A stretch of 64,000 nt of DNA from Dysidea avara. Its lineage: Eukaryota. The notes below the pieces were generated by a model that saw only the letters and a program-made list of their open reading frames with translations, did no database searches and was not told the DNA's origin. The position numbers and the translations under genes were made by a program. Position 1 is the first letter of the stretch. The number at the start of each line of letters is the position of its first letter. The DNA lies in contig NC_089281.1 of assembly GCF_963678975.1 (NCBI RefSeq), positions 27,729,151 to 27,793,150 of the forward strand, in the 5' to 3' direction. Positions 1 to 64,000 of this stretch are shown in pieces.

Positions 1-1182
1 TATTACAATAAAATAAATATTCAATGCTCTTGCTTCACCAATGTGGTTACATATATATACAATCTGACGAATATCATAATCCTTTATTAAAATATACTCT
101 ATATATTTGTTGATTGTATTTCTTCCTAATTTCTTGTTGAAGTAAAGACTCCAATTGATTAAACCTCAGTGAGCTAGTGATAATATACAAGATGATATGT
201 GACATATGTCATTATATCCCACAGTTTAAAAAGCTATGCTGGGTTATAAATACCATACAGCTAGACAGAGCCACTGAAACTGGTTATAACAACTACAAAT
301 GGCATTGTTATCACTTGGAAACATTACACAGTTCTGCTACAACTGCAATAAAAAATACTCAAATCTTTACCCACCAATGCTATAATAATGTGATGGTTTA
401 AATGTCAAGAAATAGTTTGTGTTGATGTTTGGTCTGTATGGTGTAGAGTCAACTTCTTCCTATAATCTTGGGTTCCGTTGTTCTTTCATCTTGAGCAATT
501 CTTGCTTAGACCTTGCATGCCATGATATGCCACTTCAGCTACCCCAACCAAAGGCAAACACACTTGCAATCGGATACCACTACTTTGTAAAATCGACTGC
601 TAATTAATAGCTTGCATAGTGTCTCTAGTAACTACGAAGTTAAATCTCCACCTAATTTGACTGAAAGTGTGCGTACTATACAAAAGGCTTAGTCTGTGGC
701 AAAAATTGGTCCAGCCTCAATACCCAGGTTTTGCAGTGAGTATAGCAACCATCCAGGCAACCAATTGCAAAAAAAATGCACTCGGTAAGATGATATAGAT
801 ACCAGAGTACTGCATTATATCGAGATACCTTAATAGAGCAGTCAATGATTCTATAGAAAAGTCACATATTCTATTCCTAAATGTGTGGAAGAAATGATTA
901 TAATTTATAAATGATTATCACTAGTAGCTAAAGCTGGCTACTTGATTTGTCTATTTATTTGTTGTATAGACTAGCTATATGCATGCCACGCCTGGTGATT
1001 TATTTGTTTATTGTACTGGACAGCCAGCAAATCACTGTACGAGTTGAATAATCTTATCTGTGACTCTAATCTATAGATAAAAAAGTATGACTGAATATTT
1101 TATCGCCAAACAAGAGAACTGTAAATGTTGAGGGCAACCCTATATGAGGTCATTGCATTAACATGCATGCAGTGGTGCAGGT

Positions 1183-1870
1183 GAATTGTTACTAGAGGTG
1201 TACCGATATAAGAAAACTAAACCGATCCGATACCGATACGATATGGATTAATCATTTTGAAACCGATACGATACCGATACGATATACCGATATAACTAAG
1301 TGTAGCTATTTATATTTGAGGAACCACGTATACCATGTTTAACTTTACTTTAGCTACTGAAGAAACTACTGAAGACAGTCTTAAGATTATTGGCTATGCT
1401 TGGTTACCCATGGTGGTGTGGCCTCTATTGACAGCTCAGACTATAAGGCACCCACAAATATAATAATATTATAATACATGCCCCTGCCAAGATTAGTCTG
1501 GATTACTCCGCATTTTAATGGCTTGTAGAGATGGCTGGTTGTTTTATGCTGTGCTCTTGGTTCATCTTATTGCTGTTTCCCCAGGCCCACCACTATGAGC
1601 GTTTGTTGTATGATTGGCAAGCTTTGTGACAACAAAACAGTAATTATCTATGCACTTAGATGGCTTCATGGAGCGTACTATTTTTGGACAAGGAAGATAA
1701 CTGCTGTTTCCCGCCCTTGTTAGCTAAATAATAGGGTTCTCAAGATAGTTCAGTTGTATATCGGTGTATCGTATCGGTTTTTAGCAGCAATATCGGCTCC
1801 CACTGATATAGTAGAAATGTTCATATCGGCCACCGATACGATATGTATCGGTATATCGGTACACCTCTAA
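1183..1870. mobile_element. MITE-like non-autonomous DNA transposon (about 690 bp) with imperfect terminal inverted repeats and subterminal CCGATACGATA repeats
   Basis: Left end gttactagaggtgtaccgatata matches the reverse complement of right end tatatcggtacacctctaattgttac. Both ends carry clustered ccgatacgata and ccgatatcg subterminal repeats. No ORF. Confidence 0.5.
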
Positions 1871-2179
1871 TTGTTACTACAAATTACACTCCTGTTTAAC
1901 AATAGAGTGCTGCATACGGCTTTATGAATTGATATCAGTTGCCACTCGCCCAGAATATTATCACAAGTAGGTAGCTATTTCCAGGTAGCCCATGGTTGAA
2001 GCCTTGTGTAAGCATTGAAAAAAAATCATGTTTTAAAATGGAAATGCATTTTGCAGTCAGGCAGAGTTGGGGAAGTTACCTTTTCAAAGTAATATATTAC
2101 ATATTACATAATACTTTCTACACAATGAAATATATTACAGTTACATATTACTTAAAATAAAATGTAACTTAATAATATC

Positions 2180-2740
2180 AAACGGTACTACCGTTTAAGT
2201 AGGGATCGTGGTGAATGTTTCGCGCGCCGCCAAATTTTCCGCCTTTAAAAATCATCCTAGAGATATCTTACGAGACGAAAGCCACCTTTACGGAATAGTA
2301 CTAGTACATAAAACAGCATTAAATACAACGAAACACTTACAGGTGGCCGGATATAAAATTTTTAAAAATCGCCAAAATCTCCAAATTTAGTACAACTGCC
2401 TCACTGCCTCACTCACTGACCACATTCGCAAGCCTAGAGCCCAAACGAAGCAGCGCACGGTCACCATTTTACGCTACAACAACAAGCTCACCAGTGGGAT
2501 ATGCCTTTTGGGGTTCCGACGAGTGTACGCCCTGTGCGCCTTGTCTTTTCTTTTATCTTCAATCAGGCTGCTTGTCTTCTTCTTCATCCAACAAAACCAT
2601 ATCGAGGCGTTAATTTTCCATATCAACACTTTCTTAAGCAGCATAATAGACGCCACAAAATTATTTAAGGTGCTTAGAATACGCTACTGTAGCTACGGAG
2701 GTACCAGTACTCCACGATAGGCCACAAGATCACGCCCATT
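2180..2740 (+). repeat. Dispersed repeat family copy 1 (about 550 bp), CpG-rich, homologous to 19150-19710
   Basis: About 75% identity to 19150-19710, for example ctcactgaccacattcgcaagcctagagcccaaacgaagcagcgcacgg versus cctgaccacagtcgcaaggctagaggccaaacaaagcagcatatagcc. ORFs 2208-2390, 2474-2656 and 2508-2720 lie inside it and are judged spurious. Confidence 0.55.
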
Positions 2741-2799
2741 CTTTATTCTACGTATATCAATCTATGGATCGAGACCATGCCCCTTTTACGCTAGCTGTG

Positions 2800-2957
2800 T
2801 GCTTGTCCAAAAAGGGCTCGGAAAAAGGGTGTGTTCATTGTGGTTTCGATCGATTATTAAACTAGAGTATCTTGAATCAGCCTACTAACTTGAAGGTGTG
2901 TGGTCAAAACCACGATGAACACACCCTTTTTCGAGCCCTTTTGGACAAGCACACATC
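2800..2957. repeat. Perfect-arm hairpin or foldback insertion (arms about 45 bp) inside repeat copy 1
   Basis: gcttgtccaaaaagggctcggaaaaagggtgtgttcattgtggttt at 2803-2848 is the reverse complement of aaaccacgatgaacacaccctttttcgagcccttttggacaagcac at 2910-2955. It is absent from the paralogous copy at 19.7 kb. It is flanked by agctagctgt(g/a)tgctt direct repeats. Confidence 0.5.
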
Positions 2958-3109
2958 TTTTGCAAGCTGACTCGAGATACTCTAATACAGCAGTCACCCT
3001 AATAGAACAGTCACACGTTTATAGCTAGCTGTATGCTTTAACAAAAAACTAAACAAACTAGTATATTAAAAATTTTGATGAAGTAGGGATTCAAGCAATA
3101 AAAAGTAGT

Positions 3110-3300
3110 GAAACAAGAGATGAACAATGGTAATTATTACAGCATAGCTCAGTGGGAAATCCCTACTTTGGCATGGTATAACAATTATTTTGTGCTCATT
3201 ACCAAAGTAGGGATTTCCCACTGAGCTATGCTGTAATAACTACCATTGTTTATCTCTTGTTTCACTACTTTTTATCGCTTGGATCCCTACTTCATTTTTA
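3110..3300. repeat. Foldback element (GTAGTGAAACAAG / GTAGGGAT family)
   Basis: Near-perfect inverted repeat centred about 3185 (gaagtagggattcaagc...aaagtagtgaaacaag // cttgtttcactacttttt...ggatccctacttc). Same family as 19880-20095 and 63820-63920. Confidence 0.6.
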
Positions 3301-5980
3301 AATTCAAAATTTTTAATATACTATTACATATTAAGTTACTTGTGAAATGCTTAATATTATTATCTGTAAATATTAAAGTTACTGAATGCAAGTAACTTCA
3401 CGTACTTTAATATTATGAATTAAATTAACACTTCAGCATATATGCATGCAAATCACATGTTTTCACACAGACGGTGGGCATTAATAGCAATGGTCTATGT
3501 GGTCAGTCCAATGGACCGGGCCACATCCTTTAATATAGGTGAAAGGTTAATGGATTGAGGTAATGGATCACTGAGTAGTTTAATGGATAGTAAATAGCAG
3601 TATAAAAGCCATTTGTAATGCATTACTGACTCATTGTTGCTCATAGTATTACTCGTTACATCACGCTGATCGCTACTCGTTACGTAATATTATTACTTTG
3701 TTTGTTACTAGTAACGAGTTAATAGTTTCTAAAAGTAACTTAAGTTATATTACTTGTATTTCGCAATGTAACACGTTATATTACTTCAACTCGCAAATTG
3801 TAATATATATTATGTAACGCGTTACCCCATCTCTACAGTCAGGCTGACTACAAACTGCATTCAGCAGGTACTTTTAGCTAGTACAGCATTAGCTATAGAA
3901 TCCCAACCAATTTGGTCTGGCCAAACCATGTATTTTGGTATCCAAAAATGGTCCAGTTTGGATGACCTGGGCAGACCAAATTTCGGACTGTCCAGTCATG
4001 GTTGCCAGAAAAGGCTCAGTTGGACTGATTTTTCCTGGACCATTTTCCATGACATTGCACATACTCAAACAGGGACTTTGTCTAATATCCGTAAACTCCT
4101 GCTCACTATAGGATATAAAATACACCATAGATATATCCCATATATTTGGATGGTATTGTTGCTATTACACTACCTTGGTCTCGTGTAATAACAACAAAAT
4201 CATCCTTATATAATTACTATGTTATATACACCATACTAAGGTGGAGGGTGGCACCCCCAATACCTGGTATTTAAATTAAGGGTCAGTTATAACATCTTAC
4301 AGTGTGTAAAGAGCTGAGCCAAACAGGATTGGAAGATTTTAGGCGAGCGATTATTGCACAAGTCATGCAATAAGTGCAATATGAAGATTAAAACACAATT
4401 ACTACATGCATAGAGACATTTTTGTTAAAAAGTGAACCAAATGACATGGTCAGTAAAAGAAAGTATGACATGTCTCCACTATGAGACTCAGAATGGATGT
4501 AGACATCAATAGTATTATCATGTTATAACAATGCAGAATGTAATATATTGCCTTCATGATAATACTGCCTTGTGTGGCAGACACATGATAAAGTGACATT
4601 TGCAGTTTATACTACTGAGCCATAACAGGTTAAAAGGATGTCCACCCTCCTCTACCTGCACTTACCATTGCTGAGGGAACAAGGAACAAGCTACTGGCAC
4701 TGTGATCATCATACTACAATAACACAAAGAATACACAACATATACATGCAAAGTATTTTACTAAATGCTTACAATGTTCCTGATAGTAGTACTTGAGTAC
4801 AAACTAAGAAGAATTGTCCTCGCTACAAAAGATCAGTTGAGACTTGTGAGCCAGAACACTGAACTCACCTTAAAGAATGGCCTTTTCTCTAATACCTCCA
4901 TTAGAATAGGTACTACCACTGCAGATGATACCTTGTCAGTCACGGCTATTTGTTAACTTATTCACTTACACATTACTGGTCCATATAAACATATTCTAGA
5001 CAATAACACCTGACTGATTCCTTTAGCAGCAGCAATCTGTGACGCAATGAACACATCATTGCTTGTGTAATCATTTGACCCACCCTTGATTTGCCCAGAA
5101 CATTTCCATCTTTGTCAGTCACTACTATCCCATCAATTAGTTCCCTGTGTGTTTAATACAATACACAAGTGTGTTTCGTATATTCACATCCACAATGACA
5201 CAATTAGAAGCATTTTAATCATTACAGTCAATCATACAATGCAATGCTATGAGTTTACAGTTTACGAGTCATTCTAACGTGTTTCGTATAGATAACATGA
5301 TTGAGTGGGATATGAATGAAACAAATGTACAATTCCCAAGAGAACCAAGCATGTCTATATATGGGCAGCTACACAAACAATTATGTGCTAATGATAAGGA
5401 GAGATGACAGTATCTATCAATGAGACATTCGGTATTGAAGTGGAATTGACATGCAAGACACATCACCTGACATGAGGTGCAGAATGTGCACATGTCTGCT
5501 AAAAGATAAGGTGAGACCGATGACTAATGCTGAGATAAAAGTATGCAATAACAAATCTAAGGCTCTAAAAATTAAAAGTGCTATTTACTGCTAAGCTCAG
5601 CGTATTTGTATTAAAGTCACATATGTGCATAAGTGTGGCCAGTACATCAGTTACGGTGCAGTGATTCTGATCTGCCTGCATATCGTGGTATATACACTGG
5701 AACCCCTCAAAAGGGACACACTAAAATGTATGCACCTTGATAATAGTGACACAATGATACCGGAACCAGCCTTATTTTTGATGGTATAGGACTTGTATCA
5801 GTAAGAATACAAACACCCAACACCAAACAATTTTTTTAATCATGTCAATCAATTTTCAATGTGGCAACACACATAATGAGTCAAACAGTGTTGAATGAGA
5901 GCACACAAGTGGTATGGTTACTAGAACAGTGGAAGGCAACTGATTAGTATCAGTCCATCACTACTTGATAATTAGGACAC

Positions 5981-6017
5981 TTGTCCATGGTCCTCCTGTG
6001 TGCATACAACTGGATCC
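5981..6017 (-). CDS. SFXN: Sideroflexin-like gene, candidate short exon (DPVVCTQEDHGQ). Low confidence; 3' exons of the gene not resolved
   Basis: Acceptor tgatttcag|G and donor CAA|gtgtcc. Weak similarity to SFXN GIPVTDENGNRLG. Downstream exons could not be identified. Confidence 0.25.
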
Positions 6018-6258
6018 CTGAAATCAGGACCTCAGACTAAAATAACAGTCCCAAAATCTCTAGAAAAAAGGGGGCTCTATTATACTCCCTTTCTTTGCCA
6101 CCCAGTGTAATTTGTGATTGACTGTTAATAGAAACATAGTACACCAAAACTTGTAACTTTATAGTAGCTAGCCTATGTATGTGTAGTTTATCAGATAATC
6201 TTAATTATGCATGTGTGTATTCAGATTACGCATATAACCAATTTGAAAAGCTACATAC

Positions 6259-6344
6259 CTTTGTCTCATGGTGGGGATGTTGACACTATTGGCTGCGATC
6301 ATTCCTCCAAATGGCACAAACCTCTTCAACAATGATGGTGCTGT
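6259..6344 (-). CDS. SFXN: Sideroflexin-like exon (TAPSLLKRFVPFGGMIAANSVNIPTMRQ)
   Basis: Matches sideroflexin [31 protein letters not shown]. Acceptor ctgtgcag|ACA, donor AG|gtatgt. Confidence 0.6.
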
Positions 6345-6584
6345 CTGCACAGGATAAAATAAATGTTAAAAATACATTGGATATATAGTGGACCCTGAGT
6401 TATCCTCCAATTATTCTGAGATTATGATGGCAAAAATGCCTGGACAAGTAGTAAAATTCTCCGCAAACTCACTTTACATAGTTGACAAAATATTCTTAGT
6501 CTAGACAGTCAGTTAAAAAAAAAAAAAAAAAAAAAACTAGACAAGGGCTTTGAGAACAGAGGGTCCACTGTACTAGTTGCTCAC

Positions 6585-6660
6585 TGCTAGTAATGAGTTT
6601 AACAAAACTGATGCAAACGTTGCCCCACTTGCAGCACCAACAAAAGCAGTTGCCACTTGC
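6585..6660 (-). CDS. SFXN: Sideroflexin-like exon (QVATAFVGAASGATFASVLLNSLLA)
   Basis: Matches SFXN GTAYVSATTGAVATALGLNALT. A 43-nt intron (gttggt...tgcag) lies upstream and a GTGAGC donor lies downstream. Phases are consistent with neighbouring exons. Confidence 0.6.
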
Positions 6661-6703
6661 CTGCATGTACGTCATGACACAAACATGCTTTACATGAACC
6701 AAC

Positions 6704-6802
6704 CATTTTTTGATTTGTGATCTGGCATTTCTGTTTGTATAATTGATGTTAGCACCAAATGTCTGAGCAGCAAACTGCATAGCAATTAATTGTGGCAGTG
6801 TC
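6704..6802 (-). CDS. SFXN: Sideroflexin-like exon (TLPQLIAMQFAAQTFGANINYTNRNARSQIKK)
   Basis: Matches SFXN [27 protein letters not shown]. Acceptor ttgttttgctag|G lies after a 49-nt intron. Confidence 0.65.
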
Positions 6803-6851
6803 CTAGCAAAACAACACTACATTATTCCATCATATTATGTCACTAATTTAC

Positions 6852-7022
6852 TTGTAGAATGTTAGAAGACCTCCGGTTACTAACATCCCACAAGGTACCT
6901 GTGCACACATACGCCCTGGTATATTCATTTCAGCTCCATTGTCAGGGTGGAAGGTGGAGTCATATATTACATGTGCCCTAACGATTTCCTCTTTAGTCAA
7001 GTGAGCCAACGGTCTTCCTTCC
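6852..7022 (-). CDS. SFXN: Sideroflexin-like exon (EGRPLAHLTKEEIVRAHVIYDSTFHPDNGAEMNIPGRMCAQVPCGMLVTGGLLTFY)
   Basis: Strong match to the SFXN core [50 protein letters not shown]. A 57-nt intron lies upstream, with donor AA|gtaaat. Confidence 0.7.
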
Positions 7023-7079
7023 CTTTGATACACCCACAAAGGAGGATGGAACTAGCTTAGTCACAAGATATAAACTCAC

Positions 7080-7225
7080 TGATAGGTGGTGACAGTGTTC
7101 TTTGCTTTGTTCAGTGTATTGTTAGTAGAGAACACGAGACGAGGGTCGGTCACGCGAGCATAGTAGTTTAGCCTACCAATGAAGGTTGACTGGTCCCATG
7201 GCAACACACCCACGTGTTCCACCAT
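7080..7225 (-). CDS. SFXN: Sideroflexin-like first coding exon ([48 protein letters not shown])
   Basis: ATG in aaaATGG context at 7225-7223. Matches the SFXN N-terminus [35 protein letters not shown]. Donor CA|gtgagt. Confidence 0.65.
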
Positions 7226-7299
7226 TTTTTACTGTACACACGAGATCGGTGTAACCTAACGTTATAGTATATTAAAAGTCTTACCAGTAAATCGATTTC

Positions 7300-7450
7300 T
7301 AGCTGAATTTGTGACTGTTCATTGCCGACCATTCCACGAGTGGACACTGTATTTTTCGCGCAGGCGCTCACCGATGAGGAAATTACAGTCTCGTGCCACA
7401 CTGGGCCCGCGCTAATATCGATCACCCGACTAACACTAACGTACAATTAC
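7300..7450 (-). promoter_or_regulatory. CpG-rich island-like segment upstream of the sideroflexin start; putative promoter or 5' UTR
   Basis: A local cluster of CpG (cgcgcaggcgctcaccgatg, cccgcgctaatatcgatcacccgac) in otherwise CpG-poor DNA, 80-220 bp upstream of the ATG on the minus strand. Confidence 0.35.
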
Positions 7451-7556
7451 AATACAAATTACAAAGTGGGAGTTGTTAACTGATTCATAGCCGGTTAGAT
7501 AGATTAAGCGGACACTCACAGCTAATACATAGACTGTTCCATTGAGGGGCTGTTTC

Positions 7557-7579
7557 GGGGGGGGGGGGGGGGGGGGGGG
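7557..7579. repeat. Poly-G homopolymer (23 nt)
   Basis: Uninterrupted G run. Located about 330 bp upstream of the sideroflexin ATG and about 100 bp beyond the CpG-rich segment. Confidence 0.8.
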
Positions 7580-8659
7580 TGGCTAGCTACCCACTATGTA
7601 TGGCCATAGATATACTAACCCCAGGTACGGTTAGTATATCTATGGTATGGCCTTGCAGCCACTCAGCGGACTCCTTTCGTAACAAATTATTTGCATACTT
7701 TGTCAACTAAATCCCTGGGTGTATCCATTCACTGGACTGGATTATTGGACTGGACTAGCAACTGGATTCACATAAATTTGCTCAAGTACTTTTTTCACAG
7801 AACTATACTAAAAGTGATTACATAAAGTAGTGTACCATGCACACATACATGGAGGGCTCTCCATGTCTTGCATATTAGAGGCACTTAGTTATCTACTAAA
7901 TGGCACGACTTCATAATTAACTGTTTGAACTCTTGTTATACACTTTTGATGTAGTTAAATTTTTCAAATACGTGCAGCTCTAAGTAATACTTTCCTGTTT
8001 GAAAGCGTGTGCACTGATGGGGAAGTGTTTCTCTTGGTTAACTGCTGTAATACTTCACTTGTTGCTATTTACAAGTATTATAGACCAAAGAGCAGTGCAG
8101 ACTACTGAAAGGCTATGGGCAATGCTATAATCATTTCTTGTTACATAACATAGGCATAGCTAAATGCATTGCGTAAAACTTGTCAATGTGCACTGTTTTA
8201 CAAAAGAAGGCTAGGGAAGACAGACAGATGCATTAGTAGTATTATAACAGTGAGCACATGCAGTGCTTGTATCATTGCTAGCAGCAGGCAGATTTTTTTG
8301 ACAACAAACTACACTGAGGCTTTAGTGCAATTTTTTGTGAGGAATGTGCAGGTTTTATGTCTCATGGTGAATGGTGTCAATTTCTAAAACACTTTTGCAG
8401 TTAAATCTGCATGGCTATAAAGGGCGAGTCCAGTAGTCCAGTCCAGTGAATGGATATACTCCTAGGGCTGTGACATAATGCGACAGCATCAAACTTGCTA
8501 AATTTTTACAGTTGGCTATTCAATAGCAAGTATAGTGAAAAACATCAGGAAATATTAAGGTAATTAATGTTTATTTATTAATTTATTTTGTAAAATGTAT
8601 GCAGCTTGGCTTGATTTCTTCTAAGCTCTAAAAAGGTTGGCCAGGTGTAACCTTTTTTT

Positions 8660-9780
8660 TTTTTTTACTGTGAAAACTTCACAAACAGAAGAATATACAC
8701 AGATATAATATAATAAATAATGTTAGCTATTGATTGCAAAATAATAGTTACATAGCAGAGATTTGAATATGTCAGTGTTTTCCGCTTCAAAGATGTAGCG
8801 AGGTAGTTTGTTCCATTGCCTTGATGTTGATGGTGTGAAGGAGTACTTGTAGGTGTCAGTGTTACAAAATGGTTCAATGAGTCTGAACATATGGCATGAT
8901 CTGGTCTGTACCTGGTATTGTGATGTCTGCAGATGAAACTCGGGTATGTATTCAGGTGGTAAATAGACATTTTGTTTAAGAATGTTGTATAGCATAGTTA
9001 AGGAGAGCTGTTCTCTTCGAGACTCTAGTGATTCCCACTTAAGTTCGTTAACCATCTGTGTTACACTGGCATGATAGGAGTATATACCTTTGACATATCA
9101 TACAGCACGCCTCTGAACCTTTTCTAAAGCGATCTTGTCGGTTGTTAAATGAGGCTGTAGTTGCATATTCAAGTTTAGGGCGTACTAGGCTAAGGTAGGC
9201 TCTCTCTCTAAGGTGAATAGATGATGTCCTCAAGTTACGCTTTAGCAGACCAAGCATCTGATTTGCTTTGGAGGTGATAGATTGAATATGTAGGTGCCAC
9301 TTCAGATCACTCTGAATAATGATGCCTAAATATTTGTAATGTTCAACAGGTGAGAGGAGATGATTGTGTAGTCTGTAGGGAGTAATGATTTTATTTCTTC
9401 TAGGATGTAAAACAGTCATGGTAAAGCACTTTGATACATTTGGTCTCGTCAGCCATCTCTGCTGCCATTCTTGTAATGCACATAAATCTTCTTGTAACCT
9501 CTCAGCATCTTCAGGGGTACGGATAGCCTTATATATTATACAGTCATCAGCGAAAAGTTTAATAGAACTACGTAAAATGGATTCCGGTAGATCATTGAGA
9601 AAAGAGTAGGGCCAAGGACTGTGCCTTGAGGGACACCAGATAGTACTGGGCATCTGGGAGATGAAATACCATTGTTGTAACACTAGCTGTTCTGCTAAAG
9701 TTGTTATGCACAAACAATGCAGTGACGTTAAACCATTTCAACTCTGTTTATACTTCCAAACTGATATTGGCACTAGACAA
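8660..9780 (-). mobile_element. CR1/L2-like LINE fragment, C-terminal half of the RT plus conserved 3' ORF2 tail; pseudogene with frameshifts
   Basis: ORFs 9048-9713 (LFADDCIIY, LQEDLCALQEWQQRWLTRPNVSKC, KANQMLGLLKRNL, LSLVRPKLEYA) and 8723-9055 (LKWESLESRREQLSLTMLYNILKQNVYLP...YKYSFTPSTSRQWNKLP). The SGVPQGTVLGP motif is visible only in a shifted frame around 9620-9660. Confidence 0.7.
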
Positions 9781-10639
9781 TTGAAGCATATTCAAGTATG
9801 GGATGGATATGTCATTTAACAAGCTGACTTGACAGATGGTTGGCTTCTTTGCAAGAAGGTTCTGGTGGAATTGGCTTTGTAGGTTATCTTGTTGATGTGT
9901 TCATATCATGAGAAGATTACTATAGTAACTCTGAGATATTTGGCACTATTGTTTTGTTGAATAACTGATTCACAAATTGAATATCATGATGGGAGAGGAG
10001 ATGTCTTACGGGTGACAGTACATTTGGAAGGGTTAGGAAATTTCAATTACCAAGCCTCAGATTCCATAATGTGCAAGCTTTAAAAACAGACACTGATGCG
10101 CTACCTTATCAAAAGCTGTGGAGAAATGTAATAAAATAACATCGATTCAGTTGTGCCCCAGAGTCTATATGCCATGAGAATTCTTCAACAGTGGTGAGGA
10201 ATTGACTATCACATGAGTGATATTTTTTAACTCATGTTGGTTGCTGCAGAGAATTTTTTTTACAAGGTATGGTAAATACAGAAGGCATCAAGGCCTATGG
10301 GGTACCACCTACAAACACAGGTACAGAAAAAAAAAGAAACAGTTACAAGAACAAAAATACACAATACAAAAGCAAATGCACAACACACAAAATTACACAA
10401 GACTAAGAAAACTATACAACAGCTACCTAAAGAGGCATGACGGGAAGTAGATAAAATGTTACAAGGGATACAATTCCAAAAAATGATACTATTTACAAAA
10501 ATAAATACCTATATACCTATACTAGTTTATAGATGACTGTTTACATAAAATAGAGAGTGAATGTTACCTTGTTGCAGCAGTAGACAAAGTAAAATGATCA
10601 TTAAGAGACAAGGAGATATGTTGATGGAGCATATCATAT

Positions 10640-11330
10640 ACAATTGTCAAACACAGATATTTACAGTGGGTTGACAGTGTAGCCAATGCAACTCATTACA
10701 GCATTCTTCTGCAGAGTATGTTGTGAATTGAAAGATGCTTAAATATGTGGCTATATAAAGGACATGTTCAAATATCTTACAAGGGATACATGTTAGTGAG
10801 ATAGGGCAGTAGTTAGATGGACATGTATGGTCACTTTTCTTAAAGACTGAGGTAACCAGAGCCTTTTTCCAATCTGAAGGAACTTTGTACTGTTTAAGGA
10901 AGCTTGGTACAATATTGGAAACATTATCTTTTAGCAGTTTCATCTGGGCCACAGGATTTTTTGCACATCTAGAGTATACATACAGTGCTCCCTCAATTAT
11001 CCAAACTGACAAGTATAAATGAATGCTCTATTACAGTATTTTTGTCTAAGATGTATGTTCTATTAAAATATTTGAACGACGCTTTGTATATAAAATGAAT
11101 GGGCTTGATTATCCAAACCTTTTGTTAGTATCTGAACATGTCTTGGTCCCAAGGGGGTTGAATAATCAAGGGAGCACTGTAGTAAGGAGGCAATTCCATT
11201 AACTGTAACATTTATAGGGTCTAGGGAAAGGTACGAAGAACCATGTGAGCTTGGTAAATGTTTTTTCCTGTGGGGCATGTGATTAGTGAGCAGATCTAAG
11301 CTATTATCTCTCCTACAGATCACATACAAC
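10640..11330 (-). mobile_element. LINE fragment carrying the N-terminal RT motifs. Probably the same CR1/L2-like copy as 8660-9780, split by an insertion
   Basis: ORF 10647-11012 reads LLKDNVSNIVPSFLKQYKVPSDWKKALVTSVFKKSDHTCPSNYCPISLTCIPCKIFEHVL, the typical motif 0-1 of a non-LTR RT. It has the same orientation and order as the downstream fragment. An A-rich low-complexity segment at 10300-10430 lies between them. Confidence 0.55.
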
Positions 11331-12689
11331 AGAGAGGAACGTGTAGTATGTGCATAGGTATTACAGGTGTACTACATGTGATTTATTTGTTTTAACCACT
11401 GGTGTTAACTCATGATCAGCCTTTACAAAATATACGATATGTGTACAAGAGCTATCATGCTACAGTATATATGCTTCACTGTACAAGTTAGATGATAACA
11501 TTGTCAACTCTTTCCCTGATGTAAATATATATTAAGACATTCAGGACCCTCAGCTTAAAATCTGAGCCAGTTACCCACTATGGTTTATTTTTGGATCATG
11601 CAGTGTCTGTATAGTTCTTGGGGTAGGAGTAAGTAGAGGTAAGAAGACTATATATGATTAAATTTCTGATCATGATGGCCTCAGGTAGCAGTATGATTCC
11701 TCGGTTTGATTTAATGTTAGGCAGCAGTCTGGAACAAGCTATAAGTGATTTACTATCTTGTACAAAAGGATGAAGTGTGCTTGCCTATGCTTTTGAAGAC
11801 TACCACGCAGTTTAGTTTATTTAACATTTGTGTGATACTGCTTGATTACTTGTTTCTCATCCACAAAAAAAATGGATTTCCATGCAGGTGGGAGGTCATT
11901 TTTCATTATTCATTATTACAGAAAAACTCCAACTCAAGCTGTCTGCTACTATAAAGGTTACCAAAAAACCTTTACCACCATTTCTGAGGTGCAAGTGACA
12001 TTTGCTGTGCTGTAAAATGATATCCAGCCTTTTTAGCATCAAAATAAGTGTGCGAGTGATTGATTACAGCAGTAATGAAATTAGAGGCAGTGGGGTAAAA
12101 AGGGATGCGGGCAGGGATGAGAAGCAATTAATCAAGTTTAATTTGCCTGGCCTAATGAGCTGCTCGATATTAGATCATTTCAAGTTTAAAGCTTCAGTGT
12201 CAATTTAGTGGTGTAGATCCCAGATGGTACACAAACAGTCCAAGGAATTTGCTTGTAGGCATATTCTTTGACGTGTTTATGACAGGTATGTAAATTTAAA
12301 ACCAAGTAATCATTTGCTTTAGTGCAGATATAGTCAATTAAAGTGATTGGGCCTGTAGGAACAGCAACAACAGTCACGATGCATATCATTAAATCACATG
12401 AAATTACAATATGAATACAATAACAATATAGTGTGCATGCACGAGTCAGTCACATAGTTCCTACAGGGCTATGATAGTATATTATTTGCATGAACATACA
12501 TACTCCAAGATATTCTACAAATTTTATGGTACTCCACGTTTGTTTATTTTGTATGTCAATGTTCTGGTGGTGTGATGTGTGGTCAGGTGATCCATATACT
12601 TATTTGTTTGCTCATACAATTTGCTGGAGCTGATTGCTCCCCAGCAATCTCTGATTTTATAAACTTGAGGAAATTATAAAGCTTGTAAT

Positions 12690-13565
12690 AATTCACTGTA
12701 GTGTTTTTCTAGTATACTAGAACTAGAACTAAAAGTAGTTTTAGTACAGCCTTTTCTTTTTAGTTCTAGGAACTAGAACTAAACTATAATTCCATTACAA
12801 TCTATTTTAAAAACTGGAACTATACTAGAAAAGTGTTGTTTTTAAGTTTTTTAACAAGAACTAAACTAAAATTAATAGCTTTATAGTACCAATACTAGAA
12901 CTAAACTAAAACTTTTAGTACTGCAACTACTACTGCAACTGTTATTTGAGATTTAGCAGGAGCATGATTGGTGAACTGACTATCTGGCACACCAAGTTAA
13001 AGCCTGACTTTGAAGTACATAATTTATTAACATATAAGATGCATGATTAAGAACAAAGGCAACTTTCCATTACTATCTCGAGTGGCTTGTGACATTGTAG
13101 CAACCACTGCCCTGGTGGAAAGAATAATTTCTTCTGGTGGAGAGAGAAACAAAACTGCGCAACAGATGAAAACTTAGAAAGAGAGATCTTCTTACGTAGA
13201 AACAATAAGTGTATTGTTTAGGTAGGATGTTTTCTTAAATCTTTGATTGGGTTCTATTTCTCAAAGCCTAATTCTATTACGCCTAGTTAGTGATCATTTA
13301 TTCGTAAAAGCAATGAATAAGTATGACTAAGTATATATTCTTAGCATCACTACAGTACTATAACTAATACTTACTAAATTACAGGTACTATAATACAAAC
13401 TAAAATTGTTTCAGCCAAGGATACTAGAACTAGTACTAACTAAATTGTTTTAAACAATGAATACTAGAACTAATACTAACTTGAAATATTTCTGGCAACT
13501 GAACCAGAACTAGAACTGTACTAGAAAAATGTACTTGTACTAGAAAAACACTAATTCACTGTGAT
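12690..13565. mobile_element. Non-autonomous DNA transposon or MITE (about 880 bp) with terminal inverted repeats and subterminal TAGAACTAAA repeats
   Basis: Left end cactgtagtgtttttctagtatactagaactagaact versus right end gtactagaaaaacactaattcactgtg (reverse complement cacagtgaattagtgtttttctagtac). Dense (a/t)ctagaactaaa repeats sit under both ends. No ORF. Confidence 0.55.
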
Positions 13566-14807
13566 GTTCTGCCGAACCACACTGAAATATTTAGTGGACT
13601 CAAAAGTCAGTGCAAAGTTGATGTGAACCAACTGATTAATATGGATTACAGTTGGTAGCTACAGTATTGCAGACAGAAAATAGTTAGTATGAATGAATTA
13701 GATCAGTATTGCAAAGTAGCTACTAGCTCAGAAAGCATTAGACACCATACACCTGATTGCCATGAAAGAAATAATAGACTAGTAGTGCCAGAAATATTGA
13801 GAGACCAAATGATTGCAGGTAATCATGAAAAGTTATTTGCTGAACATTTCTCAGTTAAGAATTAAGATGCTACAGAAATTGAAACAGTACTTTTATTGGC
13901 CAGGAATGATATAGTTTACAAGAAGTGTGAGTCTTGTCAACTTGTGCTATATGTATACTGTCAGGGTCAAGAAAGGAAACAGAGCCCTGCATTACACAAC
14001 ATTCCAGTTGGAGAACCTTTTTCTTTTGTTTGCAAAGAAATAGATGAAAGTTTTGCAAAGAAATAGATGTATGTTTTGAAAAGAATTGCTATGCTTTGGA
14101 CTTGATGAAGAAATGGCTGGAGGTATATCCTGTGGCAGACTGGACTGCAGCAACTGTTGCTAGATGTCTAGCTGGCGTAATCTACTGACATGGATGGATG
14201 GTGCACCTACCTTCGTGATTCATTATCAAGCTGCAGAATTCCTTGCAGATGATTTGCAAGATACAGCTGGGTATCAAGCAACTCCCAGGACATCTACAGT
14301 GCAATGGCTTAGTTGAACACTTCAACTCCTCTCTGAAAGCTATGCTAGCCAGGTAGTAACTAACAAGTGACAGACTACTTTGTTTGCTCATTGAACAATG
14401 GCACATTCGAAAACCGTTTTCCTGCTATGCCAAGTTACCAACGGCATTGAATTTTCACTCTCCTCACCTGAAGACTTAGTTATTTACTCAGACTATATAC
14501 AGTTCTCTTTAAGGAATTAAAATTTATTTGCAAAATTGTTAGAAAGAATATTCAGCCAACTCAGTCATTCCAAGAGAAGCAGTACTGTAATGATCACTGA
14601 ACACTTCAAATTCAAGTATCTTGCCAAGAACCATATCAAGTGTATAAAGTATAACTGATACTAATGTCAAAATTAAAACCATGCAGTGACTGAACCAGAT
14701 GATGTACCTCCCTACAGAAAGTTTCTAGATGTAAAGAAAGTATTCCAACTAACCAAGTGTGGTTAGGACATAGTAAAATTAAATCAAGAAAGCAAAAAAC
14801 TGTAATA

Positions 14808-14828
14808 GGGGGGGGGGGGGGGGGGGGG
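14808..14828. repeat. Poly-G homopolymer (21 nt)
   Basis: Direct reading of the sequence. Confidence 0.8.
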
Positions 14829-16763
14829 AGGGGAAGATGAAAAGAATGCTATATAGAAGTCTCCAGACTATATACTAATTAAATAAACGATGACAAATTG
14901 CTGTGAATGCTAGAAAGAGCTTTCAAGTTAGTAGGAGTTTACATAGTAGTATTATTTTAGGTGAAAGAGATCAATATAATTTAGTCAAGTAACATTAATT
15001 ACTCTAGTTCAGGTCAAGTGGTTAATCAAATGGATACAAGCACAGTGACCCCTGCTGTACAATGTATAGGGGTCATTGTGGAACTTTGAGTTCTGTAGCC
15101 TCATCCCTGATATTTGAAACATAACAAAGTAATGAGTAATATTACCGGAATTGTAACATGCTACTTTTATGTAAAAGCATATTGTATCCAGCATGTGATT
15201 AGTTACATTTTGGATTCAGACAATCTTGTGTACTAGGAAACTGTTGGTTGCTGAATATATACCATTTTGGATAATAGATATTCCTGCAATTCAGCTATTA
15301 TCGGTTTGGACACATTATTTCTTGAATCTAATTCCAACCCTTGTTATATACCTACTGGAGAGGTCAAGGCCATTAATTAGGTTTTCATGCAAATATCAGA
15401 CCTGTAGCCTTCTTCGTCTGGTTGCAAAAGCTACAAAAATGATTTGTCCAAATGCCATTAATTAGCCAAAAATGTATCATCAGTGGCATTGTTCTGATCA
15501 TAATCAATTCTACATTTGATCTGAATGAGTGTACTCTTCAAATATATGAAGGTGGTTGGCTTAAACCTGCAAAGTCATTTCATCTTAATTCATGATCAGA
15601 TACTCATTCAATCAAATCTAATGTACAAAATGTTGTCTATGTGATGGCAATTAATGACAAGTTTTGAAACATGGAACTATCCAAAATTATTACACTTTTT
15701 AACCCCAAATGCTACTGAATCTGGGAAAGCCGGTCTTATCGCCCATGACAGCAGATTGATTTTTCACCAAAAATACAAAGCCACTTGAATAAACTATCAC
15801 ATTATACCTGGCCTGGCACATCAAAATCAACTAGACTTGATCATGAGTAGTCTGCTTTTGCTGGCTGCTTTCCCCAAGCACAGAGGCAATCCATACATGC
15901 AGTCTGGGGCCTTAATGGAGCTCTTGTCAGCCTGGGGATGGTTGTATGTAACTGTACAGCTCCATGGTGTTGAATAAAGACCTGTGCTATACATTTTAGC
16001 CAGCTTTGAGCTTGATCAATCGCAAAGGATTGATATATTATTGCTACATAACTTTAAAGAGGAAGGCGTAGGAATGAATTAGGCCAAGTTATGGGCCATT
16101 CAGGTCTAGCCTTTATGTTAATGAAAGGTGATCATCATAATCTGAAGGCAATTCCAACCATGAACCAGTTAACTAGTACATCACTGATATGCCACCATCC
16201 TATACTGGTACTTTGATATTTATCTAGGAGTGGTATGCAGTAGCATTCTTGTACTGATCACCAGCTACACTTACAATTTTCAAATACCTGAAAAAGCGCT
16301 AGCATACATGTGACATTTTTCTTCCAAAAATGTCACATCTCCAATGTACAGTGACTGCTGCTACACTCAGAGCAGACATGGACTTGCATGTACACAGTTT
16401 GAAATCTGGTAACACTGATTAAAATATTCACTATAATCTGATTGGCTGTAGTAATGATGTCATAACTCATAATAGTGATGTGACACACCCACCTCATTCT
16501 CCTATTTAGTGGTCATTAATTAGTAGTGCATTCCATTGGTCACGCATGTGTATGAGACAATCACATGTGTAGTCATGTAAAGAAAACAGGAGCCACGCCC
16601 AATAACTATGCAGCAAAAGATGCAAGTCTGTACAGTTAATTGCAATGTGTTGTAACAAACAAGCTAGTGTATTTCATATAATAGATGTATTGGGTTATAG
16701 GTGCTACAGAAAGGCCAACATAGTTTGTGAAAGTAAACTGTAGTGCACTTCTGTAAATAGAAT

Positions 16764-16841
16764 TTATTGATCTTCATCAATGTGCTCTTTTTCCCACTGT
16801 GCTTGCTCTTCATGCTTCCTATGCAAGGCTGCATCTCTTTC
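16764..16841 (-). CDS. ITPR: IP3-receptor-like gene, last coding exon (ERDAALHRKHEEQAQWEKEHIDEDQ*). AATAAA overlaps the stop
   Basis: Acceptor ttattttaaacag|G. TAA stop at 16766-16764 sits inside caataaattc. A coiled-coil-like tail, as in IP3R C-termini. Confidence 0.55.
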   Translation of the reverse strand, partial: ERDAALHRKHEEQAQWEKEHIDEDQ

Positions 16842-16892
16842 CTGTTTAAAATAATCAGAACATTAAATATTTACACAGTGTCAGCATTCTAC

Positions 16893-16987
16893 CTCGCGAT
16901 GAAAGCGCTCTAGGATTTCTGCTACCATCTCCTTTAACTCAGTGAGTTGTATTAAGGTTTCATCAGGAGCAACTCTTAGGCTTTTTG
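16893..16987 (-). CDS. ITPR: IP3R-like exon (KSLRVAPDETLIQLTELKEMVAEILERFHRE)
   Basis: Acceptor ttcccattgttccaag|C and donor GAG|gtagaa. A 51-nt intron lies downstream. Phase is consistent with the flanking exons. Confidence 0.5.
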
Positions 16988-17040
16988 CTTGGAACAATGG
17001 GAAAAAGTCAGTCTTACCTTCCTTTATCTTCAATAGATAC

Positions 17041-17194
17041 TAGTAACTGACAGAAACCAAACACAGTAAATCACCTGTTGATATACATAGCTCTCTATAG
17101 CATTGTGGTCACTGACATCAATCCTCTCCAGGTGCAAGTAGAAGTAGATGTAATGCCACATGCAATGCTCATACTTTACATGATGGTTAAATCC
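17041..17194 (-). CDS. ITPR: IP3R-like exon (GFNHHVKYEHCMWHYIYFYLHLERIDVSDHNAIESYVYQQVIYCVWFLSVT)
   Basis: Matches IP3R [49 protein letters not shown]. Acceptor ctttag|G lies after a 55-nt intron. Donor CTA|gtatct is weak. Confidence 0.6.
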
Positions 17195-17249
17195 CTAAAG
17201 TACAGCAAACCTTAGACACACTTACAAAGGGATGTCCCATTAATTATAC

Positions 17250-17327
17250 CTCTGATCTTCTTTCAAATTCATAACTAGCAATGTTACAAATAAAGCAACT
17301 TCCCTTTATATCTGCTTCTATGCGCCA
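17250..17327 (-). CDS. ITPR: IP3R-like exon (WRIEADIKGSCFICNIASYEFERRSE)
   Basis: Contains the CFIC(G/N) motif that follows TM6 in IP3R and RyR (KTTCFICGLERDKFD). A 49-nt intron lies upstream. Donor GAG|gtataa. Confidence 0.65.
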
Positions 17328-17376
17328 CTATGTTAAATATATAAGTATAGCTACCGCTTACAACACTCATCCTTAC

Positions 17377-17523
17377 CCTTTCATTTCTCAGTTCAGAAAA
17401 AGTATCTACAATGATACCAAACACAATGTTTAGGCCAATAGTAGTCACAATAATAAAGAAGGTTAGATCAAAGAAGATAGTCCTGAGGGCAGCATCCTTG
17501 AAAGTCATTGGCAAATCAGTAGT
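17377..17523 (-). CDS. ITPR: IP3R-like exon, pore-lining TM6 (TTDLPMTFKDAALRTIFFDLTFFIIVTTIGLNIVFGIIVDTFSELRNER)
   Basis: Near-diagnostic match to IP3R/RyR TM6 [29 protein letters not shown]. Acceptor tttcatgctag|ACT lies after an 80-nt intron. Donor AGG|gtaagg. Confidence 0.75.
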
Positions 17524-17603
17524 CTAGCATGAAAGAGTTTGATGAATGTCAAATATACATATACAAGATGACCTTACAAATACATACACTAGGTGTGACT
17601 CAC

Positions 17604-17800
17604 CAGTCCTAAGGTGCTCAGTAAGCCATACTCTAACACACTAATAAAGCACTGAATGAGAGTGCGACAGAATCTAACATTATCTCCATCTTCTTCGGGA
17701 TCTGGTTCATGAAATTCATTAGCCAGAAGAGCAAATGTACCCACACTGTAAATGTACATTACTACGAGACCAAGTGCACCAACTGACAGCAATGAGCGAC
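17604..17800 (-). CDS. ITPR: IP3R-like exon, TM5 plus pore helix (RSLLSVGALGLVVMYIYSVGTFALLANEFHEPDPEEDGDNVRFCRTLIQCFISVLEYGLLSTLGL)
   Basis: Matches IP3R [32 protein letters not shown]...[24 protein letters not shown]. Donor CTG|gtgagt. The canonical GGGxGD filter is not encoded. Confidence 0.7.
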
Positions 17801-17850
17801 CTGTATTTTTACGACTAACAGGAATATTGCAAAGTTTATATAATCATTAC

Positions 17851-17891
17851 CATTCTTAGTAACAGATCTCAACACTCTTTGTAGTATGTCA
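17851..17891 (-). CDS. ITPR: IP3R-like micro-exon (DILQRVLRSVTKN, then G split across the intron)
   Basis: Matches IP3R LLNVIKSVTRNG and RyR TLRTILSSVTHNG. Donor G|gtaatg, followed by a 50-nt intron. Acceptor gattgttag|T. Confidence 0.55.
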
Positions 17892-18155
17892 CTAACAATC
17901 ACAATGTGCAGTAGACAAACACAATAGAAGTATCCATAAAACAGTAATGATAGTGCTGAGCACACCACAAACATCTACATGTACCATGTCAGAATACACA
18001 ATATAACTGATTCATACACAGTGTCTTACTAAGTGATATAGAGATCTCAGTCCTAACAATGGTTCATCAGAGTAAGTTGGATTTCTTTTTTTCTGAAGCC
18101 TACACAAGCAGGTATAAGTAACTATTTTACTTTGCTATACTATGATTATACTTAC

Positions 18156-18485
18156 ACATATTTATAGAAAAAATCTGGCAGGACAAAATTGGATAAGTTG
18201 ATGAGGAAGTAAGATATAACCATTGCAATACTCATCAAAAGGTGGATGCCACCTCCAATGAAGAGAGCATAGCCAAAAAACCAATGACTCCTGCCTTCAT
18301 TTTCAGGAGTAGTTGGAGTAAGAGATTTTGCTATTGTACATAAATCATGAGTACAGTCACCAGCTGTAAAATTATTGCTAGTGAAGTTGTTGTTATAACA
18401 GGAAGTTTCCAAACAAAAAGTATGTAGTGCCATTTGATCGACTGATAATTCTGTTCCTTCATCTGGGGCATTGTAGGTATATCCA
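18156..18485 (-). CDS. ITPR: IP3R-like exon encoding a Cys/Asn-rich luminal loop and a TM segment (…FCLETSCYNNNFTSNNFTAGDCTHDLC…SHWFFGYALFIGGGIHLLMSIAMVISYFLINLSNFVLPDFFYKY)
   Basis: HLLMSIAM matches RyR HLLDIAMG and IP3R SLLLFDLVY. Donor TATGT|gtaagt, phase 2. Acceptor ctattcag|T after a 51-nt intron. An alternative internal acceptor exists at 18364. Confidence 0.5.
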
Positions 18486-18536
18486 CTGAATAGACAATAC
18501 GGTAAATTAAATTATGTTAAAGATGTAACAACCTAC

Positions 18537-18614
18537 AATTTGAGATCAACATCACTCCAAGCAATTACCAACATGATGTTCATCACCAGTGTCCAAAGAA
18601 TGAGAAGGTAATTT
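18537..18614 (-). CDS. ITPR: IP3R-like exon (NYLLILWTLVMNIMLVIAWSDVDLK)
   Basis: Matches IP3R [22 protein letters not shown]. Flanked by 55-nt and 51-nt introns. Confidence 0.55.
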
Positions 18615-18669
18615 CTTAATTTTCTGTTATATAACTCATTACATTAATGGACAAGTTAAGGTAACTTAC

Positions 18670-18716
18670 AGGTTGTATACAAACATGTTCGTGTACCATT
18701 TTCCACGTAGGACTGT
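18670..18716 (-). CDS. ITPR: IP3R-like micro-exon (TVLRGKWYTNMFVYN)
   Basis: Acceptor ttataacag|ACA and donor CCT|gtaagt. The 51-nt upstream intron removes an in-frame TAA. Confidence 0.45.
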
Positions 18717-18767
18717 CTGTTATAAAATAGTGTATAAAATGTCAACCATGGTACATATATAGGATAC

Positions 18768-18890
18768 CAAATGATGAACTTCTTTCTTTATAGACATCAT
18801 CCAATTTAAAAAATCTCGAGTTTTGTCCTCAGGAGATCCACGACTCACCCGATATTTTACCTTTCTAATTATTTCTTCTGGAAGCTCATC
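18768..18890 (-). CDS. ITPR: IP3R-like exon (DELPEEIIRKVKYRVSRGSPEDKTRDFLNWMMSIKKEVHHL)
   Basis: WMMSIKK matches IP3R FWSSISFNLAV and RyR TWLMSIDVKY. Acceptor gaacaatag|GAT after a 53-nt intron. Donor TTG|gtatcc. Confidence 0.5.
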
Positions 18891-18943
18891 CTATTGTTCA
18901 CCCCTTGTTACACACATTTACACTATTATGTATGTATGCTCAC

Positions 18944-19092
18944 AGCAGGATAATATCTGAAGTGAACTTTAGCCAACACTTTCTGGTCCTCTTCATTATG
19001 ATAAAGCACCTCTATGCCTTTGGACCACTTTTTGCAATAATTCCAAGCCTCAGTAAGATATTTAGGATCTTTTGACCCAACAGTGACTGGTT
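18944..19092 (-). CDS. ITPR: IP3R-like exon (PVTVGSKDPKYLTEAWNYCKKWSKGIEVLYHNEEDQKVLAKVHFRYYPA)
   Basis: Matches IP3R [35 protein letters not shown]. Acceptor tgttttctttactcag|AA, donor GCT|gtgagc. Confidence 0.5.
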
Positions 19093-19149
19093 CTGAGTAA
19101 AGAAAACATGTCAAGAGCATGGAGTAAGCAGCTAATCACAAATTGTAAA

Positions 19150-19710
19150 ATGACCATTCTATGCATACAGTACGGTAGTACTATTTAGTAAGGTTCCCTC
19201 CTAAAGTGATGGGTGCCTCCCACCATTAAAAACCATCATACATGATGAAAATCGAATAACCTTAGTGTAACTAACATTAAATCCAGCATTAAAAACAAGA
19301 AAATACAGATGGCTGAATATTCAATTTTACAAAATGCTAAACTCAATTTTGGTATACTTGCCAGCCTTCCTGACCACAGTCGCAAGGCTAGAGGCCAAAC
19401 AAAGCAGCATATAGCCATCATTTCTTGCCACAATAACAAACTCACTGGCGGCATGTGCCTTTTCTGGTTCCAATGGGTGTCTACCATCTGCGCTTCCCCT
19501 TTCCTTTTATTTTCAATTACATGCTTGTCTTTTTCATGCAAGGAAACCGTACTAAGGCAGTAATTTTCTATATAAATACTTTTTTCCTGAGAGGAGCATA
19601 TTTATAGAAGCCACAATACTATTTGAAGCGTTTTAGCGACTGTAAGTGGAGTAGATACATGTAGCTGCACTTGTAAACAAAAACATGTATCGACCACACC
19701 CACTAAATGA
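19150..19710 (+). repeat. Dispersed repeat family copy 2 (CpG-depleted paralog of 2180-2740), inside an IP3R intron
   Basis: Homologous to 2180-2740, with CpG to TpG/CpA substitutions. ORFs 19236-19541 and 19309-19563 lie inside it and are judged spurious. Confidence 0.55.
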
Positions 19711-19879
19711 TCAGAACATGCTGCTCCACTCTTAGAGCATGCCATGACCATGCCTGTCAATGTAGTTTTGCTGTAGAAAATTAGACATGGCAAACAGATT
19801 GACATATTCTAATAAAGTAGTCATGGCCACACATGCAAAAAAAGAGAAAAAATTAACAAACTAGTACAATTATTAATTT

Positions 19880-20095
19880 AAAAATGAAGTAGGGTTCTAG
19901 TGATATAAAAAGTAGTGAAACAAGATAGAATGATGGTAGCTATTACAACATAGCTACGTGGGAAATACCTACTCTGGCATTGAACAGATATGCCAATGTG
20001 GGGATTTTCTTACATAGCTATGTTGTAATAGCTACCATCATTCATATTTCTTGTTTCACTACTTTTATCACTGGAATCCTACTTCATTTTTAAAT
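19880..20095. repeat. Foldback element, same family as 3110-3300
   Basis: gaagtagggttctagtgatataaaaagtagtgaaacaag...cttgtttcactacttttatcactggaatcctacttc forms a near-perfect inverted repeat. Confidence 0.6.
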
Positions 20096-20171
20096 ATTAT
20101 ATAATAATTTTTAATATATCATATCAATTATGGTAACAAAATGGTTGTCGTGTAATTGTATAATTACTAAC

Positions 20172-20256
20172 CAACATCGCTCAGTGAAATCCCCTCAAAG
20201 TCTGCCATGTGCACTAGTAAATGGTAGGCTTTAAATGCTGCTCTTTCTGCATCACC
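20172..20256 (-). CDS. ITPR: IP3R-like exon (GDAERAAFKAYHLLVHMADFEGISLSDV)
   Basis: Matches IP3R [25 protein letters not shown]. Acceptor tattatttag|G. Donor G|gttagt in phase 1 matches the phase-1 acceptor of the 18944-19092 exon. Confidence 0.55.
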
Positions 20257-21749
20257 CTAAATAATACATGTTGTGGAAAGTAATGTTTAGTGCAAGTAGA
20301 TAAATGTATTCATAACAATCTGGCTCCTCCATAAAGTAAGGTAAATGGAGGTAACTCTGTGAATATTTTGTATTCATGTTCATAACGATCAACAAAACTG
20401 ATTGCAACTAAATTTGGCTACAAGCAACATGTGTTTATAAATATAATTATGAGAACTAAGCAAGTACAACTATTGCACAGAAATAGCTAGATAGAGACTT
20501 CGCTATAGCAAAGTTTGTTGTGCTACATACCTTTAATAAAACTGCATTATCATAAAAACCAGAGTAGCTAGAAACTACCACTTTGATACAGGTAATCACC
20601 ATAACCTGCATCTCAAATGGTAAATGATGGTTTAGAGGTTACAGCTCATCATACTTGAAATTCATGAAATTACTTCAGTCACGAAGTTACCTCCTTACAG
20701 GGTTACTTCCACCCACAAGATATATGCATATATGGATGAACCCATAAATGAAGGAAGACAGATTGAAGATTGGAAGATATTTGTTTCAAATGTGTTCAAA
20801 GAGTTGGGTATTCTTAGTAATCTTTCCAACCAGCCACTCAGATCTATATCTACAGTGCTTAAAAGGCCATTGTGCATGAACAATAGTTTGTGCATACAAA
20901 ATTGTTTACTACCCGAAGATAAAGATATTGAGGATAAAGTTATTGGTGAACCTGAGGACTATGCATTGTAACTTTATAATGTAAAATTCTGTACCTGTAT
21001 TATAGCCGTATGCTATTACTGTTTGTGGTGTATGTGCCAATGTATTGTGCACCTGACAAATCATCTGAAAAAAATGTATTAGTATATATAACACTTTCAC
21101 ACCTCAGGCCAAAGGAATTTCAGAGGATACATTTGCAGTGTAAACCTCTTTTGTGTAAGTGGACACACATGTTTCCAAAATTGGCAATGCCACATTTTGG
21201 AGAGTTGCTAAAATTGGCAACAATTGAAGTAGCCAGTGGAAATCCTCGGGTTGCCAATTTTAGCATTTCAGTGACTTAAAAGTTGCCAATTATCATAATC
21301 ACTTGATTCCATAATTTGCCAAAAATGTCAAATTTTAGGCATTTTGACAGTTGCCAAAAGTGGCTCCAAAACATACCACAGTGATTGCCCATACCAAAAA
21401 TGGCAATCATAATATTTACATCTCTATTCTTTACACCTCATTCAAAAATCAGAAAGTAGTCTATACATGCAATGCCTACTGGACTACTAGCTATTAGTTT
21501 ACTAGGTGAAGTGTTACGCACTCTGATATGGAAATGCATGCCCTCAGCCCTGCCATACATATCAGGTATATCTTAAATGCCTATGTTACAACTATTACAA
21601 ATATTAATATTGTGGATAAGCTTACTATGATATGTGACCAAGGAGATGTAGCCAGAAATATTTAGTAGGCAAGGCATACATGACTGTTCTATTAGAGAAT
21701 CTCGATCTTTTGTAGTATTAAATTCTTACATGATTAGTTAAGCTCAAGA

Positions 21750-22040
21750 GTACAAGTACACAAAAAAAAGAATTTTCAACTAGAGTAGGGACAATAGCAC
21801 ATCGATAAAATGTACTGAAACAAGCTTGAGTAATGTACAATAATAAATCACAGTAAAACAATAAGAAGTGCATCCCTACAATGCTCAAGATACCACAATG
21901 GAATTGCACAGCAGGGATATAACACTTCTTATTGTTTACTGTGATTTAATATCATGCACTACTCAAGCTTGTTTCAGTACATTTTATTGATGTGCTATGG
22001 TCCCTATTCTAGTTGAAAATTCCACACTTTTTGTGTACTT
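21750..22040. repeat. Long hairpin or inverted repeat (arms about 130 bp)
   Basis: 21752-21880 (…agtagggacaatagcacatcgataaaatgtactgaaacaagcttgagtaatgtacaataataaatcacagtaaaacaataagaagtgcatccctaca) is the reverse complement of 21905-22040. Confidence 0.55.
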
Positions 22041-22059
22041 GCTTGTTAACTTTTTTTGT

Positions 22060-22700
22060 AAAATAAAATTATTATGACTGGTGAACCCACGCATACTGCA
22101 TCAAAAGAAAGAAATGGTGCTGCACACCCCAGCTATCAGTTATTGTCTGAAAAGTGAAGTATCCATTACACTTCGTTGTTAGCTATGTTCAACCCGCTAC
22201 CCAGCATTATGAATCAAGAACTGTTCGAAAAGCACCTTTGCAATCAAAGTAGCCACTTTGAAAATACGGATGATTTCTGTTACAAAGGGAAGCCATCATG
22301 TGCTACTGCCAAATCGACACCTTTTGCTGTATGATGAATGTGACACAAATGAAGACACTGGCAAGTCCATGAAAAATGCATTGTACACACTGCGGTATGC
22401 CAAAAGACACATGTCTGGCTGAAGATCGAACAGTGAAAAAAAATCAAGCATGTAGCATTCAAGTTATGCTTGTCTGAAGGTATAAGTCAGTCAGTTACTC
22501 ATGCAGTCAGTCAGTAGAAAATTCCGTTTAATAATTTAAAAAAAATTCAACTTGTTGAAAGCATTTCGGGTCGATCAGAAGGCTTTTACGTAACCAATAC
22601 TGCTTCATCGTTGTCAGGGAAAAGTGAGGCTGGCTTTTGGGTAATTTTTCATGGGCCACGCCTACATCTTTGTATACAGAACTATCATACTGTACTGTAA
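22060..22700. repeat. Composite dispersed repeat family (ATTATGACTGGTGAACCC..GCATACTGCATCAAAAGAAAG plus AAATTC..GGTAACCAATACTGC modules), copy 1
   Basis: Shares modules with 29700-30500, 32100-32560, 33400-34780, 45790-46660 and 56200-56620. Short ORFs inside (for example 22280-22462) recur across copies and are judged non-coding. Confidence 0.5.
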
Positions 22701-23108
22701 AATAGGATCAGTAGGTCAGTATGCAAAAACAAATAAAAGGAGTGCAAAAATAACAAATTAAAAGTAGTGGTATGGTCTCGATGCTAATTTGCAGCAATAG
22801 TGTGTTGTGAGAAGATACTTGTAGATGGTTAAATGCATTAAAAATGATTCAAGGCTTGTGCTTAGAGTTAATGGTGATATTTTAGCTCAAGTTTTTTACT
22901 AACGAAAATTTATTTTAATTTTTCAATCAACTAAAAATTTGGATTGATTGGGCTTGTGAAACAAGTAATCAAGTTGACATGGCCTAGCTATGCCACTGAT
23001 GATACTATTATTTGCTGCCAGAATGAACAAAATTGGACTGCTGGTTATAACATGTGCAATCAACTACAGGAATTTGCTATCACACTGCCAGGTTATTCTG
23101 TTATTTAC

Positions 23109-23267
23109 CGTTAAATGAGTTTGACTGATGTGTTCGTAAAAATAAGCCAAAGTGCATTGAAGGGCCTCAATGTCAATCCCTTTAAACATAGTCTGTACAA
23201 GTCTTTCTGTCCCTGGATCTGTTTCTTCACACATTACTTCCAGCAGCTCAACTGCTGCCTGTTTCAA
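23109..23267 (-). CDS. ITPR: IP3R-like exon, approximate (…AAVELLEVMCEETDPGTERLVQTMFKGIDIEALQCTLAYFYEH…)
   Basis: Resembles IP3R [38 protein letters not shown]. The 5' boundary is not determined. Donor ACG|gtaaat. Confidence 0.4.
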
Positions 23268-23700
23268 CTCAAGAACCTATTTGCATATACATTTGTTTAA
23301 CAGTAACATAATTTCTCACGTACCTTTATGAAAGAACACTGTTGAATTTCTGGAGTTTGCATGATGCGATTAATAGTATCCACAATTTGATAATTAAACA
23401 GGACTTGTTGATTAGCAAAATTTCCCTAGAAAGACATTCATAGTAATAAAAGTATACTGAAATAAGAAACTTTTCTCAACCTATAACATAATTTTTGGTC
23501 GATCATTGGCCACAAGGTGGGCTGGTTTTTAATCGATATTTTTTTGGCAGAAAAGTGCAAACTTTTATTATCCTTATTACCACTACTGCATGATATTAGG
23601 ACTTTTAAAATAAACAATGTTGGACTCATGGACCTCAAAAGCTTTAAGCCACACATCAGGTCACATAAAAACATTAACAGTACAATAAATGGAAACATAC

Positions 23701-23922
23701 CACGCTCATTTCAATCATAGTCTTAAGTACTTGGGTAATAAGTTTAATATTATCCTTTGTGACATCAACATAAAATGATGATAAAAATATGCATATCTCA
23801 GACACAAGATTGATAGTCTTTATATTATCTGGTTGCTGTCTGAGGTAGTTTTGCATTGGCCGATATTGACCATCACAGAGTAAACCAATCACTCGAAGTG
23901 CTAGTTCAATATAAGATGAATC
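23701..23922 (-). CDS. ITPR: IP3R-like exon (DSSYIELALRVIGLLCDGQYRPMQNYLRQQPDNIKTINLVSEICIFLSSFYVDVTKDNIKLITQVLKTMIEMSV)
   Basis: Strong match to IP3R/RyR [37 protein letters not shown] and [27 protein letters not shown]. Acceptor caag|GAT, donor GTG|gtatgt. Confidence 0.65.
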
Positions 23923-24707
23923 CTTGAATTGGAGTGACCTGTATTTCTTAGTAGCTTCACTGGAGGTTTTCTTGTCCTAAACAGAGTGATTTGTAAGTAT
24001 AAAAAGTACAGTGCCACAATAAACTGTGGTGTATTTTTGAAATCTATATATAGCAATAAAGTCAGAATGTAATATATTAAAACATGCAACTATCCTCAGG
24101 TTATACTAAACAACATACATATTGTTTTTGTAGCTCCTGCAGCTGAATTTCATTCTTTGCTAATCCAGCTTCTAAAAGCTAATAAATTAACCACAATCAG
24201 AAATTGCAAATTATTTCATGATTACTACCTCAGACACAGTCATTTGATCTGTTCGCTTTCTCTTCTTTCTACTGGTATAATTAGGACCAGTGATAGTGAA
24301 ATGACCACTTGCGGGAGAAGCAATACCATGTATAGGGGATAGTGTCTGCATTTCATAAACTTCACCCTACAAGATTATCACATACGTACATAATACCAAG
24401 AGTATAATGGGGGGGGGGAGGAAGAGTGTTGAACTGTGCTATACAGTGTGAAAAATGATCCCATAAAGTCTTATGGCAATGTTCAAATGATTCAGTGATT
24501 TGTGACCACTTATAAATGCAGTTGGCGTACTTTGTACATGTACGCGCATACACAAGAAGAAAGAGTGAAAGAACAGCATATTTGATAAAAGTATGGTACA
24601 TTGTGGAGAGGAACTCAGTACAAAAAGAAGACACAGGCAGCTAACCTGGAAAGCAGACATTACCAGCATCGATGCTGCCTTGGATGAATCCAAGTTCCAG
24701 TTCTCAC

Positions 24708-24857
24708 GTATGCTATATTCTGAATATCAACCTTGCACGTGATGTCTTCATTTGAGATTTCATCATGGTCACCATCCCCTACCTCGATGGTTCTTCTAGC
24801 AAAAGTGGCACGTTTAGATGGAGTTTCAGCCATTGCGATTCCATGCGGACCACCAGC
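24708..24857 (-). CDS. ITPR: IP3R-like exon (AGGPHGIAMAETPSKRATFARRTIEVGDGDHDEISNEDITCKVDIQNIAY)
   Basis: Matches IP3R [26 protein letters not shown]...DDLEMSAV. Acceptor tagttcaag|G, donor TAC|gtgaga. Joins in frame to the 23922 exon. Confidence 0.5.
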
Positions 24858-25639
24858 CTTGAACTAGTAATGTGTTAAATCTGGGCAATCAGCTGTGGTC
24901 AAGTTTACAAGAGGAAATGAAGGTATGCAGGTTACTGTACAGGCTCATTTTTCACAGCTTATAGTGCAGTTCAACACTCTCCCTCTCCGATTACATGCTC
25001 TTGATAATACTAGTAGGGATCCACATGAAAGTGAAGATGACAGACTAAAACACTCCAGCAAGCTTGCTCTATCAAATCACTTGATACAGCATGCAACATG
25101 CTAAATGTTCATGGTCTCAAGCTGCTTTGGTTTTCAGCCATCGGGTTGTTTTTCCTTCTTTATTTATTTTTTAATTCTTCTTAGCTTAATAACACAACTA
25201 GCAATGTTGCTTAGACAGACGGGCTCCATTTGCACTAATGTAACAACAAGAGTTCATTATATGTATACTGAGGAGAGTATCCTACTCTCGTATATACCTG
25301 TAGAAGGGTGAATCATAATGTGGTTGTGGTTTGTGATGTATGGACAGCCGTAAAAGTCTAAGAATCATTTGCACTGTGCGACACCCCCAACACTACTCAG
25401 AAGATATGCATTCATGAATAGCCTAGCAAGAAATGTGTGTGCACCCATGAAGGCATAGTTTGGTGAGAAATGCTGAGAGCTCAAGTTAGATTGGTTGCTA
25501 GCAATGTTGTTGGACATGCATACAATCAATAATCGTGTTCTATTAATAATTATACAAAGAGAAACAGAAGTACTGTATTATAACTTTACAATACGTCCTT
25601 CTATAGTGGTACATGACAGTAGGATCCATTCAAAAATAG

Positions 25640-25870
25640 CTAAGCTGTAAAAGAAGGATGTGGCTTCTAAAACCTGGGTTAAAAAGTTGTAAAATTAAAG
25701 GTGGTGGCCAAGAAATGGCTGCAATGATGTTAATGCCAAACAAATTTAATAACGCACCCTGATTGGTGTTAACATCATTGCAGCCATTTCTTTGCTGACA
25801 CCTTTGATTTTACAATTTTTTCACCCAGGCTATTGAAGGCTGCACCCTTTTTTACAGCTTAACTGTTTTT
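25640..25870. mobile_element. MITE family A copy (TIR about cAAAACAGCcaaGCTGTAAAAAAGG with internal GGTGGTGGCCAAGAAATGGCTGCAATGATG hairpin)
   Basis: Terminal gctgtaaaagaagg...ggctgcacccttttttacagct, with an internal palindrome ggccaagaaatggctgcaatgatgttaa // ttaacatcattgcagccatttcttt. Confidence 0.5.
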
Positions 25871-27439
25871 GCATATTTTTTGTATTTCAAATATCCCAAA
25901 TCCAGCTATACATAAACTGGGAACTTTGTTTTTACCCAATTTCCTCTTATCTACATGCACAATGATGATTATGTAAGACAGAAATTACAATAGTATTTGC
26001 ATAAGCGACCAACTATCAACTGCATGGTATGTATTATATCAACCTAACAAAATAATGAATTCCTCCATAAACTTGTACTTGTTTGCTGGGATATTCTAAT
26101 GGTTTCTGTCCTCTTTTATAGGTTTTTAACCATCAGAGAAAAATTTTACAATATACTAGGCCAAGTACTTCCTGTTGCAAGTGCAAAGGCAAGTCACTAC
26201 ATTTCAGCGGAGAAGAAGGTGACAAATGCCCAAAAACTGTAAACAATGGAAACATACAGCCTCAGGTTTTATCAAGACTCACGGTAGTGAGTTGTGCGGC
26301 CAAGAAAAGTAGGGCACGCGACTACTGTGAGTTATTTACACAAACAACTAACTCTAATAGAATGCACACCTAAAATCTACCTTTAAAACTATTCTTTTGT
26401 AAAAAAAACCTCGCGATACAACAAAACCTTTGGTATATTGCTATATAAGCATATTACTAAGTAAGTAATCCCTGTTATATTTTAGTAACACTGCATGAAA
26501 TTTTGCTGAAAACGTCGTATTCTTCTCCCTCCTTCTTCTTCGCATATTCGTTAGCACGAGTTGCCCATTCTTTTACTCTTATATCTTACACTGTCATTAT
26601 TATTCCACAGCCTTGGATTCACTATCACAAGTTCTTTGGCTAGTTAAGTTTCTTCAGTACAAATCTTGGAACTCCACCTCTCTTACGAGAGCCACCATTA
26701 GCGATTTTCTCAAAGTTTGATTCATTCGTTCTTCCGCTTCATGGGACAATCTTTGATATGTAATTAAACATATGGAGTAGTTTTGCTTGGTTATGACCAG
26801 CCATTTTTCTGGGAAGTGGTGAGTTAATTTCCATATGTGATAATAACGTTGCCTACACTAATTGCTGATTTATTTTGCGGTCTTTTAGAACCCCATCTTA
26901 AATTTAAGACACCTCTAAATACAGTAGCGTTTATTGACAGTCGGTGAACTCGGTGCAAATTAGGCCACAAGCGTCAACGCTAGGTGAACATGATCAGTGT
27001 AGTAATCTCAATGAACTTGCTATGCATGCTATTCTTGTAAGTGTTTGTTATTCCGTTGTTATTTAATAATGGGTCTAAAGTAGCTAACGTAGTCCACAAT
27101 ACAGCTTTTTTGTGCATGTCAACGGACAATCCAGTACAATAAGAAGTTTGGGGCACATTCTCACCTGCCGGGAAATGGCCTTTACTCAATCGGTTCACTG
27201 ATGGTTTTAATCAAAACAGAAGCCATACCCTACTGAGGTTGCAATACCGACAAGTACCTGCCTACTTGTACCAAACTACATTCTTTGGTTTTGCCACTTC
27301 ATGTCCCAAGCTATGATGTGGTACACACAATAACTGTTGTAGCTGTTGTGATATCCTAAGGTGGCTTGTATGAAACTAGCTATTAACTTTATGCATTAAT
27401 TTTTTGTTCTTGCTCAGTGAGAAAAATGTGTGATATCCT

Positions 27440-27905
27440 AAAACAAAAACAGCCTTGGGGGCTGTAAAAAAAGGGCACTGCCAAGCAAAGTAGGATCAAT
27501 CAAACAAGCTTATTCAACATGACTGGTAAGAACAAGAACTGATATCAAGTTGCGGCCAAGTAGATTGGAATATTACCATGTTCAATCTGTTAAACAACTG
27601 GTACGAACAAGGACTGATATCAAGTTGCGGCCAAGTGAATGCAGTATTACCCATTCTCTTTGTATCTAGCTATAGCTATATAATAAAACTAGAGCAAATA
27701 CACATGAAACTGTTATTAAATTGTCAGTTGGCTGCTTTTTAATTGTTTGTACCAGTTGTTTAACAGATTGAACATGGTAATATTCCAATATACTTGGCCG
27801 CAACTTGATATCAGTTCTTGTTCTTACCAGTCATGTTTGATTGATCCTACTTTGCTTGGCAGCGCCCTTTTTTTACAGCCCCAAGGCTGTTTTTGTTTTA
27901 GGATA
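27440..27905. mobile_element. Large foldback or MITE (about 460 bp near-perfect inverted repeat). Family A-like termini
   Basis: aaaaacagccttgggggctgtaaaaaaagggcactgccaagcaaagtaggatcaatcaaacaagc...(centre about 27670)...gcttgtttgattgatcctactttgcttggcagcgccctttttttacagccccaaggctgtttttg. The arms carry an internal tandem repeat of about 63 bp. Confidence 0.6.
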
Positions 27906-29541
27906 GATCCTTACAACTGTAATGAAGCCTGATACACATCTAACTGATATGCTGAATTGATTGCTATACGATTGAATGCACCCTTGCTCAATGAAGTGGA
28001 AAAAGCAGCCAGGTTATTCTATTTAGTCTTCAGAAAGTTAATTAATAAATAATTAATCAACCAGTCTAATTTTCATTGTTGTTCTATTGATAAACACAGT
28101 ATATCTCGATTTCCAATCATGCAGTTGATCTGAAACATGGTGAGCGTATACATTATTACATGCTGAATTTCATCATCTATGGCAGGATAGGACAGAGTTT
28201 TCAGATGCAGTGCATATATTAACACCTAGTTGATAATTTATATATGGAAAATATACATGTAATTGATAACAAGTACTGGTGGTCAATAATACCTACTTTG
28301 TATGGTCTAAGTCTACTGTGAAGAGTGTTGGTTTACAAAAATTGGGACCACATATACTTTATAGCTGTACAGCTGGAGCGGAGTTAAAGGATGAAACTTG
28401 GTTGATAATTGGTCGCTTACTCTATTCTATATATTACAGATTTTATTTGACTGATTTGTATAATAGTTTATTGTATTTTGAATATCCCAAACCCAGCCAT
28501 GAACTGGTTTTGGGGCTCATTTTTACTGTACCAAATTTCTTCTTATCTACAAGCACAATGATGATCATGATTCTGGAAGACAGGATTTACCATACACTGT
28601 ATTGATTTATTTTTGGAATATCCTAATAGAGCACACATTTTTTGAGGACTTCTAATAGAACACACATAGAATGTAGATTTTCCATTGTTGGTAGATTTAA
28701 GAAATTATGAATTTTTAACATTTGAATTTTCAATTATAAGGTAGAAATTAAGTAAGCTGAGCAGCTGACAACAACAGTTTCAGAGGTTAAGGGTTTGGGA
28801 GTTAGATATGGAGGTCCCTGGTTTAAACTTTGGGCAACACTTTTGTTAATGTGTTTTGTGCACTTTATACTTGGAGACTGTCCTATTACAGTACTTTGAC
28901 CTTATGATTTTACATTGTGTTAGTTTTTGTAACTCTGTAACTCTCACTACAATTTCTTTTAAACCACATAAGGTTTGAGCTATGATAATTAGCCTATGCA
29001 CAGAGTAATTTTCAAGCCATTTTCTTAGGCAGTTTACCCTGCAGGCATGACAAAAAATTGGTCTTTTTTACTCAAATAATCATCCATAACTCCATGAATA
29101 CTATTTTATCAAATTTGCAGCAGACTTGGTATGTGAATTCATCTCAATAATGTCCTTAATCTATGTGGCAATTAGAGTTGTGTATTTGCATTTTATACAG
29201 CTGTTGTAAAGTGTGGAAAGAAAAATTAAGTCCCCAGAAAAACAAAGAAAAAAATGAAGAAATCCATCCTACCTTTGAGGGCTTGTACTACACAAAATTA
29301 ATGCATAGAGCAATTTTGCATGCTGAAATTTGGAATGTGAGGTGCTGAGGGTGGCTGGCAGCTATAATGCAAAAGTAGTGTGTTTTCAAGAAGAGACCAA
29401 GGAGCTATGCATGCATGAAAAACATGTTTTCTTTCCTCCTGTCAATATACTCATTGTGTGGCACACTGTCTTTCTTGGCCACACAACACATTAGCATGTG
29501 TCTTGATACTCTATCCAGCATATATGAACTCTTGGAGGGTT

Positions 29542-29548
<7 letters not shown>

Positions 29549-29616
<68 letters not shown>
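29549..29616. repeat. (AC)34 microsatellite followed by (AT)5
   Basis: Direct reading. Produces the artefactual ORFs 29405-29725 and 29415-29678 (CVCVCV... and HTHTHT...). Confidence 0.9.
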
Positions 29617-29627
<11 letters not shown>

Positions 29628-29699
29628 ATACAACACACACAATTAGTGTTTGCATGCACTATACAGAAGTTCAGATAACTGGAGTTCGAGTAACTGAAG

Positions 29700-30500
29700 T
29701 TCCATTGCATTGAAGGGGGGATCAAATATCCACTAGTATATCTGCAGGTGTAGGCAACCTACCTTGTTTCCCTACTTTTTTCTATCAAACCTAAAATTCC
29801 TAATTTTTCCTTATACTTGTTTGTTTACTTTTTTGTAACATTATTATGACTGGTGAACCCAGGCATACCGCATCAAAAGAAAGAGTGGCATCAAAGTTGA
29901 TGTTTTCATCTGAACGTGTGCCCCAGCTCCACATTTTCCATGGTAACCGGATCGATTGCAGATGTACTTTTCTTACTGTTCTTTGTTTGTTATGCTGTGA
30001 AACGGGCTGAACATAGCTGAAAGCAAAGTGCAATGGCCACTTCACTTTCAAGTCAGTGTACAAACATAGGGAAGCCATCAAGGAGCTACTGTAGATCGAG
30101 AACTTGGGCTGTCAGCAAAAGAAGTGGGACACAAAGGAGTAAGTTCATGATGCGTACATTGTATGTATTGTGGTATGCCAAAGGCATGTCTTGGGACGAA
30201 GTAATGTTGAACAAATCAAGTACATAGCCTTAGCTGTTATCGAGTTATGCTTGCCTAAAAGCACCAGGCAGGCAGGCAGTTAGTCAGTAGAAAATTCCAT
30301 TGAATAAATTTAAAAAAATTCATAACAAGCATTTAGGGTTGTACTGAAGGCACTTTAGGGCTTGGCTGTACCTAACCAATACTGCCAAGACACCAGTATG
30401 GTATTGTGAAGCTGGTTTTTGGGTGATATTTTTAGCCACAAAAAACCAAACCTCCATGATCCCAAATATACAGTACTACTGTACTGCTGTACTATATGAT
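29700..30500. repeat. Composite dispersed repeat family, copy 2
   Basis: Shares the attatgactggtgaacccaggcataccgcatcaaaagaaag, ccatggtaaccggatcgattgcag and aaattcataacaagc...cctaaccaatactgccaag modules with the other copies. Confidence 0.5.
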
Positions 30501-30953
30501 TCAGAAGGATAATTGCCCAAGTTCAACAATGTGAAAATGATGATAATTTAGCAGTATAAGTTAAATGTTCCCAACAGCCATGGCAGGCAAACATACACAA
30601 TACTGGCTTATAACATAGCTGCTTTCAATCTAAATAACTCATACCGATACAAGTAATTTCTTGGCAGTAATATCAACAGCATCATCAGTACTTGGCAATA
30701 CAGAAGGTTTCCTGAAACCTCCAACCTGATCTAATATCTCTGTGCTCTCAGAAAAACCTGTATCAACATTAAGACCAAAGGCTTCCTATGACATTTACAT
30801 GTCACACAACACAGTACATAATATATACACATACTTGGGCAGTTGGTTTAACAGTTTGAATCCCACTACCACGAGCAGAATTAGTGACAAAAGTGTCTCT
30901 CTACAAAACACATAATCTATAATATTTTCCACATGAGTAAACTTGTTAGTTAC

Positions 30954-31100
30954 CAAAACTTTTTTTCCCTCCACATGTGATTCAAGCTGGGCTAGAAGTG
31001 TCCTTCTTTCACGATCATTTATGGCAGCTTGTTGCAAACGTTGTTGCATGCTAACAAAAAGCTTTTCCTCTCTGGTGTGCATAAGATAGCTAAACCCTTT
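30954..31100 (-). CDS. ITPR: IP3R-like exon (KGFSYLMHTREEKLFVSMQQRLQQAAINDRERRTLLAQLESHVEGKKVL)
   Basis: Matches IP3R [31 protein letters not shown]. Acceptor gatttgatacag|AAA after a 62-nt intron. Donor TTG|gtaact. Confidence 0.55.
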
Positions 31101-31162
31101 CTGTATCAAATCATTCATTACTTAATTTATACTCTGTGGTATAACATATTAGCACTGCTAAC

Positions 31163-31258
31163 CTGAACAGTTTCATTTCCAGTATACAGCAGGATTGATA
31201 AGAAAGCTAATACCTCTGCAGCAATTTTCTCATTAGGATGAGAGAGCAATTTTACTAT
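31163..31258 (-). CDS. ITPR: IP3R-like exon (IVKLLSHPNEKIAAEVLAFLSILLYTGNETVQ)
   Basis: Acceptor ttattattag|ATA after a 55-nt intron. Donor CAG|gttagc. In phase with neighbouring exons. Confidence 0.5.
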
Positions 31259-31313
31259 CTAATAATAATGTTTATAAACAGTTTGCATTAACAGTGACAG
31301 TAAAAACACATAC

Positions 31314-31377
31314 TCTTTCAACAGTACTCCCAAGTGATTGAATTTGATTTTGAACTGATACCACTCGTTCAGATAAC
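31314..31377 (-). CDS. ITPR: IP3R-like exon (LSERVVSVQNQIQSLGSTVER)
   Basis: Resembles IP3R [22 protein letters not shown]. Acceptor gtgtatgcag|G, donor AGA|gtatgt. Confidence 0.5.
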
Positions 31378-32099
31378 CTGCATACACCATGTACACAACC
31401 CATTTAAATTAACAAAATGGATTCACTTCCTGAAGAGAACAGGATCTTGTCCTTCTTTTCTGAGACAAGGATCAATATGCATAATCTCATTGTGAACTAT
31501 GGTTCTGAGTACATATAAGTATCTGATATCATTTTTGTCTTGTTTCTGTCGTTCTTTTTCATCATCAAGGTCAGCCAAGTTGTTATAGGATGATCTTAGG
31601 AATGTATTTTAACTACTGTTACACTTATGTTAGAGTCTAACTTACTCAAGGCAGTCAATAATTCTTTTAGTGTGTGGTTGAACTGTGCTTTTAAACATGC
31701 CACGACTGCAATAAGACAGTATACAGTGTATGTTATGTCCTAACAAAAGTTTACTTCTTACGCAACATAAAGAGAAACATGTTCCTGGAAAGATGGTCCT
31801 AAAGGAAGCCACTCATCACCTTTTTCATCTTTTTCACCTTTTTCATCTTTTTCATCACCTTTTTCATCTTTTTCATCACTGTAATCTATGCAACATTATA
31901 TAATGTGATCTAAATAGCATTGTATCAAATTTATTTACCAGTTTTGTATAGTGATCCAATCTGATGTTGTGCAGTATTCGGTCCCCAGTAAGCCAACTGA
32001 TAGTTTCTAACAAAATTGTTGAATTCCTCATTTAGCGATCTTTCCCGTTGGTAGACACATTCATATTTCTAAATAATATTTGAATTAAATTTTATTCTT

Positions 32100-32560
32100 A
32101 CAGTATGGCCCACATTCAACACTCCAGAGTGAACATGCTTGTGTGCTCACTGGTCACAAAGGTATTATCATACAGTACAGTAGTACTGTATATTAAGGAT
32201 CATGGAGGTTTGTACTTTCTCACAAAAAATATTGACCAGAAACTAGCCTTACAATACATTTATAATAGCACCTTGAAAGTATTGGTTAGGTATAACCAAG
32301 CCCACAACATGACCCAAAATGCTTCCAATAAGTTGCCACAAAATTTAATTTTTCCATTCAGTGAAGTTTTTTGCTGACTGACTGACTTGTTAATATCTTC
32401 AGACAAGTGTAACTCAATTACAGTTAAGGCTACAGGTTTATTTTTTTCACTGTTAGACATCACTGCAGTTTGTGAGGTACCTTTTGCATACCGCAGTATG
32501 TACACTGCATGCATCATGGACTTACCTTTGTCCTCCATTTATCTTCGCTGACAGTGCAGG
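32100..32560. repeat. Composite dispersed repeat family, copy 3 (inverted orientation)
   Basis: Reverse-complement match to the 22500-22680, 30290-30490 and 34380-34600 modules. Confidence 0.45.
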
Positions 32561-33399
32561 GTGCCAATTTGTGGTAGCACATGATGAAAAGTGACTTCCC
32601 TACATTTGTAAGGCCATACCTATTTGAAAAGTTGTTTCTCAGATTTATTTTACAACAAAATGGGTCAGTCAGTAGGAAAAAAAAACAACAAAAACAGCTA
32701 ACTAATTTCAGAAATGCTTATCTTTCAAAAATATATGTGCAAGTCAGATAAAATATTTGTAGCTACTGCACTGTCTGCAGTCATGTCAAATACCTTCTAG
32801 TTACAAGCTATGTAGCTACTAGTAGCTATTGTAAATGGAAATAAATGTAGCTAGTAGCTAACTACATACATATAGATAGCCCAATGAGTCATGGATGACA
32901 ATGAAGTATATAGCTTTATGTTAGCAAAGAAGTATAGAGCTACACTGGTTTTAAGGGAACTACGCTATAAATAATGTTACCTTTCAAGATTTTACACACT
33001 GACTGTTCTATTAGAGTATCTCAATCATTTTGTACAAAATTCTAGACGTCACATGATCTAGATTTTTCTAATTAAAATCTATGCAAAATTGGGTCGGTCA
33101 GGTCCGAGCAACAACTTTTTAAATAGGTATGGCCTAACAGGAATTGTCCATATTTTCCATAGTGACTAGATTGATTGCAGAGGTGCTTCTCATAATAATC
33201 AGGGGTGGCTCTAGGGGGGTTTCTGAGGCTTCCGAAAACCAGCAGTCACGTTCAGATCAAGATACTCTAATAGAGCAGTCAATCACTCTTATAAAGCAGT
33301 CACAGTGGTCAGAGCAGCAGTGTAGCAAGCTATGTAGAAATAATTAAGGATTTTGTGTACTTTATCAGTGATATTAATAGTTAGTGGAAGGCAGTTATC

Positions 33400-34780
33400 A
33401 GAAACCGGTCACCAAAACTCCTGGAGCCACTCTTGATAATCTTCATTTGTAATGGACTGAACATAGCTGAAAGAGAAGCATAACACCTACTCTTCACTTT
33501 TCAGTAATTGATAGTTCAGGAATTCATTCAGATGAAACATTAATTCTGGCACTATTCTTTCTCTTGATGCGGTATGTGTGCAGGTTCACCAGTCATAATT
33601 ATGTTACAAAAAAGCAAACAAACAAGTGGAAATTAAGTTAGATTAAGAATCATAGAAACAAGTAGTAGGAATTTTAGGTTGGATTAGGGATCAAAGAAAA
33701 AGTAGTGAAACTATAAACTGAAGTTTAGGGATTTAATGTCCACTAGTATATCTGCAGGTATAGATAACCCTTCCTTGTTTTCCACTTTTTAGCTATTCCC
33801 TTGTTTCACTATATACTTGTTTCTTCTTTGATCCCTAATCCAACTTAACATCTTCTACTTGTTTGTTTATGACAAATGAACCAGCGCATACTGCATTAAA
33901 AGAAAGAATGGTGCCCGGAATACCATAAAAGTAATTTTGCATCAGAAGGCGTGCATCAGAAGGAGTGCACCAACAATCAATTATGCATTGGAAAGGGAGC
34001 TGGCCATTACCATAGATCGTATATTCTTCGGTACAAAGAATATACAATCTATGCCATACGCTTTGTTTTCAGCTATGCTTCATCTGTTACACAGCATTAC
34101 AAATGAAGAACAGTACAAGAAGTGTCTCTACAATCAATCCAGTTGCTACGGAAAATACCGGCGGTTAGCCAACACAGCCACAGGGAAGCTGCATTGTGCT
34201 ATCATGAATTGACACTACGTTGTCAGCACAAAAAGAACTGGAGCACAAAAGAGGACAAAAGCAATGTGTGTATTGTATGTACTGCAGTTGGCGAAAAGGC
34301 ACATCTAAGGATGAAGCAACATTAAACATTGAAGAAATCAAGCCAGTAGCCTTATCCATTGTTCAGTTATGTTTGGCTGCAGGCATCGGTTAGTCAGTCA
34401 GCATAAAATTCTGAAAATTTTTAAAATTCCATAGAATCTTTTTGGAAGGGTTTGGGGTTGATATGAATACATTTTTGGGTTTGGCGGTGCCTAACCAATG
34501 CTGCCAAGCTGTCATGAAGGGAAACTGAGGCTTGTTTTAGGGTGATGCTTTTGGCTGGAATAGCCCAGTTCTTCATGATCCCTAATATACAATACTACCA
34601 TACTGTATGATAAAAAGTAGTGAGGTCACCTACACCTGAAGATAGGATATTAATCCCTAATTTAGTCATGAGTGTAGGAATTAAACTAGTATATCTTCAT
34701 AGGGTGTAGGTGACCTTACTACTTTTATTTCTATGATCCCTAATCAAATTTAAAATTCATAATTGTTCTTTACACTTTTA
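33400..34780. repeat. Composite dispersed repeat family, copy 4, including foldbacks at 33640-33850 and 34600-34760
   Basis: Contains gcggtatgtgtgcaggttcaccagtcataat, aaagtagtgaaac foldback arms and the cctaaccaatgctgccaag module. Confidence 0.5.
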
Positions 34781-35439
34781 TCTATGTATGTACGTTTACT
34801 CCGATTACTTTACTGCGAGCCTTATAATGGTTGCCCACTAACTTAGCTGGTGAAGATTTTGTTTAAGCTTCCGGTTCCAGGGCTAAGGCACAGGCTATAC
34901 TTATGGCATTTATTTAATGGAGTGCACAAAGTTAGGTTTCTAAAATATTTAATTACAACATCTAAGATAATCCAACAATGAGCTCTGCTCAGCTAATGTA
35001 CCCACCATTATTCTCAGCCACTAAAATGAAGATGGTGGAGCATTCATTTTAGTGCTAAGAAAGGAAGCACTCCAAAGCTAAAGTGAATTTTTAGCTGTTT
35101 GTTGTATGTACAACATCCCTTTCTACATCCACAGCTATGGTAGTGCACCAAAATTCATTTTCATTGCTATCTTTCTTCCTTCGTCACAATATATACTTGT
35201 AACAGTTGAAGCAGCACAGTCAATAACACACCATGCAGGCTACTACAGGGTACTTTGGGAGACAGTCTTTTCCAATTCCCAAGTCAAACCATAGATTGTA
35301 CACATAGTGCCTGTGTACAGTTTACAGTTTTATTACACCAGATAGCCACTGTATATTTTCAATTCTGTACAAAACAGTCCTATACTTCATTTGATGCATG
35401 TGACTATAGTACAAGAGAGATATACTATCTAATCAAAAA

Positions 35440-35760
35440 CAGCCAAGCTGTAAAAAAAGGAGTGCGGCCCTTGAAAAGGCTATGGTGAAAAAAGATGTGA
35501 AATCCAAGGTGGCGGCCAAGAAATGTCTGCGATGGTAGGTTAATGGTAAAAATTTTAATAACAACACTTCAAGTGAATTTGGTGCCGCTTGGTCAATTGG
35601 CAAAAAATTTACCTGAATTGTCGTTATTAAAGTTTTTACCATTAACCTGCCATTTCTTGGCCGCCACCTTGGATTTCACATCTTTTTTCACCATAGCCTT
35701 TTCAAGGGCCGCACTCCTTTATTTACAGCTTGGCTGTTTTTGATTAGATTTCACTTCTTT
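35440..35760. mobile_element. MITE family A copy (hairpin arms 35461-35525 and 35653-35718)
   Basis: aaaaacagccaagctgtaaaaaaaggagtgcggcccttgaaaaggctatggtgaaaaaagatgtgaaatccaaggtggcggccaagaaatg is the reverse complement of catttcttggccgccacc...ggccgcactcctttatttacagcttggctgtttttg. ORFs 35433-35642 (minus) and 35543-35743 (plus) are mirror-image artefacts. Confidence 0.6.
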
Positions 35761-35939
35761 TCGTATTTGTACACCCCAAAGCCGGCCTATGGCCAGCTTT
35801 GGAGCTTTTTAACCTATATATTTTTCTTTACCAAAAAAGATGAAGCAGATTTTATAAATACTTTAACTCATTCTGATTTTATCAGTAAATGTACAAATTA
35901 TATATATAATGCATATATCTTTATTACATGTCAATTAAT

Positions 35940-38060
35940 CCCCACAGGATAATTTGCAGCTGACCTCTCTACTGGGTGACTTGAAATGTAGCTGAACTCT
36001 CTACAGGGTGATCTGCTTGTACGTAGATGAACTCTTTACAAGATTCTCTCTACAGGGTGACTTGACTCTAGCTGAACTCTCTGCAGGGTTATCTGTTTGT
36101 AGTTGAATTCTCTACAGGGTGATTTGTTTGCAGCTGAACTCTCTACAAGGTAACTTCTTCTAGCTGATCTGTCTACAGGGTGACTTGTTTCTAGCTGGTC
36201 TCTCTACAGGGCGATTTGTTTGTAGCTGAATTCTCTACAGGGTGATGTGTTTGCAGCTGAACTCTCTACATGGTGGTTGCTTTGTAGCTGAACTCTCTAA
36301 AAGGTGACTTCTTCTAGCTGAACTCTCTACAGCGTGATCTTTTCATAGCTGAACTCTCTACAGGATGATTTGTTTGCAGCTGAACTCTCTACATGATGAT
36401 TTCTTTGTAGCTGAACTCTCTACAAGGTGATTTGTTTGTAGCTGAAATCCCTACAAGGTAACTTCTTCTAGCTGATCTTTCTACAGGGTGATTTGTTTGT
36501 AGCTGAGTTCTCTACAGGGTGTTTGTTTGCAGCTGAATTCTCTACATGGTGGTTTCTTTATAGCTGAACTCTCTACATGGTGACTTCTTCTAGCTGATCT
36601 CTCTACAGGGTGATTTGTTTGTAGCTGAACTCTCTACAGGTGATTTGTTTGCAGCTGAACTCTCTGCATGGTGGTTTCTTTGTAGCTGAACTCTATACAA
36701 GGTGACTTCTTCTAGCTGATCTCTCTACAGGGTGATTTGTTTGTAGCTGAACTCTCTACAGGTGATTTGTTTGCAGCTGAACTCTCTGCATGGTGGTTTC
36801 TTTGTAGCTGAACTCTCTACAAGGTAATTTCTTCTAGCTGAACTCTCTACAGGGTGACTTGTTTCTAGCTGATCTCTCTACAGGGTGATCTGTTCATAGC
36901 TGAACTTTCTACAGGGTGATTTGTTTGCAGCTGAACTCTCTACATGGTAGTTTCTTTGTAGCTGAACTCTCTACAATGTGACTTCTTCTAGCTGAACTCT
37001 CTACAAGGTGACTTGTTTCTAGCTGATCTCTCTACAGGGTGACTTGTTTCTAGCTGAACTCTCTACAGGTGATTTGTTTCTAGCTGAACTCTCTACATGG
37101 TGGTTTCGTTGTAGCTGAACTCTCTACAAGGTAACTTCTTCTAGCTGATCTTTTTACAGGGCATATTTGTTTGTAGCTGAGTTCTCTACAGGGTGATTTG
37201 TTTGCAGCTGAACTCTCTACATGGGAGTTTCATTGTAGCTGAACTCTCTACAATGTGGCTTCTTCTAGCTGAACTCTATACAGGGTGACTTGTTTCTAGC
37301 TGATCTCTCTATACAGGGTGACTTGTTTCTAGCTGAACTCTCTACAGGTGATTTGTTTGCAGCTGAACTCTCTGCATGGTGGTTTCTTTGTAGCTGAACT
37401 CTCTACAAGGTAGCTGATCTTTTTACAGGACATGTTTGTTTGTAGCTTAGTTCTCTACAGGGTGATTTGTTTGCAGCTGAACTCTCTGCATGGTGGTTTC
37501 TTTGTAGCTGAACTCTCTACATTGTGGTTTCTTTATAGCTGAACTCTCTACAAGGTGACTTCTTCTAGCTGATCTCTCTGCAGGGTGATTTGTTTGTAGC
37601 TGAACTCTCTATAGGTGATTTGTTTGTAGCTGAACTTTCTACAAGGTGATACTTCTAGCTGATCTCTCTACAGGATGACTTGTTTCTAACTGAACTCTCA
37701 ACAGGGTGATCTGTTCATAGCTGAACTTTCTACTGGGTGATTTGTTTGCAGCTTAACTCTCTACATGGTGATTTCTTTGTAGCTGAACTCTCTACAAGGT
37801 AACTTCTTCTAGCTGATCTTTTTACAGGGCATGTTTGTTTGTAGCTTAGTTCTCTACAGGGTGATTTGTTTGCAGCTGAACTCTCTACATGATGGTTTCT
37901 TTGTAGCTGAACTCTCTACAAGGTGACTTCTTCTAGCTGATACAGGGTGACTTGTTTCTAGATGATCTCTCTACAGGGTGACTTGCATGTAGCTGAATTG
38001 TCTATCAGATTAACTGTTTGTAGCTGAATTCCGTACAGAATATCCTGCAATGTACTATAA
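35940..38060. repeat. Tandem satellite, about 31-32 bp unit (consensus about GCTGAACTCTCTACAGGGTGATTTGTTTGTA) with higher-order variants, about 2.1 kb
   Basis: About 65 contiguous head-to-tail units, alternating between ..ctacagggtgatttgtttgtagctgaactct.. and ..ctacaaggtgacttcttctagctgatctct.. variants. No spacers. Confidence 0.85.
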
Positions 38061-38099
38061 TTCTGTAATAGAGTAAGTTATAAGCGTAGCTGAATGCTC

Positions 38100-38382
38100 T
38101 ATTAGGGTGACTGTTCTATTAGAGTATCTCGATCTCGCATTTGCTACACGTAGTTGCCTTTCGAATCATAACTCAGTGGTTTGTAATCCGATTCTTCTGT
38201 ACTACTGCAAGGACTTTCTATGATGATTATTCCAGCTACACACTGTTTTCTAGCTCATTGCTCTAAGCGGTTTGCCTGGTAGATGTGAAAACTAATAGTT
38301 TTTTTATTCATAAAAATCGATCGCGTAATTTTGACACAGGTTGGGTTTTGTGTCATATCTCCATGGTCTTTATCTCAATTCC
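38100..38382 (+). repeat. Left half (segment A) of a roughly 520-bp repeat unit, interrupted by the retrotransposon; paralogous to 44935-45200
   Basis: About 93% identical to 44935-45200 (ctattagagtatctcgatctcgcat...ccatggtctttatc). Contains the recurrent terminus motif gtgactgttctattagagtatctcgat. Confidence 0.7.
38373..38382. repeat. Target-site duplication, left copy (TCTCAATTCC)
   Basis: The same 10-11 bp (a)tctcaattcc directly flanks both ends of the 38383-42125 insertion. The uninterrupted paralog has one copy, tc(c/t)c(g/a)attcc. Confidence 0.7.
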
Positions 38383-38492
38383 CTTTTTTTTTTTATTTCC
38401 CCGGGCTGGATGGACTGCCCTTGCCTACCACCCCCAGCACAAAGAAAGCACGTGCTGGACAACTGAATAAAAAGGACCAGATTGCTGAAAGT

Positions 38493-38867
38493 TTAAAAGT
38501 CCCTGTGCTCATCAATGCGGCCCATCTCAGGAGAGGCATCAGAGGAGCGATGCGAGATGGACCTACTTCCACGTATGCACATTGTAGCTGACCGAAGTAG
38601 AGAAAAAGACAATGTGCATCGGATAAAAGCCAGAGTCTGACTGTAACTAGTAGAGCCACGGCGAGATAGATGGTCAGCCAAACGACGGTAGAAAACTATT
38701 GCCTCCCTTCCCATACCTCCAGTGGTCGCAAACACAAGGGGAGTGAAGGAGGCCGGCTCAACCTCTCTGACACGGTCACCATACTCACGTTTCTTCTGTG
38801 CCTCGTGACGTCGATACAAAGAGGGGACACTGGTGTTGCAGTAGCTCGGTGCATTAGGATGAAACAC
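38493..38867 (-). pseudogene. Remnant of the retrotransposon C-terminal restriction-like endonuclease region (…YRRHEAQKKREYGDRVREVEPASFTPLVFATTGGMG…). Same frame as the RT ORF but separated by stops
   Basis: Resembles the R2 RLE tail (…LHREKRNKYG…VRATSCTISWRGVW…). Several stop codons lie between the end of the RT ORF (39093) and this segment. Confidence 0.45.
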
Positions 38868-39092
38868 CCTTACGTCAAAAAGGCACTTTGCCGCTGCCCC
38901 CAGAATCCCCTAGCATGTATGTCTGCCCTAGCCTCATCCTGTAGCAGCGCGATGTCTTGGCTACGTTGTCGCATCAGCTTCTCGTTGCTCCGCTCAGCGA
39001 TTGCGTGCCTTAGGGGCGCGCTCTCACAGTGGTTGTCCCATCAGCCATAGGGCACTTGACCTTGTACTATCAGAGGGTCGGGTGCCTTCCCC

Positions 39093-41213
39093 CTAATTAT
39101 TTAAATTGCTCCCTTTAATCTCAGTCCAATTTTTGTCTAGCACTTCAACATCTAGTGCTAGGGGTGGTGGCAAGGGGTGCTGGTTACCCCGGGAAAAAAA
39201 AAAGAAAAAAAAATCCTGACGGTTGGCAGTCTTAGGTGCAATGATCTCCCCAGTAAGTGGCTGTAAAGGTGGCTCAAGGGCCACACCATGACATGTCTTG
39301 GAAAGCCACTCTGCAGTGATGTTTCGCAAAGCATTGTGGCGAACAAATGTGAGGCCTCCATGTCTGCAAATCATAGCATGATCCACAGAAAATGGGACCC
39401 CACAAACACAGTGACTGGGTATGTTCAGGAGCTTCCAGCCGTATCTAAGATGCAAGGCATCCCAAAATTCTTGCTTCAACAGATGGAATCCCTGCTCTGC
39501 TAAAGGCAATGCTGTCAGCCAGGCAGAAGCACCCGGTTCACTGTTCAGGTCTAAAACTCTTTGGGATTGTGACAAAAGATTAGATTTGATCGTAGAAGCC
39601 CTCCCCCTCAAAGTAGAGCGACGATCCTGATGAACCTGAGCCTTGATAGAACTAACGTCGGGTAGAGGGGCTAGTAGATTCTGAGCAACAATCAAAGATC
39701 TCAGAGAGTGTGTGATTTTGATAGATGCAGTAAACTGAGAATCAGCAATGTCTACAGGATTGACAATACCCAAGCCACCTAGGCGGCAGGGTAGAGAGAG
39801 CACATCACGCTCTAAGGCAGAACAAGCACCATGGCCAGTGAGGGCAGGGATCAGCTTCAAACGGATGGCATCCTCTAGAGGCTGAAACAGGGGCCCGACA
39901 TTGGGGATGGTCCTCATGATGTATACCCACCGGCCTATCATCCCATGAGTGAAAGCACAAAAAGCCGCATGAGGACGATTTGTAGCAATCTCAGCCAAAG
40001 CAAGCACTTCACTGGACCAAGAACAAACCTTCTTGGCCACAAACCCCTCTGCAAATTCTCGAGAGCCCAATGCAGCCCCAAGATGGCGCTGGCCCTGATC
40101 AGTAATCTGCATACCAGTGTCAGCAAAGATAGATTTTGCAATAGTTAACAAATGAGGCTTTACAATCAACACTGTCTTAGATGCATTAGAAAAATACCCG
40201 AAATTAGGTCCCAAAGAGGATAGTATCTGCCACCATTTATGCAAAAGTTTCAGTTTCCCCACCGCAGTGGCATCATCTGCAAACCATACCTGCCCAACAC
40301 TGGAGACTGCCACACGGAGTCTTTTAATTAAGGGAACCACAGTCAGGGCATACATTACCATTGCGAGAGGATCTCCTTGAGTTGTTCCTTCACAAGATGG
40401 GATTTCACCCTCTCCAACTACAAACAATCGGACTGGCTGAGCATAAGTGTTGTTCAGGATAGTAGAAAATGCAGGACAAAGGATGGATATATTATGTAGG
40501 GCAGCTTGGCGATTCACACAATTGAATGCATTAGTAGCATCCACTAAGAGTGCAGCTTCACAATCACTGTCATCAAACATATTCTTCATAGCATGTACAG
40601 CAGCCTCAGAGCCAGCTGATTGTCCTGCACAGGTCTGTAATGGGCCAGTGGCCAGCGCAATATCATCACCTATAACATAAAGGATCGCCTTAGCAACAAT
40701 TCTACGGGGCACGTCACCAATACCTATTGGTCTCACACCTGGGCGTTTATCGAGAGGTATCAGCCTGCAAGCAACAAAAGGCATCAAAATTGCAGGTTCA
40801 ACTGTAGTTACGGATAAGCAGCGGGCAACAGAGGCCAAGGCTTGGCACAGTTCAACAGAAGCCTCATTAAAAGAGGTGCACAGACGCTTCCACCCATAAG
40901 CATCCACACCAGACAAACCGGCAGCACCATGAGTATTAAGTGCTGCACGCTTGATAAGATCGCCTGTGAGAGAGTCAAAGATTATCGGATCAAACTGGGG
41001 AGTGATTGGATCACCAGTAGGATCTAGAAGAATGTCAGGGGTAGCAGACTTTGCTGATGGATGTTTCTCTAATAGAATGTCTCTAGCAGTTCGATGTACA
41101 GGATTTCCCGATGGATCCACACCACAAGGAATCATTGAGTCTAGTGACAACACTCCACCTTTTGAATCCTCCGACAGTAAACGAAGAGCCATACCAACCT
41201 TGCCCTCAGACAT
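39093..41213 (-). CDS. Reverse transcriptase ORF of the R2-like non-LTR element (706 aa): RT motifs 1-7, thumb, CCHC zinc knuckle, start of a PD-(D/E)xK-like segment
   Basis: Motifs RLIPLDKRPGVRPIGIGD, LLVDATNAFNCVNR, TTQGDPLAMVMYAL, VWFADDATAV, GYFSNASKTVLIVKP, HCVCGVPFSVDHAMICRH, FVRHNALRN, LEP, RQD and LALDVEVLD. An internal T9CT10 homopolymer encodes FFFFFFS. Confidence 0.8.
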   Translation of the reverse strand: MSEGKVGMALRLLSEDSKGGVLSLDSMIPCGVDPSGNPVHRTARDILLEKHPSAKSATPDILLDPTGDPITPQFDPIIFDSLTGDLIKRAALNTHGAAGLSGVDAYGWKRLCTSFNEASVELCQALASVARCLSVTTVEPAILMPFVACRLIPLDKRPGVRPIGIGDVPRRIVAKAILYVIGDDIALATGPLQTCAGQSAGSEAAVHAMKNMFDDSDCEAALLVDATNAFNCVNRQAALHNISILCPAFSTILNNTYAQPVRLFVVGEGEIPSCEGTTQGDPLAMVMYALTVVPLIKRLRVAVSSVGQVWFADDATAVGKLKLLHKWWQILSSLGPNFGYFSNASKTVLIVKPHLLTIAKSIFADTGMQITDQGQRHLGAALGSREFAEGFVAKKVCSWSSEVLALAEIATNRPHAAFCAFTHGMIGRWVYIMRTIPNVGPLFQPLEDAIRLKLIPALTGHGACSALERDVLSLPCRLGGLGIVNPVDIADSQFTASIKITHSLRSLIVAQNLLAPLPDVSSIKAQVHQDRRSTLRGRASTIKSNLLSQSQRVLDLNSEPGASAWLTALPLAEQGFHLLKQEFWDALHLRYGWKLLNIPSHCVCGVPFSVDHAMICRHGGLTFVRHNALRNITAEWLSKTCHGVALEPPLQPLTGEIIAPKTANRQDFFFFFFSRGNQHPLPPPLALDVEVLDKNWTEIKGSNLNN

Positions 41214-41465
41214 TAAATGATCAAACAGATGAGAGCAATCATGGAGCTTCCCCCCTAGTGAATTATTCTACCTAAGGTGGTCCTGTATACACTGACCCTC
41301 ACGCAGCAGATCATCAAAAGACCCCTTGCACCATAAATCCAGTCTTCGTATCAAATGAGATGAATGATCCTTAGCCTTGCTGTTTTTGTAAGGTTTTTGT
41401 AGAAGTAAAGGTTGCATATCTTGCAAGTTCTTTCACAAATCGCTTTCCAGCCTTGCCAAAGGGTA

Positions 41466-41741
41466 TCAGAAACACATTTGGCTTCCAGTGGACAACTTTT
41501 TCATACGCCGACAACATGAAGTTGCAGACAAGTTCACCATGAACATCGCCCCACTGAAATCAGTGTAGGGTGCATACACAGGTGCTGGGCCTGATGTAGT
41601 CTCTGAAGCACATTGCTCACCATTAGTCATGTTGTATCCAGAACAATGTGGACAGACAAAATCATCCTGAGATGTTCCTATCCGGACAGCATCTGGATAT
41701 GACAACCCTAAGCAGTCAAAATGATACCACACACACAACAA
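41466..41741 (-). pseudogene. N-terminal Cys/His-rich, PHD-like (C4HC3 second half: CVWYHFDC…FVCPHC) segment of the retrotransposon. In frame with the RT ORF but separated by a TGA. The first half of the finger (LMLCCDKQCEGCCVCG) lies in another frame
   Basis: Spacing C-x4-H-x2-C…C-x2-C. An upstream C-x3-C / C-x2-C cluster is visible only after a 1-nt frameshift, so the copy is decaying. Confidence 0.45.
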
Positions 41742-42125
41742 CCCTCACACTGTTTATCACAACACAGCATCAGGCGTCCATCATCAACTCCCCCACAACA
41801 GCACTATAATCCGTCTGGATCGTCCACAGCTGAATGAGAAGGACAGTCACCCGCTATCGCAGCAGCCTCCTGCACACGAATGCGCGCACTCCGGCGAAGC
41901 GACATAAACTAGAAGAGCTGGTCAAAGTAGAATCGATTTAAAGCCTACCGTGACCTAGAACAACGCAAAGAGAGAAGCCCACCATGTAGGCAACAGAGAT
42001 ACGTACCTCTGATAAACCGTTCACAGTTCCGGCAAGTATTTCCCCGAAAAATGCTGCCAGCAGCGTTTAAGCCAACAGAGGGTTCCCCTCGAGCTGCGAT
42101 CACGTGAGTCAAACAATGAAAAAAA

Positions 42126-42135
42126 TCTCAATTCC
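42126..42135. repeat. Target-site duplication, right copy (TCTCAATTCC)
   Basis: See the left copy. It is followed by segment B of the interrupted repeat unit. Confidence 0.7.
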
Positions 42136-42380
42136 TTTCAAACCACAAAAAGGTACTCCTACGATGGTTACTCCATCTACATATAAACTGTCAACTCATT
42201 CCTCCAAGGGGTTTACCCTGTAGGCGTGACAGACCTTCAACCTTATTTTACGCACATAATCGGTCATAACTCCGTGTATGTTCATCGGATTCCTACCAAA
42301 GTTGGTACTGAGATCCGCCTTAATGAGCCCTTCAAGTGTGCCAAATTTCAGCCCTATCTGAGTACGCATTCGTGTTTTAT
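42136..42380 (+). repeat. Right half (segment B) of the interrupted repeat unit; paralogous to 45200-45455. Contains ORF 42196-42438 (minus)
   Basis: About 92% identity with 45200-45455 (tttcaaaccacaaaaagg…gcattcgtgtttta). The repeat is then truncated by MITE-like sequence at 42380. Confidence 0.7.
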
Positions 42381-42640
42381 GTAAATATTTTAATAATGAC
42401 AATTCAGGTGAATTTGGTGCTGCTTGGTCTTGGCACAAAATTCACCTGAATTGTCATTATTAAAATTTTTACCATTAACCTACCATCAAAGCCATTTCTT
42501 GGCTGCCACCTTGGATTTCACATCTTTTTTCACCATAGCCTGTCTGAGGGCTGCATTTTTTTTACAGCTTGGCTGTTTTGGATTAGATTTCACTTCTTTT
42601 TGTATTTGTATTTAGGGCTTTTTTTAACCTATCATTTTTT
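42380..42640. mobile_element. MITE family A partial copy
   Basis: aattcaggtgaatttggtgctgcttggtcttggcacaaaattcacctgaattg hairpin plus ccatttcttggctgccaccttggatttcacatcttttttcaccatagcc…tttttttacagcttggctgttttgg terminus. ORF 42424-42615 is an artefact. Confidence 0.5.
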
Positions 42641-42649
42641 CTTTACCAC

Positions 42650-43470
42650 AGGAAGAAGAAAAGATGAATTTTCTTTGTAGCTGACCTCTCTACAAGGTTA
42701 TCCTTCTAGCTGATCTCTCTACCAGATGACTTGCTTCTAGCTAATCTCTCTACAGGGTGACTTGTTTGTAGCTGAACTCTCTACAGGGTGGCTGAATTTT
42801 CTATAGGGCGATTTGTTTGCAGCTGAACTCTCTACATGGTAGTTTCTTTGTAGCTGAACTATCTACAATGTAACTTCTTCTAGCTGAACTCTCTACAGGG
42901 TGACTTGTTTCTAGCTGATCTCTCTACAGGGTGACTTGTTTCTAGCTGAACTCTCTACAGGGTGATTTGTTTTTAGCTGAACTCTCTACAAGGTAACTTC
43001 TTCTAGCTGATCTTTCTACAGGGTGATTTGTTTGTAGCTGAATTCTCTACAGGGTGACTTGTTTCTAGCTGATCTCTGTACAGGGTGACTTGTTCCTAGC
43101 TGAACTCTCTACAGGTTATTTGTTTGCAGCTGAACTCTCTTACATGGTGGTTTCTTTGTAGCTGAACTCTCTACAAGGTGACTTCTTCTAGCTGATCTCT
43201 CTACAAGATGACTTGTTTCTAACTGAACTCTCTACAGTGTGAGCTGTTCATAGCGGAACTTTCTACTGGGTGATTTGTTTGCAGCTGAACTCTTTGCATG
43301 ATTGTTTCTTTGTAACTGAACTCTCTACAAGGTAACTTCTTCTAGCTGATCTCTCTACAGGGCAATTTGTTTGAGCTGAACTCTCTACATGATGGTTTCT
43401 TTGTAGCTGAACTCCCTATGGCTGATCTGACTACAGGGTGACTTGTTTGTAGCTGAATTCCCTACAGAAT
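42650..43470. repeat. Second block of the 31-bp tandem satellite (about 0.8 kb)
   Basis: Same unit as 35940-38060. Ends in …cagctgattgctttattagggtgactgttctattagag, the recurrent terminus motif. Confidence 0.85.
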
Positions 43471-44514
43471 AACTTGCAATGTAATATAATTGAGTAAATT
43501 ATAAATGCAGCTGATTGCTTTATTAGGGTGACTGTTCTATTAGAGTAGAGATTTCCAACTAAATTAAATAATTAACATTCCATGCATTCATTGGTATGTC
43601 AAATATTGTGTTATTTTTCAGGGTCATTTTAGTACAAACCCCACCTCAATTGGTGGTTCCTATCAAAAGATATAAGCAAAAGAAGTTGACAGTGTGATGA
43701 TTTTTGTGTACAGTATTTTCAATGCTTTTTACATACATCACATGGCACCAAACACAATATTCAAAGTTTCATAAATCTAGATAGGAAACTAATAATGACA
43801 TGAAATTTTCACCACATAACTATTTTATGGAGAACAGCATATGAGCTAGGTAAAACCTCTCAAGAGTGACCACTTCTTTGTAGACTGACCACTCAGAATA
43901 ATACATGAATAAAGCAAGTGATTCACAAATAAAACTGTAATGTGTAACACTAAGTATACACAGGTACCCAATGCATTTTCAAGGATAACTAACTAGAAAA
44001 ATCAGTAACATTATATAACATGGTAAGTAATGGCATCAGAAATCACAATTAACAAATACTTCAGAAACATGACAATCAGGTAACAAAATGTAAGAGAAAT
44101 ATTATTATTAAAATAGATTTGTTTGGACACTGTTCAGCTTTATTTGTCACATTGTAAGTACTAAGGATAATAATTATTATATAACACAATGACATCACTA
44201 TATACTACAAAGAGAAATTATAAATAGTTTCTGACCAAAATTACAATCACTGAAGCTGCCATAAAATGGATCAAAACAGCAGTAAATACACCAGAATATA
44301 ACATCAGGTAAGTGTGGAGCCATGTAAGGCTGGTATCACATGCTAGTATCCACTTTTGAAAAGATTATGCTCAACCTTGAACCTTCTATTGCAATTCCGC
44401 GCAAGACAACAAACTGCTCACCTTCAAACTATACTTGCATCGATGCAGAGGGATGCCTTGAAGTCCAGGGTGATTGTAATGCTGAATTCTGAACAGTGTT
44501 AGATGGCGATTTAC

Positions 44515-44690
44515 CTTTAAAAAGGCCATATTTTCGTCGTAATCCAACGTCAATCGTCCTCCAATCAAAAAACACACGGCATAATCGAAATCAGCATATA
44601 CGGTTTGCCCAGGAACACTTTCTTCGTCCTCATCTGCCACAGATTCACGCGGAAACACTCGGAAACTTTGGCTATCACCGGTGCCGTATT
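44515..44690 (-). CDS. ITPR: IP3R-like exon (YGTGDSQSFRVFPRESVADEDEESVPGQTVYADFDYAVCFLIGGRLTLDYDENMAFLK)
   Basis: Matches IP3R [54 protein letters not shown]. Donor AAG|gtaaat. CpG-containing, unlike the surrounding repeats. Confidence 0.55.
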
Positions 44691-44934
44691 CTTCCAATTA
44701 GAATTACGTACGCAATTATTTGTATGGGATTCCTATGGGGATATTTATTTCTCAAACTTTGATTTGACATATTTCAATAAATACCGCATGGATTTTAATC
44801 CAGTAAAGTGCATTACGAAGTACGAAGTACGAAGCACTGACTACCATTAACTGGAATGGCAGCTTGTAAAACATTTATTGAAGGTGTGTAATTTAAGTAG
44901 CAAAAATATGTGTGAAAAATTGGTTGGTTGGAAA

Positions 44935-45700
44935 TCGCTAATTAGAGTATCTCGATCTCGCATCTGCTACACGTAGTTGCCTTTCAAATCATAACTCAGT
45001 GGTTTATAATCCGATTCTTCTGTACTACTGCAAGGACTTTCTATGATGATTATTCCAGCTACACACTGATTTTCAGCATATTGCTCTAAGCGGTTTGCCT
45101 GATAGACACAAAAACTAATAGTATTTTTATTCATAAAAATCGATCGCGTAATTTTGACACAGGTCGGGTTTTGTGTCATATCTCCATGGTCTTTATCCCG
45201 ATTCCTTTCAAACCACAAAAAGGCACTCCTACGATGGTTGCTCCATCTACATAGCAATTTTCAACTGATTCCTCAAAGGAGTTTATCCTGTAGGCGTGAC
45301 AGACCTTCGACCTTATTTTACGCAAATAATCGGTCATAACTCCGTGAATGTTCATCGGATTCCTACCACAGTTGGTACAGAGATCCGCCTTAATGAGCCC
45401 ATTAAGTGTGCCAAATTTCAGCCCGATCCGAGCACGCATTCGTGTTTTACGGCGGATTTTGCGAAGTGTGCGAAATGAAGAAAAAGAAGAATAAGAAGAA
45501 AAAAAACGAAGAAAGTAAAACGAAATTTTGTTTGCTCGTATCTCGGAAATGGCTGGAGCGATTTTCTTCATATTTGGTGTGTAGACTCCCCTTGCTGGCC
45601 GGCACCTCTCTAGCAAAGTTTGTTCCAATCGGATAAGGGATCACAGAGCTACATAGGTGTGAAAATTGCATTTTTTTTCTTCCTGTTAATATACTCACGG
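44935..45700 (+). repeat. Uninterrupted paralog of the roughly 520-bp repeat unit (segments A plus B contiguous), the empty site for the retrotransposon insertion, plus about 250 bp of extra 3' sequence. Carries ORF 45176-45628 (minus)
   Basis: Segments A and B join contiguously at 45200, where copy 1 carries the 3.7-kb insertion. The minus-strand ORF is conserved between copies (…IGLKFGTL.GLIKADL.TN.GRNPMNIHGVMTDY.RKIR.KVCHAYR.N…). Its identity is unknown. Confidence 0.65.
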
Positions 45701-45789
45701 GTGGCACGCCGGCTTCTTCGGCCGCACGGGTAGTGTGTCTTGATACGTTTGTAAGAAATGGTTATCATCACTAGCTTATCTGAAGAAAT

Positions 45790-46660
45790 CAATTCTCATG
45801 CCTGGTAGAATCATATAGCTATATATTAGGGATCATGGAAGTTTGGGTTTTTCTGGCCAAAAAAAATCACCAAAAACCAGCTTCACAATACCCTCCCAAT
45901 GCCTTGGCAGTATTGCCTTCAGTATGACCCTAAATGCTTCCAATAGATTGCTATAATTTTTTTTATTCAATGAATTTCTAATGACTGACTAACTGCCTGC
46001 CTAACTGCCTGCTTGCCTGCTTGCCTGATGCCTTCAGACAAGGATAACTCAATAACAGATAAGGCTACGGGCTTGATTTTTTCACTGATCGACGTCACTT
46101 CAGCCCAACAGGCATACTGCAGTAAGTATAATGCATGCATCATCATGGACTTACCTTCATCCTCCTTTGTGTCCCATTTCTTTTTGCTGACAGCCCAAGG
46201 TGTTGATTCACGGTAGATTGATGGCTTCCCTACATTTGTAAACAGGAATATCGTCCATATTTTCCATGGTGACTGGATTGGTTGCAGAGACACTTATCCT
46301 ACTGTTCTTCATTTGTAACGCTGTGAAATGGGCTGAACATATAGCTGAAAGCGAAACATAATGGCCACTTCACTTTCGAGCCAGTAATTGATGGTTGCGG
46401 CAAGTGTTCAGTCGAAAACATTACCTCTGGCGCCATCCTAAGCTTTCATTTGATGCAGTATGTGTGGGCTCACCAGTCATAATAATGTTGCAAAAAAGTA
46501 AACAAACAAGTATAAAGAAAAATTAAGAATTTAAGTTCGATCAGGGATCATAGAAAAAAGTAGGGAAACAAGGTAGGTCGCCTACACCTGCAGATATACT
46601 AGTGGACATTTAATCTCTGATTCAGTCTATAATTGTTTCCTTATACTTGTATGCATACTC
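45790..46660. repeat. Composite dispersed repeat family, copy 5 (with a foldback at 46540-46660)
   Basis: Shares the ccatggtgactggattggttgcag, gctgaacatatagctgaaagcgaaac and gctcaccagtcataataatgttgcaaaaaag modules and the cctaactgcctgc tail. Confidence 0.5.
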
Positions 46661-48707
46661 ATAGTTGAGCTCAGTAAGTTATGTGAGTAATCACCCTGCC
46701 ACCTGTGAGCAACTGCTCTTCTATACATGAACTCATGAGTATACATGTGGGCTACACTGTATCCTTAAAAAATACATACCTCAACAGATGGATTCTTAGC
46801 AGTCACATTGTATGTGATGCTCTCATCAAACTTTGCTCGTACCTAAACCACAATAAGTTTGCAGTAAAGTGATACTTGGTAATAGGGGTTGCACAGTGGT
46901 ACATGTGGAGATTATACATCAAGTAAATGACACAAATTATCAGTGTACAAAATACTGATAATATTTCCACAGAGTACAGACCATTTTCACACGAGGACTA
47001 TGTGGTGGTTACTAATTGGGATTATGCGACATCCGGTGTCCTTTAAAATGTATTGAGGGTGAGGTAGGAAACCTCGCATGTAGATGGTTCCACCTATTTT
47101 AATTACTATGGCTACAGCAAACACAAGTACCCCTTGCTATTATATCATGTGGAGTACATGAGCTTGGCTTACCTGTTATAATTCATGCTGCTATAATAAC
47201 AATGCACCTATCAATGTTTTTCCCCACTACTGTGAACACAGGCAGAGGTGGGGGAATCGACTGCTAACCTTGCCTCAGGTAGTGGGTACATATATTAGTC
47301 TTTTCTTTGAAGCACTGAGATTTCATGCATCATAGATATTAGAGGGGGTTTATAATATCTATGCATGCATTAAATTCCCTCTTCTGCTTTATTCCAGTGA
47401 GGCAAGGCCCACGTGCTGTCTACCAGATCATGTGCAATCAAGGCATTAACAATATTGCTCCAAACCAAGCATGAAGCTGAAAGGACTGAAAAGCGCTGTA
47501 GTGTCACTTGGTAGCTACACCTCTGGCATCAGAACAAGAGTTGTGGCCTAACTATCACCTACTATTCCCATGGTCTTTCACTGGGGGATAAGTGGGGATT
47601 CAGTATGGAAAATTTCCCCAGGTAGTGGGGATTAGAACTTTTATATGTTCAAATCCCCATCTATCTGCCTGTGTTCATAGTAGTGGGGCAAGACATTGAT
47701 AAGTACATAATAATAATAGCACTGAAACTTAGGGAATAGCTACTACGGTGGCATTATTACTTTAAGGAGTGACCACCTAGTTAAGATTCCATCTTGTCAC
47801 ATGTACAATTGCCCCATACACAGAGTATGAGCATAATAATCAGGAGACAAATTGTACAACACATACCACAGGATAAACATCAATCATTCCTTTCTCAAAA
47901 CAGCCATGATTAAGTATGGTAAGAATGGCGGTACACAAAACATCCCACTGTTCCTGTGAGCATAGAAAACTCTTGATACAATCAGCCAAGTCCTGAAACA
48001 ACAATAGTAACAGTCTATTGAATCTATTTAACAAGGTCACCAATAGTGCACTGGCAATTTTAGCAGAAATCTTGATTTGCTCATCACAAGATATTCTTTC
48101 ATCTGAATCACCAGTGATTTCAGTGGATGTTTTAAAAGGCTGAAAATATTCATCGTAGAAGACCTAAACATACAATATTCATGACAATAGTTTATATAAG
48201 TCAGATCACACCGTCAGCATGGGCAAAATTCCTTCCATTAGGTAAATAAGAAGACCTGGCGCTAATTGACCCTCTCTATTTGTTACAAAAGGAACATTTG
48301 TTACTGCAGACGTGGCACCAACTCTCTTCCTGGATCCTGATCGGTCATCTCCTCTACATTTGAATTTTACAGATCGAGCATTGAGACTTGACCTAGCTAA
48401 TGCTGCTTCACTGGCAGGCAAGCCTTTTAAGGCGCTGACAATTCCATCTAACAGTATCCTGATGTGCTCCAAATAGGTCCAAACTTGCCTACAACACATA
48501 CAAGTAGATACAGATTGTAAAATTATCATATATACCTATCATGAAATAGTATAATAGAACCAGTTTGTATCTTATCACCTCCAGTATTCATGTATACCCA
48601 CAGCAAAAAGCGTAAAAATGGTTTCTTTCGACGTGGACTAACGTCATGTAGGCCAAGAATCTGTACAAAAAGCACTTATAAAACATACAACATCAATCAT
48701 TGAATAC

Positions 48708-48858
48708 TTTAAGTAATTCATTGATGCTAATTATATTTTGACATATGGACTCTATGAACAGATTCTCTCCTTCAGAGCAAGAAGCAAGAAGGTCAATAAG
48801 TTTTAACAACATCTGCAAATCTGGTTCACCATCTTCTGCATGAAGTAGCAAATGCTCC
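48708..48858 (-). CDS. ITPR: IP3R-like exon (EHLLLHAEDGEPDLQMLLKLIDLLASCSEGENLFIESICQNIISINELLK)
   Basis: Matches IP3R [51 protein letters not shown]. Acceptor ctgttttgaatag|G, donor AAA|gtattc. Confidence 0.6.
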
Positions 48859-48970
48859 CTATTCAAAACAGTAATATGATTACACACCTTGATACACAAC
48901 AAAAAGGCTTGATTTTGTATAATAACTTTGGACAATAACCCAGTGACATTTGCACTGCATTTTCAGTCAC

Positions 48971-49092
48971 CTTCTTTTAACTTTATCTTCTTCTAAACCA
49001 AGCAAATCATTGCAAAACTTATCTCTCATTTTACTGAAGTACTTTATTATGTAAGCTTGATTACGTTTCAGAGGAAGGTCCAAATGTTCAAC
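48971..49092 (-). CDS. ITPR: IP3R-like exon (VEHLDLPLKRNQAYIIKYFSKMRDKFCNDLLGLEEDKVKR)
   Basis: Acceptor cttttggcag|G after a 54-nt intron. Donor AG|gtgact. The open frame is consistent in phase with both neighbours. Confidence 0.45.
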
Positions 49093-49146
49093 CTGCCAAA
49101 AGCTTTATGTACATGTGCACATATATAAATTATTCATTATATGTAC

Positions 49147-49278
49147 CTTGACAGCTGCTTGTAGCATTCTCAACAATTCAGTCCGACCTATTTCACCACC
49201 ATATGCTATCAAATTAAACACTCGCTCTACTTGTTGCTCTTTCAATTTAAGACATAATTCCTGTCCACCAGTGAAAAT
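49147..49278 (-). CDS. ITPR: IP3R-like exon (IFTGGQELCLKLKEQQVERVFNLIAYGGEIGRTELLRMLQAAVK)
   Basis: Matches IP3R [42 protein letters not shown]. Acceptor ttgtcaatatag|ATT, donor AAG|gtacat. Confidence 0.6.
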
Positions 49279-50159
49279 CTATATTGACAAAGTAAGCAAT
49301 TGATCAACTCTGTGTTTATGTATGTAGTTACTGACCTCAATAAGCACTTCAGCCATATCTGGAATAGCAACATCAAGTTGTAGTAGATCATCCATACGAT
49401 CAAATAATCGTTCTTGAACAGTTAAATTGTTTCTATAATTATAATTATATCCTACATTGTTAGTGTACTCCTCAGTACTTAGCTAGTAGCCTCAAAAACT
49501 GCAAACACATTGACAATATTTCCTCTCTCTGTTTGCTGTTGGAAGAGTCGACCTCAGTTGTAATTTCAATTTTTCCATCACTACTGATCTGTCGAATTGA
49601 TTTATCCCTAAAGATCAAATTCAACACATCTGCAAACACTCCTGTGTAAATGAATTTCTTTAATGTTCAAGACAACAGCAACTACAAACTAGCCTGTATT
49701 ATATAATATTGTCTGGTTCTGTTTATGTGGTTCACTTTCATCTCCTTCCAAATGACATAAGCTTTCAAATAAAATCATGCAGTTATATAAATATGTTCAA
49801 CATGTAAACCATAACATACAAAGTCATTTCTTCTAGGATATTGACCAGCTGTTGGCACTGTGTCTCGTTTACATCAATTACTGCAAGGTGACGAAGTGTA
49901 GGAAGCAGACTGGTTATTTTACAGTATACAGTTTCTGATTCAGGAGTTATCAATAACTGTAATAAAAGCAGCTAAAAATTGCCACCAATATAAAAGTGTA
50001 GTGAAACCCCTCTAAAAGGACACCCCTGAATTGAGGACACCCTATATATAAAGGACATTAGTCTTGGTCCTAAAATGTATTAGAACAGCATTTAAAAACC
50101 CTTGAATAAAGGACACCTTTTTATAATGGACAAATTTCATTTCCCCAATGGTGTCCATC

Positions 50160-50369
50160 TTAGAGGGGCTCTACTGTAATTCTACATGCCTGAGTCTGAA
50201 TAGCTTTCTCAAACAAATTTTCCTCAGCAGAATAAAATCTTCCCAACAAATGAAGAGATTCATGCAGTAATTCATCATCATTATATAGGGACAAGTCCTG
50301 TTTGGAGAAATCATTATGAAATGAGAACATCTGTACCAAAACAGCCAAACTGTAAAATTGGTGCAGCAA
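50160..50369 (-). CDS. ITPR: IP3R-like exon, approximate boundaries (…SLAVLVQMFSFHNDFSKQDLSLYNDDELLHESLHLLGRFYSAEENLFEKA…)
   Basis: Resembles IP3R [46 protein letters not shown]. Splice sites not resolved. Confidence 0.4.
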   Translation of the reverse strand: MLHQFYSLAVLVQMFSFHNDFSKQDLSLYNDDELLHESLHLLGRFYSAEENLFEKAIQTQACRITVEPL

Positions 50370-50760
50370 TCAAAAGAGTCAGGTTTAAAAAGTAGTGAAA
50401 TCAGTAGACCTGACATACACTGAGGGGCATAAATGTTGTTGTATGGCTGTAGTACAAAGCAAAATTTCAGGGGGTCTGGGAGGATTTTTGCAATTTATAG
50501 GCTTCAAAATGGCTTTAAATTGATGCAAAAAACATAAAATTATAAATCTGACAATGCCGATCTATACTTCCCCATGTTTTTTCAAAACTAGCTCTCCTTA
50601 GAATTGCTTATGTGTGAAATCAAAGGTGCACGGAGGCCAAGAATGGTTGTAATGATGTTATGACATATAATAATTTGATTTCACAACTTTTTAAGCCTGC
50701 ATGACCTTTTGATTGCTGCACCTTTTTACAGCTTGGCTGTTTTGGCATATATATGTATAT
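50340..50760. mobile_element. MITE family A copy. Overlaps or abuts the preceding exon call, so its boundaries are uncertain
   Basis: Terminus ccaaaacagccaaactgtaaaattggtgcag at about 50345. Internal ggaggccaagaatggttgtaatgatg hairpin. Terminus gcacctttttacagcttggctgttttggc at about 50725-50755. Confidence 0.4.
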
Positions 50761-51820
50761 CACTTCTTTTTGTATTAGCCCTAAAGCTAGCAGCTTTGTG
50801 GCTTGCATATGCCTGTCTTTTTCCAAGAACAACACTGAACATGTTTTGTTTCAGATTGCACGCTTACACATGTTAAGTTTTGTATTAAGTTTACTCAGAT
50901 TTCTTTTAAATCACCAAAAGGTCCTTCTTTGGTGATCAGTCTATCTACTGATTTTCAGCTCATATTCTTCAGTGATTTACTTGGTAGGCAACTAGGCAAG
51001 ACAGCAGATTAATTTGTGCTCATAGAACTTGATCATATGCTTATTCACATGTTTTGATTTTTGTGCTATAACTCCATGACCATTATCTTGATTCTTCAAA
51101 TTATTAAAAAGCAATGGATACTCCATTTGATTTTTTCAACTCATCCCTTAAAGTGGTGCACTCTGTAGGCTTGACAAAGATTGGTTGATTTTATGCAAAT
51201 AAAAGCTATAACTTCATGAACGTTAGGATTAGCCCAAAAACCATGAATAGTAGTGATGTTTCTACCAGATCCTCTTTATATGTTCAGCATAATTTTATAA
51301 CATATTTTGATATGAAAAAATTTTGAAATTTTGGTTTTCCATATCTTAGTATGGCTGGAATGATCACAGTTTTATTTCAATTTGGTTTGTAGCCTGCCCT
51401 ACCTGGCACTATAAAGGAACACAGTGTGAAAGTTATTGTTCCTGTCTGGTGTGACTTGCTGGCTTCCTTGGCCACATAACACACTACCATACAACTACTG
51501 CTTTGTGTAACAAAACTTACTATCAAAATATCAGGAAATAGTCGTCTATTCTCAACTAGTCCATCACACTTGTATAAACTCAGTGAGAATATCTGCTTCA
51601 GACGATTTACAGCCAGATCCATCAATCTGTATACATAATAATAATGAGGCAATGAAGTTTACACTGCATGATACCTTTCATTGTCATGGACTTTAAGCCT
51701 ATGAGTACGTTTTTGAAAATCTGTAAGCTCAGTTGGAGGTGGTGGAAATTGGTCAGCTCCGCCCTATATGAACACAAGACAGCATGGACTGCTACCAAGT
51801 ACTATCCAGTAAGCACATAC

Positions 51821-52078
51821 ATGAAGCCCTCTTTGAATCAAATCAGTTGTATAGTGTGTCACTTGCGCCATTTGATGCGATACTTGATGTGTAACATTTG
51901 TTACTTGGTGTGTAACACTGGTAACTTGCTGTGTTATCCCACTTGTTAACTGTTGAAGAGGAGCAGAAGTAGAAAGAAATCGTCCAAACCCTCTTGATTC
52001 CTTTTCTGTTGCCACCTGCTCTTTTTCTTCTTCATCTGGTTCTAGTTCAATTTTCTCATTAGGATTGACATCCCCTTT
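51821..52078 (-). CDS. ITPR: IP3R-like exon, approximate 5' boundary (…DVNPNEKIELEPDEEEKEQVATEKESRGFGRFLSTSAPLQQLTSGITQQVTSVTHQVTNVTHQVSHQMAQVTHYTTDLIQRGLH)
   Basis: Matches IP3R [30 protein letters not shown]…[38 protein letters not shown]. Donor CAT|gtatgt. Confidence 0.4.
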
Positions 52079-52315
52079 CAATAGCTTGTAGTCATAGATG
52101 AAATGCTAAGTGAAAGGCAGTAAATTAATTTATATATAAAACATGTTTCTAACCTGCAATCTTATATAGAAACGAAAATTTAAAAATAAGTCCATCACTT
52201 TCAATGCTTTAACTTTCATTTTTAAGATAGCCCGGTTATTGTAATTGTCTTTAAATCTTCCTTCCTTTAATACAATAAAGTATTAGCAGAAACTGAAAGA
52301 AAATAGGAGTCTTAC

Positions 52316-52471
52316 AGATATGAACAGTTTATTTTCATCTGGAGTTGCATTAGGAAACAGCTTGTCATTCATACCATTCAACATTGACAGTAATGGGACT
52401 ATCAGATCATTGATATCTTCAATGGCAGCATAGTATCCATATTTGACCAGCAAGTACAAAAGGTCCAGTAC
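52316..52471 (-). CDS. ITPR: IP3R-like exon (VLDLLYLLVKYGYYAAIEDINDLIVPLLSMLNGMNDKLFPNATPDENKLFIS)
   Basis: Matches IP3R [33 protein letters not shown]. Acceptor ctggatag|GTA, donor TCT|gtaaga. Confidence 0.55.
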
Positions 52472-55400
52472 CTATCCAGTATTAAATGTATCATTAAATA
52501 TAACACTCGACCACCTACTTCTGCATGCAGGTAGTTCACATCAACTGATGATGCAACAACAGACTACAAAAGCAAAATGTTATTACTACTCTTATAAATA
52601 TACACCACAAAGTTCACAACCGTGTTGTTTGTAACATAATGTAGTATCCACTTCTTAAGTTGTGGAAAATGTGGATTTCTCACTCCAGTCAATGCTTTTT
52701 CTGGAACTGCTGCAGCTGATTTGTAAGGATCAGCCACTACTTTCTTGTATATCTACGTAGACAATTACTAAGCAAGCATACTATATGTAAACATCAACCT
52801 ACAAAAGACAATGGAAGATTATCTAGAAGTGCTCTGTTCTTTCCAACATCAACATACAACACTGATGCAGTATAATTGGGTGAAAACTATTACAAACTTC
52901 CAGCAATACATACCAACTATTAGCTCTACATATTTGGAGCGAAGGGATGGGTGGAGCTTATCATCTTGGGCACCAGTAATTGCTTCATCAAAAGTCAAAT
53001 ATTTCAGCTCCTATACACATAATAGGCACTAACATCTCCTTACACAAATGATATCTATGACTGACAGTGTGTAAATACATTTAAACACATTTTTGCATAT
53101 AGTGCAATTGTATATTGATGATGTTTACCATCTGGTATCCTTCGTACCTTTTTGGGCACTATAATATTTATAATGTAGCTACATGAATGGTATTGTTAGC
53201 ACAGTAAAATCCATCTCTTTGCAGCTGACATTATACTATAAATTATGTTAGCGATTAATACTCAACAACTCCAAGAAGACCTACAATCTTTGTGATCACA
53301 CGGATGCTTAAATATAGCATACCCAAATTATCTTAAAAGTCACTAGAACCATCAAGCACAAGATCACGTTTGTTGCATGACACCCCATTAGAAATAGTAG
53401 TGAAATGCAAGTACCTGGGTGTTACTATACAATCTGTGGTCAAAATACACCACAACATCACAGTAAAAGCCAGCCGTATATTGTCTTTTTTTCGCACTAA
53501 ATAACCAACACCTCACTTACTATTCTTTAGTTCATCCATATGCATCTATAATTTGGTCACCATGGGTAAGAAGAGATAAAGAAAAACTAGAGAACATTAA
53601 TTAATTGAAAAGGCTCAAGTGATTCAACAACTTGGGTGGCAACAACTAGAAACTTGTAGACATAAATCTTGTCTAAGTTTCCTTTTCAGAATAATTCATA
53701 ACTTAACATGTAGTGATATCACCTCATGATCATGTACCACCACAGCAGCAGAATCTACCATCACAATAAGATCTCACGTGAATATTATGCCTGTTCCATT
53801 ATCAAGAACTGGTACTCTTTTGGACCAAATGTTTATAGTAACCTATCTAACCACATCAAAGTCACTACCATAGGTAGTTTGATGACTGATTTCCAATTAT
53901 CCAGACTTTTTGTGATATCATGGTTTAGATATATACCGAGGGAAAGTTTTGAAAGTTAGACCTACTGAAGCTGAATTTGAGAGCAATTTAAGCAGTTTAT
54001 CAAATGCTATATATGTGTATGCTAATGCTTGATTGTTGTATTAGGGTGACTCCTATATTGAGGTATCTTGATCAACTTCTAGAAACCTCAGAAACTCCCT
54101 TAGTTGATCATTTGCAAATGAACAACATTGAAGGATGTTAGCCTACAGTATGGATTGTTAGGTGATATGGCAACTTAAGGACATTTTTCATACCTCTGAA
54201 TTGGACTACACAAAATTTTCTTCCCCTCTTATCTCCATAATCTCTTAGTCAAATGAAGTGACCATAAGTTGACTGAATTGTACTGTCATATGTTTGTAGT
54301 GTGAGACACATGAAGGAAGATGATACCTAACAACTTTAAAAGCCAGGTGACAATGGATGCGTTCACAGTTCACACTATTGAGAAACAACAGCATACATGC
54401 TGGCCTTTTGCCCTAAGCTTCAACCTTTAAGTGTTTTAGTTAAAAAGACAGATTAGGAGAAGAGGAATAGTATGCTTAAGTAATCTTTAAACAACTAAGC
54501 GGGCCAAGCATTGTTTGACAAGAGCTTGAACCAGTTGATTTGTCACTACCAACAATGAAGACGTTCCTTTTTAAAGACAGCTTGTAGACATGTTTAGCCA
54601 CATTTTTTAAATCTGCAGTTTACAGTAATTGAGCTTTTCCATTCAAGGGTTTTGGATACCATATATAATGACAATATATTTGGGAATACAAATGGGAAAA
54701 ATCAGGAAATCTGTTTGAAGATTAGGATGAGTGTAGAAGTACTGTGGTGATGTTGTGATGATTCATATAGTAATTGATTAATTGATTCGTTGATTGATTG
54801 ATTGGTTTATGATTTACCCTCTGGAAATCGGCAACTACCATTCTTCCTTGCCAGAGCAGCACACAAAACAGACAAATGCACATAGCTGACTAACAACTAC
54901 AAAACTTACACATGGGATGAGTACAAAAAATGGCAAGCACATGGACACAAATGCAACAACTTAAGACAAATTACAAAGATGATCAAATGAATTACATGAA
55001 ATCATAAAAGAGTGATGGTCATTAATGGCAGCAGTAAAAATTTCATTGTTATAGGTAAACCATTCCACCGTTGTGAGGTTTTGTAAATGTCTTTGTCAAA
55101 CTGAAACTGTTAGATGGTATCTATAGGTAGATTAGGGAATGTTCTACAGTATCATGATGGTGATGTCTACCAAACAGAATAGGTAGATGTAGTGGTATAT
55201 ACTGCAATTCATGAAACTGGCAATGCATCAGGCATAGGGAATGATACTACTGTAAAGACTCCAATGGAAGCCACCAAAGATGCTGGTAGTGTTCTGAGAT
55301 GTGATCATACTTGTATATATTCCTACATAGACGTATTGCCCTATATTCTACATCCTCTTGTGTCTCTGTAAAGTTTGGGTATGTAATGAAGTACTCCACA

Positions 55401-56199
55401 CAAGAAGAGAAAAATTAAGATGCAAGAGGACGAGTGATTCAGTTAAAAGCTTCAGTAATTTTGAGCCACGAATATTCCAATGACATTCTCTTGAAGACTG
55501 GTAAGACATGGTGGTCCCAGGATAAGTTATGATTAAATACTGGGCCAAGACTTGATAACCTTCAATACAACATCATTCACATTAATAGGAGGACAGGACG
55601 GTGACATTTAGATGTCCTGAACCATATGCTGACAATCTCCTTATTCCTAACCCTGACATCTACCACACCAGAGGCCACAGAAAAAGATTTATGTTACCAA
55701 TGACACAGATAAATTTCTCCTTTTTCCCATCCGCTATTAAAATTTGGAATTCCTTACCCCAACACGTGATAGACTTAACAGAGATCGAACAATTCAAGCA
55801 CAGCCTAGTAGCTGGTCTAGAGACTGTTTAATTAAGAATGATTGTAATTGTACTATTGTTTTGTTTTTGTTTTTTTTTTCTTTTTGTGCACTACACTCTT
55901 TTAAGGTCTGCACAATATAACAAATAATAATAATAATTGATGACTTTGAGAAATTCAATTCCATGCATTCTACAATCTATGGCCCGCTGATTAAGGAGTT
56001 TGAGCTGTGAGTTTATAGCACTAGCAGCAGCTCCAGGGGTGGAACAAATATAAGGGTGGTGTCATCAGCATATATATTGGAGTAGAAGGCCTTTGGTAAT
56101 CTGATGAGGAAGACCATTTACATAAAGCAAAGACCAAGAGCACTACCTTGAGGAATATTCATGGATTGCCAAGAATAAAACTGAACTCAACTCTGTGAG

Positions 56200-56620
56200 C
56201 TCTGAAGGGTGATGGAACTTTGCTTTTCAGTAATAATTGATAGTTGGGCATGCAACTGCATGTGTTCAAATTTAAAATTAATTTAATGGCATTGCTGTCT
56301 CTTTAATGTGGTATGCATGGATTCATAGTCAAAACTATAATATGAAAAAGTAAACAAATAAGTAGAAAGAAATTTAGGAATTTTCAGTCCGATTAGGAAT
56401 CATAGCCATAACAAGTAGTGAAACAAGGGAAGTCCTCTACATGCACCTGCAGATATACTAGTGGACATTTAATCCCTAATTCAGTCATGGGTATAGACTG
56501 AAGTAGGGATTAAATGTCCATTAGTATATCTGAAGGTGCAGGCGACCTCCCTTGTTTCACTACTTTTCATGGCTACGATCCCTGAAAATTTCTAATTTTT
56601 CCTTTTACTTGTGTGTATAA
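56200..56620. repeat. Composite dispersed repeat family, copy 6, including a foldback at 56400-56600
   Basis: The foldback arms gtagtgaaacaagggaagtcctctacatgcacctgcagatatactagtggacatttaatccctaattcagtc and gactgaagtagggattaaatgtccattagtatatctgaaggtgcaggcgacctcccttgtttcactac are reverse complements. Confidence 0.55.
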
Positions 56621-59089
56621 GAAGCAAGTACAATGAACAACAAAAAAAAAGTAAATGATGTACCTGATCTAGGGTTTCAACTGCTGCAGCGTTATTTCCC
56701 TATAACAATGCATTACATTAGGTGTATAACAAATTACATAATAATCACACATGTATATACTTTGCATAGTTTTCCAAACAGATCCAACTGAGCCACCAAA
56801 AATTGATACTGAGGTGTGTTTGTAAATTTATCCTGTGCGTGAATACAAGGTTTTGGTATGCACGATCAATTACTAGCATACTTTGTCAGCAATCTCAGCA
56901 AGTGAGTACCATCTTTCAGACTTGGGTGGAAAATATTGTATTTCCTTTTTGGGCTTATCACCCTCACCCTCATGATGACTTTCAACTTCACAAACTTTAG
57001 TTAGGTAAAACAATTCCTAAACGTTTATAAATAAATTACACACATGTAAATTACACACATGTAAATTACACACAGGTATAAACAAAAGGAACTGTACCTC
57101 TCCATAACACTTTACCAGCTTTTTAATGATCATGTCTAACAATAAAAAGTTATACAATAAACTAAATCTCTTCACAAGTACATTTACCTTGATTTTTCGG
57201 AATGGGATGATTATTACAGACACACAAGACGCCAAGGTAATCAAAAAATCGAGGATCCTAATAGCACACAACTAACAATTTGTTATAGCAAACATTTTAG
57301 CCGGTACCTTGCTGTTATTTAGTTTTGTAATAATGATATCAACTTCTTCTTCATTAAATTTTGATACAATCAAACTAACAAACAAGTGATCAACTTCTAC
57401 TAAGTAACAATAGTTGCTCACCCATTATCTCTAACCAATTCTGTCAACATTTGTTCTGCATTAAGGCCCATTCCTATTTGCCATTCAAAGAAACTGATAA
57501 ATCGTGCAAGGTAGTTTTCATTCTTACTGTATTAAAACACTATAAGTGGCATCACAAGTTATAGTAAAACACATACCGACTCTGTCCTTTCAAATAAACT
57601 TCTATTACTTTGTAGCATGCTTGACAGACTGGTTGATGAGTACTGAATGTAAAAATGTTTTACAACTGATACTTTAAGAATTAGACATACACATACTGAG
57701 CTTTGGGTGCCTCAGGATCATACCCTTCCAAGATTCGTACAATCAGTTCAAGAATCATTAAATTTCTTAACAGCTTTTGGTGATCCTTTATTCGTGGATG
57801 TGCATATTGCATGAAATCTGCCAATTCACCTAGGGCCTAATCATAGCACTTATCTATATTCATTACTCATTGCTGATCAACAACAACATACTTTACACAT
57901 GGCAACTGCTTTTTTAACTCCAAACTTATCAGCATACAAACTTGTTTGTTTCTACATTTTTCACTCGGTGCTTTACAATGGGTGAGGATTTTGCACTAAC
58001 CTCTGTAATATATGCTTGTAAAATGGGGGCAACTCCGGCAACATATGTAAATTTCTGAATTAAATCATTATCAACCTTTTAAGGACACATAAGATCAGTA
58101 TTCCACAAATCTTGTCTATCAACCTGTTCTATTGTAAAAACATCATCGTACTTTTTCTGGTCTTGAGCACCAATTTGTATGAGTTCAGCTGAATCCCACT
58201 GTAAGCTAGCTAGTCCTGAAGCATTAGGGTTGAATGCTCGACGGGTGTAACGTTCCCCTGTATTAAAACTTAACTATCTATCTTTATTATAGGCACACAA
58301 ACTTTAACCTTTTTTAGCTACCAACCAAGTTTTAGTGTGGGGGTGATTGATCCTTGCATAAGAGTCAAACTGAATTCTTGTGTCTTCCTATTTAATATGA
58401 TACTTTTACATTAACATTATAAATGATAACTGACTTCGATAACAGAAAATAACCTAAACACTGTATCAAGATCAACTTTGCCTATTTCCCGCTTTTTCAA
58501 TGTCACCTGTATTCACACACATAACACAATTATGAGTTACCTTTGCTCAGTGAACAAATGAGTTGCTACATACTGTATAGCCATTATCTTCTTTGACAAT
58601 TGCTAGATACAATCTTGTTGGTAAGTGTTTAATTCTGCAACGTTCTCCCCAGCTGACAACTTGACCTAATTAATGTTAGCAAATACATATCAGTCAAGTT
58701 CACAATGTAGCTACCAAATAAATAGGGTACCCATTAGATTTGTATATAATTTTAACAATTTGGGCAGGAGCATCCCCAAAGCAGACCAAATGAGTGTCTT
58801 AGTTCTGTATTCTGGTAGCAATTAGTGTTTGAACAACTCGTAACACTAATGAAGATGGTTTTGCAACCAATGTTACATGATTAACTGCTTTTAGTGTAGG
58901 CCTTGAATTTATGATAAAGCTATGTTGATTATCATGGAATGTGATAACAAGACCAATTTCAGGAACAGATCTAGGATTGAGTTGTTCCTTGCAGTAGCAT
59001 ATGCAAAAAAAACATATACCATAGACTCTGGTTATTAGGTAAATGTACTTTTAATTTTTGGAGGATTTCTAATTCATTACACATAATGC

Positions 59090-59340
59090 CTAAACAGCCA
59101 AGCTGTGAAAAATGCAACCTCTCCAATAATCCAATAATCCAGGGTGAAAAAGAAAGGTGGTGGCCAAGAAATGGCTGCAATGATGTAAATGGCAATCATT
59201 TTTAATGATTATACAGTCGTTGTTAAATAATTGACATTAATATTTTTGCAGCCATTTTATTTGGCTGCCACCTTTGATTTCACAAAATTTTCAACCTGGC
59301 TCAGGAGGTTGCACCTTTTTTACAACTTGCATGGCTGTAT
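59090..59340. mobile_element. MITE family A copy
   Basis: Terminus taaacagccaagctgtgaaaaatgc. Internal hairpin ggtggtggccaagaaatggctgcaatgatgtaaatggc // gcagccattttatttggctgccacc. Terminus ggttgcaccttttttacaacttgcatggctg. Confidence 0.55.
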
Positions 59341-60749
59341 AGATTGAGATAACAGTACAGAGATCAGGTTTTAGTTTCAGCTCACACACTGGGCTTTTTT
59401 CCTTAGTCTAAGAAGGCATTAAAGAAATCCCTTTTGAAGAGTAGTTGACTGTTTCATTAAAGTGTTGTGCTAAAATATAATTTGACCAGCCTACAATGGC
59501 TTTTGTGGCTTGTCATTTACTCCTTCTTTGTTAAGGGAATAATGGAATGGGAAAAAACATTTATATATAAAATTATTGTGTTTGTTTATTTGAATATTTT
59601 AGTGTAATTTTGGAAACAATTGTACAACTATGATTATGTTACAGTTAAACACTCTATTAGGGTACGTAACTGCAGTATCTTGATTGTGTGCTTGTATATG
59701 CTTAGTTATCTCAATAAACTTCTTTTCTACAATGAATGATCTTACCATGTTTATACCAATTTTCAGTTCATTTACTTCACTTGGTAGGTCAGTGCTTTCT
59801 ATTCATAATTTCAATAGCAAATTTATTGCTCTTATTTATATATATTTCATAAAAACTCCATGCCCATTACCTCAAATTCTTTTAAACACAAAAAGACACT
59901 TCTAGATCTACAATAGTTACTCCATCTATAGATTGATCACTTAGTGTACGTAGATGTGACAATTTTTAATGCAAAAAATTGTATGAATCTTTGATTATAA
60001 CTCTGTGAAAAATTCATACAATAAATGGACCCTTACTATACTTGAGCCAAATTTGAAATTTCAGCACAACTTCATAACATAATCATTATATGCATGTTTT
60101 ATGATGGCTTTTGAAGACTGTGCGAAGACTGTGTGGAAGAGAACAAAATAAAGAAAAATCAAGGCTTTTAATTTGTCATCTATATCTCAGGAAGATTTGG
60201 TATGTGGACTGTCCTAACTCCACTACAAAAATCATCTCATTTAGATAAGGATTAGGGAGCACAGAGCTAAACATGTATAAAATCATGTTATATTCTATTA
60301 CAAAACACACATCGATTTTTGTATCTTTCTTTTATCATACATTCATGCCAATGCTATTTGGAAATATTTGGTAGCCACCACGAGCACAGAGTAGAATGGG
60401 ATGGCTGATGACCAACTGATAGTAATTTGTTGCCTACATATGTAAGCTTGATTCAGCGGAGCTTAACATAAGTCCTTAATAGTGAGGCACAAATTTGTAG
60501 TCATATAGTGATGACACTATTCCTGATTTGCCTCTTTCACATCAGCCTTTACCAAGACCTTAGAGTTTATTGCTTACATTAAACCTAATACCCTACCACT
60601 CAAACGTTCTTTATCCTTTTCAATTTGCCAGTAAGTGATTGCAGAAGTTGATGGAGCTTTTAACTTTCCATGGTCAGATTTCCGTTTCCGTAAGTGCACT
60701 AATATTAAATATACATTTATATAGCATAAATGGGTTATATAACTTATAC

Positions 60750-60849
60750 CTTCTTCTATGACCACCTTATCCTTTTCATTAGCAAATGATCCTTCTGCCA
60801 CTAAATAGCATTCTAGCTCACGGTGGAACAGACGGACAATACTACCACC
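60750..60849 (-). CDS. ITPR: IP3R-like exon, N-terminal region (GGSIVRLFHRELECYLVAEGSFANEKDKVVIEE, then G split across the intron)
   Basis: Matches IP3R [26 protein letters not shown]…KIGTSPVKEDKEAFAIV. Acceptor ttgtag|GGT, donor G|gtataa. Confidence 0.55.
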
Positions 60850-61353
60850 CTACAAACACGCAAGTAGACAAGTATATACATAGCATTTTATCACTTTAAT
60901 AGAATCTTCTTCATTGGGCATGACACGATAATGGGATTTAATAGTGTATCCTGATTCAGTTGCTGATGCATTGACCTCATGGCTAAGGGAGCATATAGCT
61001 CCCAACATAAAATATATGTTGACAGTCTAACCAATTTTCATGTAGAAAAATCCCAACTTGATGAAACACTCTACCACTTGTATGAATGTACTGTCCTTCT
61101 GTTTTTTCACTTGAGAAAGTTACCTGGTCTTCCATTCGGACCTTCAAAAAAGTCAGCAATAATGTACATTTACAGAATTAGCTTTCTGAAGCATTACCTC
61201 ATCTCCTACTGATCTAACTTTGTAACGAGGTAATATTCTAAACAAGCAGTTCTCAGAATCATGGGAAAGAAGATACACCTATAGAGGCAAGGATAAACAT
61301 TATCCCTATTCAAATGGTTAGCTTTAGGGATGTACAGGACAGGGTATGTGTCA

Positions 61354-61472
<119 letters not shown>

Positions 61473-61947
61473 TGTGTGAGTGAGCAGCCACTGTGCTATC
61501 CAGTATAGTGCAAAGTTAGCTGTGCTGGTAGTGGATATCCTATAGAAATACTAATCAATCTTGCATGCTTGATGATGATAGAAGAATGGCAACACTACAA
61601 CCAATACAGAATGTCCACAAAAAGTAGAAAAACACTTAGACACTTGCAGCACACACACTAGTTCTGCTACAATTTTGGGGAAGTTGTGCAGATGCACATT
61701 AATCTAAACGCATTTACAAAGTACAACAACATGTTACTTAACCTCTACTGTATTAGCTACTCACTGATCATTATGTAGAGTTACTACATGCTACTACTCA
61801 TCACATACCTGCATGTTAGTGTTCTCCGTCTTTGATGTCTGTACTGTACTAATGGTAACATACTTGTTACTGTAAATGTGTAAAAGCTACGTACATAACA
61901 GAACAGCATAACAGTAACTCTATGAAGCTGAATCACATTGGAGGTAC

Positions 61948-62034
61948 CTGAATGACAGATCCATACAACACTGGTATTCTGTGCTGCCGTTCCTGTTCTA
62001 ATTCATTATTTTTCAACTCAATTTTAGCATTTTT
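61948..62034 (-). CDS. ITPR: IP3R-like exon, N-terminal suppressor or beta-trefoil region (KNAKIELKNNELEQERQHRIPVLYGSVIQ)
   Basis: Matches IP3R [30 protein letters not shown]. Acceptor ttcttcag|AAA, donor CAG|gtacct. Confidence 0.6.
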
Positions 62035-62184
62035 CTGAAGAATATATCAATCATCACATACCAATACATGCATATAGAAACCTCAGCAGTCTGTATCATC
62101 ATACTATCAAGAGACTCTTTTCCATGTCTGAGTAAACAAAATTTGTATGCTAAGCACAGCATGTCTTACAAATGATACAAGTGG

Positions 62185-62235
62185 TGTTATTAAACCAGGA
62201 CTGAATGCATTACTAACACTGAAACAAAAATTAAA
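62185..62235 (-). CDS. ITPR: IP3R-like candidate exon, approximate (VSNAFSPGLITPLVSF); a possible start codon lies at 62597-62595
   Basis: Resembles IP3R STNGFISTLGLVDD. Upstream, ATGTCTG|gtaagg at 62597-62591 could encode the initial Met-Ser. Both are speculative. Confidence 0.3.
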
Positions 62236-63693
62236 TCATTCCCCCTCACACCATAGTGACAATACTCTCTCACACACAGTGATACTATGATTTAAGACTG
62301 TATGTGCTACACATGTTTGTAATCAAGTACGTAAAAATGAAACCAAATGTCAATCAAATGTTGAACAAAGAAAGTATGTAGTTGACAAAGGCAAGGTTTA
62401 GCTTTAGCAATCACCATGCATAGTTAAGTATTCTACTGTGAAGTGTGACCATAAAATGGCCCCATGCATAACAATAAAGTGACTAGAAAATTGCAGACTG
62501 CATGTAAAATCTGATTTAAATAAATCAGTTTGATAAACCATTATCAGACAATTCAGCACCTTTCATTATACGTACGTACATTTTCCTTACCAGACATCGC
62601 TACTGCATAAGCACTTATACATCTGAAACCCAGTTTGAATAATAAACAATAATATAGTATTTTTAGTAGTAACAACACAACATGTACAGCAGCTACAGCC
62701 AAAGCATAATTAGCTTAGGTTATAGTTGTGCATACTAAAAATAGTATATTTTAACTATTGACACGAGTCAGAACTCAGAAGCAAAACCAAGGACAAATGG
62801 CTATAGCTAACTGAATTCCATCTGTTTTACCCATTTTAACACCTTCTTTTGAGATTACGTCAATACTTTACTGGACCAAATCCCAGTAAACTATTTGAAG
62901 GATGGCTTCAGTGGTATACAACAGTCACATATTGTACACAGCAATAGGTATAGTAGAACACATTGGTACAGATAGAGCCAATGCTGCTGTAGCACAGTAA
63001 GCATGCACAGTATAGAAAACCATAGAAACAGCAAACTATGACGCATGTACAGTGACAGCACAGCCCGGCTGCAATGTTTGATTTTTAACCCTGGTTTTTT
63101 TGAAGGACACACCTTTTAACAGTTTGGATGTTTTACTACAAGTTAACCTATATCTGTGATATATCACTCAAAAGTCAGTTTTTAGGAGACATGGAAATAA
63201 TCAACAGAGAATGACACATAATATAGAAATTAGTACATAACATAGAATATCATTAAGACACTGCATATATAAGTAAAAATTAACACAATTCAAGGTCATG
63301 TGATGATCGCCTTTAATTATACAGACTTCTACCTAATGACACTAATCACTTGTGGGGAAATTTTACAACATAATTATGAAAATTAATGTGTAAGGTGACA
63401 AATGATACATAATATTGTAGCTGTCTTGATAAGTTGTGTCCATAAATAAACTGTCCCTAAATGTGAGGTAAACACCTGACCCAATGAAGATGCAGTGCAT
63501 GGCTAAATAAATTTTTATTTGCAGTGTTTACCTGCTTACCAGATAAAGTATTCTTTTGTATCCCAAAATTAATTAGTACACGTTCACATATTATAGCAGT
63601 CTGTTTCAAATGTATACAGCTGAATGTGTGAATTAATATCCTTTTGCATGGTACAAAGATTTATGTACTATGGTTTAAGCCACATATGCATTT

Positions 63694-63700
63694 GGTGTGT

Positions 63701-63732
<32 letters not shown>

Positions 63733-63739
63733 GGGGGGG
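63694..63739. repeat. (GT)10 followed by an interrupted poly-G of about 25 nt
   Basis: Direct reading. Confidence 0.8.
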
Positions 63740-64000
63740 AGATACATATTTGTTTTATCCTGATCATAGTTGTATACTGATAGTATTTTTAAAAATTGTC
63801 AATTTAAAAATGTAATGTGCCAAAGTAGGGACTTTCCCACTGAGCTACATATGCTGTAATACCATCATTCATCTCTTGTTTCATAACTTTTTATTGCATA
63901 GATCCCTACTTCATTTTTTAAATTAACAAATACTAGTTTGCTCAGCTAGATTGTGACTGTTCTATTAGAATATCACAAATGCATGACTGTTGTATTAGAG

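Follow-up and report, generated by a model that had tools for sequence, protein, structure and literature searches.

A sponge gene of the IP3R-B type encodes a pore loop without the GGGxGD selectivity filter

Introduction

The IP3R/RyR superfamily includes the vertebrate ITPR1-3 and invertebrate IP3R proteins (IP3R-A), the RyRs and a further subfamily, IP3R-B, known from published accounts (PMC7992859, PMC9113742). Of the branches of the superfamily, IP3R-B is understood least, and almost nothing is known of its gating or permeation. Limpet, polychaete, leech, and acorn worm have genes of this type (IP3RB), which vertebrates, fly, and nematode have lost; one leech paralog marks touch neurons (PMC7992859). 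IP3R-B "could not bind IP3," as reported for the Capsaspora protein (PMC9113742). In IP3R-A, single substitutions of a filter glycine abolish function, as with G2498S in IP3R2 and G2506R/A in IP3R1 (PMC7939385). The filter itself reads GGG[VI]GD in IP3R-A and GGGIGD in RyR. Among other P-loop channels, filters with a T-[VIL]-G core occur in NaK (TVGDG), CNG (TIGET), and TRPV1 (TIGMGD). In the abstract of a 2015 study by Alzayady, the Capsaspora IP3R-B is said to have shown no IP3-evoked Ca2+ release.

Here we describe an IP3R-B-type gene in a window of 64,000 nucleotides, the whole stretch of sponge DNA that we analyzed. With known IP3R-B proteins (Capsaspora CO.IP3R-B, leech ip3rb1 and ip3rb2, and IP3RB of limpet, polychaete, and acorn worm), the window protein shares its clade, a length of about 2,500 to 2,650 amino acids, and the order of its domains. 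Its IP3-contact set is likewise incomplete, and the taxon distribution of its clade is as published (PMC7992859). In common with IP3R-A, it has the six-transmembrane (six-TM) domain, the pore helix, the S6 gate motif, the zinc finger, and an N-terminal architecture of the RIH, RIH-associated, and MIR type, and IP3R-A proteins are its best matches in the PDB and by fold. It differs from them in falling into a separate clade, in reading TLGLTT(D) where they have GGG[VI]GD, in seven changed residues of the IP3-contact region, and in a luminal loop after the filter that is 3 residues shorter. With RyR, too, it shares the fold of the pore domain and the region of S6 and zinc finger, but the gene is colinear with proteins of about 2,600 and not about 5,000 amino acids, and the GGGIGD filter is missing. 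The sponge core [ST]-T-[LI]-G, with an acidic residue within 3 to 4 positions (STLGLTTD in the window, DTLGSTAD in the orthologous locus L001), resembles weakly selective filters of P-loop cation channels; with no homology past the general fold, this may be taken as a functional analogy and not as a classification.

Results

The recognizable part of the gene occupies most of the window (Table 1). By tblastn, it is colinear with IP3R-like relatives of 2,560 to 2,630 amino acids, from their residue ~95 to 110 to the C terminus, and also with the sponge locus L002. A draft dynamic-programming chain joins 728 conserved blocks over 45 kb without frameshifts. This chain is not a final annotation: it contains five filler micro-exons (1 to 20 nt), one retained in-frame intron, and one split-codon stop, and it uses a 17355/17317 junction that is poorer than the manually curated 17377/17327, and so it serves only as evidence that frameshifts are absent. 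We found no convincing match to the first ~95 codons in 62,050-64,000; these residues probably lie beyond 62,034 or past the end of the window. The large introns of the gene contain retroelement and satellite insertions. An Rfam scan of the window gave no matches.

Table 1. Coordinates of the IP3R-B-type gene and its features in the window
Feature	Positions	Strand	Remarks
Recognizable IP3R-B-type gene	16881..62034	minus	~50 GT-AG exons, at least 2,150 codons
N-terminal ligand-binding-region exons	57421..61278	minus	
MIR-like block, GGSIVRLFHRELECYLVAEG	60849-60751	minus	
R265 region, HLRKRKS...STSAITYWQIE	60696-60595	minus	
K508/R511 exon, ...KDHQKLLRNL...	57836-57726	minus	
R568/K569 exon, (S)RKNENYLARF	57526-57422	minus	
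RIH-associated exon, ...ALRVIGLLCDGQYRPMQNYLRQQ...TMIEMSV	23701..23976	minus	
Luminal loop, S2 to S4, S4-S5 linker ...SVTKNG (three exons)	18484-18156, 18099-18030, 17974-17851	minus	GT-AG at every boundary
Exon with S5, turret, pore helix, and first half of pore loop	17604..17800	minus	
S5, RSLLSVGALGLVVMYIYSVG...	17798-17721	minus	
Acidic luminal turret, NEFHEPDPEEDGDNVR	17720-17673	minus	
Pore helix, FCRTLIQCFISVLEYGLL	17672-17619	minus	
First half of pore loop, STLGL	17618-17604	minus	
Intron dividing the pore loop, gtgagt...gctag	17524..17603	minus	80 nt, GT-AG, phase 0
Exon with second half of pore loop and S6, TTDLPMTFKDAALRTIFFDLTFFIIVTTIGLNIVFGIIVDTFSELRNER	17377..17523	minus	
Second half of pore loop, TTDLPMTF	17523-17500	minus	
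S6 and conserved gate region, ...IGLNIVFGIIVDTFSELRNER	17499-17377	minus	
Exon with cytosolic S6 extension and CxxC half of C2H2 zinc finger, WRIEADIKGSCFICNIASYEFERRSE	17250..17327	minus	
Exon with zinc-finger His pair and C-terminal domain, GFNHHVKYEHCMWHY...ESYVYQQ	17075..17194	minus	aligns to ITPR2 residues 2573-2620
Final exon, C-terminal coiled-coil-like tail, YLLKIKEGKTDFFPLFQAKSL...REVEC and TGA	16881..17039	minus	

RIH, RIH-associated, and MIR regions lie upstream of the channel domain, as is characteristic of the superfamily. For Pfam, we scanned the N-terminal and central segments as concatenated stop-free pieces, a procedure of limited sensitivity on fragmented exons. RYDR_ITPR, at 25.0 bits, passed its cut-off of 22.3, and MIR, at 16.9 bits, stayed under its own, in a region that is nonetheless colinear with MIR-containing relatives. 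The same scan of these fragmented exons, with its limited sensitivity, detected neither SPRY nor RyR-repeat domains, and in this and in its length the protein departs from the RyR type (about 5,000 amino acids with SPRY domains and RyR repeats). The best conserved block of the gene is the RIH-associated exon, to which 69 guide proteins aligned with scores as high as 91 bits; its single-exon relatives at 71 to 85% identity bear Pfam PF08454. Two acidic positions in this exon, here D and E, presumably correspond to the RyR1 Ca2+ sensor residues E3893 and E3967, with which we matched them by eye.

The initial annotation had described the C-terminal exons as IP3R/RyR-like, and our searches agree. 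With phmmer, the spliced C terminus found ITPR2 as its best sequence match in the PDB (E = 4.9e-37) and also RyR1 (5.9e-26), and Pfam Ion_trans matched it at 2.9e-14. The three exons in 17851..18484 align to ITPR2 residues 2341-2421. The six-TM cation-channel domain that marks the superfamily is present with its S5, pore helix, loop, and S6. An AlphaFold model of this region (mean pLDDT 80) contains S5 (helix 65-94), the pore helix (112-125), a 13-residue loop, and a long S6, with a helix at 272-296 in the C-terminal tail predicted at pLDDT >90; the loop is modeled with moderate confidence (pLDDT ~65) in what is a monomer, mute on conduction. The top Foldseek matches of the model were IP3R3, IP3R1, and RyR1-3.

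We then turn to the pore loop, which the initial annotation had found to lack GGGxGD. This proved correct. The first exon ends in ...STLGL at 17604 with the donor CTG|gtgagt, and the second begins at 17523 with the acceptor tag|ACTACTGAT; donor, 80-nt intron, and acceptor are as originally read. The spliced loop between pore helix and S6 is LEYGLLSTLGL|TTDLPMTF, where GGGxGD would be expected. HMMER and MAFFT agree in aligning TLGLTT(D) to GGGVGD with zero indels, and in length the loop is exactly canonical, with the conserved GLLS...LP residues on either side. Indeed, GLLS-TLGLTTD-LP matches the choanoflagellate GLLS-GGGLGEA-LP position for position, and the ITPR1 filter likewise. Compared with the canonical filter, only the third glycine is kept, and the acidic residue is displaced by one position. 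The window loop is derived through substitutions alone. When all six frames of the whole window were scanned, no GGxG[DE] turned up within the gene on its own strand.

The same junction occurs in other sponges. In the orthologous sponge loci L001 and L006, an intron interrupts the loop at the identical codon and in the same phase, and the loop reads LEYGLLDTLGS|TADLPM[ND]FNDAA; the L001 intron is 58 nt long. The sponge paralogs P0017 and P0025 also have an intron at this point of the loop, and the corresponding stretch of the Dysidea avara RefSeq protein is GLPDPISLAADLPQKF. The window, L001, and L006 all have the aspartate of T[TA]DLP and a turret in which 7 of 16 residues are acidic. The loop is kept in orthologs of at least two other sponges, and related [DNST]-[TN]-[LI]-G loops are found in other sponge paralogs. 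In S6, residues F165, I168, D170, T171, F172, and R176 are invariant in our alignment (A1).

The eight 3′ exons all have GT-AG boundaries and form one open frame to the TGA at 16883-16881. The exon with the CFIC motif begins at 17327 (catag|TGGCGC) and not at 17303, after an intron of 49 nt. The initial annotation had let CFICN follow TM6; with its acceptor at 17303, this reading skipped WRIEADIK. With these residues restored, CFIC stands 13 residues past ...SELR, the S6-CFIC spacing of all relatives, which read [WYF]-x-x-E-x-D-x-K-x-x-CFIC in this region. The C2H2 zinc finger (CxxC...H...H) then has canonical spacing. It is completed by HHVKYEHCMWHY in the following exon, and alignment A1 shows hardly any variation at its cysteines C190 and C193.

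To place the protein, we built a neighbor-joining tree and then ran 200 bootstraps from which the pore-loop columns were left out. The window protein, L001, and Dysidea grouped together in 100% of bootstraps, as did a wider sponge clade. The IP3R-A references fell outside the whole clade in 100% of bootstraps, and other protist clades did so in 99.5%. It spans the holozoans: its named members are Capsaspora CAOG_04510, choanoflagellates (S. rosetta PTSG_02461), three Amphimedon proteins, Dysidea, Patella (a mollusc), Saccoglossus (a hemichordate), Branchiostoma (a cephalochordate), Tubulanus (a nemertean), Ridgeia (an annelid), and Intoshia (an orthonectid), and it takes in several sponges. 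The window protein thus clusters with Capsaspora and invertebrate IP3RB-type proteins and outside the vertebrate ITPR and invertebrate IP3R sequences. From the taxon distribution, and from CAOG_04510 being different from CO.IP3R-A (XP_004347577.1), we infer that this clade is the published IP3R-B. The window gene is an ancient paralog of the canonical IP3R, in the IP3R-B clade, and neither an IP3R-A nor a RyR. The initial annotation had considered a lineage-specific paralog; a paralog it is, but one from an ancient, holozoan-wide clade, with loss of the filter in all named animal members. The best database identities of the window protein are 53 to 57% to Dysidea avara, with 70 to 82% reached only by unannotated fragments of metagenome-assembly contigs. 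Sponges have several paralogs, at least three of them in Amphimedon. We found no canonical IP3R-A of demosponges among the sequences searched. Two candidates for a sponge IP3R-A, P0158 and P0239, were rejected; their contig ORFs run uninterrupted for up to 822 amino acids and probably come from an intron-poor protist.

How general is the loss of the filter? In the clade of 72 members, 51 have non-canonical filters and 21 canonical ones. Every named metazoan member that we examined is without GGGxGD; the named members with a canonical filter are choanoflagellates, which have mostly kept GGGLGE. Since the loss is common to all named animal members, it is not peculiar to the window genome. The missing glycine filter is a feature of the animal IP3R-B family and not a defect of the window gene. 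The statement that every characterized IP3R carries GGGVGD, made in the initial annotation, fits IP3R-A, with 112 of 116 controls canonical (annelid, mollusc, and cnidarian sequences included), but not the superfamily, where 71 of the 162 relatives in the alignment depart from GGGxGD. The loops of sponge, bilaterian, and Capsaspora members diverge greatly from each other. Two contigs that resemble spliced transcripts of paralogs (L007 and L008) have non-canonical loops inside uninterrupted ORFs. The literature searched made no mention of animal IP3R-B without GGGxGD, which Alzayady et al. (2015) may report.

A dN/dS comparison, proposed in the initial annotation, indicates purifying selection. 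Over 263 codons, the window gene and its ortholog gave dN = 0.158, dS = 1.07, and omega = 0.15. Omega was also 0.15 for the pore helix and loop, and 0.078 for the exon with loop and S6. The introns of the two genes cannot be aligned. The window gene is intact and under evolutionary constraint, and with a low dN/dS, overall and in the pore helix and loop, it is not a pseudogene.

Finally, we examined the residues that contact IP3, which we take to be R265, T266, T267, G268, R269, R504, K508, R511, Y567, R568, and K569 in rat IP3R1 numbering. Five of these about 11 contacts are kept (R265, K508, R511, R568, and K569). From pairwise alignments and a reading of the junctions, the changes in the region are T266K, T267R, G268K, R269S, R504K, R506H, and Y567S, with the alignment of the 265-269 loop being approximate. 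The complete IP3-coordinating set that characterizes IP3R-A is thus absent. A reading of YSKNENY at the Y567 position was discarded as an intronic frame, the true junction being SRKNENY. The basic pocket is retained in part, which is compatible with IP3 binding or with its absence and neither proves nor excludes it.

Discussion

What does this protein do? We lean toward a reading to which we give somewhat better than even chances: a tetramer of six-TM subunits that would form a P-loop channel of an internal membrane, conduct cations through a remodeled filter, and be gated without classical IP3 binding. The protein would most likely still assemble in this form, having retained S5, the pore helix, a highly conserved S6 with its gate phenylalanine, the C2H2 zinc finger, both Ca2+-sensor positions, and the acidic turret. 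In the filter, threonine hydroxyls, backbone carbonyls, and one aspartate would replace the glycine carbonyl ring and let cations pass, and permeation properties would differ from those of IP3R-A. Gating other than by IP3 is suggested because only 5 of about 11 contacts are kept and the Capsaspora IP3R-B was reported not to bind IP3; the gate may instead be driven by Ca2+ and/or an unknown ligand. The divergence of the loop among sponge, bilaterian, and Capsaspora members counts against a single filter chemistry across the subfamily.

A possible but less likely alternative is that the pore is dead: the protein would fold and tetramerize like an IP3R without conducting, and would instead sense a ligand or Ca2+, form a scaffold at membrane contact sites, or be a regulatory subunit. 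The high variability of the loop among lineages of the clade would be expected if precise filter chemistry were dispensable, and the lack of IP3-evoked Ca2+ release reported for the Capsaspora IP3R-B would also fit. IP3R-B is described as failing to bind IP3 (PMC9113742), and since single glycine substitutions give dead pores in the IP3R-A filter (PMC7939385), a loop without four of five glycines could be non-conducting. However, few parts of the protein are as conserved as the pore-lining S6, the gate phenylalanine, and the pore helix, and the loop is under purifying selection within sponges, at the omega values given above. The protein has also kept the T[TA]DLP aspartate and the acidic turret, features that usually draw cations to a permeation path, and its T-[LI]-G core may recall the filters of conducting P-loop channels.

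An error in the gene model, be it another splice site, a mutually exclusive GGGxGD exon, or a misassembly, is very improbable. The earlier model did have a wrong acceptor nearby (17303 for 17327), but no frame of the gene's strand holds GGxG[DE] anywhere across the gene, and the pore-loop junction is reproduced by L001, L006, and the RefSeq Dysidea protein. Transcript-like contigs of paralogs carry non-canonical loops in continuous ORFs, and the loop, flanked by the conserved GLLS...LP, is exactly as long as a canonical one.

Least credible of all, and contradicted by the evidence, is the recently inactivated copy of the initial annotation, a decaying pseudogene whose odd loop reflects relaxed constraint: the canonical motif is missing, insertions sit in the large introns, and no 5′ end was located within the window, but all 3′ exons are open in frame with GT-AG throughout, the blocks along the 45-kb chain show no frameshifts, dN/dS is 0.15 (0.08 in the exon with loop and S6) at a dS of ~1.07 with introns that no longer align, intron positions are conserved and two other species (L001 and L006) share the loop, and the trait is common to a whole ancient clade.

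The reading of a conducting channel with a remodeled filter can be extended, tentatively, to the family. Animal IP3R-B as a group may have swapped GGGxG[DE] for lineage-specific loops and become organellar channels with an ion selectivity unlike that of IP3R/RyR, such as channels of weak selectivity or for monovalent cations, with Ca2+ or an unknown ligand to operate them. The sponge core would be [DNST]-[TN]-[LI]-G and have an aspartate close by, next to the strongly constrained S6, gate, and Ca2+-sensor positions. We regard this wider proposal as less likely than not.

The window gene is a further member of a known and functionally unexplored subfamily. In animal IP3R-B, the filter is lost yet S6 and the gate are constrained, and this offers a directly testable hypothesis of function. 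The natural loops TLGLTTD, DTLGSTAD, and DNIGLLLP could serve as probes for the filter features that conduction and Ca2+ selectivity require. For annotation, invertebrate "ITPR-like" genes without GGGxGD should not be flagged as pseudogenes. In demosponges, where the subfamily is expanded and our search found no canonical IP3R-A, it is even conceivable that stores release Ca2+ mainly through IP3R-B; if this is true, a glycine-poor filter passes Ca2+.

Results

The channel gene lies on the minus strand, and we read its 3' end by translating the reverse complement of positions 16,800 to 18,600. Eight GT-AG-joined exons gave a single open frame. Translation reproduced S5, the pore helix, the end of the first pore-loop exon, its donor, the following intron and its acceptor, all as described in the initial annotation. 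The proposed match of the C-terminal exons to IP3R/RyR was confirmed with HMMER, with E values of 4.9e-37 for ITPR2 and 5.9e-26 for RyR1, and Pfam Ion_trans matched at 2.9e-14. The annotation had also placed CFICN after S6. The CFIC exon stands, but its start moves from 17303 to 17327, since relatives share the post-S6 consensus [WYF]xxExDxKxxCFIC and the window has an in-frame counterpart, WRIEADIKGSCFIC. With this acceptor, the spacing from ...LR to CFIC is the canonical 13 residues. HMMER aligned GGGVGD with TLGLTT without a gap. A six-frame scan of the window found no GGxG[DE] on the channel-gene strand inside the gene, so the claim that no alternative frame or splice choice yields GGxGD is true across the entire locus.

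Positions of the channel-gene pore features, repeats and neighboring genes in the window
Feature	Position	Strand	Details
S5	exon 5' of 17604	minus	RSLLSVGALGLVVMYIYSVG... (translation)
Pore helix	same exon as S5	minus	FCRTLIQCFISVLEYGLL (translation)
End of first-half pore-loop exon (...STLGL)	17604	minus	donor CTG/gtgagt
Pore-loop intron	between 17604 and 17523	minus	80 nt
Start of second-half pore-loop exon	17523	minus	acceptor tag/ACTACTGAT
Translation after this acceptor	from 17523	minus	TTDLPMTFKDAALRTIFFDLTFFIIVTTIGLNIVFGIIVDTFSELRNER
CFIC exon start	17327	minus	acceptor catag/TGG; upstream intron 49 nt
Stop codon	16883-16881	minus	TGA
Microsatellite	61356-61482		(GT)63
Stop-free stretch	60849-60585	minus	GGSIVRLFH...VVIEE-GISYITHLCYINVYLILV-HLRKRK...
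31-bp satellite	42678-43418		~20 copies
706-aa ORF	39093-41213	minus	RVT_1 25.4 bits, below cut-off; FADD motif
31-bp satellite	36046-38028		65 copies; unit CTCTCTACAGGGTGATTTGTTTGTAGCTGAA
Non-LTR retrotransposon fragments	9051-9737 and 10650-11027	minus	...KLFADDCIIYK... and ...CPISLTCIPCKIFEHVLY...; RVT_1 E=5.8e-4 (weak)
Sideroflexin exon	6851-7051	minus	Pfam SFXNs E=5.1e-17
Sideroflexin exon	4976-5152	minus	weak Pfam SFXNs match

Conserved minus-strand exons are colinear with sponge locus L002 from 62,046 to 18,723, and with relatives of 2,560 to 2,630 aa from about residue 95 to 110 of the latter to the C terminus. Homology-guided dynamic programming chained 728 conserved blocks into a draft gene model (62,034-16,884) of no fewer than 2,150 codons, split among about 50 GT-AG exons. 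The draft contains filler micro-exons at unrecognized, weakly conserved exons and one split-codon stop, and we therefore used it solely as evidence that no frameshift breaks the chain of conserved blocks. Upstream of 62,040, the window gave no match to the first ~95 codons, which probably lie outside it.

Two introns are very large. One of them, of ~16 kb (48.3-32.1 kb), holds two satellite arrays bordering both sides of a GC-richer segment with a weakly reverse transcriptase-like ORF; this is either a retroelement inserted in a satellite array or an element with tandem terminal repeats. The microsatellite is intronic and close to the 5' end of the recognizable gene, and CA/GT-derived runs in other introns translate as HTHT... 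and CVCV.... The stretch at 60849-60585 carries a short in-frame segment that resembles an intron and that all relatives lack; any gene caller trusting open frames would keep it. Downstream on the same strand is a sideroflexin (SFXN) gene, and degenerate non-LTR fragments lie between the two genes.

We then considered the relatives, the best 150 of 4,723 at an E value of ≤1e-3 in an exhaustive HMMER search. Among named proteins, one of the demosponge Dysidea avara is nearest, at 53% identity, followed by Amphimedon. Numerous unannotated single-exon fragments with 70 to 85% identity sit on large metagenome-assembly contigs, consistent with sponge host DNA. On this evidence, a demosponge is the most probable source of the window. 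We built a neighbor-joining tree and 200 bootstrap replicates from which the pore-loop columns had been removed. The window, the orthologous sponge locus L001 and Dysidea grouped in 100% of replicates, and additional sponge sequences, two Amphimedon paralogues among them, joined this group in 100%. All replicates (100%) separated the whole clade from the references for canonical IP3 receptors (IP3R-A), and 99.5% separated it from other protist clades. It includes Patella, Saccoglossus, Branchiostoma, Tubulanus, Intoshia and Ridgeia, the choanoflagellates S. rosetta, S. infusionum and Hartaetosiga, and Capsaspora CAOG_04510, which differs from the Capsaspora IP3R-A accession, XP_004347577.1 (PMC9522344). 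This taxon set agrees with the "understudied" IP3RB subfamily, inferred in the bilaterian ancestor, found in limpet, polychaete, leech and acorn worm, and lost in vertebrates, fly and nematode; leech touch neurons are enriched for one IP3RB paralogue (PMC7992859). We infer that the clade is IP3R-B, a label drawn from topology and taxa rather than an accession-level match.

Sponges appear to have an expanded subfamily: no fewer than three paralogues occur in Amphimedon (P0009, P0104, P0105), and their noncanonical loops differ. Two distinct RIH-associated fragments (P0056, P0065) on one 1.66-Mb ENA contig suggest tandem duplicates. The transcript-like contigs L007 (810 aa) and L008 (470 aa) of sponge paralogues hold ORFs that are uninterrupted where the window has many exons, and their loops are noncanonical. 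A compact, intron-poor, full-length relative of 2,629 aa (L003, 6133-10630 of the 930-kb contig ENA ERZ25766962; proteins P0079, P0081, P0015; pore loop GLLDTIGQFIPQR) falls with the sponge clade, flanked by galactosyltransferase and RING-finger genes; its ORFs are long, unlike the ~50-exon gene of the window.

The pore loop reads LEYGLLDTLGS/gtaagt...caag/TADLPMNFNDAA in L001 and ...DTLGS/TADLPMDFNDAA in a second orthologous locus, L006, and the intron sits at the identical codon and phase in both loci and in the window. The dN/dS check for purifying selection proposed in the initial annotation, run against L001 over 263 channel-domain codons, gave dN=0.158, dS=1.07 and omega=0.15; counting just the pore helix and loop, omega was again 0.15, and in the loop and S6 exon it was 0.078. 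The pore-loop introns (58 nt in L001) are unalignable. Together these values exclude the annotation's suggestion of a recently inactivated gene copy.

AlphaFold modeled the C-terminal 297 residues, at a mean pLDDT of 80, with S5, a pore helix (112-125), a 13-residue loop (pLDDT ~65) and a single long S6 helix (139-188); IP3R3, IP3R1 and RyR1-3 were the top structural matches. In the alignment, S6 residues F165, I168, D170, T171, F172 and R176 are invariant. A CxxC...H...H zinc finger is present, and the acidic luminal turret, NEFHEPDPEEDGDNVR, is conserved in L001 and L006. RyR1 E3893 and E3967, which we take to be the Ca2+ sensor, correspond by eye to D and E in the RIH-associated exon. In the N-terminal region, IP3-pocket residues R265, K508, R511, R568 and K569 are kept, and T266, T267, G268, R269, R504, R506 and Y567 are changed.

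Aligned with ITPR1, the loop is GLLS-GGGLGE-ALP in S. rosetta and GLLS-TLGLTT-DLP in the window. The latter matches the canonical loop exactly in length, retains the third glycine and has an acidic residue moved by one position; it arose through substitution alone. Sponge paralogues have NTLGLELG, TTLGSELD, DNIGLLLP and DTIGQFIP, and bilaterian members GDLFD..., DGMYNTFEQ... and ESFHESIG.... The loop is noncanonical in 51 of the 72 clade members, including all named animals, and canonical in 21, the named ones being choanoflagellates. IP3R-A-type controls (spider, corals, oyster, cuttlefish, a siboglinid annelid, vertebrates, an ichthyosporean) kept GGGxG[DE] in 112 of 116 cases. Siboglinids have both subfamilies: Lamellibrachia IP3R-A is canonical and Ridgeia B-type is not. 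The odd loop is explained and is not an anomaly peculiar to this genome.

Beyond animals, the filter is also lost in Capsaspora CAOG_04510 (ENGLASVGIAD, GLENGLASVGIAD) and deviates in one choanoflagellate (GLRDGVIFPGGE), while other choanoflagellates retain GGGLGE, suggesting repeated, independent loss within the clade (proteins P0075 of Capsaspora, P0111 of Hartaetosiga, and P0078).

Discussion

We show that the channel gene, of IP3R-B type, is full length, intact and under constraint, with a derived, conserved loop as its filter. The protein would assemble in an internal membrane as a tetrameric P-loop channel, conducting cations through a remodeled filter of threonine hydroxyls, backbone carbonyls and one aspartate beneath the acidic turret; permeation would differ from IP3R-A, and gating may be by Ca2+ and/or another ligand. 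We lean slightly toward a conducting protein. The T-[LI]-G...D pattern resembles the filters of NaK, CNG and TRPV1, which may serve as a lead. The main rival, a pore-dead sensor or scaffold, is possible and distinctly less probable; in its favor, the loops vary widely within the clade, and in IP3R-A the pore is killed by substituting a single glycine (PMC7939385). A pseudogene is highly improbable given the low omega and the unalignable introns. A gene-model artifact is also highly improbable.

This is an additional sponge gene of a known subfamily, and its orthologues are already in databases as "ITPR-like." The searched literature does not mention that animal IP3R-B receptors lack the glycine filter clade-wide and carry lineage-specific loops under purifying selection; the original subfamily paper may report this. 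The loop described here points to a clear and inexpensive experiment on a receptor branch that is unexplored.
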